Part shown: positions 1 to 64,000 of the stretch, one piece after another
Layout: each line of letters opens with the position of its first letter
How positions within the stretch are numbered: position 1 is the first letter of the stretch
From: Verrucomicrobiales bacterium
Lineage (GTDB): Bacteria > Verrucomicrobiota > Verrucomicrobiia > Verrucomicrobiales > V1-33
DNA length: 64,000 nucleotides
Direction of reading: 5' to 3'
NCBI GenBank assembly: GCA_038210825.1
Contig: JBBQWG010000001.1
Span: forward strand, 151,630 to 215,629
Made by a program: the position numbers and the translations under genes
Notes under the pieces: model-generated
Databases searched by the model: none
What the model was told of the DNA's origin: nothing
The model's input: only the letters and a program-made list of their open reading frames with translations

Positions 1-993
1 CTGGGGGGCGCGAAAATTTACCTCAAGCGGGAGGACCTGCTGCACACCGGGGCGCACAAGATCAACAATGCCATGGGGCAAATCCTGATCGCGCGGCGGC
101 TGGGCAAAAAGCGGATCATTGCCGAAACCGGAGCCGGCCAACACGGCGTGGCGACGGCGACGGTTTGTGCCCGGTTCGGGTTTGAATGTGTGATTTACAT
201 GGGGGCCGAGGACATGCGCCGCCAGGCTCTGAATGTGGCGCGGATGAAATTCCTCGGAGCGGAAGTCCGCGCCGTGACCGCCGGTCAGGCTACCCTCAAG
301 GAAGCGGTCAATGAAGCGATGCGGGACTGGGTCACCAACGTCCGCGATACCCATTACATCCTCGGTTCGGCGCTCGGATCCCATCCTTTCCCCATGATTG
401 TGAGGGATTTCCACCGCGTCATCGGCGTGGAAGCGCGCAAGCAGATCCTCGAACACGAGGACCGCCTGCCGGATTTGCTAATTGCCTGCGTCGGCGGCGG
501 CAGCAATGCGATAGGCCTGTTTCATCCGTTTTTGGGCGATGCGGAAGTGAAGATGACCGGTGTGGAAGCCGGGGGCGAAGGCATCGTGGAAGGAAAACAC
601 GCGGCGCGGTTTGAAGGCGGCAAGCTGGGCGTGCTGCAAGGCACCAAGACCATGCTGCTGGCCAACAGCGACGGGCAGATCATGCTCACCCACAGCGTTA
701 GCGCTGGATTGGATTATGCGGCCGTGGGGCCGGAACATGCTTATTATCAGGCCAATGGCCGGATCCAATACACCTACGCCACTGATGCCGAAGCGTTGGA
801 TGCCTTCCAGGAACTCTCCCGCATGGAAGGCATCATCCCGGCACTGGAAACTTCGCACGGCCTGGCCTACGCCAAAAAAATCGCGCCCACCATGGGCAAG
901 GACCAGATCATCATCGTGAATCTTAGCGGGCGGGGGGACAAGGATGTCGCCGAGGCCTCCCGCCACATTTTCGGGCAGGAACTGAAGTTTTAA
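1..993 (+). CDS. trpB: Tryptophan synthase beta chain, 5'-truncated by the window edge
   Basis: Frame 1 is open from nt 1 ([27 protein letters not shown]...). It carries the PLP-lysine motif HTGAHKINN and the GGGSNAIG loop. Stop at 991-993. Confidence 0.95.
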
Positions 994-1064
994 TTTTGCC
1001 TTTTTCAGGGCTTGGAGTTGCCTCTGGAACGGACCTTGCGGTTCTGTTCCCCGTATTTCAGTCC

Positions 1065-1442
1065 ATGAAAACCATGCTAGAAGAATTCAAGAAGTTCATC
1101 CTCAAAGGCGACGTTGTTTCCCTCTCCACCGGGGTGTTGATCGGGGCAGCCTTTGGCAGGGTCGTCGATGGTTTTACCAATGGCATCATCAAACCTTTCC
1201 TCGGAGCGATGGGGGGAGATCCGAATGTCTCGCTGAAACTGTGGATTTTTGATTTGGGCCTGGTCATCAATGCGGTCATCGGCTTTTTGATCACGGCGGC
1301 CGTAATCTTTTTTGTGATCATCAAGCCATATAATCTGCTGATGGCCCGGGTGAAGCGGGGTGAGGTAGTGCCGCCACCCGCCGCGCCCTCGCCGGAGGTG
1401 CTGCTCCTCACAGAAATCCGGGATGCCCTGAAACAAAAATAA
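1065..1442 (+). CDS. mscL: Large-conductance mechanosensitive channel
   Basis: MKTMLEEFKKFILKGDVVSLSTGVLIGAAFGRVVDGFTNGIIKPF is a classic MscL N-terminus. ATG at 1065 lies inside ORF 996..1442, and the size is typical for the family. Confidence 0.9.
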   Translation: MKTMLEEFKKFILKGDVVSLSTGVLIGAAFGRVVDGFTNGIIKPFLGAMGGDPNVSLKLWIFDLGLVINAVIGFLITAAVIFFVIIKPYNLLMARVKRGEVVPPPAAPSPEVLLLTEIRDALKQK

Positions 1443-1493
1443 CCAGATTCCGGACCAGTGCGGTGCGCAGGGTGCTGAGGGGGGGCAACGTCC

Positions 1494-3974
1494 CTATCTT
1501 CTTCGGCGCCGGCCTGTTTTTGCTTTGGCTTCGGCTTCTGCCGGCTTGGCTTCGCTGCCTTTGGCTTTGGCAGGCCGGGCATCCTGAGGGCGCACCGGTT
1601 TGCCGCCGCTGCCGCCGGGTTTGGCGGTGGCAGGTTTGCCGCGGCGCTCCGGCCGTCCTTCCCCGCGTTTTTCGCCGGGGCGGGGGCCTTTGCTCCGGGA
1701 GCGTCCCCCGCGGTCGCCCATCGGCGGGGCCTTGGAATTGCTGGCGGTGACACGGAGGAGGCGGAAGTTGACCGTGCCGCGCTCGCGGTCGATGCCGGTG
1801 GGCACGGCCTCCACAAAATCCCCGGCGCGGATCGCGACTTCGGGATTGCGGTTCCGCAGGGTGGAGCTGGCGGCATCAAAGAACGGGTCAGGCAGCCCCA
1901 GATCGGGCAGGCGGATGGCTCCGCGGGTCTGACTGTTAGTGGTTTCAATGAACAGGCCGAATGGCAATACCCGGCTGACCATGCAGAGCCAGGGCTCGGG
2001 CGTTTCCATGGATGCCAGCCGCTCAAAAAATTCCAGTTCCTTGAGGCGGCGGCTTTCCATCTCGGCATCCGCACTGACACGTTCCGTGGTGGAGATGTGC
2101 TCGGCGGTCTCCTTCATGTGGGCATAGTCCGGCGTCTTCATGCTGCCGCCGCTGCCCGGAGCCCGGGTCAGATTCCATAACAACCGGTGGACAATCAAAT
2201 CGGCATACCGCCGGATCGGACTGGTGAAGTGGGTATAGTGCTTGAAATGCAGTCCGTAATGGCCCAGCGACTCCGGTGAATAAACCGCGCGCTTCAGGCT
2301 CTTGAGCAGGGTCAGCTTAAGCATGGGTTCCTCCGGCCGGCCGGCAAACGCAGCGATGGCTTTTTGCAATTCGGCCCGCACTCCAAGGTCACCGGTTTGA
2401 ATTCCGGCCGCAGCCAGAATTTCACGCAGTTCATCGAGCTTGGCCTGGTCCGGCTCCTCGTGGATCCGGTAGATGGACGGCCGGCCGCTTTGCAATAACG
2501 TTTCGGCGACGGCTTCATTGGCCGCCAGCATGAATTCCTCGATCAACTGGTGGCTCTCGTCATACCGGATGGTGGCCAGCCGCACCGGGACGCCCTTTTC
2601 GTCGAGGATGATTTTGATTTCCGGGAACTCGAGGTCGAGGGCACCGTGTTGATAGCGCCGTTTGCGCATCATAGCCGCCAGCTTCCAGGCGCGCTGGAGC
2701 AGGTCGCTGTCCGGATCTCCAGCATCCGGGGCTTTCAGGGATGCCATCGCTTCCTCATAACTGTAGCGCCGGGCACTGCGGATGATGCCGGCCCCAAACC
2801 GCTGGCCGGTGCGGCGGCCTTTGGCATCATAGGTGAGAACGGCAAAACGGGTCAGTTTATCCTCGTGGGGACGCAGGCTGCACAGGCCGTTGGACAGGCG
2901 CTCCGGCAGCATGGGAATGACCCGGTCCACCAGATAGGTGCTGTTGCCGCGCTCCCGGGCCTCCTTGTCGAGGGCACTGCCGGGCGTCACGTAGTGGGCC
3001 ACATCCGCAATGTGGACATGGAGTTCAAATCCCCCGTCCTTGAGTCCGGTCACCCCGATGGCATCATCAAAATCCTTGGCATCAAAAGGATCGATGGTGA
3101 TGATATGATGGCCCCGGCAATCTTCGCGACGGGCGATTTCGGCGGCGGGAATTTCGTCAGGATGGGAGGCCGCTTCCTTGAGCACGGCGTCCGGAAACTC
3201 CATCGGGAGGCGGAATTTGTAAATAATGCCCAGCACATCCACGCCTTTTTCCCCGGGCCGTCCGAGGCGTTTCACCAGATGCCCCTTCATGCGGGAACTG
3301 CGGGTCGGCCACTCGTCGATGGCGACCACCACCTTGTCCCCCGCTTTGGCTTCGGTGTCCTCACTGATCTGGAGGTCGACGTTAGGGAGAAGAACGTCGT
3401 CCGGAATGACCCACGCGTGTTTGGCCCGGATGAAGAGCGTGCCGGGGATGTTCTGGTTGCGGCGTTCGAGAATCTTAACGACGCGCGCTTCAAGGTGGAC
3501 TTCCTGCGGGGCGCGTTCGTTTTTGGGCTGGCCACGGCGGGCTTTTTCGCTGCGCCACCACGATGGCGGGGCGGAAGCCGTCACCTTGACGCTGACCCGG
3601 TCCCCATTGAGGGCGGTGCCGAGGTGTTCCTCCGGAATGGGCAGCCGGGCGTCGGGATCGGCTCCAAGGATAGTATACACCGCAGCATTGTCCTGGTCGC
3701 CCTGTTCCGGGCGGAAGGAGCCGCCGCCCCCCGGTTTGCTGAAAATGGTGCCGTTGAGCAACCGCTGATCACCGGTGCGCAAACGGTAGCGCCGTCCGTC
3801 ACCTTCCGTGATCTGGCCGGCGTCGGTCAATTCACGCAACACCTGCCGCAGCCCGGCCCGGTCATCGGTGGGCACGCCGAGGGTGCGGGCGATCTCGTTT
3901 TTCGTCATGGCAGCCGTGGCCGTTTGGGCCAGCAGGACCAGAATTTTTTCTGTTAGGGGGAGGTCTGGAGTCAT
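1494..3974 (-). CDS. rnr: Ribonuclease R (RNB-family 3'-5' exoribonuclease) with a basic C-terminal tail
   Basis: 826 aa. RNB catalytic-region motifs are present (IDPFDAKDFDDAI, HIADVAHYV, DRVIPMLPERLSNGLCSLRP). A C-terminal S1-like region is followed by a Lys/Arg/Gly-rich tail. Confidence 0.93.
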   Translation of the reverse strand: MTPDLPLTEKILVLLAQTATAAMTKNEIARTLGVPTDDRAGLRQVLRELTDAGQITEGDGRRYRLRTGDQRLLNGTIFSKPGGGGSFRPEQGDQDNAAVYTILGADPDARLPIPEEHLGTALNGDRVSVKVTASAPPSWWRSEKARRGQPKNERAPQEVHLEARVVKILERRNQNIPGTLFIRAKHAWVIPDDVLLPNVDLQISEDTEAKAGDKVVVAIDEWPTRSSRMKGHLVKRLGRPGEKGVDVLGIIYKFRLPMEFPDAVLKEAASHPDEIPAAEIARREDCRGHHIITIDPFDAKDFDDAIGVTGLKDGGFELHVHIADVAHYVTPGSALDKEARERGNSTYLVDRVIPMLPERLSNGLCSLRPHEDKLTRFAVLTYDAKGRRTGQRFGAGIIRSARRYSYEEAMASLKAPDAGDPDSDLLQRAWKLAAMMRKRRYQHGALDLEFPEIKIILDEKGVPVRLATIRYDESHQLIEEFMLAANEAVAETLLQSGRPSIYRIHEEPDQAKLDELREILAAAGIQTGDLGVRAELQKAIAAFAGRPEEPMLKLTLLKSLKRAVYSPESLGHYGLHFKHYTHFTSPIRRYADLIVHRLLWNLTRAPGSGGSMKTPDYAHMKETAEHISTTERVSADAEMESRRLKELEFFERLASMETPEPWLCMVSRVLPFGLFIETTNSQTRGAIRLPDLGLPDPFFDAASSTLRNRNPEVAIRAGDFVEAVPTGIDRERGTVNFRLLRVTASNSKAPPMGDRGGRSRSKGPRPGEKRGEGRPERRGKPATAKPGGSGGKPVRPQDARPAKAKGSEAKPAEAEAKAKTGRRRRR

Positions 3975-4091
3975 TTTGCCCTCCTCCTTGGCCCAGCATC
4001 CGGGAAATTCCTAGTCGATTTCATCTTTTTGCTTTATCATCGGCCTACCCCGCTGCTATATCCAATCAAATTCACCCTCCCCCAAATCTTT

Positions 4092-4730
4092 ATGAAAATC
4101 CTCTCCCCGCTGCCCCGGCCCCGTGATGCCGGATTCACCCTCATTGAGCTGCTGGTGGTGATTTCCATCATCGCCATCCTCGCCGCCGCTTCCATCGGCG
4201 GCTACAGCAAAATCACGGAAGGTGTCCGCAAGAAGGAAGCCGGCATCATGGCCATCGCGATCGGTAACGCCGTGGAACAGTTTTACGGGGACTACAACAA
4301 ACTCCCCCGCCCCACTTCTGCCACTGATGGTGCGGATTCCGAAACCACCACCGAGTCCGGTGAAGGAATCGTGAAGGTCCTGATCGGCAAGGAAGGGGAG
4401 TCGGAGTCCGTTCAAAATCCCCGGAATGTGGACTACGCCGAAGGCATCAAGGCCGCCAAGGCCGGCAAACAGAAGGCCGCCACCGCCGGAGCCAGCGACA
4501 AATGGTCCAACGGCCTCGTCTACGAAGACGAAAACTATTCCATCGTCGACGCCTGGGGCAACTACTACAAAATCAAACTGGACTCCGATTATGACAAGGA
4601 GTTGGACAATCCCAACATCGACCAAGTCGCCGAAGGCCGCACAAAAATCCCCAAGCGCGTCCTCGTCTGGTCCCCCGGCAAAGATGGCAAAGAGGAGACA
4701 TGGGAAGACAATCCGATGTCATGGGATTGA
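4092..4730 (+). CDS. Prepilin-type N-terminal cleavage/methylation domain protein (pseudopilin-like)
   Basis: GFTLIELLVVISIIAILAA is the canonical prepilin leader and hydrophobic helix. ATG at 4092 lies within ORF 4029..4730. Confidence 0.8.
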   Translation: MKILSPLPRPRDAGFTLIELLVVISIIAILAAASIGGYSKITEGVRKKEAGIMAIAIGNAVEQFYGDYNKLPRPTSATDGADSETTTESGEGIVKVLIGKEGESESVQNPRNVDYAEGIKAAKAGKQKAATAGASDKWSNGLVYEDENYSIVDAWGNYYKIKLDSDYDKELDNPNIDQVAEGRTKIPKRVLVWSPGKDGKEETWEDNPMSWD

Positions 4731-4783
4731 TCCCCCTCCCCGGCCGATGGGGTTGATTCGGCAAAACCTTCCCTATTTCCCGC

Positions 4784-5491
4784 ATGCCAGCACCGGTCGG
4801 GGCCGCTCCGTTTGATCTCTACGGTGCTGCCCATCTGGGGGCCTTGAGCGTGACCTTGCTTTTGGCTGTTGGGCTGGTCCTCCACGTTAGGCGCTACCCG
4901 CAGCGGGCCGGTGGCATCGCCAAAGCCCTCGCCGTCATCCTCCTAACTTTTTATCCGGGGCATGTCCTGATCCTGTGGAAGTCCGGTTATCTGAACCGGG
5001 AAAATGCCTTCCCCTGCCAGCTCTGCGACATTGCCGCGATGCTCGGAGCAGTGGCCCTGCTCACCCGGAACCAGCGGGTGGCCGAATTGGTCTGGTTTTG
5101 GGGTATGGCCGGCACCCTGAATGGTCTCCTGACCCCGGCGCTTAGCGAGAGCTTCCCCTCTTACGCCTATTTCGCTTTCTTTGCCCTGCACAGCGGGGTG
5201 GTCATTGCTGCGGTATTCCTTGTTGCGGGATTGAAACTGCAACCGGCCCCCGGAGCCGTCTGGAGAGCCTTTGGCTGGCTCCATCTTTACCTGTTGGCCG
5301 CCGGAACCGTCAATTGGCTCTCCGGGGCGAACTATGGTTTTCTCCGGGAAAAGCCCCCCCAAGCCAGTCCCCTCGACCTCCTCGGTCCGTGGCCGTGGTA
5401 TCTGGGGGGCCTTGAAGTGCTGGCCCTGCTGCTTTTTTCCCTGCTCTATTTGCCCTTCCGCCGGCCCGCCCAGCCCGCTGCGGCAACATGA
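4784..5491 (+). CDS. Integral membrane protein, TIGR02206 (YwaF-like) family
   Basis: Multi-TM profile. The motifs FPCQLCDIAA and NYGFLREKPPQASPLDLLGPWPWY resemble that family as I recall it. Confidence 0.6.
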   Translation: MPAPVGAAPFDLYGAAHLGALSVTLLLAVGLVLHVRRYPQRAGGIAKALAVILLTFYPGHVLILWKSGYLNRENAFPCQLCDIAAMLGAVALLTRNQRVAELVWFWGMAGTLNGLLTPALSESFPSYAYFAFFALHSGVVIAAVFLVAGLKLQPAPGAVWRAFGWLHLYLLAAGTVNWLSGANYGFLREKPPQASPLDLLGPWPWYLGGLEVLALLLFSLLYLPFRRPAQPAAAT

Positions 5492-5849
5492 AAATTCCAT
5501 CTTGCGCATCCTTGGCAGATTCGGTATATTCCACCAACGATTTACGAATGCTGACCCTTTTGCCGACCTTTTCCTGCTGCGCTACTCATTCAGTGTCTGG
5601 TTCCGGCATTGTCAGATTTGGGGCCGCACCGCACGGTAAGGCTTCTGTTTCCCACTCTCTTCCGGTCGTCCGGGAGAGCCGCATATTCCGACCATGATGC
5701 GGACGGCTGTATCTTCTTTGCCACGGGCTGGCCATGGCCACCCCGTGCGCGGAACTGCCCGCTTCTCCCTTTCCTTCTGATCAACCCATAACCTGCCTAC
5801 GCGTATTCCCTCTCCGCCCCCCAGAAAACAGCCCAGCCGCTACCGCGAC

Positions 5850-6533
5850 ATGACGCGCGTCAATGACCGCATCCGCGCACCCAAAATCCGCGTCGTTGAT
5901 GGCCGCACCCACGAACAGCTCGGCATCATGTCCGTGCCGGAAGCCCTTCAAATTGCCCGCCAACGGGGTTTGGATCTGGTGGAAGTGTCTGCTGACGCCA
6001 AGCCGCCCGTCTGTAAGATCATCGACTACGGCAAATACAAATACGAGCAGTCCAAACACTCCAAGGACACTGGCAAAAACAAGGGTGGCAAGGTCAAGGA
6101 AGTCAAGTTCCGCGCCAATATCAGTGAGAATGATTACAATATCAAACTCCAGCACGCCGAGGAATTCCTGAGCGAAAATAACAAACTCCGCGTCGTGCTC
6201 CAGTTCCGCGGCCGCGAAGGGGCCCACCCCGAAATCGGGTTCGCCCGCATGATGCGGATTGTGGATGACCTCAAAACCATGAGCCATCTCGACATGCCGC
6301 CCCGCCAGGCCGGCCGCGCCATCAGCATGGCCCTTTCCCCCCTTCCCTCCAACCAACGCGTCCGCCGCTTTGCCAAACCCAAGGTCGAATATGTCGAGGA
6401 CGTTGGCAGCGAGGAGGATGACGACCGGGACGAGGAGAATACTCCACACCTCCACACGCTCAGCCTTGAAGAGGTGCTCGATGAAATGGAGGATGACAAC
6501 GGACGGCCCAAAAAACGGAAGAAAGCAGAGTGA
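5850..6533 (+). CDS. infC: Translation initiation factor IF-3 with an acidic C-terminal extension
   Basis: [64 protein letters not shown] and [25 protein letters not shown] are IF3 N- and C-domain signatures. An extra tail of about 45 aa rich in D/E follows. Confidence 0.93.
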   Translation: [227 protein letters not shown]

Positions 6534-6817
6534 TTGCTTTCCCGTGACCGCCGTTTCCTGACAATTCATCCGCTTCCCTCCACCATCCCCACGGAACTGC
6601 CCTGCCCGCCTGGGGCGGTCCGGCGGCGGGCCTCTGGTTCATGCCGGTGCCGGTGCCTTGGGACCGCAACTCCCGGTTTGACTCCCTGACCGTCCCCGTT
6701 AAAGTCCCGCCTCCCCGGACCGGATGTTTCGGGCGCTAACTATATCGCCTTTTCCGGCCCGGTAGCGCTTTTCCCCGTTCCACTTCGACCACCCAACCCA
6801 ACCAGCAGATACTACAC

Positions 6818-9619
<2,802 letters not shown>

Positions 9620-9657
9620 AACCACTCACGCGCCCAGCGCCTGAGCTATAACACATT

Positions 9658-9695
9658 ATAGGCCCTATATGCCCCATGCGGCGTATAGGGCCTAT
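9658..9695. repeat. Perfect 12-bp palindromic hairpin repeat (ATAGGCCCTATA / TATAGGGCCTAT) with an ATGCCCCATG-containing loop
   Basis: The arm at 9658-9669 pairs perfectly with 9684-9695, leaving a 14-nt loop tgccccatgcggcg. Read directly from the sequence. Confidence 0.7.
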
Positions 9696-9751
9696 TTTTT
9701 GTGCCCGCAGGCAGCTGCCATATTACTGTGGCGGCACTCCCGTCCCGCAAC

Positions 9752-9782
9752 TATAGGCCCCATATGCCCCATGGGCCCTATA
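9752..9782. repeat. Second copy of the same palindromic element (TATAGGCCCC / GGGCCCTATA, 9 of 10 bp)
   Basis: It shares the core TATAGGCCC(n)ATATGCCCCATG with the 9657-9678 copy, and its loop is atatgccccat. Confidence 0.65.
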
Positions 9783-9811
9783 CGACCTATTCCCTTCCCA
9801 CCCGCCCCGCC

Positions 9812-10382
9812 ATGTCAGAAGACAGCTTCCTCCCTCCACGCGGAACTACCAGGATCTTCTCGCCTACCAAAAATCCGGAATCGTCTTCGACCTCACCTGG
9901 CACTTCTGCCACCGCTTCCTGAAAAAAGGAGACCGAACCATCGACCAAATGATCCAGGCCGCCGGGTCCGGCAAACAAACCATCGCCGAAGGCAGCAAAG
10001 CCGCCCAAACCTCCACCGAAACGGAAATCAAACTCACCAACGTGGCCCGCGCCAGCCTCGAGGAACTCCCATCGACTACCAGGACTAACTGCGCGTCCGA
10101 TCCCACCCCGTTTGGGAGAAAAACTCCAAAGAAGCCCTCTATGTGCGCCGCCTAGGCAATAAGGCCCATACGACCTATGACGCCTATCGGCCCTTCGTCG
10201 AAACCCGCCCCGCCGAAACCATCGCCAACATCGCGATCTGCCTCCTGCACCAAACCAACTATCTCCTCGACCAATACATCCGCCGTCTCCAAAAAGATTT
10301 CATCCAGCAAGGCGGCCTCCGCGAGCGCATGACCAAAGCCCGCCTCGACTACCGCAACCGCCCCAAACCCAACCACGAATAG
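9812..10382 (+). pseudogene. Four-helix-bundle protein (23S rRNA IVS-protein-like, with suffix domain), disrupted
   Basis: The homologous reading runs through three frames. First MSEDSFLPPRG in the frame of ORF 9701, then NYQDLLAYQKSGIVFDLTWHFCHRFLKKGDRTIDQMIQAAGSGKQTIAEGSKAAQTSTETEIKLTNVARASLEEL in the frame of ORF 9949. It ends with PIDYQD*LRVRSHPVWEKNSKEALYVRRLGNK...LLDQYIRRLQKDFIQQGGLRERMTKARLDYR in the frame of ORF 10143. That gives two frameshifts (about 9840 and about 10066) and an in-frame TAA at 10086-10088. Confidence 0.75.
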
Positions 10383-10447
10383 CCCGAACCACCAACCGGC
10401 CCTAAAATAGCCCCACCCTCCGGGCCACCAACAAAAACTGGCCATTC

Positions 10448-10464
10448 ATAGGCCTTATGCCCCA
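10448..10464. repeat. Partial copy of the ATAGGCC-TATGCCCCA repeat core
   Basis: ataggccttatgcccca matches the core of the 9657 and 9752 elements. GGCCCTAAAA also recurs near 10399 and 10522. Confidence 0.45.
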
Positions 10465-10533
10465 GCCCCCGAAATCAGACAGCACGCCACTCCCAGCCCC
10501 ACCGCTGAATGCAAAAAAATAGGCCCTAAAAGC

Positions 10534-12062
10534 GTGTATCCGCGGCTGGCCAATGGCGTCTTCCTGATCGGGATGGGCACCAATACATACTACGAAACGG
10601 CTCACAGAGTGCGCGTAAAACGCGTCGCCGTTCATCCGCTATATGACGACTACTTATTTGCGCCAAATCGTGTCGACCTGGCCCTGCTGGAACTGGAATC
10701 CCCCATCGAAGGTTATGCGGATGCCATCCTTGGGGTCCCAACACCCGCTGACGGTGCCCAGTTGGTCGCTGCTGGATTTGGAAGAGCCGGGCGTCCTTTG
10801 GCCACACCGCCTCCAGCCGGGATGACTGGATATTTGAGGGGGGTGGGTGGCTCCAAAATATACCAGCACTGATCCCTATGGTCGCATTTACGTCTTTCGG
10901 ACTAGGTTCTTAGTCGGCAATTACCTGAACGCAAATGCATGTCCGGGTGACTCCGGTAGCCCCGGATTTGTCTGGGATGCCATCTTGAATAACTACCGTT
11001 TGGCAGGGATTGCGTCCTGGGTCAATGACGAGAATTGCGTGCAACAGATCAGTCACACGGCATTCGTTAATCTGGCTGATCCAATTTCCAAAAACTGGAT
11101 CACCGAAACCATTTCAAGCGCACCGACGAATCCGCAGCCCCAACTAACAATTTCTTCCGTTCGGCGTAGTGGAACTGCGTCTGACTGGACTAAACATCGA
11201 TCCCGCTTCATGGCGAGTCGAAGAATCGTCGAATCTCGAGCAATGGGAGGGTGAATTCACGTTCACCTCCAATGTCTGCCTGCGACCCGTGCCCGGTGCC
11301 AAGCGATACTGGCGGGCCTATCAACTCCCCGCAAATCCCATCCTCCCATTCTCCAATCTCGGCACCATCGGCGTGGCGGGGAACGCGACAGGCAAGGACA
11401 TAACCGCCGGAGTTCCCGGAGCCATTAGTAGCAGCCAGAACCGCGCCATCCGCAGCACCCTTGCCAAGATCGGCGGCAGTGTCATCACTCCCTACCAAGC
11501 CGCGTTCAATCCCAACGGCCCGTTCAGCGTGGAAATCTGGGCCAAGCCAGGACAAACCCGGGATCTGGGTCAAATGATCCTATCATATGCACCGGACGCG
11601 GTAACCGGCGATTTTGGAGGCTGGCGCCTTTCCCAGGGGAGGCCATCACCCCAGGATGGCAATGGATTCGATTTTGCGGTTTTTACCACCCAGAGCGACA
11701 ACCGCACCATAAGGGCCACTGCGGCCGTGAACGTGCAGCCGGGCAACCTCTATCACGTCGTCGGCGTCTAAGACGGCACGCAGGTAGAAGTCTATGTAAA
11801 TGGCGTCCGCATGTCGCAGGTCCCCATGCCTTCCGGCCACACCGTCCGGCCCAACCCATGGGCCGGTGTCGTGGTCGGGGGCCACAACTACTGGTATCTT
11901 GGCGACCTTGACGAACCCGCCATCTACCCCCGCGCCCTGACCCCCGCGGAGGTGTTGGAGCACTATCAGGCCGGCACCGCCGCCACCCCGCCGGTTACCT
12001 ACCGTGACGTGGTCCTCGGCGACAACCCGGTCGGCTACTGGCCCTTCGACGAACCCGGCTCC
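10534..12062 (+). pseudogene. Decayed secreted trypsin-like (S1) serine protease + LamG (concanavalin-like) domain gene, truncated at both ends
   Basis: Four ORF fragments (10534..10872, 10847..11254, 11169..11771, 11811..) make one continuous reading. It contains S1 motifs (VDLALLELESP, ACPGDSGSPGF) but no upstream His-motif region. The LamG jelly-roll is interrupted by an in-frame TAA at 11769-11771 (LYHVVGV*DGTQVEVYVNGV). Frameshifts lie near 10850-10870 and 11160-11170. Recognisable similarity stops near 12062. Confidence 0.7.
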
Positions 12063-12262
12063 CGCCGGGATACCCCTTCCGGCTCCGCCAGCCACCGCCT
12101 TCACCTTCCAAGCCTCACCCTCCCCCCCTGCAGCAGTCAGCCAGTGTTGCGGAGGTGGCTTGCCCGAGCCATGAATCACGGGGACCCTCCGGCTGGACCT
12201 TACTTGCGTTTCCACTTGGGAGAAAAACGGGAGAGCGTTGCATGGAAGGGAGTGGCGGACGG

Positions 12263-12688
12263 TCACGGGTAGGCCGTGAATTGACCGAAGACGGTGAAAT
12301 CGTTGGGATTGAGTGTGTAGATATCCGTGATCCCGGCGCAGTGCCAAGTGGCGGCGATGAGGGTATCGAGCAGGCGTTTGCGGCCAAGTTGGTATTCTTT
12401 GAGCCACGCCAGCCACTGTTGGGTGACGGCGGCATCCTGCGGGAGAAGGTGAACTTCGGCGGCTTGCGACCAGAAACCGGCGAGACGGATGGCATCGGCC
12501 ATGACGAGAGGCCGGGAGAAACGGCGCGCATCCGTGGCGACATGGATGAACTCCGCCAAGATACCGGGCGTCAGGGCAAAGGTGGCTCCGGTTTGCGCCG
12601 CTTCGATGGAAAGTGCGCGGCAGATGGCATGGTCAGGATGCTCCGGGATCGCCCACGCGATGAGAAAACTGGTATCGATGCCGATCAT
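12263..12688 (-). CDS. vapC: PIN-domain toxin (VapC family)
   Basis: 141 aa. MIGIDTSFLIAW carries the first PIN acidic residue, followed by LAEFIHVATD and a C-terminal NPNDF. It lies immediately downstream of a small RHH-type gene. Confidence 0.85.
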   Translation of the reverse strand: MIGIDTSFLIAWAIPEHPDHAICRALSIEAAQTGATFALTPGILAEFIHVATDARRFSRPLVMADAIRLAGFWSQAAEVHLLPQDAAVTQQWLAWLKEYQLGRKRLLDTLIAATWHCAGITDIYTLNPNDFTVFGQFTAYP

Positions 12689-12691
12689 GCG

Positions 12692-12931
12692 TCAGGCCCC
12701 GCGTTCCAGAAAATGCTCCAGCATTTCCGCCCGGCTGCCGGTGGGACGGAGCAGGGAGCCGACGGAGGTGGGAGGCGGCGGCGCGGTGAGGCTTGGGCGG
12801 TCGGCGGAAAGGCCCACGGCTCTTTCCAGGCAGAGGATGGCCTCCTGGTTCAGGGATCTCTTGTGCTGCCGGGCCTGAATCTTGAGAACCCGGTGCAGGT
12901 GCGGCGGGATGTTTTTCAGGGTCAGAGTCAT
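12692..12931 (-). CDS. vapB: Ribbon-helix-helix (Arc/FitA-like) antitoxin
   Basis: MTLTLKNIPPHLHRVLKIQARQHKRSLNQEAILCLERAV is an RHH signature. The ATG at 12929-12931 lies within ORF 12692..13033, and the stop is 3 nt before the vapC ATG. Confidence 0.7.
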   Translation of the reverse strand: MTLTLKNIPPHLHRVLKIQARQHKRSLNQEAILCLERAVGLSADRPSLTAPPPPTSVGSLLRPTGSRAEMLEHFLERGA

Positions 12932-13070
12932 AGCGGGGAAGAAAATGGCATCACTGATTATGCGAAAACCATAATGGATGCGTTTTGGATTTTCAACGAA
13001 GAACTCCTGTGTTTTTGGAGCAAGCTGCGGCAATATTCAGCTCCGTGATCCTAGGAGGCGCAATCCACTG

Positions 13071-15863
13071 TCAACGCTGCCTGCCCGCCAGAACCCGGAG
13101 GATTTGATCGAGGACGTGGTCGAGGTTTCTACCGAGGTCGTCGGTTAGGAAGCGGAGAACGAAATAGCCGTGCAGTTGGAGGAGGGCGTCCTTGCGGCGA
13201 TCCCGGCGGTAGGCTGCGGGATCGCTGAGGTGTTGGAGTCCGTCCAGTTCGATAACCAGACGGGCGGGAGCACACAGGAAGTCGACTTCCATGGTGCTGT
13301 GGTCGTTGAAGGGGATCGGGAGCGCGGCATTGAGGTGGAAGTGACCGGTAAGCTGCGGGTGAGTTTCTAGCCGCCGGTAAAGAAAGGCTTCGCTGGCGCT
13401 GCGGGCGCGGGCAGAGCCTTCGGCATCGTGGGCTGGGGGACGCGTGGCGTGGACGAAAAGCTGCGCCAGGGGAGGATCGACTCCATCACAGATGAGGCGG
13501 CGGACGCTGGCCGCGTAGTCTGCTTTCCACTGCGGGGAGACGGGGAGCGGCACGGAGGCGGGCCAGCCGGGAAGGGCGCTGGCGGGGAGCAGGATGGTAT
13601 AACCGATGGCTTCGTAGCCTTGGCAACGTCGGTCGAACATGCGGGAGAGCATGGGAACATCGAGATCGGCGTAGTCGTAAATTTGCACGAGCTTTTTGCC
13701 GTCGTGAAGGCGGTGCAGGCGTCCGGCGTATTGGGCGATGGTGCCCCGCCATGAGACCGGCATGGTGAGGAACAGGGTGTCCAGCCGGGGATCGTCGAAG
13801 CCTTCTCCCAGGAAACGGCCGGTGGCGATGAGGACGCGGGGCTGATCGGCGGGAACGGCGGCCAGTTGATCGAGAGCAGCGACAAGGAGCTTGCGGCCCA
13901 TGCCGCCTTGCAGGGTGATGACATTGGCCACCTGACGGCGCAAAGCCGTAGCGAGGATCTCCAAGTGGCCGGTGCGTTCGGTTAAAATCACCGGAGTGCG
14001 TCCGCTGGCAACCGCAGCGAGGACGTCTTCACAAATCATTTGATTGCGGATCTCCGAATGAAGCAGCACATCGCAAAGGCGCTGATATTCCCGGCGTTGG
14101 TCTTCGTCAGGATCGCCCTCAGGGAGGAAGCCCGTGGAGCGCACCAGGACCTCGTGGGTGAAGGGCCGGGCGGCGGCTTGGACGCGGGCATCCACACGGT
14201 GCCGCACGGCCCCGCATTGCATGAAGATGATGGGATGGTGCCCGTCCTTGCGTGCCACGGTGGCGGAGAGACCAGTGACATAGCGGGCTTTGGCGCGGCG
14301 GGTCACCAACTCAAAACTGTGAGCGGAAACGTGATGGCATTCGTCCACGATGAGGTGACCGTAGTCCGCCACCATATCAAGGACCGCACCTTTCCTGACG
14401 AGACTTTGAATGAGAGCTACATCCAGCGTGCCGGTTAGCTTTCTCTTCCCCCCGCCAAGGCGTCCAATGGCTTTGGGTTCCAGTCCAAGGAATTGACTGA
14501 GCCGATCCATCCATTGTTCCAGCAATTGTTGCCGGTGGACCAGCACGAGGGTATTAACGCCGCGCTGCGCGATGAGCCATGCACCAAGCACGGTTTTGCC
14601 AAAAGCGGTGGTGGCGGCGAGCACCCCGGTATTGTGCTGCAGCATGGCGGCCGCAGCGGCCTGCTGATCCTCGCGCAGCGTGCCTTGGAAAGTGACCGCC
14701 AACGGCGTGCCCTGGCACCTTTCGTCTTTTATCGTGGTTTTGATACCTGCCGATTTCAGGAGCGCCAGGCTTTCCTCCAGGCAGCCGCGTGGGAGCGCGA
14801 TATGACCGGGATGGTCCTCTGCGCAGGAAATGATGCGGGGTTTGCCGAAAGTGGGCAGACGCATGGCCTGGGCTTTGTAAAATTCCGGATTCTGGAAAGC
14901 GGCGAGCCGCAGCAGGGCGTTGCGCAGGGAGGGCGGCAGGTCGGTTTTGGGCAGATAGAGGGCATCGCCCTGCACCAGGGTAATGGACTCCGGCATGGGT
15001 CCGGTGAAAGTCAGGGCACGGAGCCGGGACGGAGTTAACTTCCAAGGTTCGAGGCTGTCCCCGTCATCGAGGTGGGCTCTGCGGACACCGGTGATGCGGC
15101 CTTGAGCGGTGGCTTCCTGGACGATTCGTTCCACCTGAGCAACGGGCATCCGGGGCTGTGACGAGAGAAAAGCCCATTGGTCCGGCCATGGGGTCAGATT
15201 AGGATCCAGGAAGACACTGTTTCCTTGTTCGCGTGGGGCTTTTTGCAGTGGCAGGGCAATGAGATTCCCGAAGCCTCCCTTGGGAAGAGTATCTTGATTG
15301 GGGAAAAAACGGTCGTAGGAAGCGAAGCCTATTTCAGGGCGGCGTTCCATGGTTTCTGTCAAGAGGCAGGCTCCCAGCTTGCGGGCAAGGGTGGCGGGAA
15401 TTGCTTCCTCAAAGAAAAGCCAAACGTGCCCGCCATTGCCGGAGCGTGATCTTTCCAAGGCCGCAGGAATGCCGCAGTTGGTGCAGGTTTCCAGAAAGGC
15501 CACCGCGTCAGGCTGCCAGTCGGCGCGGTCAAAGTCGGCGGCAAGGAACCAGCACGTTTCATCCATCAGCATCGGATAGACGCCCATGACGAAGGGCTGA
15601 TGCTGTCCGTCCTCCCCTGACAAGTGCCAGCGCACCACCTCGTCCGTGACGGGCAGCCAGCGCTGGTGAGGGCAGTCGGAACATTTGATTCGGGGCTTCC
15701 CGCAAATCCCGCGCACCCATTCGTTGCCACAGGCGGGCTGGTATCCGGCCCGGCCGGTTTTGCGGCTCTCGAAGCGCCGCGGATAGACCTCCTCCCGGCC
15801 CCTGAACAGCGAACGGAAAAGGGCAATCTTTTTTTCCGGGGAGGACTGCGAAGTGACCGGCAT
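13071..15863 (-). CDS. Fusion protein: N-terminal archaeo-eukaryotic primase (PrimPol-like) + SF2 DEAD/DEAH helicase + C-terminal DUF559 (Vsr/restriction-endonuclease-fold) domain. Candidate conflict/defense protein
   Basis: 930 aa. AEP motifs: FLAADFD (aa 107-112), GNGGHVWLFF (aa 142-151), SYDRFFP (aa 182-188). A Cys cluster CGNEW..CGKPRIKCSDCPH precedes them. Helicase Walker A is AATTAFGKT (aa about 416-424) and motif II is IVDECHH (aa about 505-511). The C-terminus MEVDFLCAPARLVIELDGLQHLSDPAAYRRDRRKDALLQLHGYFVLRF is typical DUF559. Confidence 0.8.
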   Translation of the reverse strand: MPVTSQSSPEKKIALFRSLFRGREEVYPRRFESRKTGRAGYQPACGNEWVRGICGKPRIKCSDCPHQRWLPVTDEVVRWHLSGEDGQHQPFVMGVYPMLMDETCWFLAADFDRADWQPDAVAFLETCTNCGIPAALERSRSGNGGHVWLFFEEAIPATLARKLGACLLTETMERRPEIGFASYDRFFPNQDTLPKGGFGNLIALPLQKAPREQGNSVFLDPNLTPWPDQWAFLSSQPRMPVAQVERIVQEATAQGRITGVRRAHLDDGDSLEPWKLTPSRLRALTFTGPMPESITLVQGDALYLPKTDLPPSLRNALLRLAAFQNPEFYKAQAMRLPTFGKPRIISCAEDHPGHIALPRGCLEESLALLKSAGIKTTIKDERCQGTPLAVTFQGTLREDQQAAAAAMLQHNTGVLAATTAFGKTVLGAWLIAQRGVNTLVLVHRQQLLEQWMDRLSQFLGLEPKAIGRLGGGKRKLTGTLDVALIQSLVRKGAVLDMVADYGHLIVDECHHVSAHSFELVTRRAKARYVTGLSATVARKDGHHPIIFMQCGAVRHRVDARVQAAARPFTHEVLVRSTGFLPEGDPDEDQRREYQRLCDVLLHSEIRNQMICEDVLAAVASGRTPVILTERTGHLEILATALRRQVANVITLQGGMGRKLLVAALDQLAAVPADQPRVLIATGRFLGEGFDDPRLDTLFLTMPVSWRGTIAQYAGRLHRLHDGKKLVQIYDYADLDVPMLSRMFDRRCQGYEAIGYTILLPASALPGWPASVPLPVSPQWKADYAASVRRLICDGVDPPLAQLFVHATRPPAHDAEGSARARSASEAFLYRRLETHPQLTGHFHLNAALPIPFNDHSTMEVDFLCAPARLVIELDGLQHLSDPAAYRRDRRKDALLQLHGYFVLRFLTDDLGRNLDHVLDQILRVLAGRQR

Positions 15864-15954
15864 ACTCTACCCACATAGGCCGAAATTCCCCCTGCGCCAA
15901 GGACGGCTTCAGATGGACGACTGGCCACCGCCACGCATGTGTCAGTCGCGGTGC

Positions 15955-17232
<1,278 letters not shown>

Positions 17233-20200
17233 TTATTTGAGGGATTTAAGGAACTCCTTTACGTCTTCAAATTCCTGCGGCTTCAGGATCAGACGCATCG
17301 GGGGCATGGGGGAAACCGGCGTGGCTTGGTAGTTCTCGGCCAGAATGGCATTTGGGTCCTCCAGACTTTGAATCAGATAGGCTTCGTCTTTGGTTTTGGC
17401 GATGCCATCCAGGGCAGGGCCCACGGGGCTGCCCTTGCCGCTGAGCATGTGACAGTTCATGCAGGCCGCGACGGGGTGCTTCCAAAAGATTTCCTCACCG
17501 CGTTTGACGTCACCGGCGGTGATGGCGTCCGCATCGGGTTCGGCCTGCGGGATGAGTTCGCAGAACTTCACGTCGTCGAACGTGCTGTCGCCCTTGCCAT
17601 AGTGGGACAGCATAATGCCGGCCTTGGGATTGCTGCCGCTGTTGTAAGTGGCCTCAATGAGCGTCCAGTCTGAACTCCTTGTGATACGTTCGGTCTCCAC
17701 CCGGCTGAAACGGTCGCTGATGCCGATCCGGCCTCCTGACACATTGGCGGCCTTGGCCCAGCCGCTGAGGCGGTATTCGGTGTTAGGCTTCAGTGGAACC
17801 TCGACATACAACGCGGAGAAACTCGTCTCCGGCACGTGGCAGGTCATGGCCTTGGCTCCGCTGCGGGCGGTGCCGGTCATCTTCCATGTCGCGTTGGAAG
17901 GGGCCCGGAGCGGACCGCTGCGACCGATGTCGTCATTCCGAACCCAGCCTTCGGGGATTCCGTCAGGGGATGTGATTTCAAAGCCGGGATTGGGCAGGAG
18001 ATTCGGGCCTTCGGTGTAGGTCGCCTCGGCCTTGTGCTGGCGCATAAGCACGCGGGTGGCCTCGCGCAGCCATTCGTCAGCCTGGTTGGTTCCATCCACC
18101 GCCAGCTTCTTCACCAGGGTCTGGATCTCCGGGGTAGTGGGAAATTCGGCCAGCTTTACCAACGCGGCGAGGCGCGTGACCAAGTCAGGATCGCTGACCA
18201 CGCCGGAGCCGAAATACAGCTTTTGCCCTGCGGCATCTGCGGACAGGGCGCGCACCGCGTTCCGCCTCAGACGGGCATCCTTGGCGAGGAGTGCCGCACT
18301 ATGCGAAGCCTCGTCCAGCGCGCCGATCCCCTGCAGCGTCCACAGCGCGTGCAAGGCGGCCACTGATCCATCATTCGCCGACAGCAGCTTTTTCAGCGGC
18401 TCTGCGGCAGCGGTCATCTTGCCCTCCACCAGGAGACGCTGCGCCGTTAGGCGGCGTTCCTGAAGGTCGCTGCCCAGCGCGGTCACGAGCTGCGCGGGGT
18501 CTGCCGGGTTCAGCTTCTGCAGGGCCGACGGCTCCGTTGCCCCGCGCCAGACCACACGGTAGATCCGCCCGCGGGAGTGGTCGCGCAGGTCGTTTTCATG
18601 CGCGCCGCCGGGACCGGTTTTCGCGGTGTAGCCGCCGCTGCGCTGGCTCGGCGTGGGGTTGTGCTGGATGATGTAGTTCTGCCAGTCCGCGATCCACACC
18701 GCGCCATCCGGCCCCACCTCCGCAAAGACGGGCGACATCCATTCATCCGTGCTGGCCACAAGATTGAAACCATCGCCTGCAGTCATGCCCGCGCCGGCGG
18801 CCTTCACGTCCATGAGGCTCACCGTTTTCATGGTAGGCTCGCACACCATAGCCATGCCCTGTAGGCGGGCGGGCAGCTTGGCGGATTCGATGAAAGCCGA
18901 TCCAGCGGCGGCGGTGAAGCCGCCCATCACATCCACCTGACGGTAGTTAGGAGTAATGGTGTGGACATTGTCCTCGGTATTGATTTTCTTCGCCGTCATC
19001 ACCCGCATCCCGGAGGGCACATGAGTAGCCGGGATGCCGCCGTAAAAGAGCGGCGCGCCATTGGCCGTGCCGCCGAACTGATCGCCTGCAGTGTTCGCGC
19101 TGTGGCCCCACGAGTTGTTGCTGAACTGATGGAGAAATTCCAGCGCCGAGCCGTCGGCCTTGAAACGGTAGGTGCCCTGGGTGAACCGCTTCCGTTCCCC
19201 GCCCACGGTGCCATCGAATGCCGAATAGCCGACGCAGCCATAGAACCAGTTATCGATGCCGTAGTGCAGATTGTTCGCCTGGGCATGGGTGTCGCCGATG
19301 CCCCAGCCGGTGATGATGTCCTGGCGCACATCCGCTTTGTCATCACCGTCCGTGTCCTTGAGAAAGAGGAAGCGCGGCGGTTGGCTGACAATGAGTCCGC
19401 CATTGGCAAACGTCAGGCTGGTGGGGATGTTCAGCTTGTCGGCAAAAACGGTGAACTTGTCCGCCTTGCCGTCGCCATCGGTGTCCTCACAAATCTTGAT
19501 GCGGTCATTGCCGCCGCCGTCCGGCGTCACGCCGTGGGGATAATCGCTCGTCTCCGCCACCCAGCAACGGCCGCGATCATCCCATGCCATAGCGATGGGC
19601 TTCATGATGTCAGGCTCGGCGGCAAAGAGTTCCAGCCGGAGATCCGGCGCGGCCTGGGTGCGCTCCATGCTGCCTTTCACGCTGAGCGGATGCTGATAGG
19701 TGAGCGGCTGAGGGCGGCGCTCGTAGTTGGCCACCGTGGGCTTCACCTCGCGCCGCTCGGCCTCGCGTCCCTCCGTGAACTGCAACCATTCCGCGCGGCG
19801 TTGCGGGCCAGCGGCGGTGAGCAGTTTTTCCTTCAGCGGACCCAGAAATTCAGCCGGCGCCGGATTGCCGCTGCTGCCAGTAAAATCCACCGTCACGATC
19901 TTCTGCGGCGGCACTCCGGCCAGCGCCGGGAAGGTGGCGGCGGGAGCATCCAGCAGCACGGCATCAAAGTGAGCGATCCACTCCGGGGTCACCTGCGCGG
20001 GGTCCGCTGCGTAATCAAACCACAGAGCCTCGCGACCGAAGTCGCGCATGACCGTGTGGCAATGCTTGCGGCTGCCGGCGGCCTCGCTGCCGAGGAAAAG
20101 CACGCGGATGGCTCCACTCGGGCCGGAGGGAACGGCGACTGATTTTCCCGGGCCCAGGATGCCAGGGATTCCCGTGATGCCCACCCCAGCAGCCCCTGGA

Positions 20201-21834
20201 GCCGCAGCAGCGGCCGGGCGAGCCGGAGGTGAAACTGCTGCAACTGTGGCCTCCCGGAAGAGACGCGGGGCAAAGTCATGCAGGCTGCGCCTCCAGGTGT
20301 GCCACTCGTGCTTCGTGCCGGGAGATTCAAAATACACCGTTTTCACGCCGGCGGCTTCCAGCGCATCGCGGTAGCCCTTAACGCTGGTTAGGAAGCGCTC
20401 GCCCTCTTCCGTGCCGATGCTGAGATAGAGCAGGCGGACCTTGTCATTGAAGGCCTTGGCATCGGCCATCACGCCGCCGTGCGAAGTCTCTGCATCGAAG
20501 GCACCGCTGAATCCGCCGCCGCCGCCGCTGAATCCTCCGAGCCATGCGAACCGGTCGAGGTGCTTGAGGCCAATGTGGTAGGTCTGCATGCCACCCATGG
20601 AAAGTCCGGCCATGGCACGGTGCTCCCGCCCGGTTTTCGTCCGGTAGGTCTCGTCCACAAAAGGGATGAGGTCATTGATAAACACCTCTTCCAGCGTGGC
20701 GAACATGGCATTGAGATCACGGGGAGGGCCGCCACCGCCGGGTGGACGCATGGCATTGGGAGACTCCCCGGGCTTCCGGGCGTAGCCGCTGGACATCACC
20801 ACCACCATCGGCTTGGCTTTCTTCTCCGCTATCAAATTATTCATGATGTCCGCCATGTGGCCCTGGACCGGCCAGCCGCGTTCGTCCTCGCCGCCGCCGT
20901 GCTGGAGATAGAGCACCGGATAGCGGACGGACGGATCGGCATCGTAATCTGGCGGTGTATAGACAAAAAGGCGCCGCCAACCCTTCGTGGTTTTGGAAAA
21001 AAAACGCCTCTCGCGCACCTCCCCATGCGGCACCTCCTTCGTCTGCCACCAGTCCTCGCCCGGCGTGGGAATCTCGATGCCGCTGGCCATGCGGCTCATG
21101 CCGTAATACGTTTCACCTGCCGGATCACACACATTCGCGCCATCCACGAGGAAGGTGTAGTAGTGAAACCCCAGCGGAATCGGACCGAAGGTAATGGTCC
21201 AGTTTCCTTCTTCATCGCGCTCCATCGGATGCGGCTGCCCATAGTTCAGCGCCACACTTTTCGCCTCTGGAGCCTTGAGCCGGAAGGTCACCCGGCCATC
21301 GGGATGAATTTTTGGAAACTCCTGGCCGGGAAGGTTTGTCGGCGACGGCACCGGGCCTGCGGCAGTCACCGGACTGGGAGGCGCACCCACCCGCGACGCT
21401 TCAAACTCCGCACTGCCGAAGTCCCCGACCTTCCGTGTAAAAGCGATCCCCTTGTCCGTCACTTTGCCAGTGTATTCGATCCGGATTTCGTTGTCCTGAA
21501 TCTTCCGCAGTTCGGCAAAAGTGATGGTGTTGCCGTCGATCTTTTCATCAATGAATTCCACCGTGCGCTTCTGATCCCCCACCTCCGCTGCGGCCGTCGC
21601 GACCAGCGTCCCATCCGCTACTTTGAAGTCGAACTGGTATGTTTGAAGTCCCATGGGCGAGTCAAATTCCCCCTCCCATAGACCGGCGGAGCTGTCCGCG
21701 CGGGCCGGAGAAAACGAACTCAGGCAGGCCATCGCCGCAGGGAGCAGACGCAGCATCTTCTTTTGGGTTGTCTTTTCAGTGGACGGTTTCATGGGGCAGG
21801 AAGAATTTCGTGTGCAGCGCCGCGAGGATTTCAA
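17233..21834 (-). CDS. Giant multidomain secreted protein: esterase + ThuA-like + PVC-type dehydrogenase/beta-propeller + HEAT repeats + CBM-like + C-terminal cytochrome c (CxxCH)
   Basis: 1533 aa. The N-terminal module and esterase are paralogous to the adjacent gene (YPVLYLQHGGGEDERGW, GLSMGGMQT). The motif DRGRCWVAETSDYPHG marks the propeller region. The C-terminal heme motif ACMNCHML lies near 17447-17470. Confidence 0.8.
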   Translation of the reverse strand: MKSSRRCTRNSSCPMKPSTEKTTQKKMLRLLPAAMACLSSFSPARADSSAGLWEGEFDSPMGLQTYQFDFKVADGTLVATAAAEVGDQKRTVEFIDEKIDGNTITFAELRKIQDNEIRIEYTGKVTDKGIAFTRKVGDFGSAEFEASRVGAPPSPVTAAGPVPSPTNLPGQEFPKIHPDGRVTFRLKAPEAKSVALNYGQPHPMERDEEGNWTITFGPIPLGFHYYTFLVDGANVCDPAGETYYGMSRMASGIEIPTPGEDWWQTKEVPHGEVRERRFFSKTTKGWRRLFVYTPPDYDADPSVRYPVLYLQHGGGEDERGWPVQGHMADIMNNLIAEKKAKPMVVVMSSGYARKPGESPNAMRPPGGGGPPRDLNAMFATLEEVFINDLIPFVDETYRTKTGREHRAMAGLSMGGMQTYHIGLKHLDRFAWLGGFSGGGGGFSGAFDAETSHGGVMADAKAFNDKVRLLYLSIGTEEGERFLTSVKGYRDALEAAGVKTVYFESPGTKHEWHTWRRSLHDFAPRLFREATVAAVSPPARPAAAAAPGAAGVGITGIPGILGPGKSVAVPSGPSGAIRVLFLGSEAAGSRKHCHTVMRDFGREALWFDYAADPAQVTPEWIAHFDAVLLDAPAATFPALAGVPPQKIVTVDFTGSSGNPAPAEFLGPLKEKLLTAAGPQRRAEWLQFTEGREAERREVKPTVANYERRPQPLTYQHPLSVKGSMERTQAAPDLRLELFAAEPDIMKPIAMAWDDRGRCWVAETSDYPHGVTPDGGGNDRIKICEDTDGDGKADKFTVFADKLNIPTSLTFANGGLIVSQPPRFLFLKDTDGDDKADVRQDIITGWGIGDTHAQANNLHYGIDNWFYGCVGYSAFDGTVGGERKRFTQGTYRFKADGSALEFLHQFSNNSWGHSANTAGDQFGGTANGAPLFYGGIPATHVPSGMRVMTAKKINTEDNVHTITPNYRQVDVMGGFTAAAGSAFIESAKLPARLQGMAMVCEPTMKTVSLMDVKAAGAGMTAGDGFNLVASTDEWMSPVFAEVGPDGAVWIADWQNYIIQHNPTPSQRSGGYTAKTGPGGAHENDLRDHSRGRIYRVVWRGATEPSALQKLNPADPAQLVTALGSDLQERRLTAQRLLVEGKMTAAAEPLKKLLSANDGSVAALHALWTLQGIGALDEASHSAALLAKDARLRRNAVRALSADAAGQKLYFGSGVVSDPDLVTRLAALVKLAEFPTTPEIQTLVKKLAVDGTNQADEWLREATRVLMRQHKAEATYTEGPNLLPNPGFEITSPDGIPEGWVRNDDIGRSGPLRAPSNATWKMTGTARSGAKAMTCHVPETSFSALYVEVPLKPNTEYRLSGWAKAANVSGGRIGISDRFSRVETERITRSSDWTLIEATYNSGSNPKAGIMLSHYGKGDSTFDDVKFCELIPQAEPDADAITAGDVKRGEEIFWKHPVAACMNCHMLSGKGSPVGPALDGIAKTKDEAYLIQSLEDPNAILAENYQATPVSPMPPMRLILKPQEFEDVKEFLKSLK

Positions 21835-21856
21835 ATTGACATCATGATGTCAAACT

Positions 21857-22357
21857 TTGTTCAAACCACCCATGTCCCCATTACCCCAACGCACCCCTGC
21901 CGGTGAAGTTTTGACCTCCATGACCATGGAAATTTTCCGGGTCAGCAGTCTGATCTTGAATGTTGGAGACCGCTTGGCGGCTCATCTTGGACTTACCGGG
22001 GCCCGCTGGCAAATTCTTGGGGCCATTGTCCGGGCCGGCCCCCCGCAAACCGTAGCCGGTCTGGCCCGGAATCTGGGGACCAACCGGCAGAATGTGCAGC
22101 GCATCGTGAATGATCTGCACAAACTGAAATTCCTGACTTTCGGCGACAATCCGCGCCACCGCCGCGCCCACTTGGTCCTTTTGACTGCCACAGGGAAACG
22201 AGCCTACGAAGCGGCAATGGAGTTGCAGGCCCCGTGGGTGAATCAGGTCACGCACGGTCTTGATTTAGCAGACCTCGAAGCATTTCAACGGGTGCTGCTG
22301 TCCCTGCGCGAAAGGCTTGAGCATGGGGCCGAAAAGGAAACACGCAGGGGATTTTAG
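21857..22357 (+). CDS. MarR-family transcriptional regulator (start codon uncertain)
   Basis: Winged-HTH region LTGARWQILGAIVRAGPPQTVAGLARNLGTNRQNVQRIVNDLHKLKFL. Size is about 150-166 aa. Confidence 0.85.
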   Translation: MFKPPMSPLPQRTPAGEVLTSMTMEIFRVSSLILNVGDRLAAHLGLTGARWQILGAIVRAGPPQTVAGLARNLGTNRQNVQRIVNDLHKLKFLTFGDNPRHRRAHLVLLTATGKRAYEAAMELQAPWVNQVTHGLDLADLEAFQRVLLSLRERLEHGAEKETRRGF

Positions 22358-22516
22358 CCATGTCCTGCAGTAAAGGAGCGTCGCAGGATGACTGGCGGCG
22401 TCACTTCCTGCGCTTTTCCCGGTTTCAGGGCATGCCCCGCGGGTGTGGAAGGCGATCCGTGTCCACCCCCTCTCCCGAGTGAATGGCTGGGTTTTGGGAT
22501 GGCTCACCCCGTGACC

Positions 22517-22951
22517 TCATCGGAAGTTCAGCACCTCAAAGCAGCCGAAAATGGTGAAGTCCTTTTCGTTGTTGGAAATGATCCGGGTGACCCCTGCCTG
22601 CTGAAAGGTGGCGGCCAGCATGGAATCGAGGAGCCGCTTCCGGCCCAGTTGATAGCGCTTCAGCCAACTGAAAAAATCCGTCACGCCATTGCCTTCCGGA
22701 AAGACGCGCCGCACTTCGGCGGATTGCCACCAATGCTCTGCACGGGCTATCGCGTCGCTCATGGAAAGGGGCTGCGGCATACGTCTGGGGTCTGTGATAA
22801 CGTGAATGAACTCCGCCAAGGTCTGTGGGGCGACGGCAAAATCGTGGCCAGCGTCGAGCAGAGTTTGCAGGAGCACGTCGGCCTGTTGGTGCCATGGGTG
22901 ATCGCGGATCTCCACTGACACTAAAAAATCGGTATCAATCCCGTGCGTCAT
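22517..22951 (-). CDS. vapC: PIN-domain toxin (VapC family), paralog of 12263..12688
   Basis: MTHGIDTDFLVSVE, LAEFIHVITD and YQLGRKRLLDSMLAAT align with the first VapC, with about half of positions identical by eye. ATG at 22949-22951. Confidence 0.85.
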   Translation of the reverse strand: MTHGIDTDFLVSVEIRDHPWHQQADVLLQTLLDAGHDFAVAPQTLAEFIHVITDPRRMPQPLSMSDAIARAEHWWQSAEVRRVFPEGNGVTDFFSWLKRYQLGRKRLLDSMLAATFQQAGVTRIISNNEKDFTIFGCFEVLNFR

Positions 22952-23177
22952 CCAGCATCCCTCCAAGCAAATCGTCCTCACCGGTGATCATCCCGATAGG
23001 ACCGCCCACACTGGCCGGGCGGCGATCCCGCAGCGTCGTGCGCCGATTCATGTGTATCTGCCGGTATAGTTCCATGGCTTCGCGGATCAATTCAGCAGTC
23101 TTCCGGTCGGCTTTTTTCGCAAATGCTTGGAAGTCCCGATAAACCGGTTCCGATACATTGACGGTAATTAATTTCAT
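22935..23177 (-). CDS. vapB: RHH/CopG-like antitoxin
   Basis: MKLITVNVSEPVYRDFQAFAKKADRKTAELIREAMELY. It overlaps the vapC start by 17 nt, and the ATG at 23175-23177 lies within ORF 22935..23231. Confidence 0.7.
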   Translation of the reverse strand: MKLITVNVSEPVYRDFQAFAKKADRKTAELIREAMELYRQIHMNRRTTLRDRRPASVGGPIGMITGEDDLLGGMLDDARD

Positions 23178-23461
23178 ACATCGAATGACATGTATGCACT
23201 CAGCAGTGTCAAGCCATAACCCGGCCGCCAACTTTCCGGCGGAAACCCAGCGCCTGGACCCCCCTCCCGTGTCAATGCAAGGCGGCTGCCTGGCACGCGG
23301 AGAATCTGATCAAGGGAGCGCAATCTTGGATTCGGCGGAGGACTGGGCGGAAACCGGCATACTTCATCTATATCATGGGCCGGATGCGGGGCGAAATTCT
23401 TTTGGCCGCAGGGACCTGCCGTGCCGGAATCCCCGCAGACCTAACGGAAAGGCCATCCCGA

Positions 23462-24898
23462 TTATTCCACCGCCGTGACCACCCCATGGACCTTGCCATG
23501 GCCGAGATGGGTAATGAATTCCTCGCCCGGGTGGAGTTCCCGGGCTTCGCGGACCAGTTTGCCGGCCATGTTCTGGGTGTAGGAAAACCCGCGGGAGAGC
23601 ACTGCCTGCGGACCGAGGGCGTGGAGTTGGTCCCCGCAGCGCGCCAGGGCGTGCCGGCGGGTGGCGAGGGCGGCCTGCAGGCGGGATTCGAGGCGTTCGC
23701 GCTGCAGGGCCAGCCGGGCCCGGCGTCCGGCAATGAGATTGTCGGGTCGGCGGCGCTCCAGTTGATGGGCTAGGGTGATAAGGTGCTGGCGTCGTTCGGC
23801 AAGGAGCAGGGCGACCGCGTCCTGGAGGGCCGTGGAGGCATCGTCCACGCGTTGCCGCCAGGGCAGCAGCACGCGATCGCTTTCCCGGCTGAGCGGGCCG
23901 CGGGCCATCAGTTCGAGTTCGCGCCGCCAGGTCTGCAGAGCCTGTTGGACCCTTCTGGTCAGGGTGGCACGGTGCTGTTGCAGCATGGCTTTCAGTTCAA
24001 CTCCATCCGGAGCCAGGAGTTCCGCAGCCGCGCTGGGAGTGGGAGCCCGCAGATCGGCGGTGAAGTCGGCGATGGTAAAATCAATCTCATGGCCCACGGC
24101 GGAGATCACCGGAACCGGACAGGCCGCGATGGCCCGGGCCACCACCTCTTCATTGAAAGCCCACAAATCTTCCAGGCTGCCGCCACCGCGGGCCAGCACC
24201 ACGGTGTCGATGCGGGGCAGATTTTGGGATGGCGCCTGTAGCCCATTGAGGGCGGCGGCAATTTCCCCGGCGGCTCCGGCCCCCTGAACCCGCACGGGGA
24301 AAACGAGGACACGCAGCCATGGCGAACGGCGGCGCAGGATATTCAGCATATCCTGGAGGGCCGCGCCGGTAGGCGAGGTGATGATGGCCACGGTGCGGGG
24401 AAAGCGGGGAATCTCCTGCTTCCGGTCTTCATCAAACAGGCCTTCTTCACAAAGCCTCCGCTTGAGGGCCTCGAACCGGGCCTGCAACGCTCCCACTCCG
24501 GAGGGCCGGACCTGCCGGACAATCATTTGATATTGTCCCCGGGCTTCATAAACCGTGACGTCTCCGTAAACCTGCACGGCTTGGCCGTCGCCCAGCGGCA
24601 CCTTGAGGCCGGCGGCATTTCCTTTGAACAGCACACAGGCCAACTGGGCTCCGGCATCCTTCAGCGTAAAATAATGGTGTCCGCTGTTTTGTTTGCGGTG
24701 GTTGCTCACTTCCCCTTCCACCCACACAGATCCTACTCCGTCTTCCAGCAGGTTTTTGATGCGCCGGGTCAATTGGGTCACGCTGTCCACTTTTTCCCTA
24801 TCATTGCAATTCTCCTCACGCGGCTGCCGCCGGGAAGCGGGAGTAAAATCAAAAAGGTCCATGGTCCTGCGCATACTCCGGAATGCCTGAGAGGACAA
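23462..24898 (-). CDS. xseA: Exodeoxyribonuclease VII large subunit (start may be the internal Met at 24862)
   Basis: OB-fold N-terminus VTQLTRRIKNLLEDGVGSVWVEGEVSNHRKQNSGHHYFTLKDAGAQLACVLF. Catalytic-core motifs VLARGGGSLEDLWAFNEE and VISAVGHEIDFTIADF are present. Confidence 0.9.
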   Translation of the reverse strand: MSSQAFRSMRRTMDLFDFTPASRRQPREENCNDREKVDSVTQLTRRIKNLLEDGVGSVWVEGEVSNHRKQNSGHHYFTLKDAGAQLACVLFKGNAAGLKVPLGDGQAVQVYGDVTVYEARGQYQMIVRQVRPSGVGALQARFEALKRRLCEEGLFDEDRKQEIPRFPRTVAIITSPTGAALQDMLNILRRRSPWLRVLVFPVRVQGAGAAGEIAAALNGLQAPSQNLPRIDTVVLARGGGSLEDLWAFNEEVVARAIAACPVPVISAVGHEIDFTIADFTADLRAPTPSAAAELLAPDGVELKAMLQQHRATLTRRVQQALQTWRRELELMARGPLSRESDRVLLPWRQRVDDASTALQDAVALLLAERRQHLITLAHQLERRRPDNLIAGRRARLALQRERLESRLQAALATRRHALARCGDQLHALGPQAVLSRGFSYTQNMAGKLVREARELHPGEEFITHLGHGKVHGVVTAVE

Positions 24899-25154
24899 GG
24901 CCCACTCCAGCGGGTTTCTTGTCAGGGGTGGGCAGTCTGCCGCGGTTACCCGACTTTGGAAAGTCGGGCTACGTTTCCCTCCGCACGTAGACCGAGATCC
25001 AATGGCGATTCGGGGATGCTGCGTTTTTCATCAAAATGGCGGGCACGGACCACTAGCTAGCAGTATCACAACACGCCTTTCCGGAACGCAAAAATCCGTT
25101 GGGGTGAACCGGCTGCCGTATACCCCACCCCGGCCGAAGCGATCCGGGCCGGGA

Positions 25155-26237
25155 TTACTTTTTCTTCAGTTCCCCCAACGGAATTTTCAGGGAAAGGGCG
25201 GTGGTGCCGGAGACGGTCCGGGTTTCCATGAGGACAGAAGGCTCCGGGGCATTCCAGTTGATGCTGATCAGACCAAAGTTTGGTTCGGAACAGGCCCTGG
25301 GACTGACCCGGTGGGGATTCACTGCGGCGGCCCATCCGGCGTGGGTATTGGTCAGGCCGCTGGAAGTAAAATCGTATAACGGATAGGGACCGTCCTTGGT
25401 CAGGGAAATTTCGGAGAAGTGAACGTCACCGGAGAGGAAAATCACCCCGTTGGCTCCAGTGCTGCCGATCAGGTCGTAGAGCCGCTTCCGTTCCAAGGGA
25501 AAGTTGTCCCATGACTCCATGCCTTTTTCACCGGCAATGACCTGGGTGCTGGAACCGATGAGCCGCAGATCAGCCGGCAGTTTGAGTTGGGTCTCCAGCC
25601 AGGCCCATTGTTCTGGTCCAAGGATGGTCGCGGCCGGGTCCGGGTCCGGCACATACCAGCCCACCAGATTGAGCCTCAATTTCTCCCCGGGCGGCCGGGT
25701 GTCCTTGGCCGCACGGCTGCGGAAGTATCGCAGATCCAACAGGATAATCTGCGTGCGCTTCCCCTCGGGTCCATAGCGCCATGCGCCGTAGACCCCGGCC
25801 CGCTGGCGCCTCGGGGAATCCGCTGCCACTCCATAAAAATCTAGCATGATGCGCTGGGATTCCACCTTCCGGGAATATCCGGCCCCTCCATCGTTCACCC
25901 CGTAATCGTGATCATCCCAGGTGGCGAGGACCGGACAGGTTTTGAGCAGCGACTGGTAGCCCGGTTTGGCCCCCAGCATGGCATATTTGGCTTTGAGGAG
26001 TTCCATGTCCGTGGTGTCCCCGTAAATGTTATCTCCCAACCCCAGAAACAACTGCGGCTGCACTTTCACGATCCCGTCCCAAATGGGCTGGGGCTTGTTC
26101 TGGGAGGCGCACGAACCGAAAGCAATCCGCTCCAAAATCTGCGGAGCACTTTTCTCCTCCGCGGCCACCCTGCCCGCGCCGCCCGGACCCAGCAGGCCTG
26201 CAAATAATAATGATCCCGCCAGAATGGAACGCTTCAT
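25155..26237 (-). CDS. PhoD-family alkaline phosphatase/phosphodiesterase (metallophosphatase)
   Basis: Signal peptide MKRSILAGSLLFAGLL. Motifs LGDNIYGD, WDDHDYGVNDGG and FLSGDVHFSE. ATG at 26235-26237 lies within ORF 25155..26366. Confidence 0.85.
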   Translation of the reverse strand: MKRSILAGSLLFAGLLGPGGAGRVAAEEKSAPQILERIAFGSCASQNKPQPIWDGIVKVQPQLFLGLGDNIYGDTTDMELLKAKYAMLGAKPGYQSLLKTCPVLATWDDHDYGVNDGGAGYSRKVESQRIMLDFYGVAADSPRRQRAGVYGAWRYGPEGKRTQIILLDLRYFRSRAAKDTRPPGEKLRLNLVGWYVPDPDPAATILGPEQWAWLETQLKLPADLRLIGSSTQVIAGEKGMESWDNFPLERKRLYDLIGSTGANGVIFLSGDVHFSEISLTKDGPYPLYDFTSSGLTNTHAGWAAAVNPHRVSPRACSEPNFGLISINWNAPEPSVLMETRTVSGTTALSLKIPLGELKKK

Positions 26238-26362
26238 AGGATAAAATGTCAGGAAAAAGTCCCTGCGCCAAGGAAGAGACGGAATTTCCCGGCCCTGCTT
26301 ATCGTGCATTCGACCCTGGCAGGAATGAGACGACCCAGGGAATGGAGGCAGGTGCCCGGAGG

Positions 26363-26821
26363 TCACCCTCCTCCCGCGCCTTCAAGTGGCACCTCATGAT
26401 ACTGCAAAGCCCACTCCTTCATGTATCGCACGCGGTGCGGACGGACCCGATAGACCACGAGGGATGGATTGTCCGGGGTGCCGAGGTAGCGCCGGAGCAG
26501 CGGATTGCTCTCCCAAATCGATGCCAGAAGCTCCGGCTCGGTGACCGTTTCGGCCGTGCCCGTGATCCTTACCTGATCGTGGCTGGCATCCAAATAACAA
26601 AGTTCGACCCTGGGATTGGCGGCGATTTCGGCCGTCTTGCCATAGTTTTTGAGATTGGCGATATAGACGGTGAATCCGTCCACTTTGACCGGAGAAACCG
26701 GACGCAGCCGGGGCTGGTCCCCATCCATGGTGGCCAGCATGGGAAACTTGGCGGCGGCCATGACATGGCGGGCCAGAGCTGGAAGGTCCCCGGGCGGGGG
26801 AGTGTCAGGGTGATTCGGCAT
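26363..26821 (-). CDS. Pyridoxamine 5'-phosphate oxidase-like FMN-binding family protein
   Basis: 152 aa. The pattern LATMDGDQPRLRPVSP...NPRVELCYLD...VRITGTAE fits the PNPOx split-barrel family. Confidence 0.7.
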   Translation of the reverse strand: MPNHPDTPPPGDLPALARHVMAAAKFPMLATMDGDQPRLRPVSPVKVDGFTVYIANLKNYGKTAEIAANPRVELCYLDASHDQVRITGTAETVTEPELLASIWESNPLLRRYLGTPDNPSLVVYRVRPHRVRYMKEWALQYHEVPLEGAGGG

Positions 26822-27003
26822 TTTGGTTCAGTTCAGGTTTGATTTTCCGCAGGAGACCCGCGCAGCTATCTTCCACCAGATCAAGCACCGTTTCAAATCC
26901 CCCGGCAGTGACCCACCACCTCGGCCATGCGACTCCTCCGCGCTCCAGTTGCGCCCTCCCCGGATCACGGCTTCAGTGGGTATTCTGAATTTTCCTGATT
27001 CCC

Positions 27004-30000
27004 TTGCCTGATCTGCCTTCCGCCCTCCTGATCCTCCTGATTTTCCTTCTGGGATCCGCTTCCGGTTTGTCAGCACAGTCACCGGATCAAGGCGGGGTCG
27101 CTCTCCCGGAGATCGAAGCCAAAATCAAACTCTGGTCTTCTTCCGCCGTGGACCCCGGGTTGCAGAAGCGCGTGCTGCCCCTCGCGGAGGAAGCCTCCAA
27201 CCGGATCCAGCAGGCAGCGCAATACCGCCAGCAAGCCGGCCAATACCGCGAACAGACCCAAAAACTCCCCGTCACCGCTGCGGCTTTGAAGGAAAGCGCT
27301 TCCCAACCTGCCACCCTCCCAGCCAGCCTTAAGGCCCCTCCCGCCACCGCTGGCATCAGCGACCTTGAGGCTGCGGTCTCGGCCTTGGAAACTGCCCTCG
27401 CCCCCGCCCGTCAACAGTTGGTGCTGGCCCGTAGTCTGCCCCAGCAAAACGCGGCCCGGCGGCAGGAATTGAACGCCGTTCTCAGCGAGGCCAATCCCGC
27501 CCTGATCAAGCTTACCACCGAAGCGCTGCCCACCGACCCCACCCAACCGGCCGAATGGCTGGAAGCCAGAACCCTTTCCCGCAAAGCCACCATCGCCGCC
27601 ACGCAAGCCAAAATCGATGCCGCAGAAGCGGAATTGGCATGGCTCGATGCCGCAGAAGCCATCAACTGGCCGAGCCTACAGCTTAGCGAAGCCAACCGCC
27701 AGTTGGTTGCATTGGAGGCCGCCGGGAGCCCGCTCCGCAGCCGTCTCGACCAACTTAGGAGCCAGTCTGCCGCCACCACCCTCGAAAAAGCCACCCGCGA
27801 GGAAGCGGAGGCTCCGGCGGCACTCCAGCCGGTGCTCGAAGCCGTGAGGCTCCGGGCCGCCGAAAACCAGCACATCATCGAAGTTCTGATTCCACAGGCC
27901 GAGGAAAAACTGCGCGCCCTTCAATCCGATATCCGGCACTGGGTCAACCTGTCCGCCGGCACCCGGGAAAAAATCCGCCGCCTCGGTCCCAGCGGTATCA
28001 TCGGCGTTGAACTGCGGCAACAACGTCAGGCGCTGCCGACGCCGGCCTCTCTGACCCGGGACGATGCGGATCGTCAGGAAAACCTGACCAAAGTGGAATT
28101 GGCCCGGCTGGCCCTTGATGAAGTGCATGCGGGCCTGCCTGTCAGCGCTGCGGATGCCCCATCCGCCGCCAAAGCCGAGCGCGAAAGTATCCTCACCCTT
28201 CAGCAGACCTACGCCCGATATTACAATGTGCTGGTCCGGCTGGAGGAATCTTCCCAGCAATACCGCAATGTCATCCGGGCCCACCGCAGCTTCATCCATG
28301 AAAACATTCTCTGGATGCCCAGCACCATCCCCGTAGGCCCGGCGAGCCTGGCCTCACTCGGCGTCTCCTCTCAGTGGCTGGCCCGGAATGTCACGGATCC
28401 CGCTCTTGCCTCCTCATGGTGGCAGGGCGTCCGACAGCATCCCCTCGCCTCCACCCTGACCATTTTGCTGCTGGGAGGACTTTATTGGATCAACCGCACC
28501 GGACGTCACCGGCTCGCGGCCCTCGCCCGCCTGGCCTCTCAACCGGATCCTGGATTTTTTCCCACGCTGGCCGCCGTGGTCTGGACCGCCGCCATCGCCC
28601 TGCCATGGCCGGTGCTGCTTTGGGCGGCCTCCCTGCCATGGCTGGAAAACCCCCACGCCCCGGCCTTCGCCCTGACCCTTGCCACCGCGCTGCACCAGAC
28701 GGCCCTCACGCTGCTCGGCGTGGAACTGGTGCGCCAGCCGCTGCATCCCGACGGCCTCGCTCCCCGGCATTTTGCATGGCCCGGCGAGGTGGTCCGGCAG
28801 CTTCGCTGGCAATTCCGCCGGTTGATCCTGATCCTCATTCCCTGCTCCCTTGCCGCCAGTATTTTCCAGCGCTCGGACGAGATCCGCCATGACGCCGCAG
28901 GCCGCGTCTGCCTTGTCGTCGTCCTCGTGGCTGCAGCATGGTGGCTGCATCGGTTCTGGAAAATCGCCGGACGCCACACCGGCCTGCCCCGGCAGGGTTT
29001 AAGCCGGCTTCTCTGGCACACGGGGTATGCGCTTTGCATCTTCGTGCCCCTTGCCCTGGCGGTGCTCGCCCTGCGCGGCTATCTGCTCACCGCCGAAGTC
29101 CTGACAGTTCGCCTGGCCATCACACTGCTCACCGGTGCTGGCTTTCTGCTCCTGCGGGCTCTCTTCCTGCGGTGGTATTTTCTTCACCGCCAACAGCTCC
29201 GCAAAGCCTCCGCGCGCAAGCTCCGGGAAAACCGCGAAGCCTCCCGCGCGGCGGCCGCCGCTCCCGAGCCGGTCGAGAACCTCCCCCCTGGCACCATCAC
29301 CTCAGATCCCGTCCCGGAACCAGCTCCCGACGTCATCACCGGCCCGGAAATCGACGACAAAGGCCAGCAGATGCGCGGCCTGGTGGATATCATCGTTTTT
29401 GCCGGCATCGTGCTCAGCGCATGGTCCATCTGGGCGGACGTCCTGCCCGCTGCCAGAAATCTGGCCGACCGGCCGCTGGATTCACTGGTGTCCCTGCAGC
29501 GTGACCATGAGGACCGTGCCCCGGACGATCAATCCCCGGTTTCCCTGATCCCGGGATTACCGCTGACCGCGCCCGCCCCGGCGGCCGGAACGGCGGAGGA
29601 TCCGGAAGCAAAACCCGTTTCCCGGCTGACGTGGTGGTCGTTTTTCATCGCCCTCGCGGCCGCCGGCCTAACCCTTGCCTCCGCCCGACGGATTCCGGGG
29701 GCGATTGAGTTTGTCATGAGCAGTCAGCTGCAACTGGATGCCGGAGCCCGCTTTGCCCTGAGCACCGTCACCCGCTACGCCATTCTCATCACCGGATTGG
29801 TATTCACCCTCGGACTTCTGGGAATCACATGGTCCAGTGTGCAGTGGCTCGCCGCCGCCCTGACGGTGGGTCTTGGCTTCGGATTGCAGGAAATCTTCGC
29901 CAACTTTTTCTCCGGCCTCATCATCCTGATCGAACGTCCGATCCGGCCCGGCGACACCGTGACCATCGACAACATCACCGGCACCGTCAGCCGCATTCAA

Positions 30001-30468
30001 ATCCGCGCCACCACCATCCGGGCTCCGGACGGCAAGGACTACATCGTTCCCAACAAGGAATTCATCACCGGCAAACTCCTCAACTGGACCCACACCGATA
30101 CCGCGACACGTCAGGAAATCTCCGTCGGCATTTCCTATCAGTCCGACCCCGCCACCGCGCTCGGTCTGCTGGCCAGCGCCGCCGCCGACCATCCGGCGGT
30201 GCTCAAGGATCCGGCTCCCATCGTCAGCTTCGAGGGGTTCGGGGACAATGCCCTGCTGCTGCGGCTCCGCTTCCACGTGGGCACCCTTGCCGAGCGCCTT
30301 TCCACCCTGACCGATCTGCATTGCGCCATCCTGCGCAGCTTTGCGGCGGCGGATATTGACATTCCCTTTCCCCAGAGGGAAGTCCGCCTGCACGGTTTCC
30401 CGGAATCCCTCACCAAATCCGATCCCAAATCCGATCCGCCCGCCGGTCCGGACCGGCCTGGAACCTGA
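27004..30468 (+). CDS. Large MscS-family mechanosensitive channel (MscK/KefA-like)
   Basis: 1154 aa. It has a signal peptide, a long Ala/Gln-rich coiled-coil periplasmic region and multiple TMs. The MscS core is GLGFGLQEIFANFFSGLIILIERPIRPGDTVTI..GTVSRIQIRATTIR. Confidence 0.85.
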   Translation: MPDLPSALLILLIFLLGSASGLSAQSPDQGGVALPEIEAKIKLWSSSAVDPGLQKRVLPLAEEASNRIQQAAQYRQQAGQYREQTQKLPVTAAALKESASQPATLPASLKAPPATAGISDLEAAVSALETALAPARQQLVLARSLPQQNAARRQELNAVLSEANPALIKLTTEALPTDPTQPAEWLEARTLSRKATIAATQAKIDAAEAELAWLDAAEAINWPSLQLSEANRQLVALEAAGSPLRSRLDQLRSQSAATTLEKATREEAEAPAALQPVLEAVRLRAAENQHIIEVLIPQAEEKLRALQSDIRHWVNLSAGTREKIRRLGPSGIIGVELRQQRQALPTPASLTRDDADRQENLTKVELARLALDEVHAGLPVSAADAPSAAKAERESILTLQQTYARYYNVLVRLEESSQQYRNVIRAHRSFIHENILWMPSTIPVGPASLASLGVSSQWLARNVTDPALASSWWQGVRQHPLASTLTILLLGGLYWINRTGRHRLAALARLASQPDPGFFPTLAAVVWTAAIALPWPVLLWAASLPWLENPHAPAFALTLATALHQTALTLLGVELVRQPLHPDGLAPRHFAWPGEVVRQLRWQFRRLILILIPCSLAASIFQRSDEIRHDAAGRVCLVVVLVAAAWWLHRFWKIAGRHTGLPRQGLSRLLWHTGYALCIFVPLALAVLALRGYLLTAEVLTVRLAITLLTGAGFLLLRALFLRWYFLHRQQLRKASARKLRENREASRAAAAAPEPVENLPPGTITSDPVPEPAPDVITGPEIDDKGQQMRGLVDIIVFAGIVLSAWSIWADVLPAARNLADRPLDSLVSLQRDHEDRAPDDQSPVSLIPGLPLTAPAPAAGTAEDPEAKPVSRLTWWSFFIALAAAGLTLASARRIPGAIEFVMSSQLQLDAGARFALSTVTRYAILITGLVFTLGLLGITWSSVQWLAAALTVGLGFGLQEIFANFFSGLIILIERPIRPGDTVTIDNITGTVSRIQIRATTIRAPDGKDYIVPNKEFITGKLLNWTHTDTATRQEISVGISYQSDPATALGLLASAAADHPAVLKDPAPIVSFEGFGDNALLLRLRFHVGTLAERLSTLTDLHCAILRSFAAADIDIPFPQREVRLHGFPESLTKSDPKSDPPAGPDRPGT

Positions 30469-30599
30469 GCCGGCCGGCCATTTCCCGCCCTGCGGCGCGG
30501 GGCCATTTCCGGAAATTACCTCCACGATGAAGGCAAGTTATTGAACATCAGCGGGCATTGCAGCTTGAGTTCGCGAGGGGTTGACCGACGGTAACGGTC

Positions 30600-31679
30600 A
30601 TGCGTCCCATTCTCAGATATGTGCTGCTTGCCGGCACGCTAACCTGTAGCCTTCACGCGGAAGAACCCGCCAAGCCCGTCACTGTGGCCGTAGTGGAAAA
30701 GTCCCCGCTCATCTCACGGGTGGAATTGACAGGATCAGTGACGGCACGGCGGCATTCCCGGCTTTCCGCGCGGACGGCGGGGTTGATCGCCACGCTGAGG
30801 CCGGATGCGGGCGATGTGGTGAAACAGGGCGACGTGCTGGTGGAACTGGATGATGAGTTGGCCGCGCTGGCGCTGGAACGGGTGCAGGCGGAAAGGGAAC
30901 AGGCGGTGTTGGAAGTGGCGGAAGCGCAGCGCCTGGTGGATGAAGTGCGCGGACTGGCAAGGTCCGGAGCTTTCACCCGCTCCGAGGCGCAAACCCGGGA
31001 GACCTCGCTCAAGCTGAAATCCGCCATTTTGCGGCAGGCGGAGGTGCAGCAGCGCGAGCAGGCGGCGCTGGTGGAACGCCACCGTCTCCTCGCTCCCTTC
31101 GATGGCGTTATTTCCCGCAAACTGGCGGAAGAAGGCGAATGGGTGCAGACCGGCACCCCGGTGCTGGAACTGGTGGAGACCGGCAACCTGCGCATGGACG
31201 TGCAGGGTCCGCAGGAGTTGTTCGCCCGGCTCAAGGAAACACCGGAAGTCGGTGTCAGGCTGGATGTGGATCCGGAACGGGTTTTGTCAGGAAAAATCGC
31301 GGTGGCGGTGCCCGTAAAAGACGCCGTGACGCGGACGTTTCTGATCCGGATCGCGATGGAGGATCCTGACCAACTGGCGGCACCGGGCATCTCGGGCCGC
31401 GCGGTGTTTTCATTTACAGGTGACCAGCCGGTGGTGCAGGTGCCGCGGGATGCAGTGGTGCGTTTTGCGGATGGATCCGCCAAAGTCTGGAAGGTAGTGG
31501 ACGAGGGCGTGGGCACTGTAGTGCGGTCACAGGTGATAACCCTCGGACCCGCCCTGACCGATCAACTGGAAGTCCTGACCGGCTTGGAAGCGGGGGTTCG
31601 CGTGGTAGAGCGCGGCAACGAAGGCCTGCGCGAAGGACAGGCCGTGCAAATTTTCACGCCAACCTCCGGAAAGGAGTAG
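30600..31679 (+). CDS. RND efflux periplasmic adaptor (membrane fusion protein)
   Basis: 359 aa. A lipoyl/hairpin pattern (VKQGDVLVELDD, coiled-coil, LLAPFDGVISRKL) is present, and the gene lies directly upstream of the RND permease. Confidence 0.85.
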   Translation: MRPILRYVLLAGTLTCSLHAEEPAKPVTVAVVEKSPLISRVELTGSVTARRHSRLSARTAGLIATLRPDAGDVVKQGDVLVELDDELAALALERVQAEREQAVLEVAEAQRLVDEVRGLARSGAFTRSEAQTRETSLKLKSAILRQAEVQQREQAALVERHRLLAPFDGVISRKLAEEGEWVQTGTPVLELVETGNLRMDVQGPQELFARLKETPEVGVRLDVDPERVLSGKIAVAVPVKDAVTRTFLIRIAMEDPDQLAAPGISGRAVFSFTGDQPVVQVPRDAVVRFADGSAKVWKVVDEGVGTVVRSQVITLGPALTDQLEVLTGLEAGVRVVERGNEGLREGQAVQIFTPTSGKE

Positions 31680-31686
31680 TAAGGCC

Positions 31687-34600
31687 ATGATGGAAGCGAT
31701 TCTCAAGCGTGGCACTCTGGTCACGGTCATCACCGCGATGCTGCTGCTGCTGGGCCTCATCGCCGCAACGCGGGTCCCCGTGCAGATGATCCCGGACCTC
31801 GACACCCGCATCATCACGGTGGAGACGCGCTGGCCCGGCGCGACCCCGCAGGATGTGGAAAAGGAAATCATCATTGAACAGGAAGACTACCTGCGCGGCC
31901 TGCCCAATCTGCGCCGCATGACCTCCCAGGCCACCACCGGCTCCGCCACCATCGAGCTGGAGTTTCCATTCGGCACGGACGTCAACGAGGCTCTGCTGCG
32001 GGTCAACAACGCCCTCAGCCAGGTGCCATCCTATCCGGAAAATACGGATGAACCGGTGCTGCGGACCAATTCGTTTTCCTACAATGCCTTCATGAGTTTC
32101 CGGGTGGTGCCGTTGCCGGGAAATCCACGGAAACTGGACATGGACATGATGCGGGATTTCATCGGCGACAATGCCCGGGCTCCGCTGGAACGGGTGCCGG
32201 GCGTTTCCCAGGTGGAAGTGGGCGGGGGTGCAGCGCGCCAGATCCAGATCCTTGTGGACCCGGCCAGACTGGCGGAACGCGGGATCACCCTGACAGATTT
32301 GCGGGACGCGGTGCGGGCGCGGAATCTGGACCTTTCCGCCGGAGATGTGGACAGCGGAAAAAGACGTTATCTGCTGCGGACGGTGGGCCGTTTTGAAACC
32401 CTTGGGGAATTGGAGGACCTGATCCTCGTGCGCCGCGGGGATGCCATCACCCGGCTGCGGGATGTGGCCACCGTGCAGTTGGATCACTTTGAAATCTCCA
32501 ACCGTTCCTACACCAACGGAGTGTCCAACATCCGCCTCTCCCTGATCCGGGAAACCGGATCGAATGTCATCGCCATCAAACGCGCCGTGCTGCCGGTGGT
32601 GGAACAGATCAACCGGGACGTGCTGAATCCCGCCGGCATGGAGATGCTCATCAGCAACGAGGACGTGCGGTATGTCGAGGATTCCGTGAAAAATGTCTGG
32701 ACCAATATACTGATTGGAGCGGGCCTCGCGGCGTGCGTGCTGTTTTTGTTTCTGCGCTCCGCCTCGGCGACCCTGATCGGGATGTGCGGCATGCCGGTGT
32801 GCGCCGTGGCCAGCTTCATCGGCTTGCTGCTGCTGGGTCGCACCATCAATGTGATCTCGCTCGCCGGGGTGGCCTTCGCCATCGGCATGACCATCGACAA
32901 CACCATTGTGGTGCTGGAAAGCATCCAGCAGGAGCGGCAAAAAGGAAAATCGCGCTTCCAGGCAGCCTTGGATGGCACCCGCGCGGTGGCGGCGGCGGTA
33001 TTGTCAGGAACCATGACCACGGTGCTGGTCTTCCTCCCGCTGCTGTTTGTGAAGGAGGAAGCCGGGCAGTTGTTTTCGGATATTGGCATCGCCATATCGG
33101 CTTCCATCCTCGTCTCCATGCTGGTCGCGGTCACTCTGGTGCCGGTGGCCTTTGCCAATCTCCCCGAAGGCAAATCAAAGGGGGCTCCAGCCCTTGCCAC
33201 TGCCCCGAAACGACGCCTTCTCGAACCGCTGGCATGGCTCTTCGGGCATCCGCTGCGCCGGATCGGGGTCATCCTCACCACGCTAGCCCTCACCGGCGCG
33301 GCCCTGTTTTTCCTGACACCTCCCGCCGAATATCTGCCGGAAGGAGAGGAAGCCAAATCCTTCTCTACCATGATCGCGCCGCCGGGCTACAATCTGCCGG
33401 AGATGGAAAAAATCGCGGAGAGCCTGCAGGCGGAAATCCTGCCGGCACTGGACACCGATCCCGCCGCCTTCGACCGGGGAGAACTAACCATTCCACCCTT
33501 GGCCCGCTTCACCGTGATTGCCCAGGCGCAGTCGTTGCGCGTGATCGCGGAGACCAAGGATCCGAAACACATTGATGCCTTCATGGAGGTGATCAACGCG
33601 CGATTCCGCGTCCATCCGGGGATGCGGGCGTTTTCTTCGCGCGGTTCCATCATTTCCAGCAACGACGGCGGCACCCGCGCGGTGGCTCTCGATCTGAGTG
33701 GACCGGATCTGCCCGCCATCTATCAGGCTGCCGGCACCACCTTCCGCCGCGCAGAGGAGGTCATCGAAGGGGCCCAGATCAATTCCGTGCCAGCCTCGTT
33801 GGTGCTGGGGCAGCCGCTGCTCCAGATCAAACCCAAGTGGGAGCGCCTCGCCGAGATGGGGATCACCCTCCAGGATTTCGGGTTCGGCGTGGCCTCCCTG
33901 ACCGATGGAGCCTTTGTCGACGAGTTTTTCCTCAATGACGACAAGGTCGATATTTTCCTGTATGACCAAGCGATCAACCGGCAGTCGCTGGATGAGATTC
34001 CCGGCTTCACCCTGTGGTCGCCCCAGGGCACGGCGGTGCCGTTGAGCACCCTTGCGGATATTTCGGAAACGGTGGATACGGCCAATATCCGGCGGGTGGA
34101 CGGCAAGCGCACCGTGACCCTCTACGTCATTCCGCCGCGCAGTCTGCCCCTCGAAACGGCGGTGAACAAAGTTCGTGAGGAAGTGGTAGGACACCTGCGG
34201 GCCACCCAGTCCCTGCCCCCCGGCGTCACGGTGGATATCTCCGGAGCCAGCGATCAATTGGACGCCACCCGCGCCTCCATGGCGGGCAATCTGTGGGTGG
34301 CGGTGGTGCTTTGTTATCTGCAGCTGGTCATCATCTACCGCCACTGGGGCGATCCCTTCCTCATCCTCGCCACCGTGCCCCTGGGCATCAGCGGAGGCAT
34401 TGCCGGCCTTTGGCTCCTCAATTTTGCAGGAGGCCTGCTGCCTTCCATCGGCCTGCCGGAAATCCGCCAGCCCTTTGACATGATTACCATGCTGGGCTTC
34501 CTTATCCTTCTGGGGACCTCCGTAAACAATCCGATCCTTATCGTGGACCGAGCCATGCACAACCGCCGGTTGCTCGGCATGGCCCCGCTGGATGCCGTCC

Positions 34601-34905
34601 GCGAAGCCCTCGGCTCCCGCCTCCGCCCGATTCTCATGACCACCGCCACCACCCTGATGGGACTGGCACCCCTCGTTTTCCTCGCCGGAGCGGGCACCGA
34701 ATTATACCGCGGGGTCGGGGCCATCGTGCTCTTTGGCCTTGGTTGCACGGCGATTATCACCCTGACATTTCTGCCCTCCCTGTTGGTGCTGGTGATGGAA
34801 CTAGGGACGCGTTTCGGAAAAAACCGGCCCCAGCCTCCTGCGCCGGTGCAGGCGATGGGGGCCGGCCATGAGACTATTGCCCCGGCAAGTATAGGGGCGC
34901 ATTGA
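31687..34905 (+). CDS. RND efflux transporter permease (AcrB/HAE family)
   Basis: 1072 aa with 12-TM RND topology. Typical motifs include GIAFAIGMTIDNTIVVLE and VFLPLLF. Confidence 0.92.
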   Translation: MMEAILKRGTLVTVITAMLLLLGLIAATRVPVQMIPDLDTRIITVETRWPGATPQDVEKEIIIEQEDYLRGLPNLRRMTSQATTGSATIELEFPFGTDVNEALLRVNNALSQVPSYPENTDEPVLRTNSFSYNAFMSFRVVPLPGNPRKLDMDMMRDFIGDNARAPLERVPGVSQVEVGGGAARQIQILVDPARLAERGITLTDLRDAVRARNLDLSAGDVDSGKRRYLLRTVGRFETLGELEDLILVRRGDAITRLRDVATVQLDHFEISNRSYTNGVSNIRLSLIRETGSNVIAIKRAVLPVVEQINRDVLNPAGMEMLISNEDVRYVEDSVKNVWTNILIGAGLAACVLFLFLRSASATLIGMCGMPVCAVASFIGLLLLGRTINVISLAGVAFAIGMTIDNTIVVLESIQQERQKGKSRFQAALDGTRAVAAAVLSGTMTTVLVFLPLLFVKEEAGQLFSDIGIAISASILVSMLVAVTLVPVAFANLPEGKSKGAPALATAPKRRLLEPLAWLFGHPLRRIGVILTTLALTGAALFFLTPPAEYLPEGEEAKSFSTMIAPPGYNLPEMEKIAESLQAEILPALDTDPAAFDRGELTIPPLARFTVIAQAQSLRVIAETKDPKHIDAFMEVINARFRVHPGMRAFSSRGSIISSNDGGTRAVALDLSGPDLPAIYQAAGTTFRRAEEVIEGAQINSVPASLVLGQPLLQIKPKWERLAEMGITLQDFGFGVASLTDGAFVDEFFLNDDKVDIFLYDQAINRQSLDEIPGFTLWSPQGTAVPLSTLADISETVDTANIRRVDGKRTVTLYVIPPRSLPLETAVNKVREEVVGHLRATQSLPPGVTVDISGASDQLDATRASMAGNLWVAVVLCYLQLVIIYRHWGDPFLILATVPLGISGGIAGLWLLNFAGGLLPSIGLPEIRQPFDMITMLGFLILLGTSVNNPILIVDRAMHNRRLLGMAPLDAVREALGSRLRPILMTTATTLMGLAPLVFLAGAGTELYRGVGAIVLFGLGCTAIITLTFLPSLLVLVMELGTRFGKNRPQPPAPVQAMGAGHETIAPASIGAH

Positions 34906-36418
34906 TGCCGACTGGCAAACCCAGCAAAACCCAAACCACCAGCAGCGCGCTCCAGCCAACGAGGAATGCGATGGAGTAGGGCAGCATGGAGGCGATCATG
35001 GTGCCGATGCCCGCCTCCCGGTCATACCGCTGCGCAAAGGTCAGGATGAGGGGGAAATAAGCCATCAGCGGGGTGATGATGTTGGTGCAACTGTCGCCCA
35101 CCCGGTAAGCGGCCTGCACCAGTTCCGGGGAGAATCCCAGCAACATGAACATGGGCACAAAGATCGGGGCCAGCAGCGCCCACTTGGCGGAAGCGCTGCC
35201 GATGATGAGATTGATGGCCGCGGAGAGGACGACGAGGGCAATCAGCAGCGGCACCGGCATTTGTTCCAGACCGGCCGACCGGATCAGCTCCGCCCCTTTG
35301 ACCGCGAGGATGATGCCCAGATTGGTCCAATTGAAATAAGCAATGAACTGGGCGGCGAAAAAAGCCAGCACCAGATAGGAAGCCAGGGTGGCCATGGATT
35401 TTTCCATTCCGAGCACCACGTCCCGGTCCGAACGCACCGTTCCTGCCCCCAGCCCGTAAGCCAATCCCAACCCCACCCCCATGATAAACAAAAATGGCAC
35501 CAGGTGGCTGAAGAAGAGCGAGCGGAGAATCGGATCCGCCGTCTGCTGCGGATCGCGCAAAAATCCCCCGGCGGGCAGCAGACCCCATAGAATGACCCCG
35601 GTGGCGAGGAGAGCAAACAAACCTGCCACGACCAATCCCCGTTTCTCCCGGCCGGTCAGAGGCTCCAGCCTTTCCACGGGAGCATCTCCCCGGTAGACCC
35701 CTAACCGGGGCTCAATAAGCCGGACTGTCACCCAGGTGCCCACCCCCGTAACCACCAGGGTGGATACCGCCAGAAAATAATAGTTCGCCAGGCCCGTCAC
35801 GGCATACCCGGGCGTGATGAGATTGGCCGCGCTTTGGGTCAGGCCGGCGAGCAGCACATCCACCGTGCCGACAAGGAGATTGGCGCTGAATCCGCCGCTG
35901 ACGCCCGCAAATGCCGCCGCCAGACCCGCCAGAGGATGCCGGCCCAGTGCATGAAAGATGGCCGCAGCCAAGGGCACCAGCAGCACGTAACCGACATCCC
36001 CGCCCGCGTTGGACATCACTCCGGCGAACACCACCATCGGCGTAATCAGCCAGCGGGGTGCCGCCAGCACCATGCACCGCACCACCGCATGGATCAGGCC
36101 GGTCGCTTCCGCTACCGCAATGCCCAGCAGGCACACCATCACCACGCCGAGCGGGGGGAAGTTGATAAAGTTAGGCAGGGTTTGGGTGATGATGCGCTGC
36201 AGACCTGCAGTATTGAGCAGACTGACCGCCTGAATCGTCTGGCCATTCGCCGGATTGACCACCTGCAGCCCGGCCGCCGCAAACACCGCCGACAGTCCCA
36301 CCAGAAGGAGGCAGAGCAAAGCAAACAGGGTGGCCGGCTGCGGCAAAGCATTCCCCAGCCGCTCCACCAGATTCAGGCCGCGTTGGATCCATGGGGCGGG
36401 TGTGTCCAGGGACTTCAT
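34874..36418 (-). CDS. AbgT-family transporter (p-aminobenzoyl-glutamate transporter family)
   Basis: 514 aa. The N-terminus LNLVERLGNALPQPATLFALL and the polytopic profile are typical of AbgT. Confidence 0.85.
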   Translation of the reverse strand: MKSLDTPAPWIQRGLNLVERLGNALPQPATLFALLCLLLVGLSAVFAAAGLQVVNPANGQTIQAVSLLNTAGLQRIITQTLPNFINFPPLGVVMVCLLGIAVAEATGLIHAVVRCMVLAAPRWLITPMVVFAGVMSNAGGDVGYVLLVPLAAAIFHALGRHPLAGLAAAFAGVSGGFSANLLVGTVDVLLAGLTQSAANLITPGYAVTGLANYYFLAVSTLVVTGVGTWVTVRLIEPRLGVYRGDAPVERLEPLTGREKRGLVVAGLFALLATGVILWGLLPAGGFLRDPQQTADPILRSLFFSHLVPFLFIMGVGLGLAYGLGAGTVRSDRDVVLGMEKSMATLASYLVLAFFAAQFIAYFNWTNLGIILAVKGAELIRSAGLEQMPVPLLIALVVLSAAINLIIGSASAKWALLAPIFVPMFMLLGFSPELVQAAYRVGDSCTNIITPLMAYFPLILTFAQRYDREAGIGTMIASMLPYSIAFLVGWSALLVVWVLLGLPVGINAPLYLPGQ

Positions 36419-36477
36419 GTCAGAAATAGCAGGTAAGTTTCATCAAGCGGGCCCCAGTTCCTCCGACAAAAACCAAA

Positions 36478-37692
36478 TCAGTTGGTTCGGCGGAGTTTCT
36501 TCAGTGTTGCCATCGCCTCTGCAAAGCCCTTGCCGATGCCGCCGAGGATTTTAGCTGAGCCGAGATAGTGGAACTCCGCGTTGGAGACGCCTTTTTCCAG
36601 AATCATCCGCTCGCGCTCCGTCAGGCCCTCCGAGCGGAGCCTTTCCACCGCTGCTTTTTCCCCGGCGGGCTTCAAAGCGCCCCCGGTCGCAAGCTTCTTT
36701 GCGCGCTGCTTGATTTCGTCCTCCTTCGCCCGCGCCGCTTTCATCTCGGGATCCCAATATTTTTCCGTCAACACGATCGCGACGTTTTCCTTGAATTCCG
36801 GCAATTCGGCCGGGGCCGCCATGGCGTCACGGAAGTTTTGATGCGTCGCCTGGTATCGCCGCTCACCGGGGCCATACTCCGCCGTCGGCCCGCCGACGCC
36901 GAGCACGCCGATGACGAAGGGCAGCTTTGGCGCATTCAAATCCCGGCGCACGTCGCGGATGAAATGCGCCATCGCGATGCTGTAGGCGTCGTAGCCGCCG
37001 GGCTTGTCGCGTTGCGGATAGGTGTCGCCATCGACCATGTCGTTCCAGCCTTGAAACCACGCGAAACCCGCCACTTCATAACCTTGCGCCGCGTCGTAGC
37101 CGGGCACCACGCGTTTGAGATCGCCGAGCACCGCTTTGACATGCTCTACCATGAGCCGGTAATAAACCCCCGTCGCCGCCACCTTCTCCGCTTTCACTTC
37201 CTCCACGTCCCTGCCCTTTTTTTCCAAGGCGGCAAGTTGCGCTTCGCTGAACTCATACGGCCCGGCCCCGGGTGGGCGGAAATCAGTGTTCAGGCTCTTG
37301 CCGCCCCACGAAGTCTTGATGAGCAAAATGGGCGCATCCGTGAACTTCTCCATGTATATTCCGAACGTAAACTCCGGCCCGATTTTCGGCCCGGCGTTCG
37401 ACGCGCCAAAACCCGCCGTCAACTTCCCCGTCTGCTCCGCCTCCGCGCAACCGATGGAGGAAATCCACACGCGCCCGCAGACCTTGGGCTTCCCATCCGC
37501 TCCCAACATCTCCGCCAGCATCGGTTTCGTCGCCGGGTCCATGCCGATGTGCTCAAAGGTGCTGACCTTGGCGTGTCCCTGCATGTTCGATTGCCCGGCG
37601 AGGATGAAGACTTGCAGCGGCTTTTTTCCCTCGGCGGATGAGTGGCCGCAAAAGAGCGCAAAGAGCGCCAAAAGAGTGGGAATCCGTTTCAT
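36478..37692 (-). CDS. Sialate O-acetylesterase-like SGNH carbohydrate esterase (DUF303 family)
   Basis: Signal peptide MKRIPTLLALFALFCG, then VFILAGQSNMQGH. ATG at 37690-37692 lies within ORF 36478..37809. Confidence 0.75.
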   Translation of the reverse strand: MKRIPTLLALFALFCGHSSAEGKKPLQVFILAGQSNMQGHAKVSTFEHIGMDPATKPMLAEMLGADGKPKVCGRVWISSIGCAEAEQTGKLTAGFGASNAGPKIGPEFTFGIYMEKFTDAPILLIKTSWGGKSLNTDFRPPGAGPYEFSEAQLAALEKKGRDVEEVKAEKVAATGVYYRLMVEHVKAVLGDLKRVVPGYDAAQGYEVAGFAWFQGWNDMVDGDTYPQRDKPGGYDAYSIAMAHFIRDVRRDLNAPKLPFVIGVLGVGGPTAEYGPGERRYQATHQNFRDAMAAPAELPEFKENVAIVLTEKYWDPEMKAARAKEDEIKQRAKKLATGGALKPAGEKAAVERLRSEGLTERERMILEKGVSNAEFHYLGSAKILGGIGKGFAEAMATLKKLRRTN

Positions 37693-37874
37693 GTCAGGAT
37701 TGGGAAGTTGAAGTTGAGGATGCGGCGGGTGGCGAAGGAATGAGTGAAGCTTGCCATACTGCCCGCAGGAAGCCGTTCCTTCACTGGGGTGTCTTTTTGC
37801 CTCTGTCAAATTGATCGGTTCCCTGGTCAGGTGCTAAAAAAAACCAAGATGTGAGAACTGACCGCATTCACTTT

Positions 37875-39545
37875 TCATTTCCTCATAACCTCTTCCTCCA
37901 TCTCCCGCAAAATGTCCTGGATCTGGGTCAATTGCACCGGTTTCGTCAAGTGATGGTGGAAACCCGCCTCCTGTGCCAAGCGCTTGTCGGATACCTGTCC
38001 CCAGCCGGTCTGGGCGACCAGGGTAGTGTCCTGTAGAGCATCAAGCTCCCTCAGCTTGCGACACACCGTATAGCCATCCATGTCCGGCAGGCCAATGTCG
38101 AGGAGGATCAGGTTTGGCTGAAAGTGCCGCGCCGTCGCCAAGGCCTCCTGGCCATTGAAGGCCAGGCGCGTTTGATGGCCGCGCATCCTCAGGAGCAATC
38201 CCAGGGTTTCCGCCGAGTCCTCGTTGTCGTCGACAACGAGCACCCGGAAAGACGTTTTGGCGGCGTCAGCAGCCGGGCCCACCGCCGCCGCGGGACGGGC
38301 CTTGGTCGCGGAGGCCTCGACGAGCGGGAGTTTCACCGTGAAGTCGCTGCCCTTCCCCAATCCTTGGCTGCTCACGGAAACGACACCCGCGTGGAGAGTC
38401 ACCAGATTCCTGACCAAGGCGAGTCCCACCCCCAGCCCGCCCACACTTTTTCCCTCCTTGTTCCCCACTTGGGCGAACAATTCGAAGATGCGCTCGGTTT
38501 GGTTTGGTTCCAAACCCACCCCGTTGTCGCGCACGCTTACCAAAGCATGGCCGTCCGCCTCGCGGACGCTGATACACACGAGTCCGCCCGGAGGCGTATA
38601 TTTCGCCGCGTTGTTCAGCAGATTGGAAAATATCTGCAGCAGACGCGACATATCGGCATGGACGGCAAGCACTTCATCGGGCAGGTCAAGCTCAAGAGTA
38701 TGCCGCATGCTCTCATAGAGGGGGCGCGACTCCTGGCAGGCCATGTGGATCGCCTGCGCCAGGCTCACGTTCTCCATTTGCAAACTGATCTTTCCGCGGG
38801 AAATCCGCGAGATGTCCATCAAGTCGTCGATCAGGCGCACCATGTGCCGGAGTTGCTGCTCCATCATGCTCCTTACCCCGCTCAAAGGTTCTCCCATGTC
38901 CTGCTGCTTCATGAGTTCCAAGCCATTGGCGATCGGAGCAAGGGGGTTGCGCAATTCGTGGGCGAGGATCGCAAGGAATTCGTCTTTGCGCCGGTCCGAA
39001 ATCTGCAGGGCGTCCTGGGCCGCCCGCGCCTCCCGCAGTGCCGCCGCGAGATCGCGCCGCGCGCGCTCCAAAGATTCCGCCAACATGCTGGCATGTTCCG
39101 CCTTTTCCTGTGCGAGCAGGAGGTTGGACCGCGCCTCCCGGGCCTGACGGTCCACCGAGAACGCGCGGGCGAGCAGCGGAAGCAGTTGAAAAAGGGGATC
39201 CTCCCCGTCAATGGCCGGTGCCCCGCCAATGAGGACCACGATCAGCCCATCGGCACCCTTGCGCCCCAGCACCGGCTGCGCCCCGGAATCGTCATTCAAA
39301 GGCAGTTCGGCTTTCACATGACCTACCTGCCCGCAGCGCCTCAGGAAGCTCTGCCAGGCGCGGCCATCGCGCAGCCTTGCCTTGAACGCCGGGGCAGGCA
39401 GATAGTTTTCCACCGTGTCATCCCATTCGAAGATGAGCAATTCCCGCGCATGATAACAGGCGGCAAGCCGAGCCGAAGTGTCCCCCCGCGCCATCGGCTG
39501 GGCGAGGGACGCGATCAGGGCCAGCTTATCCCCGTCCAGGTTCAC
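37875..39545 (-). CDS. Hybrid sensor histidine kinase/response regulator
   Basis: HisKA H-box FLAILAHELRNPLAPI, HATPase N/G boxes (NLLNNAAKYT, GLGVGLALV), and a C-terminal receiver domain (VLVVDDNEDSAE...LLDIGLPDMDG). Confidence 0.88.
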   Translation of the reverse strand: MNLDGDKLALIASLAQPMARGDTSARLAACYHARELLIFEWDDTVENYLPAPAFKARLRDGRAWQSFLRRCGQVGHVKAELPLNDDSGAQPVLGRKGADGLIVVLIGGAPAIDGEDPLFQLLPLLARAFSVDRQAREARSNLLLAQEKAEHASMLAESLERARRDLAAALREARAAQDALQISDRRKDEFLAILAHELRNPLAPIANGLELMKQQDMGEPLSGVRSMMEQQLRHMVRLIDDLMDISRISRGKISLQMENVSLAQAIHMACQESRPLYESMRHTLELDLPDEVLAVHADMSRLLQIFSNLLNNAAKYTPPGGLVCISVREADGHALVSVRDNGVGLEPNQTERIFELFAQVGNKEGKSVGGLGVGLALVRNLVTLHAGVVSVSSQGLGKGSDFTVKLPLVEASATKARPAAAVGPAADAAKTSFRVLVVDDNEDSAETLGLLLRMRGHQTRLAFNGQEALATARHFQPNLILLDIGLPDMDGYTVCRKLRELDALQDTTLVAQTGWGQVSDKRLAQEAGFHHHLTKPVQLTQIQDILREMEEEVMRK

Positions 39546-40702
39546 TCGGGAAAAATGCCAATCACGGCGGTGCAGTTGTGGAAGCCGCCAAACTGCCCCT
39601 CACTGCGGGCGATCTGGCCGTAGGTGTTACAACCAATGTAGCGCGCCGGGAGCAGACTATTCTGCAGGGCCTTGAGTTCCAAACCGAAATCCTGCCCCGT
39701 CCGCAGACGGGTGGCTACACAGTCGAAGAAGATGGCCGCCTTGGGCTTGTGGCCGTCCATCTGCGAAAGCGCGTGGCGCGCCGCCTTCTCGGCCGCTTCC
39801 GCTGCAGACATCGCCGAGGCGCGCATGATCCGCACCACACTGCCCTCCGGCACTTCCGCCGCGAAGGTGATGGCACCATCCGCCTCCAGACTCAGCGGCA
39901 CGCGCAGGCGGTGTTGGCCTTCCGTCTCTATCCCCAGCACATTGGACAGGAAGAATGGCAAGGGCTCGTCCAAGGCGAAGCGCTGGCCGCTCTCCTCCGC
40001 ATGCCGCTGGAATGCTTCCACGGCGGGAGAGGCGTTCAGGCTCAGCACCCGGCTTCCCGTGCTTTCCGTGACGCGCAAGGCGGGCCCCGCCGGCTCCCAA
40101 CCGTGACGCACGCCCACGCCGATGGGCTTGTTGGAAAGAATCTCCAGAGCGACGGCCGCATCGGTGTGAGCTTGGGTGCCAAAAAACACATGCGTGCGCT
40201 GGAACTTCGCGTCATCGCCCGCCCCCCCTCCGAACAATTGATACATCCCATTGGTCCGCAGATTGATTTCCTCGATGAGGGAATCAGCAAAGCCCGCCAG
40301 GGCATCCGTCAGGACCAGCGCGCTGCGATACGCATACTGCTGATTCGAGATGCCTCCAAAAGCCGCTACGATGTCTGCCGCTGCCTGCTTGCGATCCGCT
40401 TTCAGTCCCTCTCCAAGTCCCGCCGCAAAGGCCATGTCGTCGGCCTGCAGGGCCAGCACGCAGGCCGTCTCCACCTGGGCCGAATCGCTGGTGAACTCCC
40501 CCGCAGACGAGCAGCCAACGAGCAAGCGCGGGCGGCAGGTCGATTGCAACGTTTCCAGCAGGATTTTGTAGTCGTAGCGCGGGGAGGCGAAGACAATGAG
40601 GGCGTCAGGCAGGCCGGCCAGGTTGGCTTCAATCTCCCGGCCCAGTTCCTCGCCCGCCTCCCGGCTGTCCAGGTTGGTTGTGTGTGCAATGGCTATGTTC
40701 AT
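39542..40702 (-). CDS. FIST-domain sensory protein
   Basis: The layout resembles FIST_N/FIST_C (MNIAIAHTTNLDSREAGEELG..., YGQIARSEGQFGGFHNCTAVIGIF). A 4-nt overlap with the downstream kinase gene suggests an operon. The Met start at 40702 is chosen over the GTG at 40753. Confidence 0.72.
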   Translation of the reverse strand: MNIAIAHTTNLDSREAGEELGREIEANLAGLPDALIVFASPRYDYKILLETLQSTCRPRLLVGCSSAGEFTSDSAQVETACVLALQADDMAFAAGLGEGLKADRKQAAADIVAAFGGISNQQYAYRSALVLTDALAGFADSLIEEINLRTNGMYQLFGGGAGDDAKFQRTHVFFGTQAHTDAAVALEILSNKPIGVGVRHGWEPAGPALRVTESTGSRVLSLNASPAVEAFQRHAEESGQRFALDEPLPFFLSNVLGIETEGQHRLRVPLSLEADGAITFAAEVPEGSVVRIMRASAMSAAEAAEKAARHALSQMDGHKPKAAIFFDCVATRLRTGQDFGLELKALQNSLLPARYIGCNTYGQIARSEGQFGGFHNCTAVIGIFPE

Positions 40703-40955
40703 GCGAAAAATTTTCTTTCGAAATAGGTGGCTGCCAGAAAATCCCCGTTTCACCCCTCAGCTCCTTTCCCACCCAAGGCCCGGGGTCGGGGGGAGGTAGG
40801 GGGCGTTCAGCGCGTGGCGGTCATGACTGGCCCGATTCAGCTGGATGAGTCAACGGTTATCTGCCAAGATATCGGCCTTTTCCCGGCGAAGATTAAACAT
40901 CCCCTAAACGACGATTAAAACTTTCCCGAAGAACTGTTGTCCTGGAATCCACCCC

Positions 40956-42740
40956 ATGAACTGGCGAGATCCCCTCCTGTATCTGGTGTGTCTGGTGGCT
41001 GGCGTGGCTGGTTATGCCGCACGCATTGGTTTAACGGGGCCGGAAGATGCTGTGCTCCTTGCTCCGGTAAGCCGCAGCTTGACCGGACCACCGACGGAGA
41101 CTGCTTCCCCGACATCAACCGCTGGAAACGGCCCCTACCTCAGCCGCTTGGCCAAGGCGCAAGCGCAGGACATGCCGGATCTAGTTGCCGATTACGACTC
41201 TATTGCCGATCCTTGGAAGCGGGAGGATGCCCTGAAAGGACTCATCGCGCGCTGGGTAGAACTCAATCCTCGGGAGGCATTGGAGTTTTTCATAACACTA
41301 AATTCCCACAAAGGAGTCGAAACCGTCCTGGTGCAATGGGCCCTGCTGGAACCTGCTGCGGTGCTGGCCGTCTTGCAGGAATCCAAGGCCGCCCTGCCTC
41401 GCGTGGAGTCCATTCTCCAGAGATTGAGCATTATTGATGGAAAAGCAGCGGTGCGGTTTCTCCTTGCTTTGCCGGAGGGAAAAGCGGTCCCCGGACTGCT
41501 CTCGTCCAGTAATTGGCGGGACATGGTGACGCGCATGGCCCATGCGGATTTTGAGGGAATGCTGAGAACGCTGGACCGGTTTGCGGAGCTTGGGCGATAT
41601 GAACGCCATCAGGTGATCGCGGCCATCGCAGCTGGCCGGGCGCTCAGCGATCCCGACGGCGCTTTGGAGTGGGCCCGCGGGCTGGAGAAAGGAAGCAGGC
41701 AAGCTGTCGGACAAGTTCTGCAAACCATCAGCTCATGGGATCCGGCCCGAGCATCGCGGGAATTTTTGCGGACGCCAGAGCTGATGGCCGCCGTCATCAA
41801 AGGGAGTTCCGAAGGTTCCTTGGTGGAAAGGATTGCGGCTCAGTTAGGAAGGAAGGATCCAGCTGCGGCACTTCGCTGGATACGGGAGGCAGTGGGGAAA
41901 GAAGAAAACGTCCGGCAGTTGGCTCAGAGTGCGGCCGCACAGATTCTCCAGCAGGCCTTGAGGGATCCTTCGCGGATCGGGGAAGTGTTCACGGTGGTCC
42001 AAGGCGATCTGGACCCGGGGAACTTCATGTTTCCCAGATGGGTCGCTGAAGGAAAACTGAGTGCCGTGCTGGAGGCCGTGAGTGCTTTGCCCGTTGGGGA
42101 GACCCGGGACCGCTTGTTGGCAAATTTGGCGGCCCAAGCAGCAGCATCGAATCCGATGGCCTCCCTGAAATGGCTGGAGGCCATCGCCGATCCCAAAGCG
42201 AGGGAGGCCTATGGGGCTCAGCTTTCCCTCCAGTCTGGCCCTGAGACCTCTGTGCTGGCACGTCAATTTTACGAAGCTCTCCCATCGGACCTGAAAATCA
42301 GTGCCGCTGCCCGCTTGGCAGAGACCCAAGCGAGGGACCATGGTCCTGCAGCCGCAGGTTGGGCGCAATCCTTGCCGGACGGTGCTGCCATGGAAAAGGC
42401 CTTGGCTTCCGCTTTGTCCGTTTGGACCTCCAAGGACTCCGAAGCCGCTTCCATCTGGGTGGATGAGATGCCGCCGGGGCCCGCGCGCGATGCGGCCGCA
42501 ACCGGCTTGGTGCAGGGTATTTTAAACCGGGAGCCTTCCTCAGCCTTTATTTGGGCGATGAGTATTAATGATCCCGCGCAACAGGAAACCAGTCTTTTGC
42601 GGACCCTCGTCCGGTGGCGGCAGCACGATGCCGCCGCTGCCAGCGCCGCAGTGGCGGCTGCCGCTTTACCCGAAGCCCGGCGAAGCGGGTTGCTGCAATT
42701 TATTCACTCCAACGAACGATGGAACGAGCCCGCAAACTGA
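40956..42740 (+). CDS. Hypothetical membrane-anchored alpha-helical repeat protein
   Basis: 594 aa. An N-terminal TM (LLYLVCLVAGVAGYAA) is followed by repeated DPxxALxW-type helical units. I recognise no catalytic motif. Confidence 0.6.
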   Translation: MNWRDPLLYLVCLVAGVAGYAARIGLTGPEDAVLLAPVSRSLTGPPTETASPTSTAGNGPYLSRLAKAQAQDMPDLVADYDSIADPWKREDALKGLIARWVELNPREALEFFITLNSHKGVETVLVQWALLEPAAVLAVLQESKAALPRVESILQRLSIIDGKAAVRFLLALPEGKAVPGLLSSSNWRDMVTRMAHADFEGMLRTLDRFAELGRYERHQVIAAIAAGRALSDPDGALEWARGLEKGSRQAVGQVLQTISSWDPARASREFLRTPELMAAVIKGSSEGSLVERIAAQLGRKDPAAALRWIREAVGKEENVRQLAQSAAAQILQQALRDPSRIGEVFTVVQGDLDPGNFMFPRWVAEGKLSAVLEAVSALPVGETRDRLLANLAAQAAASNPMASLKWLEAIADPKAREAYGAQLSLQSGPETSVLARQFYEALPSDLKISAAARLAETQARDHGPAAAGWAQSLPDGAAMEKALASALSVWTSKDSEAASIWVDEMPPGPARDAAATGLVQGILNREPSSAFIWAMSINDPAQQETSLLRTLVRWRQHDAAAASAAVAAAALPEARRSGLLQFIHSNERWNEPAN

Positions 42741-43732
42741 AGCTCCGCACCTACTCCCTGGTCCTCGCGGCGTCAGGGCTCTGCTTTTTGGCAGGCTGGA
42801 ACATTGCGGGCCGGCGGAGTCTGGTGAGCGATCAAACCCGCCCAACAGAAAATACGGAACCCAACGGAAACGCGACCGTTCCCCATCAGATAGGAGAAAC
42901 CGTGCAGAGCAGCTCCTTGTCGGGTGGCGGGACCTTCGCCGCTTTGCTGGCCATGGAAGCAGAGGCAGCGGGCCTGAAGCCGGAAGACTGGGCGCGCTTA
43001 TGGCGGAAACGGATGCGGACCGGAGAGCATAACGGCTTGGCGCGCCATTGGGTGAAGGCGGATCCGCTTGGTGCTTTGAAGGCAGCCCTGGCGGCAGCGG
43101 ACGAAGCTTCTTTGAGCGATCAGGAGAGTTACGACTTCCAGTATCTGGGAGGGGCCGCGATCGATGAACTGTTCTCCCGCAGTCTGCCGGAGGCACTGCG
43201 GGGCATGAGTGAGTGGCGGGAGACCTATGGCGCATATCCCCGTCTGGACTGCCTCCATCTTCTTGTGACCGGAGATGCGGCACAGAAAGCCGCGCTGGCG
43301 GATTTTCTACGCAAGGAAGGACCCGAAAAGATCCACGCAAGAATAACCGGCGATTCCCTGAACGTGCTGGAGGCCCTGGACCAGCCAGGAATGCCCTCAC
43401 GGCCTGACATTCAGGGAGACATTGTGTGGGAAACCATTCAAACCCGGCCGGTGGAGACAGTAGATTGGATGTTGAAGCAGGCCCAGCCGATCAGTCCGAA
43501 ACTGATGGAGAGAGCTTTAAACGGCTTCCGCGCCGTGGTGGGATCCTCAAGGGAAACGACGGAAGCGATGGAGCGCCTCCTTGAAATCGCGCCACCGGAT
43601 ATGGTGGACGAATACGCAGAGGATATTGTGTCCCGGAAAGCTTCATACGATCCGGAAGGCGCGCGCTTATGGGCCGAAGAGCACGTGCCGGAAGCGAAAC
43701 TTAAAGAGGTGCTCCAGGAGCTTGCGAAATGA
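42719..43732 (+). CDS. Hypothetical membrane-anchored helical repeat protein (related in style to the upstream gene)
   Basis: The start MERARKLKLRTYSLVLAASGLCFLAGW (TM anchor) lies within ORF 42614..43732. It overlaps the upstream stop by about 22 nt. Confidence 0.55.
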   Translation: MERARKLKLRTYSLVLAASGLCFLAGWNIAGRRSLVSDQTRPTENTEPNGNATVPHQIGETVQSSSLSGGGTFAALLAMEAEAAGLKPEDWARLWRKRMRTGEHNGLARHWVKADPLGALKAALAAADEASLSDQESYDFQYLGGAAIDELFSRSLPEALRGMSEWRETYGAYPRLDCLHLLVTGDAAQKAALADFLRKEGPEKIHARITGDSLNVLEALDQPGMPSRPDIQGDIVWETIQTRPVETVDWMLKQAQPISPKLMERALNGFRAVVGSSRETTEAMERLLEIAPPDMVDEYAEDIVSRKASYDPEGARLWAEEHVPEAKLKEVLQELAK

Positions 43733-43785
43733 GATCCGCGGGCATGCCTCCCCTTGTTTGATTTCAGAATCCAGCAATTAAGCTT

Positions 43786-44337
43786 GTGAAACGAAATATC
43801 AGTCTAATTGGCAATTTTGTCCGGCGTATTTACCACTGGGCTTTTTGCTATCAAAAGGAGCGGGTGATCGAACAATACAAATGCTGCTCTGTTCTTGGTT
43901 TCAATATTTTTGCGCCGGATGAATACAGGCATGAGATAAGGGCGACACTGATAATGCTCCAGGAACTGAAGCCGGAGTTATTGAGCTATATCTCAACGCA
44001 CGTTAAAAGCATTTATGTATCCGATATTGGGGTTGGTATCGGATATATTCAGGAATCAATTGTCATTTTCCATGATGCAAAATGCGAAATCGGCACCTTG
44101 ATGGAAGCTGAATATTTCTGGGAATACCTTGTGCCATGGTTTATATATACTGCTATCGTTAGTGATTTATATAAGCAGGGATTCACCAGTATTTTATTTC
44201 GTTTTTCAAAACTGAAGCGACAGGCATTTAAGGAGAGCAGACGACTGGCCTCCGAGCTGGCTCTTGAATATCGGAATCGGGAAACAATCCTGGAGATCCC
44301 GTGGGAGAAAATTCAAGATTCCGTGTGCATCAAATGA
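43786..44337 (+). CDS. Orphan hypothetical protein in an AT-rich islet
   Basis: A 183-aa ORF with a GTG start. Composition is very different from its neighbours: a hand count of line 44041-44100 gives 23/60 G+C. It is rich in I/K/Y/F/E, and I recognise no motif. Confidence 0.5.
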   Translation: MKRNISLIGNFVRRIYHWAFCYQKERVIEQYKCCSVLGFNIFAPDEYRHEIRATLIMLQELKPELLSYISTHVKSIYVSDIGVGIGYIQESIVIFHDAKCEIGTLMEAEYFWEYLVPWFIYTAIVSDLYKQGFTSILFRFSKLKRQAFKESRRLASELALEYRNRETILEIPWEKIQDSVCIK

Positions 44338-44451
44338 CTGGGGAATTTGCTTGGGCCCGTGTGGTTTCGTTGCAAAGCATAAGATTGGGCACGGGGAAAA
44401 GCAATTTGCCGGGGAGCAATCTTCCAGATACGATCCCGGGCCTGATCAACC

Positions 44452-45054
44452 ATGAGTGACATCCCCCACAATGAAGACGAAAGAAGCGGCAGAACAGATG
44501 ACGGTGTCACCACGACGATTGCCTCGGAGCGGTTGGAATTGATTCCCCTGACTCCGGCTTTCCTTGAGGCCATGCTGGGACAGGACCTCCCGAAGGCCGG
44601 GCGAGTGGTGCGACTGGCGCTGCCGGAAGGTTTGCTGGATTCCCTGGACGTCATGGAGTTGCGCCTTGAACAGCTGCGGGCGGATGCCAGGTTTCAGCCA
44701 TGGTCGCTTCGGGCGATAGCACTCCGGGATCGCGGAGTCATGATCGGCCACATTGGATTCCACACCGCCCCCGGTGCCGACTATCTAATCCCTTATGCTC
44801 CGGGAGGGGTGGAATTTGGTTTCACCGTGTATCCGCCCTGGCTCCGTCAGGGTTACGCCCGCGAGGCTTCGCTGGCGCTCATGAACTGGGCTCACCGGAT
44901 CCATGGCGTGACGCAATTTGTGTTGAGCATCCGGCCGGACAATACGGCCTCGCAAGCACTCGCCGCAAGCCTTGGTTTTGTGAGGATCGGTTCCCCTATG
45001 GATGAAGTGGACGGCCTTGAAGATATTCTGGAGCGCAGACTCGGCGGGGTGTGA
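44452..45054 (+). CDS. GNAT-family N-acetyltransferase (RimJ/RimL-like)
   Basis: SERLELIPLTPAFLEAML is followed by the acetyl-CoA motif region WLRQGYAREASLALMNWAH and RPDNTASQALAASLGFVRIG. Confidence 0.85.
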   Translation: MSDIPHNEDERSGRTDDGVTTTIASERLELIPLTPAFLEAMLGQDLPKAGRVVRLALPEGLLDSLDVMELRLEQLRADARFQPWSLRAIALRDRGVMIGHIGFHTAPGADYLIPYAPGGVEFGFTVYPPWLRQGYAREASLALMNWAHRIHGVTQFVLSIRPDNTASQALAASLGFVRIGSPMDEVDGLEDILERRLGGV

Positions 45055-45155
45055 GGTAATAGATCCTCAAATCGCAGTTCAGCGCCCGGCTAGTCCATGC
45101 GCGGATTTTTGGCTGTCGGATTTTTGGCTTGTCACGCCCGTCCGTTCAATTCCTA

Positions 45156-48100
45156 ATGCGCTTTGTGTCCACTTTCGTGTCGCCAGTCCTTGCACTCGTC
45201 CTCAGCGGACTGTTTGTCCTGGGGTCACCCGCGAATACGCTGCCCGACCCCATGGCGGAGGGCTGGACCAGTGAAACTTTTGCGGAAAATGCGGGGAAAG
45301 CATTAAGTCAGCTCGGTGACCGCCTCAAGAAAGGGGACCTTGCTGCCTATGCCACGACGCCCTCGGACGTGCTCCGGCCGGCGACCCTGTCAAAAGTGTA
45401 TGATGGTCCGGATTTTTCCGTGCACCGGGGGGTGATGGCCCAGGGAGGGAGTCCCCGGCCCAAACTGCAGACGGCCTTGTCAGCGGTGCGGGCTGCGTTT
45501 TCAGCGCCGGGTCCGGCCAGGCTGAAATTCAAAGTGTTTGGTATCGCGGGTAAAACCACCCGCCAATACGTCTCCATATTTGGTCCAGCAGAGGGCGGAC
45601 TGCTCGAAATCAACGCCACCTGGGAGACCCGATGGGAAGGGGAGGCTGCGGCCCCGGTTCTGGCGGAAGTCAGGATTGAAGCCTACGAAGAAGTGCGGCG
45701 GCAGGCTCCGCAGACCCTTTTTGTCGATGCCACCCACGCAGTGCTGCCCACCGATGCCGGCGTGCGCCAGCAGTATATGACGGGCACGGATGGATGGCGC
45801 GAACGCATCGAAACCTTCAACCGCATGTTCAAGTTTGCCTATTGCGGGCTGGCGATCGGCGATGCGGATGGGGACGGGCTTGATGATCTGTTCTCCTGCC
45901 AGAATGGAGGCCTGCCAAACCGCCTCTTCCTGCAAAACCCTGACGGCACGCTGAGGGACGCTACCGAATCTTCGGGGCTGGGCATGCTGGACGCCACGCA
46001 AGCCGCCCTGTTTGTGGATCTGGACAACGATGGTGACCAGGACCTGGTCGCCACCATGCCATCCGGACTGGTGTTTTTTGAGAACCTTGGCCATGCCAGA
46101 TTTCAACTGCGTTTGAAATCGCGGGTAGCCGAAGCCGGTTACTCACTGGCAGCCGCCGATTACGACGGCAATGGCTATGTGGATATTTTCGTGTGCCGCT
46201 ACCACGCGGACAAAAAGGAGGGGGCCCAACTGGCCGTCCCGGTGCCGTATTTCAATGCGGAGAACGGCGGGGCCAACTACCTCGTCCGCAATCTCGGACC
46301 GTCCAAAACAGGAGGCTGGCTCGACTTCGACGACGCCACTCAGGAGGCCGGCCTCGATGTCCGGAACCGCCGCTTCAGCTTTGCCGCCGTGTGGGATGAC
46401 CTCGACAATGATGGTGACCCCGACCTCGTCATCGCCAACGATTTCGGGCGCAAGATCTGCTACCTGAATGATCTGATTCCCACAGGGAAAGCCCGGTTCC
46501 GGGAGGTCGCCGAAGCCGTGGGCCTGACGGACGGCGGGTTTGGCATGTCGGTGGCCACGGCGGACTTCAACCGCGATGGCAAACGGGACCTATACTTTGG
46601 CAACATGTTCTCGGCGGCGGGGAGCAGGATCACCCGGCAGCCCAAATTCCGGCCAGGGGACTCCGACACCATCGTGGCTGAATTCCAGCATATGGCCCGG
46701 GGAAACACCCTGTATCTCGGCAGCGGGGACGCGGCAAAACCAGGATTCAATGACGTCAGCGAACCCTCGGGCACGGCGATGGGCCGCTGGAGCTGGGGCG
46801 CGGTGCCTGCGGATATCAATCACGACGGCTGGGAGGACCTGCTTGTCGCTAACGGCTATGTCACCGGACGGGATCCGGGTGATTTGTGAAGCGTGGTCTG
46901 GCGGCAGGTCGTGTCGTCTTCACCGCTGGATCCCACGAAGGTCGCTGAAGCCAACGACCGCCAAAGCCCATACCGGAAATCCATCCTGGGGGTTGATGAC
47001 CTGCTGGACCGCGGATTTTCGCTCAGCGGGCATGAGCGGAATGTCTGCTTCCTGAACACCGCAGGAACGGGCGGAGGACGCTTCGCCACCGTGAGTGCGG
47101 CGTCGGGATTTGACTTCGATGATGATGCCCGGGCCGTCGTGGCGGTGGATTGGGATGGCGATGGGGACCTCGACACCTGGACCAGCAACCGCACCGCGCC
47201 GATGCTTCGGTTTCTGAAAAATACCCACAGCGAATCAGGTGCCAAAGACGACTGGCTGCAGATCCGCGTTGAGGCGACCCGTGGAGCGCGCGATGGCATT
47301 GGGGCCCTCGTCAAGGTCGTGTTGGAGAACGGAACGGAAGTCGTCCGCGTGTTGAAGGCGGGGGAAGGTTTTCTCAGCCAGTCCAGCAAGTGGCTGCACT
47401 TCGGCCTCGGCCGCGATGCCAAAGTCCGTCAGGTGCAGGTCCGCTGGCCGGGGAGAGGTGAGGAAAGTTTCGGCGGAGTGCAGCCGGCAGGGCATTTTGT
47501 TCTGATGGAGGGCGTAAAACTGGCCCGGCCTCAGCCGCGCAGGGCGGTTCCAGCGTTGCCCGCCGGGCCGGTCCCCCCGCCGGAGACGGCGGCGTCGACG
47601 GCCGCTTATGCCGGTTCGCGGGTGGCCGCTCCGCAGCTTCCCTACCTTGGGTTCGATGGGAAAAATCTGAATGTGGGCGGGAAATCCGGCCAACTGACGA
47701 TCGTCAACCTTTGGGCGACGTGGTGCCTCCCTTGTCTCATTGAACTGAAGGATCTCGCGGCTCACCACGCCGCGTTAAAAAAGATGGGGCTGCGGGTGGT
47801 GGCTCTCTCGGTGGATGGCCTGACGGAGGGCGGCACCCCGGGGGATCCAGCCGCCTTGGTGACGAAGTTGAAACTTCCCTTCGAGTGCGGCCGGGCCACG
47901 CCGGCTTTGGTTCGCCGCGTGGAAAAACTCCGCACCAACAGTTGGGGAGTGAAATGGCCGTTCCCGGTGCCCGCCAGTCTGCTGCTTGATGGAGATGGAC
48001 GTCTCCTCGCCATATATTATGGTCCAGTGAGCCCCGCCCGGCTGTTGGCCGATGTGCCCCGCGCCGCGCTCGCACCGGAAGCCTTGCACGACGCCGCAAT

Positions 48101-48644
48101 GCCGTTCCCCGGAACATGGGTCGAGCGACCCAACCGCCCGATCCCCATGGCCCTTGCGCTCGACCTGATGGACGAGGGCGATTTGGATGCCACCTTGGAA
48201 TTTGTCTCCCGGATTGATCCGGAGTTGTCCCGCCATCCCGACTTTGCCACCCTCATGACCTGGATCGGCGACGGTCTGATGGCGCGCGGCGACTCCCAAG
48301 CCGCCCTGCAAGCCTTCGCCACCGGACTGAAGGCCGACGCCAATAACATTTCCCTGCTCAACAACCTGGCATGGCAGCTGGCCGCTCATCCTATCGAAAA
48401 AATCCGCGACGGCCCCCAAGCGGTGCGCCATGCTGAAAAAGCGGCCGCTTTGACCCGGCATGCCGACCCGTCGGTCCTGGATACCCTGGCCGCCGCCTAC
48501 TCCCAGGCAGGGCAATTCCCCGAAGCGGTCGCCACCGCAGAAAAAGCACTCGCTCTGGCTGAAAAATCCCGGAACCAAACGCTGGCCGATGGCATCCTCA
48601 AAGGATTGTCCTTCTATCGCAAGGGTCGGGCTTACGGCCGCTGA
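45156..48644 (+). CDS. Candidate selenoprotein: secreted FG-GAP/VCBS-repeat + ASPIC/UnbV + thioredoxin-like (CxxC) + TPR protein, read through an in-frame UGA at 46887-46889. The ORF track splits it into 45129..46889 and 46893..48644
   Basis: Both ORFs share one frame (46893-45129 = 1764 = 3 x 588) and are separated by TGA plus one Ser codon. The signal peptide MRFVSTFVSPVLALVLSGLFVLG occurs only on the first ORF. FG-GAP repeats lie upstream. UnbV-like GIGALVKVVLENGTEVVRVLKAGEGFLSQSSKWLHFGLG, the motif WATWCLPC and TPRs lie downstream. A SECIS-like hairpin follows the UGA, and the Sec machinery lies in the same window. Confidence 0.55.
46887..46932 (+). promoter_or_regulatory. In-frame UGA followed by a SECIS-like stem-loop
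   Basis: UGA is at 46887-46889, followed by a 10-nt spacer. A 7-bp stem pairs 46900-46906 (GGCGGCA) with 46912-46918 (UGUCGUC), using 5 Watson-Crick and 2 G-U pairs. The apical loop is GGUCG (46907-46911). The motif GCAGGUC is shared with the E. coli fdhF SECIS apex as I recall it. An alternative 10-bp outer stem pairs 46895-46904 with 46923-46932. Confidence 0.5.
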
Positions 48645-48781
48645 GACGGATGCCTGTTCGCGTGGTCTGTTTGTGTATTCCGTTTTTCACATGAAGCTTT
48701 AATATTTTTCTTCCCAGACCTCAGGAAATCCCTTATGCAGAGACTCCCCCGGAAGCTTAAAGTCCTGTGCTGCCCAGTCCT

Positions 48782-51769
48782 ATGAAAACCATTTTCACCA
48801 TTCCCCGATTCGAGATTTGGCGGATCCGCAATCTTTGGGCCTGCCTGATGGCAGCCGCTGCGCTTTGCGGCCTCGCCCCGGTGCACGCCGCCCCGGTCCC
48901 TATCAACAACGCCAGCTTTGAAAGCGCCAATTACAGCGGCGCCAACAGTTGGACCAATGATCTCAATGACGCCAACCCCGAGACCACCATCGAATGGACG
49001 GGCCGGGATGGAAGCAGCAGTGGCCAGAGCTTCATTGAGCGCATCGGGGGATTTATTTCCCATGGCGTGGCCCACGTCGGCATGGAAGTCGGTTATTTCA
49101 TCTATCAGGACACCGAGGCCCCTTGGCTTCCCAATACCCGATACACCCTCACCGTTGGGGTCGGCAGGCGGAACGCGGCTTTCAGCACGGCCACCAATCT
49201 GACCACCATCGGTTTGACAAACACCTTCCCCGTCGGGAGCAACGCGGCAGAAGTGATTCTCAATGATCCTTTTCTGGCGGAAGCCAATGCCACCAAAAAC
49301 GTGTCCCCCCAGGCGCTCAGCAGCTTTGCGGATCTGTCGTTAGTCTTCACAACCGGGGCCACGGCACCAACCGGAACAATCATTGTGTTTTTAGGGGATC
49401 AATCAGGCACCGGGCGGTCCCATTTTGACAACGTCCGGCTCGATGCGGTGTCGGCGCTGGATCCGGATGGAGACGGTTTACCAAGCGACTGGGAAATTGC
49501 CAATCAGCTCGATCCGAACAGTGCCGCCGGAATCCATGGGGCGGGCGGGGACCCTGACAATGATGGATCCCCCAATTCTGAGGAATTCGCGAGAAGAACC
49601 AATCCCCAAAACCCCGATACTGACGGAGACGGGGCCAAGGACGGGGCCGAAACCAAGACCGGAATTTTTGTTTCCCTGACTAATCTTGGCACTGATCCCC
49701 TGGTGGCGGATTCCGATGGAGATACCCTGCTGGACGGCAGTGAACCCTTGGCCAATCCCCACGTGACCGACCCCAACAAGGCGGATACGGACGGGGATCA
49801 ATTCGAAGACCAGGCCGAGATCGCTTCCGGAACCAATCCGGCGGTAGGCGGGCAAGCAGACTTTCCCTCCTCCACCAGCGACCTCATTTTGGGCCTCAAC
49901 TTCATCGGTGGACGGGTGGATGGAAGCTTGGGCGGTTCGGTCACTGGATCCGCAGGGGTCGTCCCCCAATCCAACTGGAACAACCTCGCCGACCTCTCAG
50001 GCGCAGGCGCACCGCTCAAAAATGCGGGCGGCACCGGAGTCATCATGCGGGCAGAGTGGACGGTGGACGACACTTACACGGTGCTTCAAGGCGCAATCCC
50101 GGCTGATTCCGACGCCTCGCTCATGCAAGGGCTGCTCAGAACCCGTAAGGGAGTGCCCACCCAGGTAACCGTTCGCAACATCTCCGTGCCTACTTATGAC
50201 GTTTATGTCTATGCCGACGGCGAAGGCACTGACCGCACCGCCACATACACCGTGAATGGCCAAACCATCTCAGGAGTGATGGACAATGAGAATTGGCCCA
50301 TCGATACCGGCGGTGGTGTCTTCAAAGTAGTGACTGGCAATGGTGCAGCCGGCAACTACCTCCTTTTCCGCAATGTTACGGGACCCACCATGACCCTCAC
50401 CGTGGTTAATACCACTCCTTCCAATGACTTCGGGGGTCCGGTGAATGCGATCCAAATCGTGCGCGCCACGGGCGACACCGATGGCGACGGGATGCCTGAC
50501 ATCTGGGAAGATGCCAATGGGCTCAACAAAAACGTCAACGATGCCGGCGGGGATCCCGATGCCGACGGATCCTTGAACCTGCAGGAATTCCAGCGCAATA
50601 CCAACCCTCAGGATCCTGATTCGGATGATGATGGCCTGTTGGATGGAGTCGAAACCAAGACGGGCATCTACCTGAACGCGGGCAACACCGGAACCGATCC
50701 CCTCAAGGCTGACACCGACGGCGACGGACTGAACGATGCCATCGAAAACAACTCCGGGATCTTTGTGGATGCCAACAACCCTGGCACCGATCCCAACAAG
50801 GCCGACACTGATAACGATGGCTTCAGTGACAGTGAGGAAATCGCTGCCGGCACCAGCCCTGTCAGTGCCGCCAGCAAACCAGTTCTTCCTATCCCGCTGG
50901 GCTATTGGCCCTTCAACGACCAGGGCATGACCACCACCGCCGACCTCTCGCCTGCCGGCAATGCTGGGAATCTCCAGGGTGGCACCACCTATGTAGCGGG
51001 CCACACCGGTGCGGCAGGGGATTTCGCCATCCAATTCAATGGGATTGATGCCGCAGTGACTACCGGCATCCCACTCCTTGATGGCCTCGACCAATTCACC
51101 ATGTCGGGCTGGCTCAATTTCACCGCAGACCAAGCCGCCCGGACCGGCATCTTCGGTCAGAATGACGTGGTGGAATTTGCATTTTCCACTGCTCCTACCA
51201 TCGAACTGTGGAACCCCACGGGCGGAGCGATCAACACGCCGTCGGCCCCTGCAGGAGGCGGGACATGGAACCACATCGCTGTCACTGCCAGCGATACCGG
51301 CCGCCGCATCTACATCAATGGAGTCCTGGTCGCTTCCGGCAGCGTCGGAACCCCCACCGCCACCACCGGCGGCAGCTTCAACATCGGCGGAGCGGGCATC
51401 GCGGACGCTGCGGGCAACTGGTTCAATGGAGCCATCGACGACGTGGCGGTCTGGAACACTTCACTCAGCGCGACCTTCGTCAGCCAACTGGCCAGCAAGG
51501 CGATCTCACCGCTGCCTGCGGCTCCTTCCGGCGAATTTGGGATCCGCAGCATCAACTTCAACCAGGCCACCCGCCAGTTCACCTTGAGTTATGATAGCAC
51601 GGCCGGCGTCCAGTATGTTGTGGAATTCCTTGATCCCAACCACCCGACGCTCAATAACACATGGCAGTCCACCCCCACCGTGACCGCGACCGGATCGGTT
51701 AGCACCTATACGGAGACCATGCCTGCGGGGGCGAACCGGCGCATCTTCCGGGTAAGGCGCCTACCCTGA
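48782..51769 (+). CDS. Secreted protein with thrombospondin type-3-like calcium-binding repeats and a C-terminal LamG domain
   Basis: Signal peptide MKTIFTIPRFEIWRIRNLWACLMAAAALCGLAPVHA. Repeated D-x-D-x-D-G units are present (DPDGDGLPSDWE, DPDNDGSPNSEEF, DTDGDGAKDG, DSDGDTLLDG and a second block). The LamG region is FTMSGWLNF...WNHIAVT...RIYINGVLV...NGAIDDVAVWN. Confidence 0.8.
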   Translation: MKTIFTIPRFEIWRIRNLWACLMAAAALCGLAPVHAAPVPINNASFESANYSGANSWTNDLNDANPETTIEWTGRDGSSSGQSFIERIGGFISHGVAHVGMEVGYFIYQDTEAPWLPNTRYTLTVGVGRRNAAFSTATNLTTIGLTNTFPVGSNAAEVILNDPFLAEANATKNVSPQALSSFADLSLVFTTGATAPTGTIIVFLGDQSGTGRSHFDNVRLDAVSALDPDGDGLPSDWEIANQLDPNSAAGIHGAGGDPDNDGSPNSEEFARRTNPQNPDTDGDGAKDGAETKTGIFVSLTNLGTDPLVADSDGDTLLDGSEPLANPHVTDPNKADTDGDQFEDQAEIASGTNPAVGGQADFPSSTSDLILGLNFIGGRVDGSLGGSVTGSAGVVPQSNWNNLADLSGAGAPLKNAGGTGVIMRAEWTVDDTYTVLQGAIPADSDASLMQGLLRTRKGVPTQVTVRNISVPTYDVYVYADGEGTDRTATYTVNGQTISGVMDNENWPIDTGGGVFKVVTGNGAAGNYLLFRNVTGPTMTLTVVNTTPSNDFGGPVNAIQIVRATGDTDGDGMPDIWEDANGLNKNVNDAGGDPDADGSLNLQEFQRNTNPQDPDSDDDGLLDGVETKTGIYLNAGNTGTDPLKADTDGDGLNDAIENNSGIFVDANNPGTDPNKADTDNDGFSDSEEIAAGTSPVSAASKPVLPIPLGYWPFNDQGMTTTADLSPAGNAGNLQGGTTYVAGHTGAAGDFAIQFNGIDAAVTTGIPLLDGLDQFTMSGWLNFTADQAARTGIFGQNDVVEFAFSTAPTIELWNPTGGAINTPSAPAGGGTWNHIAVTASDTGRRIYINGVLVASGSVGTPTATTGGSFNIGGAGIADAAGNWFNGAIDDVAVWNTSLSATFVSQLASKAISPLPAAPSGEFGIRSINFNQATRQFTLSYDSTAGVQYVVEFLDPNHPTLNNTWQSTPTVTATGSVSTYTETMPAGANRRIFRVRRLP

Positions 51770-51882
51770 ATAAATCCATAACTGGAGAGTTGGCCGGTGA
51801 GATCTCGCCCCGTCCGACCGGATTATTTCCGGCGGGCGGGGGACCAAAAAGAATGTAAAGAGGAAGCGGAATAGTTTCCGCA

Positions 51883-54156
51883 TTGATGCATCCCACGTCG
51901 TCCTTCCCTCAAACCCGCCACCTTGTCCTCCTCGGAGGGGGTCACAGCCATGCGCTGGCGCTTCGCCACTTGGCCATGAATCCCCTGCGGGGGATCCGTG
52001 TCACTCTGATCTCCGAGGGATCCGCTGCTGCTTATTCAGGGATGCTGCCCGGGCACATCGCGGGGATGTATTCATGGGAGGAAATGCACATCGATCTGCG
52101 CCGGCTTTGTGCCTCCGCAGGGGCGGCGTTTATCCACGCCGAAGTAGTGGGACTGAATGCGGCCGCGCGGAGTATCACTCTGGCCGGACGCCCCCCTCTA
52201 ACTTATGATGTCATATCCATCAATTTGGGCGGAACGCCACAAACGGCCAATGTTCCGGGCGCCGCTGAGTTTGCTGTCCCGGCCAAACCAGTGCCCCGCC
52301 TGCTGGAGGGTTGGAGCCGCATCCAGAAGGCCGCCAGGCAGCGGGCCGTTCCACCGCAGCGACCCCTGCGGGTGGTGGTGGTCGGTGGGGGTGCCGGCGG
52401 GGTGGAACTAGCCCTTTGCATGCAACATCAGCTCGGCGGACTGGCGGAAATAACGCTTATTCATCGCGGAACATCCATCATGGACACGCATCCAACCCGA
52501 GTGCGTTCGCTCCTCTCTGCAGTCCTTGAGGAAAGGCACATTCAAATCCTGACATCGGCAGAAGTGACGGAAGTCAGAGCGGACCGCGTCAGGCTCGCCG
52601 GAACAGCCCTCCCTGAAGTGCCGGCTGACTTTGTTCTCTGGGTGACTTCCTCCACCCCTGCCCCATGGCTGGCGGCCAGCGGATTGAAAACCGCCAGCGA
52701 TGGATCCGTCTCTGTTTCTGATTGTCTACAGTCCACCAGCCATCCGGAGGTGTTTGCGGCAGGGGATGTGGCCTCCCTTCCGGAGCGGCTGCCACGTTCC
52801 GGAGTTTACGCGGTGCGGATGGCCCGGCCATTGGCCAACAATCTCCGGAGGTATCTTTCCGGCACCGCGCTTCGACCATACCGTCCCCAACGATCCTTCC
52901 TCAGCCTTATCGGCACGGCGGATGGCAAGGCGGTGGCCAGCCGGCGCCCTTGGGCCTTGCGTTCGGGGTGGCTCTGGCGGCTCAAGGACGGAATCGACCG
53001 CCGCTTCATGGGGAAATTTGAACACCTCCCCGTGATGAAAGTTAAGCGGCAGCCTGCCACGCAGACCGCGCAGCAGCCCGCGTCGCCGTCCGGGCCCCCG
53101 GCCATGCGGTGCCGGGGGTGCGCCGCCAAAATCGGGTTCCCGACGTTGAGCGCCACCCTCGACCGGTTGCGGGAGGATTTTCCTGACGTAGTGCGGAGCG
53201 CGGACCACCGGGACATTCAAATCGGCCTCGATTCGCCGGATGATGCGGCCGTTTTCTCCACTCCACCCGGCCATCGGCTGGTGCAGACGGTGGACTATTT
53301 GCCGGCGCTCATGGACGATCCGTTTGTCTTTGGACAGATCGCCGCCCTGCATGGCTTCAGCGATGTCTTCGCCATGGGGGCGGAGCCCCATAGCTGCCTT
53401 GCTGCGGCGCTGGTGCCATTCGGTGGTGCAGCCCTGACAGAGGAATTGCTCTATCAACTGCTGGCGGGGGTGCTTACCGTGCTGCGCCAAAGTGAAACCC
53501 GCCTGATAGGGGGGCATTGTGCCGAGGGCGATCCCATGGCCCTGACTCTTGTGTGCAATGGCCTCGTGTCCCCTGACAGCTCCCTGATGACCAAGGGTGG
53601 CCTGCGCGCCGGCGACCTGCTTATTCTCACGAAACCCATCGGGACCGGCATCCTTTATGCCGCCGCGATGCGGCATCTGGCCCGTGCGCGGTGGATCGAT
53701 GCCGCCGAGCGCTCCATGTTGCGGTCGAATTTGCCGGCCAGCCGGATTCTCCTCGCGTATGGGGCCACCGGATGCACGGACGTAACCGGGTTCGGACTGG
53801 CCGGCCATTTGCAGGAGATGCTGCGCGCCTCGGGGTGCAGCGCCCTGGTGCGGCCCGACACCTTGCCACTCATCGATGGAGCTTTGGACGCCTCCGGTCT
53901 TGGCGTGCGCAGTTCGCTTTACGAGTCCAATGCCGCTGCGGTCGCCCTGACTCCGGAAGCCGCGCGATTCGCGGAACATCCGAATTTTCCCCTGCTGTTC
54001 GATCCTCAGACTTCGGGTGGACTGCTCGCCGGCGTGGCCGAAACCAAGGCGGAAAGCTGTCTCGCGGCCTTGCAGGCCGCCGGGTATCCGGAAGCCGCCA
54101 TCATCGGGCACATCCTGACAGGTCCTCCCGAAGCACCACTCCTCACGTTTTCCTAG
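51883..54156 (+). CDS. selD: Bifunctional FAD-dependent pyridine nucleotide-disulfide oxidoreductase (NADH dehydrogenase-like) / selenide, water dikinase
   Basis: 757 aa. The N-terminal half has Rossmann motifs (LVLLGGGHSH, VVVVGGGAGGVELA). The C-terminal half is SelD: RCRGCAAKIG (Cys-type active site), DDAAV, GQIAALHGFSDVFAMGAEP, LILTKPIGTG, DVTGFGLAGH, PQTSGGLL. Confidence 0.88.
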   Translation: MMHPTSSFPQTRHLVLLGGGHSHALALRHLAMNPLRGIRVTLISEGSAAAYSGMLPGHIAGMYSWEEMHIDLRRLCASAGAAFIHAEVVGLNAAARSITLAGRPPLTYDVISINLGGTPQTANVPGAAEFAVPAKPVPRLLEGWSRIQKAARQRAVPPQRPLRVVVVGGGAGGVELALCMQHQLGGLAEITLIHRGTSIMDTHPTRVRSLLSAVLEERHIQILTSAEVTEVRADRVRLAGTALPEVPADFVLWVTSSTPAPWLAASGLKTASDGSVSVSDCLQSTSHPEVFAAGDVASLPERLPRSGVYAVRMARPLANNLRRYLSGTALRPYRPQRSFLSLIGTADGKAVASRRPWALRSGWLWRLKDGIDRRFMGKFEHLPVMKVKRQPATQTAQQPASPSGPPAMRCRGCAAKIGFPTLSATLDRLREDFPDVVRSADHRDIQIGLDSPDDAAVFSTPPGHRLVQTVDYLPALMDDPFVFGQIAALHGFSDVFAMGAEPHSCLAAALVPFGGAALTEELLYQLLAGVLTVLRQSETRLIGGHCAEGDPMALTLVCNGLVSPDSSLMTKGGLRAGDLLILTKPIGTGILYAAAMRHLARARWIDAAERSMLRSNLPASRILLAYGATGCTDVTGFGLAGHLQEMLRASGCSALVRPDTLPLIDGALDASGLGVRSSLYESNAAAVALTPEAARFAEHPNFPLLFDPQTSGGLLAGVAETKAESCLAALQAAGYPEAAIIGHILTGPPEAPLLTFS

Positions 54157-56071
54157 CTGACCCCAGGGTGCGGACATCGCCGCTCCGCCGCGTAAACCCC
54201 TCCCGGTCACAGCGTTCGAGAAACGGGATCATGACCCGCCGGGAACTGCCCAGACAGGTTCTGAGATCACTAACTTTGGCAGGACCCTGCTGTTGGATAA
54301 AGGCCGCGAGGGTCTCCTTCATTTTGGCGTAGGCCGACGCAGAGAGGACTACCTCACTATCAAGCTCGATGATCCGGCCTGCTTCCCGGAAGAAACGCAG
54401 GGCCTGCTGGGAGGGCAAATCCGGAGCCAATTCGCTGCGGGAGGGAGGGTCAAATGGTCTGAGGGCCAAGGCCGCCAGCAGCCGGCCTCCAGCTGCCCGG
54501 AGCGGAGGGGGGAGCGCCGCCCGGTGAGACTGGCGCTGGATAGCGTGCTTCACTTTTCCAAACCCGTTCGCGCAAAGGTCCGCGACGAGCGATTCGAAAA
54601 CCCTGGGAACCTTCACCTCACTTCCCAGCGCACTCTCCAACCGGCCCAGATCGAGTCCCGGCAGGTCAGGATGGTTGCGGTGTTCCAGATCAATCAGAGC
54701 GGCAGCGGCGGTGAACAGATTTCTCCACCACCCTGCCTCCGCCAAAAAATCACCATGCCCCACTAACTCCCCCTGCGCCAGGCATTCACCCACGGCGTCC
54801 TCCACCTCACGGATGCTGAATCCCGACTTTGCCAGCAACGTCCCGCGCGGCACCACCCGATGCCGGGCAAGCTGAGTCCTGACAAAGACCCCGGCGTCCA
54901 TGGGAGCGCGGGCCCGGGCGGCCAGCAGGAGTTGCTGCGCTTCGGTGCGGAAACCCGGAGCACTGGCTTCCGGATCCAGCACCAAGGCACCCGCAAGGGT
55001 GTGGCGTGCCGAAGCATCGCGCAGAACACAACGATCCCCGGCAAAGACCAGCATGGGGGAGTCCATCCGCACCTGCGCCACCACAGAAGCACCAGGCAGG
55101 AGCACCCCGGAGTCCTTCAGATAGACCCTCGCCTCCGAGCTGCCGCTGCCATGATGCAGGCGCAGCCGTTCCCCGTGCCGCAGCGGTGGCGCATCTGCCG
55201 GCAGGCGGGCCAAACGGGTGAGCAACACATCCACCATCCGCCTGGGCTCCCCGGCATCCGTCCGGGTGATGACCTGCCCGCGGGCCAAACCGCCATCGCC
55301 CACCCGGTGCTGCACGGAGGCCTCCGGAAGATTCAGCGCCGCACGTTGCCCAGAGCTGATTTCGGCCACCTCATGGTGGTGGTTTTGAATCCGGCGCACC
55401 CGCAGAGGGGTATCGCATGGACGGGCCATGACCGTGTCACCAACGAGGAATTTTCCCCCGCTCAAGGTGCCGGTCACCACCGTTCCGAGGCCCCGCAGGG
55501 AAAAGGCCCGATCCACTGCGAGGCGTGGCTTGCCAATGTCCCGCCGCGGCGGAAGCTTTGACAGTTCCTGGGTCAGGCAGGACCGCAACTGGTCGAGGCC
55601 TAACCCTGCCACACAGGAAGTGGGCACGATAGGAGCATCCGCATAGTTGCTCTCCTGAAGTTGCTGGCGGAGCGCTTTGCCGGCAGCCTCAGCGTCTGCG
55701 AGGTCGCATTTGGTCAGCGCTACCACCGCCCGCGGCACTCCAAGGTAGGTCAGGATGTGGAGGTGCTCCTCGGTCTGCGGCATCCAGCCGTCATCCGCCG
55801 CCACCACCAGCAATGCCAGATCGATCGATCCCACTCCGGCTACCATGTTCTTGACAAAATCCTCGTGCCCGGGGACGTCGATCACGCCGATGGAGAATTC
55901 AGAGCCATCCGCCGGCAGGGTCAGCTGCGCGAACCCCAGATCGATGGTGATGCCCCGGGCTTTTTCCTGCGGCAGGCGGCTCGGATCGGTGCCGGTCAGC
56001 GCTTTGACCAAGGCGCTCTTTCCGTGGTCCACATGGCCAGCGGTGGCAACAATAAAGGGCGTGGCGGTCAC
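54143..56071 (-). CDS. selB: Selenocysteine-specific translation elongation factor
   Basis: 642 aa. GTPase motifs are present (ATAGHVDHGKSALVKALTG, DVPGHEDF, TKCD). A long C-terminal winged-helix extension is typical of bacterial SelB. Confidence 0.92.
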   Translation of the reverse strand: MTATPFIVATAGHVDHGKSALVKALTGTDPSRLPQEKARGITIDLGFAQLTLPADGSEFSIGVIDVPGHEDFVKNMVAGVGSIDLALLVVAADDGWMPQTEEHLHILTYLGVPRAVVALTKCDLADAEAAGKALRQQLQESNYADAPIVPTSCVAGLGLDQLRSCLTQELSKLPPRRDIGKPRLAVDRAFSLRGLGTVVTGTLSGGKFLVGDTVMARPCDTPLRVRRIQNHHHEVAEISSGQRAALNLPEASVQHRVGDGGLARGQVITRTDAGEPRRMVDVLLTRLARLPADAPPLRHGERLRLHHGSGSSEARVYLKDSGVLLPGASVVAQVRMDSPMLVFAGDRCVLRDASARHTLAGALVLDPEASAPGFRTEAQQLLLAARARAPMDAGVFVRTQLARHRVVPRGTLLAKSGFSIREVEDAVGECLAQGELVGHGDFLAEAGWWRNLFTAAAALIDLEHRNHPDLPGLDLGRLESALGSEVKVPRVFESLVADLCANGFGKVKHAIQRQSHRAALPPPLRAAGGRLLAALALRPFDPPSRSELAPDLPSQQALRFFREAGRIIELDSEVVLSASAYAKMKETLAAFIQQQGPAKVSDLRTCLGSSRRVMIPFLERCDREGFTRRSGDVRTLGSARKT

Positions 56072-56085
56072 AGGCGGGGAGGCGG

Positions 56086-57468
56086 TTAGGTTGATTCGTT
56101 AGTCGCAGCAGGGGCCTCCGCCACGGCCATGATGATCGAATCCACCAGGGCCGTATCCTGCCGGGGGAAGACTGTCCGGAGATCGATTTTGAAATGCTTC
56201 TTCGTGATGTTTCCCACCACCGGCACCGGGCCAAGGCGAAGCCGTTGGCTGAATGCCTCCAAGCTGAGGCCGGCGGGGACGAGGTCCACAGTGATGGACG
56301 GTAACGAACTGCGGGGCAGGGTGCCTCCTCCCACCTGCCCCGTTCCGTGGCCCACCGTCGCCCGCAACGGCTGGTCCACAAGTGCTGCGACAATCCTTTC
56401 GGCACGGGCCACCAGCGACTCCCGGCTTGCTTGCAGCATCGAGATCACCGGCAGCGTGCCGGTATCACCGGCAAGGCATTGGTCCACCGTGGATTGCAGG
56501 GCGGTGAGCACCAGCTTCCCACACCGCAGCGCCCGGTAGAGGGGTTCCCGCTTAAGCGCTGATACCGCGTGTTGCCGCCCGGCGATGATCCCTGCCTGCG
56601 GACCTCCAAGCAGTTTATCGCCGCTGAAACACACCAGATCCGCTCCACTCCCTAGCACCTCCTCAACGGTGGGCTCATGTTCCAGTCCGGCGATTTTTTC
56701 CGTGGCCAGAATCGCGCCGCTTCCAAGATCTTCCACGAAGGGAACGCGTTTGCTCCTGGCCAACCGGGCGATTTCCCCCGTCGTGGGTGACTGCACGAAA
56801 CCGCCCATGAAAAAATTGCTGCGATGCACTTTTAAAACCAGCCCGGTCTCCGGTCCAAGAGCCCGTGCGTAGTCTTCGAGGGTCGTCTGATTGGTCGTCC
56901 CCACTTCGCGCAGGCGGGCTCCGCTCGCTTCGAGGATTTCCGGAACGCGGAACCCCCCGCCGATTTGCACCAATTCCCCGCGCGAAATCACCACTTCCGG
57001 TCTTTTCGCCGTGAAATGCCTAACCATCAGCATCAGTGCGGCGGCACCATTGTTCACGACCATGGCAGCTTCCCCACCACAAAGCAGCGCCAGGTTGTGC
57101 TCCAGATAACCCGCCCGGCTGCCGCGCGTTCCCCCCGTGAGATCGATTTCCAGATTGCAATACTCCCCGGCCACCGCGTGGACGGAATGGTTTGCTGCCG
57201 GTCCAAGTGGCGAGCGTCCCAGATTGGTATGGATCAGGATGCCGGTGCCATTGATGACCGGGCGGATCTTCTGCGCAAGGAGTTGGGAAATTGCTATTTG
57301 CACCCGCCGGGCCACAGCTTCGGGCTCCGGAATCGCCGCCTCTTTGCGCAGCGCCGCCAGTTCCCGCCGCACGATCGAGACCACGGCCGGTCGCGGCAGA
57401 TCAACGGTGCCGATCGCCCGCAGGACAGCCTGAACGGCCGGGATGGATCGTAACCGCGCTGGATTCAC
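56086..57468 (-). CDS. selA: L-seryl-tRNA(Sec) selenium transferase
   Basis: SelA signatures include LRSIPAVQAVLR, VINGTGILIHTNLGRSPL and the PLP-lysine region FSGDKLLGGPQAGII. A GTG start at 57466-57468 (MNPARLRSIP) is proposed because the upstream part of ORF 56086..57642 is occupied by tRNA-Sec. Confidence 0.88.
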   Translation of the reverse strand: MNPARLRSIPAVQAVLRAIGTVDLPRPAVVSIVRRELAALRKEAAIPEPEAVARRVQIAISQLLAQKIRPVINGTGILIHTNLGRSPLGPAANHSVHAVAGEYCNLEIDLTGGTRGSRAGYLEHNLALLCGGEAAMVVNNGAAALMLMVRHFTAKRPEVVISRGELVQIGGGFRVPEILEASGARLREVGTTNQTTLEDYARALGPETGLVLKVHRSNFFMGGFVQSPTTGEIARLARSKRVPFVEDLGSGAILATEKIAGLEHEPTVEEVLGSGADLVCFSGDKLLGGPQAGIIAGRQHAVSALKREPLYRALRCGKLVLTALQSTVDQCLAGDTGTLPVISMLQASRESLVARAERIVAALVDQPLRATVGHGTGQVGGGTLPRSSLPSITVDLVPAGLSLEAFSQRLRLGPVPVVGNITKKHFKIDLRTVFPRQDTALVDSIIMAVAEAPAATNEST

Positions 57469-57502
57469 TGGCTCATCAGGAAGTGGGGGGACAGAAAAAG
57501 GG

Positions 57503-57598
57503 GGCGGAGAGGACAGGAATCGAACCTGCCCCGGCCCGCAGAACGGACCGGCGTCGGTTTTGAAGACCGCAGGGACCACCAGGCACCCTTCACTCTCC
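57503..57598 (-). tRNA. selC: tRNA-Sec (anticodon UCA); ends approximate to +/-2 nt
   Basis: The reverse complement reads GGAGAGTGAAGGGTGCCTGGTGGTCCCTGCGGTCTTCAAAACCGACGCCGGTCCGTTCTGCGGGCCGGGGCAGGTTCGATTCCTGTCCTCTCCGCC. The anticodon loop is CUUCAAA (plus-strand tga at 57561-57563). A long 8-bp variable arm pairs CCGGTCCG with CGGGCCGG. The 4-nt D-loop is UGGU. The T arm GCAGGTTCGATTCCTGT is nearly identical to E. coli selC as I recall it. The discriminator is G. The gene lies directly upstream of selA-selB. Confidence 0.85.
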
Positions 57599-57830
57599 GG
57601 GGTGCTCCCCGTTGCCATTTCTACCGGCAAGCGCAATGGCAAGAGTGGGACACCGGAGATCGAGGTAGTTGGTTTGCGGGCAGGAAAAATTTGTTAAGTT
57701 GCGGTGAAATACTGCCAAGTGGAAATTGTTCGGGGCGCGGGATGTAGCCAGACCAGACGTGGACGGGGCTGACCCTGCAGAGCGGCATGGGGATGCCCGG
57801 TCCTTCCACCAAAAACCTGCCCATCGCCAT

Positions 57831-58799
57831 CTAAAAATCTCCCGCCGGGAAAGCGGTCGCCAAATCCGCTAGCACGGTCTGAGGGAAAATCGGGTTTCCT
57901 CCCCGGTCCAGCCAGGGACTGCAGGCGGCGACACAGCCCTGCCCCGGCCACACCCCGAACATGACGCCGCTGACTCCCGATTTCGCTGGCAATCCAGTCC
58001 TCCCGAACCATGCGGCCGACGCTTCATAAAGACCGCACCGGCTCATGGCCCGCAGCACCCGGGCGCGGTCTGCCATCCCGGTCATCGCCAAAGCGTGGCC
58101 CAACCACGCCACATCCTGGATGTTGCCTGCCAAACAACACATCCGGAAGTAGATCTCATACGCGGCCCTTGCGGATATCGCCCGCTGGCTTCCTGCCAAC
58201 TCCTCCGCCAATGCCCAATTGGAGGGATCCCTGCCGTTCTGCATCACCCCGGCGAAACATTCGCCGTCCAATTTTAAAACTGCTTCCGGGGCCAATCCTG
58301 CCAGCCACGCCACGAAAAGCCTCTCCTGCTCAAGCGGTCCATCCCCCGGCATCTTGGAAGCCAACAGCATCGCCCCGCTGTTCAGCATCGCGTTCCGCGG
58401 CTTCCCGCCATCCGCCTGCAGTTGTTCCAGCGACCAATACGGCAGGCCGCTTGGCTCGTCATCCACCCATCCTGCCACCGTTTCCGCCCCATAACATTCC
58501 AATGCCCGCAGCAGCAAAAATGGCTTCACGGCACTCATCAGGGTAAACCGGTCTTCCCCGTCCCCGGCCACCCTGACATTTCCACCGGCCACGCAACAAA
58601 CTGCTTCCCCCTCAGCTCTTCCCGGTGCCTCCATGCAAAGCACCTCCTGCGGATCCCGCCGGACCAGCCCCGCGCGGCCTTGTTCCCGCATTCCGGCAAG
58701 GTAGGCATTGGTGATGGTTTCGATCCCGGACACGAGTGACTTTCTATCGGCTTTTGCACATGACAAGGAAGCGCGCTGCTTCGGAAAAACGACGTTCAC
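57831..58799 (-). CDS. glsA: Glutaminase-family protein (serine-dependent, beta-lactamase fold), divergent N-terminus
   Basis: Motifs: FTLMSAVKPFLLLRAL (S-x-x-K), EPSGLPYWSLEQL, PRNAMLNSGAML, GLPAKSGVSGVM. The GTG start overlaps the stop of the upstream 1379-aa gene (GTGA). Confidence 0.8.
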   Translation of the reverse strand: MNVVFPKQRASLSCAKADRKSLVSGIETITNAYLAGMREQGRAGLVRRDPQEVLCMEAPGRAEGEAVCCVAGGNVRVAGDGEDRFTLMSAVKPFLLLRALECYGAETVAGWVDDEPSGLPYWSLEQLQADGGKPRNAMLNSGAMLLASKMPGDGPLEQERLFVAWLAGLAPEAVLKLDGECFAGVMQNGRDPSNWALAEELAGSQRAISARAAYEIYFRMCCLAGNIQDVAWLGHALAMTGMADRARVLRAMSRCGLYEASAAWFGRTGLPAKSGVSGVMFGVWPGQGCVAACSPWLDRGGNPIFPQTVLADLATAFPAGDF

Positions 58800-61700
58800 C
58801 AGAAATCATCGTCCTGATCAAACGCGGCAGACTCGGATTTGAGCTGCCGCTTCATCATCGCCCTGCATTCCCTTAACAATTCACCATAAAAGGTCTTCAA
58901 TACTGGCTGAAACTCATTTTCCTGCAGAAGTTTTTCCACCCTGGAAATGATGTGGCATTCCTGACCATCGCCCGGCATCGGCTCCCCGATCTCTGTTAGA
59001 CGGGTATTTAACGATGATCCCACCCAACGGCTGGCACTGAACCTAAGGCTTTGTTGCGCCGCCGGCAGAAGGGATGGCAGATGTTCGGCGATGTGATTCA
59101 AAAGTTGGCCCAATTGTTGGGGATAGCTCAAAACCAAGGTTGGAGAATCACCGGTGGCAACACTTTCAAACAAGGCCAAGTCGTCGTCACTGCGCAATAA
59201 CGTAATCCAGTCGCCGATCAGTGGACCATACTTGGGACCGGCATCGTCAAGCATCCAGCGCGCCATCTGTTGCAGGTTCAGGAGATGGCCGTCCCGATGG
59301 CAAATATTGGCTCCTGGGTCGGTCTGATGGACTTTTTCCAATTCCTGCAGGATCTCGTCCCGAAGAGTAGTGAACTCGACTTGGAAGGTCCCAAACTGCG
59401 CAAACCGACTTAATGTCACTCTCAACCTTCCTTCCGGGAGAGGCTGATAGTTTCTCCGCCTGTCTTGGGGATTTTCGCTCAAAAGCCGGGCATAGTTTAT
59501 TCGTTGACGGTAAAATCCATAGACTTCCGCCGGGTATCGTTCCGCGATCTTTCCAAAATGATGCCTCCCGTTGATCTGTGGCAAATCGCTGATCTCCAAC
59601 AGCGAGGCCAAAGTTCTTTCGATGAGATCCGGAGGTATTTGGCTTACATCTTGCCACAGGATTCGGGCAGCAAGTGCAAGGATGGCCTCGACCTCCGATT
59701 CCCCGATGGATGACTTTATGGCGTGCTTTAGAATGTCCACACAAAACCCCCCATTCCCCTCGGGAAGGTAAGCAACATTATGGACGATGGATTGTCTTAA
59801 TTCCGCCGTTCCCTCGCTCACCATTACAAGGATAAATTGCCGCCCCTCCACGGGCAGTCTGTTCCAACGCTGCCACCAGACCATCAACCGGCCTGCTTCA
59901 TTTTGTAATATTGGACTAGATGAACGGGCCGCCCTCATCACCAGATCCACCCGGGGGGCCGCAGAAGTAGGACAAAGCCCGTCCATCAGGCTCCCGAAAG
60001 CGTGTGCGGTTTCCGGTACGCCGGACTTCAGTATTTCATCGGCGAGTGATTCCGCCAAATCGGGGAATTCCTTGGCTAGGGGAGTCAAGACCGTTCCTAG
60101 CCCGGGATGGTAAGCCAAGTTGGCAGCCCGTTTGACAAAAGCTTCCAGAAAATGGTGAAGAGTCGCCCCGGATGAATGCGTTTCGGCTAATTCTTCTGCC
60201 ACACGAACACAGAGCAATCCCCACACCTGCTGTTTTTCCTCGTAGTTGCAGTCTTCTTTCCCCAATGGCCGTTCCCGTGAGTAGGCTGGGGTGATTTCCT
60301 TGCCGCCGCCTGAGCAGGTCGCACGCACCAGCCGCAGTTCAAAGCCGTCCGGCAGTGTTTCAAACACGTCCCATGCTTTGAAGCGAAATTCTGATGGAGG
60401 TTCATAGCTAAGATGCCAGTCCAGGGCCTCCCAAACTCGCCAATGAACCAAGCCGGAGTTGGAATTGCCAGAAATTTCGCCGAGCAGATCCAAAGCTTCA
60501 ATTCGCTGAGGCAACCACTTTCCATGCAGCGGATCATCATCCTGGATTCCGAGGATATTGCACCGGTCTATGGCGATATCCATTACCGCAATACAGTTCA
60601 AAAGAATACCCTCATGACCACTTAGGGAAATCTTCCTGATCAGAGCTAAGATCCTTTTTCGCAAGGTAGTCATGGAATTTACCGCAAGTTCATGATGGGA
60701 CCATTTCAGTGTATTTTCGCCGTCCCATTTTTCTTCCACGACGCTATGGTTCAGAAAGACTTCAATGAATGCTACAAACCACCAGACTGGTTTGTTCAAC
60801 TGCTCCAAAATCTCCGGCTTGGCGAAATGCGCCTCCATCCAGGACAAGGCATCCTCAGATACACTCCTACGTTTACGGAATTCCAATTTGGCTATCTGCA
60901 CAATCGCGGCGAGCGCATGGTCCTGATTATGGTTGGCGGTCTGCACTGGTTGGTCGCAACCCATTACCCACAAGATATCAAAACAGCGAATTCTAAGCCC
61001 GTCATGATGCAAGGCGATCTGTTTTAGAAGGGGCGGAATCTTCTGAAGACATTCGGAAAATGTTGCGGAGGCAGGTCCGAACATCCCATACATCACTTCC
61101 TCATTTGCTGCACCAGGCGCGTCCTGGGATCGAATCAATGCGACTATTTCCAAGGTATGCTCCGGCAGATAAATTCCGAATTTTCCCCATGAATGGATCA
61201 TACTGCTTCGCCGATGGAAGCTTGCCCGTTTGTAGATCTCAGTCCATTTGGAAATCAAAGGAGCAACGACCGACTGATGATTCCCGCCCGCCTCACAACG
61301 TGCCCGCCATTCAGCCTCAGCCAAGTTCGGCAGACAGCGGGAAAGCGCTTCATCGTGGAGTTCCGTTGGAAGTGATTGGATGAAGTTTTCCACAAAGCCT
61401 GTCGAGCGCTGCTTATCCCCGTAAACGGCCCGATAGAGGACGTAATCGGAAAGCAAGTCGGGTGAAATACGGTAACCTTCACGATTTTGCCGCAATAGCC
61501 CTGCCCGCTCCAAACCATCAATCCATCTGGAGACATCATGTGGTTTGGTTTCGGCTCCCGCCCATTTTACCAAGACCTCAAACCAAGGGCCATCACGCGG
61601 CATGGGAGCCAACAGGGATACGGACTCAAGCAACCGATCCAACACATTGGGAGGGGCAATCAGTTCCAGTCCCGCGATACTTTTCCCAATGAGGCGCTGG

Positions 61701-62935
61701 AAAACTTCGTGCTCAAACTCCTGATGGGATTCCAGGTGCGCTTTTGTGAGGAGCTGCTTTTTGACCATTTCACAGGCCACTACCGCAATCAGCAGACAGT
61801 CGCGTGAACTACGGGCGACTTGCTCCGCCATTCCATCGTAATCCGTTCCAAGTAAACGCTTTACGACTTTGACCGTTTCCACAGGGTCCAGTCGGCGCAG
61901 CGGGCGCCTTTCTTCGATCATCAAGGCCCCCACCCCGGCAGCCACGGCGGCCTCCCGCAGGATAGGGATTCCCTGCGGTCGGGTGGACAGGATGACTTTG
62001 GCTTTGGGAGAGCGGAGGATGAGCTTAAGAAGAGGTTCCACCTGCTCCCGATGAGCGTCATCAATCAGGATCACCGGCTCGCCTTCCATGGCATCCCGGT
62101 CTTTTGGACTAAGCGGTCCGCCTTGGTTTTCATAGAAGCGCAAACTCCACCGGCGGCGCTCCGCAGGACTCAGGGAATCAGCCAAGGCTTTCAGGAGGCG
62201 ACTCTTGCCACAACCTCCTGCCCCCGGCAAAATTAACAGGCGCTTTTCCCTGTTTCCGAGAAAGCCACGAAGCGCAGCCAGTTCGTCAACTCTTCCTACT
62301 ATTTCAGCTTGGTGATGATGCAGAGGTTCGCCCGTCATCTGGCGCACAAAAAAAGCTCCCGAGGCCAGCAATGGCCCCTCTCCGGGAATTCCCAGAACCG
62401 CTTCCGCCCAGTGCGGACCGAAGAAGGTGTTCAGCATCCGGGCCGCCTGATCGCGGTTAGGTAGCATCCGCACCGCCGAGGTGATGTCTTCCCGGCTCCA
62501 CATTTGCCACCTGCCATGCAAGAACGCCTCATCGCGGGCCTTGCGTCCCAGTTCGCAGGTCACGAGAAGAAAATAAAACTTCGCTTCGGGAAACTCAGCC
62601 TCCGCTTTGAGAATGGCTTCTTTGGTTTGGGTGTCGGACCAGGTTTTGCGGTGTTTGCACTGGAATGCCCAAATTTCGAGTCTTGCGGCTTCACCCAAGC
62701 CTGTCACTTCGACTTCAGCCCGGATGTCGATTCCATTTTGTTTATCCCCCGAAGTTTCATAGCGTTGTGCCGATACAATTCGCCCTGAAAGCGTTCGGCC
62801 CTCCCTTGTGACTTCCAAAACTGGTCCAAGCCGAAGGAATTCGGTGAAAAATCCCTCAAAATCCCCCCACTTAAATGCCGGGTCATGGAAGGGGATATTT
62901 TGATTTTGCGGTGAAACTGGTAGTTTCCTTGGCAT
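58796..62935 (-). CDS. Mrr-like restriction-endonuclease domain + STAND/P-loop NTPase + long helical-repeat C-terminus (Avs-like candidate antiviral STAND protein)
   Basis: 1379 aa. The N-terminal nuclease motif is GIDIRAEVEV...LEIWAFQCKHRK, with QCK at aa 92-94. Walker A is LILPGAGGCGKSRLL (aa 234-248, nt about 62201-62224). Walker B is PVILIDDAH (aa 287-295). About 1000 aa of alpha-helical repeats follow. G+C is clearly lower than in flanking genes; sample lines hand-counted give 26/60 and 31/60. Confidence 0.8.
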   Translation of the reverse strand: MPRKLPVSPQNQNIPFHDPAFKWGDFEGFFTEFLRLGPVLEVTREGRTLSGRIVSAQRYETSGDKQNGIDIRAEVEVTGLGEAARLEIWAFQCKHRKTWSDTQTKEAILKAEAEFPEAKFYFLLVTCELGRKARDEAFLHGRWQMWSREDITSAVRMLPNRDQAARMLNTFFGPHWAEAVLGIPGEGPLLASGAFFVRQMTGEPLHHHQAEIVGRVDELAALRGFLGNREKRLLILPGAGGCGKSRLLKALADSLSPAERRRWSLRFYENQGGPLSPKDRDAMEGEPVILIDDAHREQVEPLLKLILRSPKAKVILSTRPQGIPILREAAVAAGVGALMIEERRPLRRLDPVETVKVVKRLLGTDYDGMAEQVARSSRDCLLIAVVACEMVKKQLLTKAHLESHQEFEHEVFQRLIGKSIAGLELIAPPNVLDRLLESVSLLAPMPRDGPWFEVLVKWAGAETKPHDVSRWIDGLERAGLLRQNREGYRISPDLLSDYVLYRAVYGDKQRSTGFVENFIQSLPTELHDEALSRCLPNLAEAEWRARCEAGGNHQSVVAPLISKWTEIYKRASFHRRSSMIHSWGKFGIYLPEHTLEIVALIRSQDAPGAANEEVMYGMFGPASATFSECLQKIPPLLKQIALHHDGLRIRCFDILWVMGCDQPVQTANHNQDHALAAIVQIAKLEFRKRRSVSEDALSWMEAHFAKPEILEQLNKPVWWFVAFIEVFLNHSVVEEKWDGENTLKWSHHELAVNSMTTLRKRILALIRKISLSGHEGILLNCIAVMDIAIDRCNILGIQDDDPLHGKWLPQRIEALDLLGEISGNSNSGLVHWRVWEALDWHLSYEPPSEFRFKAWDVFETLPDGFELRLVRATCSGGGKEITPAYSRERPLGKEDCNYEEKQQVWGLLCVRVAEELAETHSSGATLHHFLEAFVKRAANLAYHPGLGTVLTPLAKEFPDLAESLADEILKSGVPETAHAFGSLMDGLCPTSAAPRVDLVMRAARSSSPILQNEAGRLMVWWQRWNRLPVEGRQFILVMVSEGTAELRQSIVHNVAYLPEGNGGFCVDILKHAIKSSIGESEVEAILALAARILWQDVSQIPPDLIERTLASLLEISDLPQINGRHHFGKIAERYPAEVYGFYRQRINYARLLSENPQDRRRNYQPLPEGRLRVTLSRFAQFGTFQVEFTTLRDEILQELEKVHQTDPGANICHRDGHLLNLQQMARWMLDDAGPKYGPLIGDWITLLRSDDDLALFESVATGDSPTLVLSYPQQLGQLLNHIAEHLPSLLPAAQQSLRFSASRWVGSSLNTRLTEIGEPMPGDGQECHIISRVEKLLQENEFQPVLKTFYGELLRECRAMMKRQLKSESAAFDQDDDFW

Positions 62936-62976
62936 TTGACTTGAAATTTGATACCACAGGGCAGAAATTTCAAGTC

Positions 62977-64000
62977 ATGAGTTTCTTAATTGTTCAACGC
63001 TCCCGTCTCAGGGATGAGATTGATCTCTCGTTGCGCGAATGGCCTGTGACTCTGGTGCTGGGTCCCCGGCAGTGCGGAAAATCGCACTTGGCCCGGCAAC
63101 TGGGGGCTCCGGCTGGCCAGTTTTTCGATTTGGAGGATATGGTGGACGAAGCCCGCCTCCGCCTGAATCCCCAATCCGTGCTGGCAGAAATGCGTGGTTT
63201 AGTGGTGATCGACGAAGCCCAGCGAATGCCGGAACTGATGCCGGTGCTTCGGGTGTTGGCAGACCGGGCAGGCACTCCGGCACGGTTCGTCCTCACCGGC
63301 AGCGTGGCACCACCCTTGCGCCGAACGGCAGGCGAGTCGCTGGCAGGACGAATTAACACCATTGATATGGCGGGCTTCACGCTGGACGAGACCGGGCCAG
63401 AGGAAGTCAGCCAGCTCTGGTTGAGAGGTGGATTGCCGCCAGCATTTCTATCGGAAACGGATAGTATGTCTCTTCGGTGGCGCAGGCAATATCTGCGGCA
63501 TGTGTTGGAGGGTGATCTGCCGCAGTTGGTGGACAGCAAGCTCGACGGATTGCAATTGCAGCGCATGGCCCGGGGACTGGCCCACTACAATGGCCAGGTC
63601 TGGAATGAATCCGAGATAGCGCAAATGGTGGGAACCACTCCACGAACCGTGAGCCGTTACATGGATATGTTTTGGCGGTTGTTCCACATCCGCCTGCTGC
63701 CTCCGTTCCATGTCAATATAGCCAAACGCTTGCGGAAAGCACCTAAACTGCTTTTCCGCGACAGTGGACTGGCGCACGCGCTGCTCGGGATCGACACTTT
63801 GGCTACCCTCCAGTCCCATCCCAAACTTGGAGCATCATGGGAAGCCTTTGTGGTGGATCACCTGATTCGTCTCCTGGGTGTTCCGGAGGAACACTGTTCC
63901 CATTACGGAGTTCACTCCGGTGCGGAAATGGACCTTGTCATTGAAACGCCCATGGGCTTGCTTGCCTTCGAAATCAAATATGGCCCTCCCAGCCTGACCG
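62977..64000 (+). CDS. AAA-family ATPase with DUF4143 (COG1373-like), 3'-truncated by the window edge; absent from the ORF track
   Basis: My own translation from the ATG at 62977 is open to nt 64000: MSFLIVQRSRLRDEIDLSLREWPVTLVLGPRQCGKSHLARQLG (Walker A), LVVIDEAQRMPEL (Walker B), then LRWRRQYLRHVLEGDLPQL...KLLFRDSGLAHALLGI, typical of the DUF4143 part. Confidence 0.85.
   Translation, partial: MSFLIVQRSRLRDEIDLSLREWPVTLVLGPRQCGKSHLARQLGAPAGQFFDLEDMVDEARLRLNPQSVLAEMRGLVVIDEAQRMPELMPVLRVLADRAGTPARFVLTGSVAPPLRRTAGESLAGRINTIDMAGFTLDETGPEEVSQLWLRGGLPPAFLSETDSMSLRWRRQYLRHVLEGDLPQLVDSKLDGLQLQRMARGLAHYNGQVWNESEIAQMVGTTPRTVSRYMDMFWRLFHIRLLPPFHVNIAKRLRKAPKLLFRDSGLAHALLGIDTLATLQSHPKLGASWEAFVVDHLIRLLGVPEEHCSHYGVHSGAEMDLVIETPMGLLAFEIKYGPPSLT

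Follow-up and report, generated by a model that had tools for sequence, protein, structure and literature searches.

A CRTAC1-like bacterial gene interrupted by an in-frame UGA is predicted to encode an exported selenoprotein with an fdhF-type SECIS

Proteins of the CRTAC1 and ASPIC/UnbV type have an FG-GAP calcium-binding propeller followed by a UnbV_ASPIC domain. Vertebrate CRTAC1 carries a C-terminal EGF-like domain, and the NCBI name 'CRTAC1 family' is used for bacterial proteins with no EGF requirement. Neither CRTAC1 nor the short bacterial proteins of this family contain selenocysteine (Sec), and N, S, D or E is found at the residue aligned with the site described here. Selenoproteins with a thioredoxin fold are catalogued, namely the UGC-containing TlpA family, the Prx-like thiol:disulfide oxidoreductase and WAxxUGC_long (NF041054). 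They are extracytoplasmic redox proteins of the thiol/selenol kind with a TlpA/ResA-like fold, and their Sec is located in a CxxC-type motif of that fold. According to a 2026 review, nearly all selenoproteins have far commoner Cys homologues, and discovery methods use Cys/Sec pairs. Kim et al. (2016, PLoS One, PMC4807772, Table S9) listed gene pairs, split at an in-frame UGA, that combined FG-GAP and ASPIC/UnbV domains. A bSECISearch-positive hairpin was found in three of their four candidates, several copies occurred per genome, and the nearest non-Sec homologue carried Gly and not Cys. Compared by description only (IMG ids), and with agreement on every point, these candidates are almost certainly the same family as the one reported here. 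The earlier note on this DNA knew of no selenoprotein family with this architecture. The supplementary table of Kim et al. precedes it, but that table gives no alignment, SECIS analysis, distribution or function, and the family is found neither in the 2026 selenoprotein catalogue nor in NCBIfam.

We analyzed a 64-kb stretch of DNA (the window). The sequence, the translation and the program-made ORF list (45129..46889 and 46893..48644, both on the plus strand and in the identical frame) agreed on two same-frame ORFs separated by a single TGA, as the earlier note had stated. The reading frames 45156-46886 and 46890-48644 were linked via TGA 46887-46889. The local reading was GGT GAT TTG TGA AGC GTG GTC TGG, and translation of 45129-48644 in one frame gave a sole internal stop, with NGYVTGRDPGDL before it and SVVWRQVVSSSPLDP after it. 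We predict, with a probability of about 0.92, that 45156-48644 on the plus strand is a single gene for an exported selenoprotein of 1162 residues (577 aa, Sec578 and 584 aa), in which the internal UGA (context TTG-TGA-AGC) is read as Sec and TGA 48642-48644 is the terminal stop. Long open frames bridged by TGA were found in eight cases in the window, seven of them in frames without a coding look, and such bridges are not rare in this GC-rich DNA. The present case stands out beyond chance because of the comparative evidence on the codon in homologues and on the hairpin.

The domains were distributed over the two halves. The NCBI protein of the first half (P0001) begins at the ATG at 45156. A putative signal peptide (MRFVSTFVSPVLALVLSGLFVLGSPA, 45156..45233, plus strand, approximate boundaries) was read from the translation; it was the sole targeting signal seen in the protein, with none in the C-terminal half. 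Pfam gave FG-GAP_3 (PF13517, 116 bits) and FG-GAP (PF01839, 75 bits) for the first half and nothing else, which matched the claim that it lacks the ASPIC/UnbV module. The second half gave UnbV_ASPIC (55 bits), AhpC-TSA/Redoxin and TPR, and here Pfam and the translation agreed with the proposal that this ORF brings ASPIC/UnbV, a TlpA-like WATWCLPC motif and TPRs. The FG-GAP/VCBS beta-propeller (45860..47230, plus strand, approximate boundaries) spanned the TGA. A DxDxDG blade (DWDGDGDLD) was located downstream of the TGA, and precomputed PF13517 matches were present in some C-half homologues. The propeller was followed on the plus strand by the UnbV_ASPIC domain (47295..47483; PF07593, 55.4 bits against a cut-off of 23.4), a TlpA/ResA-like thioredoxin-fold domain with WCLPC (47586..48029; Cys857 and Cys860, codons 47724-47735) and a C-terminal TPR region (48087..48569; Pfam TPR_2 and related families, PDB TPR matches). 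The Pfam scan of the window protein gave no EGF family, and its C-terminus consisted of the thioredoxin-like and TPR parts. The clade order is signal peptide, N-terminal domain, FG-GAP propeller, UnbV/ASPIC sandwich, TlpA-like domain and TPR, so that an N-terminal domain, a fused TlpA-like domain and TPR are added compared to CRTAC1.

The thioredoxin domain scored 31.3 bits for AhpC-TSA (cut-off 26), and Redoxin stayed under its cut-off. The family profile matched TlpA 1jfu (E 1e-19) and ResA (E 1e-12) in the PDB. However, the NCBIfam TlpA equivalog NF047696 was not reached (51 bits against 230). This module is a TlpA-like domain, not TlpA. NF041054 was not reached by the window protein either (20 bits against 300). 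In contrast to the catalogued thioredoxin-fold selenoproteins, the motif here was an ordinary CLPC, and the predicted Sec was located 279 residues upstream in the propeller.

The surroundings of the Sec site were viewed in an AF2 model of the read-through homologue P0129 (pLDDT 86, pTM 0.80). The Sec-site residue opened the helix 293-303, with propeller strands on both sides, and the position equivalent to Cys631 began the strand that returned to the propeller. In this model, the Sec site is inside one folding unit, at a helix N-cap, and not in a linker. Across the clade, a conserved helix (U-SFFWRQVV) is inserted in a propeller blade, and the residue that caps its N-terminus is almost always Sec. 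The best PDB match of the read-through homologue's model (not the window protein) was murine CRTAC1 9etn_A, with E 1.3e-22, TM 0.44/0.50 and rmsd 9.5. A profile matched 9etn with E 1e-30, and its HMMER alignment stopped short of crossing the Sec site.

The earlier note had proposed looking for Cys or TGA at the aligned position, and this gave a clear result. Species-representative genomes of Verrucomicrobiota, Planctomycetota and Acidobacteriota supplied the 80 loci closest to this gene (41-56% protein identity to the window protein), and 78 of these carried an in-frame TGA at the aligned codon, in addition to the window. The other two carried GCC (Ala) and TAC (Tyr), and TAA, TAG or a Cys codon was found in none of the 80. 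When a junction-spanning query was used, all 120 best protein matches covered one half only. The N-half proteins ended at ...DL in 86 of 86 cases, and the called start codons of the C-half proteins varied, all of them within the conserved (S)FFWRQVVSxSP stretch. Codons +1 to +7 after the UGA kept their amino acids with synonymous variation (Ser AGT/AGC/TCG/TCT; Phe TTC/TTT; Arg CGG/CGA/CGT/AGG). The UGA was preceded by TTG in 64/77 and followed by AGY in 73/76. Cys forms at the Sec position were rare, with three (P0242, P0261 and P0277, all TGC) among about 75 read-through cluster representatives. About 150 read-through relatives included none with Trp at the site and just 2 with Gly. At least 575 relatives were present among species representatives. 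As judged from these codons, Sec is far commoner than Cys in this clade, which is unusual. The earlier note had counted a variable non-Cys residue at this position against recoding. Such variation was found in the wider CRTAC1-like relatives (E/S/D/N/A), but recoding is not thereby refuted, since the evidence at the RNA level does not depend on it, and rare Cys forms exist too.

The RNA-level evidence came from a hairpin downstream of the UGA, where the SECIS search proposed in the earlier note returned an fdhF-like bSECIS with covariation and frozen synonymous sites. The core hairpin of the window, GCGGCA-GGUCG-UGUCGU (46901..46917, plus strand), had 6 bp, with a basal G-U in the window, and a 5-nt loop, and it lay on the codons W-R-Q-V-V-S. 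The family consensus was GCGRCA-GGUCG-UGYCGC, a 17-nt element that begins 11 nt after the UGA (nt 15-31). In the family alignment A2, 96.6% of cells were paired, compensatory double changes were found in three of the six pairs, none of 500 shuffles came up to these values, and pairing fell to 14-67% when the partner columns were slid. The hairpin codons were almost fixed (CAG 69/72, GTC 68/78, GTG 65/68, TCG 62/64). Their synonymous entropy was 0.2-0.7 bit, compared to 1.8-2.3 bit at V/L/G/S codons of equal conservation in other parts of the same genes, across loci with a GC span of 38-71%. All six pairs were formed in 66/78 Sec forms and five in 10/78. In 11 sense-codon relatives with the same WRQVV peptide, the codons varied, and the register held 2-4 of 6 pairs in nine, 5/6 in one Ser form and 6/6 in one Cys form. 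The hairpin decayed in most sense-codon relatives. A covariance model of the UGA and hairpin gave 55 bits at the window site, and across 611 kb on both strands it reached 44 bits or more solely at 79 TGA junctions and one Cys form. The Cys form P0242/L081 kept a perfect hairpin, which means that the hairpin could serve beyond Sec insertion or that the Sec-to-Cys change was very recent.

The bSECIS model describes a loop of 3-9 nt, a stem of 4-16 bp, G in the first two loop positions, a UGA-to-loop distance of 16-37 nt and an MFE of −7.5 or lower (PMC13188914). The hairpin had this geometry, with 6 bp, the loop GGUCG and a UGA-to-loop distance of 17 nt. The family energy over nt 13-33 had a median of −9.3 kcal/mol and was −7.5 or lower in 68/78, and the isolated 17-mer of the window gave −5.9 kcal/mol, weaker than the threshold. 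The window also had a specific longer stem (46892..46937, plus strand), in which 46892-46904 paired with 46923-37. It competed with the core hairpin and was more stable (MFE −29.2 kcal/mol, compared to −24.4 with the family hairpin enforced). This local MFE fold also fitted the bSECIS model, with a small G-containing apical loop placed 22 nt after the UGA. The z-score for the window alone was −1.5, so the hairpin was thermodynamically unexceptional there.

The hairpin resembled the SECIS of E. coli fdhF (formate dehydrogenase H). Both hairpins were located at nt 15-31 (the U of the UGA being nt 1), inside the coding sequence, and both had about 6 bp with the top ...CA-GGUC...UG.... However, the family hairpin had a 5-nt loop (GGUCG), no bulged U and no conserved long lower stem, and its GGUC was one nucleotide nearer the UGA. 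G23/U24 and a bulged U are the SelB contacts in the fdhF hairpin. We predict that the family hairpin is a SelB-recruiting SECIS of the fdhF type.

The Sec machinery that the earlier note had placed downstream was confirmed at 51883-57599, 3-11 kb away, with selA, selB, selD and tRNA-Sec all four present within the window. SelD, selenophosphate synthetase, was a fusion with an N-terminal pyridine-nucleotide-disulfide oxidoreductase and had a Cys-type active site (51883..54156, plus strand). The Sec-specific elongation factor SelB (54143..56071, minus strand) matched Pfam GTP_EFTU, Beta-barrel_SelB, SelB-wing_2 and SelB-wing_3. Selenocysteine synthase SelA (56086..~57500, minus strand; Pfam SelA, 380 bits) had its true start downstream of the tRNA gene. 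The tRNA-Sec with anticodon UCA (57502..57599, minus strand) was found by ARAGORN and scored 63.5 bits for Rfam RF01852 (gathering score 47). We propose that a ribosome at UGA 46887-46889 would meet the hairpin 46901-46917, which as an fdhF-type SECIS would recruit SelB and Sec-tRNA(Sec). SelB and tRNA-Sec would be supplied from the genes 7-11 kb downstream. Sec would be inserted at 578, and translation would then run to the true stop at 48642-48644.

Other explanations of the TGA were considered. The two halves could be genuine separate genes, where translation stops at UGA 46887 and the second gene is started by termination-reinitiation at GTG 46893, or in relatives at a conserved GTG eight codons on, with the hairpin for coupling or regulation. 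NCBI and gene callers annotate two proteins everywhere, a 'VCBS repeat-containing protein' and an 'ASPIC/UnbV domain-containing protein'. GTG at codon +8 was kept in 65/68, and some called C-halves begin there or nearby. However, codon +8 is fixed as GTG because it is part of the 3' arm of the hairpin, and non-Sec relatives use GTC, GTT or GTG there. The codons before it, +1 to +7, were conserved as amino acids and are translated in read-through relatives, and the stop was invariably TGA in 79 cases. In addition, the C-half had no signal peptide, yet its parts included a blade of the propeller and a TlpA-like domain of periplasmic type, and in the homologue model the break fell within the folded propeller at a helix N-cap. 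Two genes are therefore very unlikely, and the one-polypeptide reading of the earlier note stood up. A pseudogene or a sequencing or assembly error, that is, a nonsense mutation in one ordinary CRTAC1-like gene, has next to no chance of being correct. One base change from TGC, TGG, TCA or GGA yields TGA, and the window came from one assembly of unrated quality, but the same TGA was found at the aligned codon in 78/80 independent loci of several phyla, and both halves were intact ORFs under purifying selection. By this sequence comparison, the error explanation is already refuted.

The remaining explanations concern how the UGA is read. In bacteria, Sec insertion and termination by RF2 compete, so that some truncated product is expected. 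A selenium-dependent switch would give the full-length protein with selenium and a functional truncated FG-GAP protein without it, and the conserved flanks of the UGA (TTG 64/77, AGY 73/76) could tune this competition. Nevertheless, a product cut short here would be missing the final propeller blade or blades and would end at the helix N-cap, and it is therefore unlikely to fold. No homologue with a natural end near here on another stop codon was found among the loci and read-through relatives examined. We consider the switch unlikely. Read-through by non-Sec means, either near-cognate Trp/Cys or a reassigned code, has a precedent elsewhere, as downstream structures can promote stop-codon read-through in other systems, and the hairpin would then merely stimulate it. 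However, a complete Sec machinery adjoined the gene, the hairpin loop had a GGUC of the SelB type, placed as in fdhF, and the read-through relatives had no Trp and only two Gly at the site. UGA also terminates this gene, which means that the genetic code is standard. Non-Sec read-through is extremely improbable, and recoding of UGA 46887-46889 as Sec is well supported by the comparative data.

We tentatively suggest, at slightly less than even odds, that Sec578 is a redox-active nucleophile in an extracytoplasmic selenol/thiol redox enzyme. Sec578 would probably cycle via a selenenylsulfide with Cys631 (GHERNVCFLN, codon 47046..47048, plus strand), a candidate resolving cysteine 53 residues after Sec. 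The fused CxxC domain (Cys857/Cys860) would then return it to the reduced state, with electrons from a membrane DsbD/CcdA-type reductant. From the lectin-like propeller, one may guess at a carbohydrate or cell-surface molecule as substrate. In two homologue sets, with kinship ignored, Cys at one of the two positions after 'ERN' was found in 66/78 Sec forms compared to 2/72 non-Sec forms. It was present in all three Cys forms (P0242, P0261 and P0277) and also in several close non-Sec relatives. The rare Cys forms at the Sec position and the tracking of this Cys with Sec or Cys support a redox role. In outgroup CRTAC1 genes, the thioredoxin and TPR parts are a separate overlapping downstream gene, whereas here they are fused, which argues for a functional link. 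However, non-Sec relatives keep the thioredoxin-like module too, fused or operonic, and this counts against the redox proposal. The Cys after 'ERN' in close non-Sec relatives, the Cys that some members have at the matching strand position one blade earlier, and E/S/D/N/A rather than Cys at the site in the wider superfamily also count against it. The Trx-MsrA-MsrB fusions (PDB 2h30, 2jzr and 2fy6) could serve as a working analogy for the re-reduction of Sec578. They are likewise secreted catalytic modules fused to a CxxC thioredoxin-like domain, and their thioredoxin domains matched this one at E ~1e-6. The catalytic module here is a propeller, so the likeness is by inference and not by homology of the catalytic parts.

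The family is widespread in bacteria and is still overlooked by genome annotation and by the present selenoprotein catalogues. Public genomes contain hundreds of genes, and metagenomes many proteins, that are divided into 'VCBS/FG-GAP' and 'ASPIC/UnbV, thioredoxin or TPR'. A dedicated model would mend this, and the covariance model used here cleanly separated the TGA forms. Since Sec is commoner than Cys here and the wider relatives are non-Cys, the family points to a blind spot in discovery methods based on Cys/Sec pairs. Because the SECIS comes close to the E. coli type, it should be practicable to express the protein heterologously and to run reporter tests. In addition, a redox-type residue and a reductase module are tied to CRTAC1/ASPIC-UnbV proteins of bacteria, and the family offers a natural setting in which to study why Sec is kept. 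It is possible, although on balance doubtful, that this is the first beta-propeller selenoenzyme family, a widespread, multi-copy, extracytoplasmic CRTAC1-like clade of Planctomycetota, Verrucomicrobiota and Acidobacteriota. Sec would have been gained at a helix N-cap from a non-Cys ancestor and would far outnumber Cys, and the Sec-Cys pair would be served by the fused TlpA-like reductase. On that reading, the family escaped the catalogues because discovery pipelines depend on Cys/Sec pairs. If this is true, the clade may be a main reason why many of these bacteria retain the Sec machinery.

The window sequence placed a TGA at 46887-46889, in the context GGT GAT TTG TGA AGC GTG GTC TGG, between two ORFs of a common frame (45129..46889 and 46893..48644). 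When 45129-48644 was translated in a single frame, this was the one internal stop, with ...NGYVTGRDPGDL before it and SVVWRQVVSSSPLDP... after it. Pfam identified only FG-GAP repeats in the first half, and UnbV_ASPIC, an AhpC-TSA/Redoxin-type thioredoxin fold (WATWCLPC) and TPRs in the second. An earlier note on this DNA had described two same-frame ORFs around a single TGA with this division of domains. The sequence, the translation, the ORF list and Pfam bore out both points, and the observation was right in every detail. The GC-rich window contained 8 TGA bridges between long open frames, 7 of them in frames without a coding look, and no convincing second TGA-split ORF was found in it. Since such bridges were not rare in the window, the case rested on comparison with other genomes. 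An apparent second in-frame stop about 112 codons upstream, seen in five loci, was an artefact of the start-codon rule.

A junction query of 384 aa, with U written as C, was searched against 5.8 billion proteins. Each of the best 120 matches was limited to one half of the query, either the N-terminal 45% or the C-terminal ~52%. The NCBI labels were 'VCBS repeat-containing protein' for the N-half and 'ASPIC/UnbV domain-containing protein' for the C-half. All 86 N-halves (to ~50% identity) stopped at exactly ...[DG]DL, and the starts of the C-halves varied within one conserved stretch (MSSSPLDP, VSSSPLDP, VWRQVV..., MFWRQVV...). A GTDB scan with one genome per species gave at least 575 relatives, and the best 80 loci were retained. 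These belonged to Verrucomicrobiota, Planctomycetota, Acidobacteriota and one MAG labelled Flavobacteriaceae, with 2-5 copies per genome in several genomes or MAGs. The earlier note had proposed searching other genomes for the same in-frame TGA, and the aligned codon was TGA, in frame, in 78 of the 80 best loci and TAA or TAG in none. The two sense codons were both acidobacterial, GCC (Ala) in locus L050 and TAC (Tyr) in locus L068. The flanks of the TGA followed NG[YF]xTxxxxxDL-U-S[FV][FY]WRQVV. The codon context was kept, even in high-GC genomes: over the TGA forms as a whole, the preceding Leu was TTG (64/77) and the following Ser was AGY (73/76; columns 7-15 of A2, the 78-sequence alignment of TGA forms; window 46884-46892). 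The base after UGA was A in 75/78. This context may affect the competition between selenocysteine (Sec) insertion and termination. The sole family member in a Bacteroidota-labelled MAG was locus L071 (3859-3910; PBCE01000008.1, labelled Flavobacteriaceae), which may be due to horizontal transfer or a binning error.

The TGA forms shared a hairpin, GCGRCA-GGUCG-UGYCGC, which lay behind an 11-nt spacer at nt 15-31, with the U of UGA as nt 1. In the 78-sequence alignment, 96.6% of cells were paired and compensatory double changes were observed in 3 of the 6 pairs, for example A-U/G-C/G-U/U-A at pair 27:37 and A-U to G-C at 29:35. In 500 shuffles the observed values were never reached, and pairing fell to 14-67% when the partner columns were slid by 1-3. 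The hairpin corresponded to the codons of W-R-Q-V-V-S, whose synonymous sites were near-fixed (CAG 69/72, GTC 68/78, GTG 65/68, TCG 62/64; 0.2-0.7 bit) across loci of 38% to 71% GC. In the same genes, Val, Leu, Gly and Ser codons of equal conservation outside the hairpin showed 1.8-2.3 bit. The same WRQVV peptide was written with other codons (GTG GTG, GTT GTT or GTC GTC) in 11 sense-codon relatives. Of the six register pairs, nine of these 11 kept only 2-4, whereas one Ser form kept 5 and one Cys form all 6. Among the TGA forms, all 6 were kept in 66/78 and 5 in 10/78. In L071 the hairpin was shifted by one nucleotide (GGCGAC-AGGUU-GUCGCC).

A SECIS covariance model, as the earlier note had suggested, separated the TGA junctions from the sense-codon sites with the exception of one Cys form. 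Scores of the model (UGA plus hairpin) reached 44 bits or more at the 79 TGA junctions and that Cys form and nowhere else in 611 kb (both strands); other homologous sense-codon sites gave 13-39 bits. The window held no second SECIS-like match. The family hairpin also fell within the published bSECIS limits, namely a loop of 3-9 nt, a stem of 4-16 bp, G in the first two loop positions, a UGA-to-loop distance of 16-37 nt and MFE <= -7.5 (PMC13188914). In the window, the core hairpin at 46901-46917 had a G-U at its base and was weak alone (-5.9 kcal/mol). A longer competing stem (46892-46904 with 46923-46937) had an MFE of -29.2 vs -24.4 kcal/mol with the family hairpin enforced; it also presented a small G-containing loop 22 nt after UGA. 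Single-sequence thermodynamics was uninformative (z = -1.5 for 74 nt, +0.6 for 151 nt), and RNAalifold alone recovered 4/6 hairpin pairs. The upper hairpin of the E. coli fdhF SECIS lay at the same nt 15-31 with the same ...CA-GGUC...UG... top. The fdhF SECIS sequence was confirmed at 100% identity under fdhF in >5,400 genomes. In this element, G23 and U24 are the bases in contact with SelB.

The Sec insertion machinery named in the earlier note was found in the window as a compact cluster. The selD gene (51883-54156, +) was followed on the minus strand by selB (54143-56071), selA (56086-~57500) and tRNA-Sec (57502-57599). SelD was fused to an N-terminal pyridine-nucleotide-disulfide oxidoreductase (TIGR03169 'Nterm_to_SelD', 444 bits; selD, 254 bits). 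Its active site was of the Cys type (RGCAAK), so SelD itself is no selenoprotein here. An Rfam scan of 44-59 kb returned tRNA-Sec only, and the hairpin had no Rfam match. Elsewhere, the 3-kb surroundings of family members showed no sel genes, and there was no DsbD/CcdA partner among the neighbouring genes (27-63 kb of the window). The directly downstream gene (48767-51769, +) encoded a 1000-aa protein with HpiC1-like, bacterial TSP3-repeat and LamG parts. In about 10/80 loci (L002, L006, L023, L049, L052, L054, L060, L069, L071, L078), an HpiC1/TSP3/LamG-like gene lay no more than 3 kb from the family member. Three of these matches aligned to the HpiC1-like part and the others to the TSP3 repeats, where the similarity may be driven by the repeats. 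Beside the glutaminase gene at 57831-58799, a 1379-aa ORF (58796-62935, -) carried a weak AAA_16/STAND NTPase signature.

The earlier note had read the two ORFs as one polypeptide, and this reading held. Codons +1 to +7 after the UGA kept their amino acids through synonymous changes (Ser as AGT, AGC, TCG or TCT), and this peptide is translated in the read-through relatives, which have a sense codon at the site. The family alignment contained no conserved start codon ahead of the GTG at +8, and this GTG is fixed because it is part of the hairpin. In the AlphaFold2 model of P0129, a read-through homologue with Ser at the site (pLDDT 86, pTM 0.80), helix 293-303 began at the site. After it came another helix (312-326), propeller strands (338-392), the ASPIC sandwich and the Trx fold. 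This topology placed the TGA inside the propeller, and according to the model the two halves are one folding unit. The contrary outcome named in the earlier note, a variable non-Cys linker at the aligned position, was found in part: the residue was variable in wider relatives, but the site was a helix start within the modelled propeller rather than a linker.

These results contradicted the explanation of two genes with reinitiation: the only stop codon seen at the site is TGA, codons +1 to +7 are translated in the read-through relatives, the second half has no signal peptide and the break lies within a domain. A pseudogene or sequencing error was contradicted by 78 independent loci. The Sec machinery encoded nearby, a hairpin loop like that of fdhF and the use of UGA as an ordinary terminator all contradicted read-through without Sec; the actual terminator of this gene is UGA too, which indicates a standard genetic code in which the internal UGA needs a SECIS. 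A selenium-dependent switch between two products was considered unlikely, since the shortened product would be an incomplete propeller. Recoding of the UGA as Sec was well supported.

Short 'CRTAC1 family' proteins, mostly acidobacterial, kept DL-x-SFFWRQVV with x = N (36), S (14), D (8), M, Q, A, E or G. Among 1.84 billion cluster representatives, searched exhaustively with a profile, about 75 were read-through proteins of full length; their residues at the site were E (22), S (18), D (14), A (9), N (5), C (3) and a few others. Five giant proteins (P0241, P0244, P0276, P0317, P0333; 3,366-4,828 aa, 18-38 FG-GAP/ASPIC-like stretches) topped this search by repeat number alone and have no bearing on Sec. 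The three Cys forms, P0242, P0261 and P0277 (all TGC), answered the earlier note's proposal to look for Cys at the aligned position and overturned a reading that Cys homologues did not exist. P0242 was the best-scoring read-through match and kept a perfect hairpin (L081 2125-2178; GCGCCA-GGUCG-UGGCGC, -10 kcal/mol, 56.5 bits in the covariance model) including a C-G pair absent from TGA forms. Either the change from Sec to Cys is very recent here, or the hairpin has a second role. P0261 and P0277 shared one contig with a third copy (L082 and L083, Ga0366744_1002595); CRTAC1-like paralogues formed tandem arrays on this contig and at L084 1-1504 and L085 1-1298. In NJ trees, the radiation of the Sec forms was star-like (internal branches 0.002-0.02, tips ~0.2). 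A first NJ tree had shown one pure Sec clade, which was lost on adding sequences, and the radiation also held ten non-Sec forms (C, S, A, Y, E). NJ trees therefore did not resolve the order of events. The graded decay of the hairpin fits a history in which Sec was lost repeatedly and the SECIS eroded afterwards. Sec far exceeded Cys in the long Trx-fused clade (78 vs 0 among the 80 closest genome loci), whereas the opposite ratio is the rule (2026 review, PMC13188914).

The earlier note was not aware of a described family of this kind, which was correct except for one earlier notice. Kim et al. (2016, PMC4807772) had listed, in a supplementary table, split gene pairs around an in-frame UGA with FG-GAP and ASPIC/UnbV content, which are almost certainly of this family. 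They reported Gly in the nearest non-Sec match and bSECISearch positive in 3/4, with no analysis beyond that. FG-GAP, ASPIC, UnbV, VCBS, PF07593, PF13517 and PF01839 were all absent from the May 2026 prokaryotic selenoprotein catalogue, and NCBIfam release 20 had no model for the family. Further literature searches, including selenocysteine with VCBS and selenoprotein with 'CRTAC1 family', found nothing. The family is likely uncatalogued because discovery pipelines depend on UGA aligned with Cys (PMC13188914). This selenoprotein family is real and very widespread; it was noticed once before and never characterised.

The enzymology of the Sec protein is inferred. A helix N-cap is a common place for a reactive Cys or Sec, and the Sec site was at a helix N-cap in the P0129 model. 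Cys was present at one of two positions after 'ERN' in 66/78 Sec forms, 2/72 non-Sec forms (first searches) and 3/3 Cys forms, as raw counts that ignore phylogeny; several close non-Sec relatives also had it. This Cys began the strand closing the helical insertion. An insertion of ~45 residues in a blade hairpin begins with the Sec helix and ends with the ERN-Cys strand; this topology suggests that Sec and this Cys should be near each other. The TlpA/ResA-like CxxC domain was fused in the Sec clade, whereas short CRTAC1-family outgroups had an overlapping downstream AhpC/Redoxin (+TPR) gene (L086 1978-2081 and L089 1725-1865; P0132, P0122). This argues for a functional link older than Sec. The Trx-like domain resembled those of secreted MsrA/B fusions. 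In a working model of an exported protein, Sec578 would act as the nucleophile, Cys631 would resolve it and the dithiol Cys857/860 would recycle it. The propeller was similar to those of murine CRTAC1 and fungal GlcNAc-binding FG-GAP lectins. Together with the recurrent HpiC1-like/TSP3/LamG neighbour, these likenesses suggest, as a guess, that the substrate might be a surface glycan or protein.

Follow-up and report, generated by a model that had tools for sequence, protein, structure and literature searches.

The locus studied here raises the question whether a long gene of a Verrucomicrobiales bacterium encodes an antiviral receptor, and whether the ATPase-nuclease gene next to it belongs to the same system. 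Both are located near one end of the window, i.e. the whole stretch of 64,000 nucleotides that was analyzed. In bacteria, antiviral STAND receptors correspond to the NLRs of animals and plants. With a probability of about 0.68, we regard the long gene as encoding a candidate single-chain receptor of this kind, an Avs-like pattern-recognition receptor, which is accompanied by the partner gene as an autonomous, co-transferred defense candidate. In the encoded protein, an Mrr-type PD-QxK nuclease, an nSTAND5-type STAND NTPase and a HEAT-like solenoid of ~870 residues are fused in that order. An antiviral role of this 1379-aa protein is suggested by analogy with known systems. The following features were assigned to the gene:

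58796..62935, minus strand: complete Mrr-nuclease / nSTAND5-type NTPase / alpha-solenoid gene (open reading frame; full-length homologues with E = 0; alignment A1)
62366..62935, minus strand: PD-(D/E)xK nuclease domain of the Mrr type, residues ~1-190 (invariant residues, model, Mrr_cat in relatives)
62855-62857, minus strand: putative catalytic residue E27 (alignments A1 and A2)
62714-62734, minus strand: GIDIRAE with putative catalytic D70 (alignments A1 and A2)
62654-62662, minus strand: putative catalytic Q92-C93-K94 (alignments A1 and A2)
61406..62365, minus strand: STAND NTPase module with nucleotide-binding, helical and winged-helix domains, residues ~191-510 (invariant columns, Pfam, Foldseek)
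62201-62224, minus strand: Walker A motif GAGGCGKS (invariant columns)
62051-62071, minus strand: Walker B motif ILIDDAH (invariant columns)
58796..61405, minus strand: C-terminal alpha-solenoid, the presumed ligand sensor, residues ~511-1379 (model, Foldseek, divergence)

The open reading frame starts with ATG and is intact, with the position and length given in the preliminary description. The motifs quoted there were all recovered, namely GIDIRAE (68-74), LEIWAFQCK (86-94), GAGGCGKS (238-245) and ILIDDAH (289-295). Homologues at 43-48% identity span 100% of the frame with E = 0, and the four motifs are invariant in the alignment. This full-length homology together with the invariant motifs excludes a chance frame. 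A database entry of the same protein (P0001) comprises 1303 aa, is 100% identical across 94% of the frame and starts at V77, which would remove the nuclease residues E27 and D70. Conservation of the N-terminus in all close homologues supports the ATG at 62935 as the probable start.

The putative catalytic residues E27, D70 and Q92-C93-K94 were invariant among the 16 sequences of alignment A1, and their conservation was at least 90% among the 30 sequences of alignment A2, in line with the earlier proposal of an Mrr-type nuclease. The model of this domain displayed an alpha-beta-beta-beta-beta-alpha-beta topology at a pLDDT of about 90, in which helix 23-35 carries E27, D70 marks the beginning of strand 71-78 and strand 85-94 contains Q92-x-K94. 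Hence, it contains the E ... D ... (Q/E)xK signature on the alpha-beta-beta-beta-alpha-beta core by which the Mrr type is recognized. The Pfam model Mrr_cat (PF04471) was matched by 19 out of 30 and 10 out of 37 relatives, one of them above the gathering score, and P0050 reached 25.1 bits against the Mrr_cat cut-off of 21. The 1379-aa protein itself gave no Mrr_cat match at E <= 1 in the Pfam scan.

In the NTPase module, G240, G241, G243 and K244 as well as D292 and D293 were invariant in 30 sequences, corresponding to the Walker A pattern GxxGxGK[ST] and the Walker B pattern hhhhDD. Walker A, Walker B (DDAHR) and the TRP sensor motif were invariant or nearly so among 16-30 homologues. Further motifs are K313..L316..T-R319-P320 and the invariant RxxPDLLxD (489-497). 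These motifs and the model reveal the succession of nucleotide-binding, helical and winged-helix domains that characterizes the STAND superfamily. Among Pfam models, nSTAND_NTPase5 (PF25199) was matched most often by the family, namely by 29 out of 30 and 33 out of 37 members (E <= 1e-3, best about 1e-9). The 1379-aa protein itself scored 19.4 bits against this model (E = 9.6e-4; gathering cut-off 34 bits). Foldseek searches with the model of residues 1-560 (pLDDT 86) placed Avs4 (8dgf) first (1e-10, 552 aligned columns, 14% identity), Avs3 (8dgc) second (6e-10) and EfAvs5 (9jap) fifth (2e-7). The archaeal ATPase 2qen also was among the top matches, and Apaf-1 and plant NLR resistosomes were retrieved as well (1z6t, 5e-7; 9h2l, 5e-7; 9cc8, 1e-6). 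STAND proteins ranked above Clp/Hsp104 AAA+ proteins, and Cdc6/Orc1 appeared at ranks 10 and 16 among the lower STAND matches. Because TM-scores were low (0.26-0.36), as expected for a multi-domain comparison, we base the fold assignment on E-values and the order of matches. Profile matches across the family and the fold search thus place the NTPase among the STAND families, as had been proposed.

The helical region was previously estimated at about 1000 aa and is in fact shorter, comprising about 870 aa in the model. Residues 501-1379 were modeled with a mean pLDDT of 85 and a pTM of 0.71, all-alpha except for one beta-hairpin, and HEAT-like. Foldseek matches of the solenoid were generic HEAT/ARM proteins only (E ~1e-5), and its top 50 PDB matches were karyopherins, SF3B1, CAND1 and similar proteins. 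The Avs4-type portal-binding sensor fold was not found, 8dgf lying outside these 50 matches, as did all known Avs sensors. The sensor differs from those of most defense-associated STAND proteins, which have been described as TPR-like (Lee et al., Nature 2026, PMC13581612), and this difference counts against the Avs-like reading. It is also the fastest-diverging part of the protein, with a mean pairwise identity of 0.24 vs. 0.32-0.38 in the other domains. A natural chimera illustrates one route of change. At loci L016 and L023 the partners are 98% identical and the first ~630 codons of the STAND genes are 91-100% identical in DNA; identity then falls to 45-66%. The breakpoint, at about codon 630, coincides with the start of the sensor. 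Sensors have been exchanged by recombination in this family.

An exhaustive search with the C-terminal 879 aa, evaluated on cluster representatives, yielded at least 277 clusters sharing the architecture. The family stems mainly from Verrucomicrobiota and Actinobacteria. According to Pfam, relatives carry Mrr, SIR2 (SIR2_2), caspase (Peptidase_C14) or NNH1 effectors on the same NTPase-sensor chassis. The exchange of effectors and the rapid divergence of the sensor support the effector-switch-sensor logic attributed to the protein at the outset. The broad Avs architecture is present, i.e. an effector, a STAND NTPase and a large C-terminal sensor in one chain, the effector being modular across the family. 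Family loci are patchily distributed in unrelated flanks and lack synteny, which leads us to reject a reading as core gene of the clade. Genes found near homologues include AbiEii, MazE/PIN, YafQ/RelB, IS110, SIR2, MazG, transposases and a reverse transcriptase, so that several of these neighborhoods contain defense or mobile genes. No relative was detected in phage records. Plasmids contained only distant relatives that matched the N-terminal half.

On its own, the 1379-aa protein exceeded none of the curated cut-offs of Pfam, NCBIfam and PADLOC, and family-level scans were needed. The family has neither a curated model nor a solved structure: NCBIfam holds no model for the STAND protein or its partner, and PDB searches by sequence and by profile with the STAND protein produced only weak P-loop matches and designed-repeat-protein artefacts. 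Avs1-Avs5 models of PADLOC-DB v2 were not matched at E <= 1 by the 1379-aa protein, and the scan of 30 members resulted in a single Avs4 match (1.8e-4). The initial designation as an Avs-like candidate thus holds, and the protein does not belong to Avs1-5. The closest parallel is EcAvs4 (8dgf), which has a nuclease effector, a STAND NTPase and a large helical sensor in the same order in one chain of ~1400-1500 residues. In contrast to Avs4, the protein described here has an nSTAND5-type NTPase, shares only 14% identity with it and leaves the PADLOC Avs4 model unmatched. As in Avs5, SIR2 effectors occur in the family, but the Avs3 and Avs5 models were unmatched as well, and the Avs5 NTPase is of the nSTAND3 type (bioRxiv 10.1101/2025.07.08.663546), whereas our family matches nSTAND5. 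Apaf-1 and plant NLR resistosomes share the STAND core of nucleotide-binding, helical and winged-helix domains but differ in effectors and sensors (12-16% identity). A recent survey by Lee et al. 2026 dealt with nSTAND clades, with effectors of the Mrr type and with helical sensors measuring 400 aa or more, and defined 198 defense-associated clades and 684 structural clusters of sensors (PMC13581612). Our family fits this description and may be among their clades. The term Verrucomicrobia is absent from the text of that survey, and the families whose triggers have been identified (Avs7, Avs8, Avs10-21) derive from Escherichia, Salmonella, Klebsiella, Moraxella, Myxococcus, Halomonas and others (PMC13581612).

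By analogy with Avs3 and Avs4, the resting protein would be an autoinhibited monomer. Its solenoid would bind a ligand of phage origin, most probably one of the conserved proteins of the phage, and once this ligand is bound, the protein would be able to oligomerize through the NTPase module in a nucleotide-dependent manner. Oligomerization would bring the Mrr domains together to form the active nuclease, which would probably abort the infection by indiscriminate DNA degradation.

With 53.0% G+C (GC3 56.4%; 42-61% in 200-nt windows), the STAND gene lies below selB (64.4%, GC3 72%), the glutaminase gene (61.8%) and the whole window (60.6%). The step in G+C is sharp at both ends of the gene, near 58800 and 63000. 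The lower G+C of the gene had been noted before, and its direction stands; the extent had been overestimated, the contrast being 53% vs. 62-64% and not 43-52% vs. 75%. In most of the loci examined, G+C lay below that of the flanks; L017, L019 and L026, three loci that carry the partner, had no G+C deficit. The immediate neighbors of the STAND gene in the window are housekeeping genes (glutaminase and selenocysteine genes) and do not form a defense island. The latter two observations speak against the Avs-like reading. Integration at tRNA-Sec was considered and is unsupported: a glutaminase gene with host-like G+C separates the module from the tRNA, and the module lies on the 5' side of the tRNA.

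The region upstream of the STAND gene contains the following features:

62936..62976, no strand assigned: divergent intergenic region of 41 bp, AT-rich and filled by an inverted repeat (repeat search, shuffles, related loci)
62937-62949 / 62965-62977, no strand assigned: perfect 13-nt inverted repeat TGACTTGAAATTT / AAATTTCAAGTCA with 15 nt between the arms (repeat search)
62977..64000, plus strand: partner gene, AAA_14 ATPase with DUF4143 (PD-(D/E)xK), a PDC-S01 candidate (Pfam, PADLOC); 341 of ~399 codons lie before the window ends

The window ends at 64000, and the far side of the module is located beyond it. The partner gene had escaped the preliminary description. In Pfam the partner matched AAA_14 (3.7e-20) and DUF4143 (5.4e-34), and in PADLOC it matched PDC-S01 (1.4e-75 for the window copy; 1e-75 to 1e-84 for the models). 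Its Walker A, Walker B and PD-ExK motifs are invariant, and its make-up of ATPase and PD-(D/E)xK nuclease is that of PDC-S01 (AAA_14 + DUF4143 / COG1373; PMC3424549). No solved relative of the partner was found in the PDB. The window copy shares 80% identity with the partner of P0005 and 77% with that of P0002. PADLOC lists PDC-S01 as a very common single-gene candidate; most PDC candidates await experimental validation, and none has been reported for PDC-S01. In contrast to this single-gene definition, the sub-lineage found here forms a stable pair with a STAND gene. The inverted repeat between the two genes was matched by none of 300 shuffles and recurs in related loci. It is not claimed as a promoter pair because a sigma-70 consensus scan of the intergenic region found no promoter. 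Terminator-like sites in this region were no commoner than in shuffles.

The constancy of this arrangement could indicate a two-gene system, either obligate or cooperative. The genes are divergent and 36-47 bp apart in 14 out of ~22 loci, which span STAND identities of 20-60%. The clades of both proteins are congruent (Pearson r = 0.92, 55 pairs), and the outer flanks differ between loci, implying that the pair moves as a unit. Moreover, weak HTH matches were detected inside the partner. The DUF4143 protein might, for example, bind the shared palindrome via its winged-helix region and control expression of the STAND gene, or alternatively the two ATPase-nucleases might act in sequence on phage DNA. 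However, in 8-9 loci, among them those of the close relatives P0006 and P0007, the STAND gene stands without the partner, and a similar palindrome precedes solo AAA_14/DUF4143 genes and so is not pair-specific. Together with the status of PDC-S01 as a very common single-gene candidate, this makes a two-gene system rather unlikely. Partner-type genes at the same divergence stood without a STAND gene in 46 out of 47 assessable metagenome loci, and since only 1 out of 47 had a STAND neighbor, the obligate form was down-weighted. Equally doubtful is the idea that the Mrr-nSTAND5 receptor and PDC-S01 constitute a coupled two-nuclease immune module under one palindromic switch of 36-47 bp (e.g. with DUF4143 winged-helix autoregulation gating the STAND gene), which would diversify through the swapping of sensor cassettes at a recombination point directly behind the NTPase. 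Most likely, the partner is a second, autonomous ATPase-nuclease, predicted to act in defense, and the STAND and PDC-S01 genes are co-inherited and co-transferred as a doublet. They most likely share the control region of 36-47 bp, the palindrome belonging to the PDC-S01 gene.

Two other explanations concern the STAND protein itself. It might be a type IV (Mrr-like) restriction enzyme that depends on NTP and on modification, or else a DNA-surveillance nuclease; in either case it would sense DNA and use the solenoid as scaffold or regulator. The Mrr type of the N-terminal domain, which is the catalytic domain of type IV restriction enzymes, the annotation of one plasmid-borne relative as 'restriction endonuclease' and an extra XRE-type HTH at the N-terminus of an actinobacterial clade of relatives agree with this. 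We consider it highly improbable, since on the same chassis the nuclease is swapped for SIR2 or a caspase-like protease, as would suit a generic death effector and not a DNA-specificity module. Moreover, a solenoid of the protein-interaction type makes up the largest part of the protein, which also diverges fastest, and the nearest structures are the protein-sensing Avs3 and Avs4. A function outside defense, either as a signaling or transcription ATPase of the MalT/AfsR kind or as a housekeeping gene of the host lineage, might be suspected from the AAA_16 matches in the protein and its relatives, which are typical of MalT/AfsR-like regulators, from relatives with HTH domains and from the adjoining metabolic genes in the window. 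This explanation is hardly tenable, as the protein has a conserved nuclease active site in place of a DNA-binding output domain, G+C and GC3 differ from those of host genes, and the patchy, non-syntenic distribution with defense or mobile genes nearby elsewhere speaks against it.

For the antiviral STAND receptor favored here, one more clade beside ~198 defense-associated clades is an incremental and unsurprising addition. Nevertheless, any STAND family whose sensor has a new fold can uncover a new feature of phages to which immunity responds, and phage defense of Verrucomicrobiota and Actinobacteria has been little studied. The sensor-swap chimera of L016 and L023 marks the position at which sensors can be exchanged. 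The stable pairing with a STAND gene offers a handle on PDC-S01, and the palindrome conserved ahead of PDC-S01-type genes provides a candidate operator. If the coupled module were true, it would provide the first functional context as well as a candidate operator for PDC-S01, which is among the commonest defense candidates.

All motifs quoted in the preliminary description, namely GIDIRAE (residues 68-74), LEIWAFQCK (86-94), GAGGCGKS (238-245) and ILIDDAH (289-295), as well as the 1379-aa open reading frame containing them, were found in the window. The adjacent partner gene was absent from that description. The locus is organized as follows:

58796..62935, minus strand, STAND gene, ATG start, 1379 aa
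62937-62949 / 62965-62977, perfect 13-nt inverted repeat filling the 41-bp STAND-partner spacer
from 62977, past the window end, plus strand, partner gene (AAA_14/DUF4143), divergent from the STAND gene and 41 bp upstream of its start

The database copy of the STAND protein (P0001, 1303 aa, 94% of the ORF) equals a start at V77, which would result in loss of part of the nuclease including E27 and D70 (codons 1-77, window 62705-62935). The ATG at 62935 is favored because the N-terminus is conserved in all close homologues. The V77 start could conceal the STAND effector domain from annotation pipelines. At the other end, the TGA stop and the first possible glutaminase start, GTG, overlap as GTGA (58796-58799), and no terminator-like site was found between the STAND gene and the downstream glutaminase ORF. 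Coupled expression or read-through into the glutaminase gene, which has host composition, is possible, this GTG being only the first possible start.

The window protein alone gave nothing above threshold against Pfam, PADLOC and NCBIfam. Only sub-threshold P-loop matches were obtained, namely AAA_16 (8.5e-5) and nSTAND_NTPase5 (9.6e-4); Mrr_cat was not matched in the Pfam scan, and PDB sequence and profile searches were empty. About 30 relatives were identified by a word-indexed search. Six full-length relatives from Prosthecobacter and Verrucomicrobiaceae assemblies share 43-48% identity, a second tier 23-31%, and an actinobacterial tier with an additional XRE-type HTH about 20-24%. Scanned member by member, 29 out of 30 sequences matched nSTAND_NTPase5, 23 AAA_16 and 19 Mrr_cat, with SIR2_2 and NNH1 as effector variants in one member each. 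In an alignment of 16 sequences, invariant residues were E27, G68, D70, W89, F91, Q92, C93 and K94 in the nuclease domain, G240, G241, G243, K244, D292, D293, A294, H295 and R296 in the NTPase, and furthermore K313, L316, R319, P320 and the motif R489..P492-D493-L494..D497. In 30 sequences, most of these positions remained invariant or did not fall below 90% conservation. With residues 501-1379 as query, an exhaustive phmmer search (E <= 1e-3) resulted in 277 cluster representatives, 152 of which reached E <= 1e-10. Almost all have a length of 1280-1400 aa and a match that begins close to residue 500, and therefore the entire architecture recurs. Among 37 sampled representatives, nSTAND5 was matched in 33 and Mrr_cat in 10 (one above gathering score); one carried SIR2_2 and one a caspase-like Peptidase_C14. 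A near-invariant N-terminal 'LPF' motif precedes the nuclease (alignment columns 1-30; window residues 14-16), and a D/E-rich acidic tail is conserved at the extreme C-terminus (residues 1370-1379). Both are possible autoinhibition or docking elements. One verrucomicrobial homologue (L022, 8001-10984, Verrucomicrobiae) has a frame of just 716 aa, though its match starts at residue 6, and may be a disrupted copy.

Residues 1-560 were modelled confidently (pLDDT 86, pTM 0.76). The nuclease core has the order alpha-beta-beta-beta-beta-alpha-beta, and E27, D70 and Q92-x-K94 fall on the elements where they are expected. It is followed by a Rossmann-like NBD, a bundle of helices and a winged-helix region. 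In the PDB, this part was closest to Avs4 (8dgf, 1e-10) and Avs3 (8dgc, 6e-10), further top matches being the archaeal ATPase 2qen, EfAvs5 (9jap), Apaf-1 and plant NLR resistosomes. All of these outrank Clp/Hsp104 AAA+ proteins; TM-scores were low (0.26-0.36), as is usual in multi-domain comparisons. The C-terminal part (residues 501-1379), whose helical repeats had been noticed before, was predicted with confidence (pLDDT 85) to form an alpha-solenoid that includes a single beta-hairpin. It matched generic HEAT/ARM solenoids only (CRM1, transportins, SF3B1, CAND1; E ~1e-5 to 1e-4), and no Avs sensor was among its top 50 PDB matches.

These data support an effector-switch-sensor protein of the Avs kind. 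The Avs-like reading proposed in the preliminary description is strengthened by the nSTAND5 matches, the conserved nuclease residues and the closest structures. Regarding Avs1-5, the best structural matches were Avs4 and Avs3, but the protein is not a member of these types as modelled in PADLOC, whose Avs models matched none of the 30 family members save for a single Avs4 match at 1.8e-4. The solenoid also differs from the sensors of Avs3 and Avs4. By analogy to these two, the solenoid would most likely sense a phage protein, with subsequent oligomerisation via the NTPase and activation of the Mrr nuclease. Of the 589 STAND clades distinguished in a 2026 survey, 198 are associated with defence; the survey also lists 684 sensor clusters (PMC13581612). 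The family described here plausibly falls among these clades.

The solenoid is the part of the protein that diverges fastest: mean pairwise identity was 0.38 in the nuclease, 0.32 in the NTPase module and 0.24 in the solenoid (0.21 in its last third). In L016 and L023, which come from different species representatives, the partner genes are 98% identical. Their STAND proteins are 92-100% identical over the first ~600 aligned columns and about 28-66% over the rest. At DNA level, the stretch from the partner stop through the intergenic region to about STAND codon 630 (L016 799-3850) is 91-100% identical, and the remaining STAND gene and the outer flanks are 45-66% identical. The two loci represent a natural chimera with a recombination breakpoint where the solenoid starts (near L016 3850-3900). 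Such a pattern is expected of a receptor when diversifying pressure acts on its specificity domain.

A pattern scan of species-representative genomes identified 15 STAND loci, all in Verrucomicrobiota and including one Akkermansia muciniphila assembly. No relative was found in phage records, and plasmid relatives were distant and matched the N-terminal half only. In the window the gene lies next to a selenocysteine gene cluster (51883-57642), and a second patch of lower G+C (43000-45000, 53-55%) may be another acquired segment:

51883-54156, plus strand, selD fused to an N-terminal pyridine-nucleotide-disulphide oxidoreductase
54143-56071, minus strand, selB
56086-57642, minus strand, selA
57502-57599, minus strand, tRNA-Sec
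42614-43732 and 43786-44337, two ORFs without Pfam match (second patch)
44452-45054, GNAT acetyltransferase (second patch)

The real selA start is probably further downstream, because the listed ORF overlaps tRNA-Sec. Flanking genes vary between STAND loci, and selenocysteine genes were never among the flanks of the other loci examined. AbiEii adjoins the homologue P0007, and MazE/PIN, YafQ/RelB, IS110 and a helicase are neighbors of P0014. The Mrr-nSTAND5 homologue P0031 of Micromonospora zingiberis (L025, GCA_004331455.1) is located within a dense defence and mobile-element island. A 699-aa SIR2_2 protein is encoded upstream and divergently; the island also contains MazG, two DDE transposases, a reverse transcriptase of the group-II-intron type, the immunity proteins Imm7 and MafI2, and an M78 peptidase together with an HTH partner. 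G+C of the STAND gene is below that of the flanks in most loci, L017, L019 and L026 being exceptions. In the window it is 53.0% (GC3 56%), compared to 64.4% for selB (GC3 72%), 61.8% for the adjoining glutaminase and 60.6% for the entire window, with abrupt changes at ~58800 and ~63000, the gene borders. The contrast noted previously thus exists, but its size had been overstated. Differing flanks, defence and mobile neighbors and mostly low G+C indicate an accessory, horizontally mobile gene, in agreement with the earlier foreign, non-core view. A core-gene reading is rejected, as the flanks differ across the loci examined.

The partner contains AAA_14 (3.7e-20) and DUF4143 (5.4e-34) and matches PADLOC PDC-S01 at 1.4e-75. 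DUF4143/COG1373 is a PD-(D/E)xK family of unknown function (PMC3424549). PDC-S01, derived from 'guilt by embedding', is a defence candidate of the single-gene type and very common; experimental validation was not reported for it (PMC12988326). Divergent pairs with 36-47 bp between the two genes were found at 14 distinct loci: the window, L001, L005, L013, L015, L016, L017, L019, L021, L023, L024, L026, L027 and L109. The clades of the two proteins coincide (Pearson r = 0.92, 55 pairs), and the partner is always better conserved than the STAND protein (77-83% vs 45-60%, 53-65% vs 35-39%, 76% vs 58%). In the partner, the Walker A and Walker B motifs and GxExDL...FExK are invariant. Eight or nine STAND loci lack a partner, and a STAND gene accompanied partner-type genes (38-47% identity) in only 1 out of 47 assessable metagenome loci. 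Neither gene is obligate for the other.

The inverted repeat in the window spacer was equalled in none of 300 shuffles. CTTGAAA...TTTCAAG-like repeats were present in L013, L024 and L016/L023 and weaker ones in L001 and L005; none was detected in the paired loci L015, L017, L019 and L021 or upstream of the partner-less STAND genes of L003 and L007. The same kind of palindrome, with 9-15-nt arms, was found in many metagenomes within 50 nt before the ATG of solo AAA_14/DUF4143 genes (L030-L109; e.g. L041, L052, L071, L073). Frequently the outer half-sites read CTTGAAA/TTTCAAG or CATGAAAAT/ATTTTCATG, and the inner arms are variable yet complementary. In 26 out of 56 such loci, no more than 2 of 100 shuffles reached the best repeat. 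Since it also precedes solo genes, the element belongs to the PDC-S01-type gene. A consensus promoter scan of the STAND-partner spacer found nothing; the palindrome is a candidate operator, RNA/5' hairpin or set of overlapping promoter elements. More original, and testable, are three by-products of this analysis: the pairing with PDC-S01, the sensor-swap chimera and the palindrome, the last as a candidate control element for a very common, untested defence candidate.
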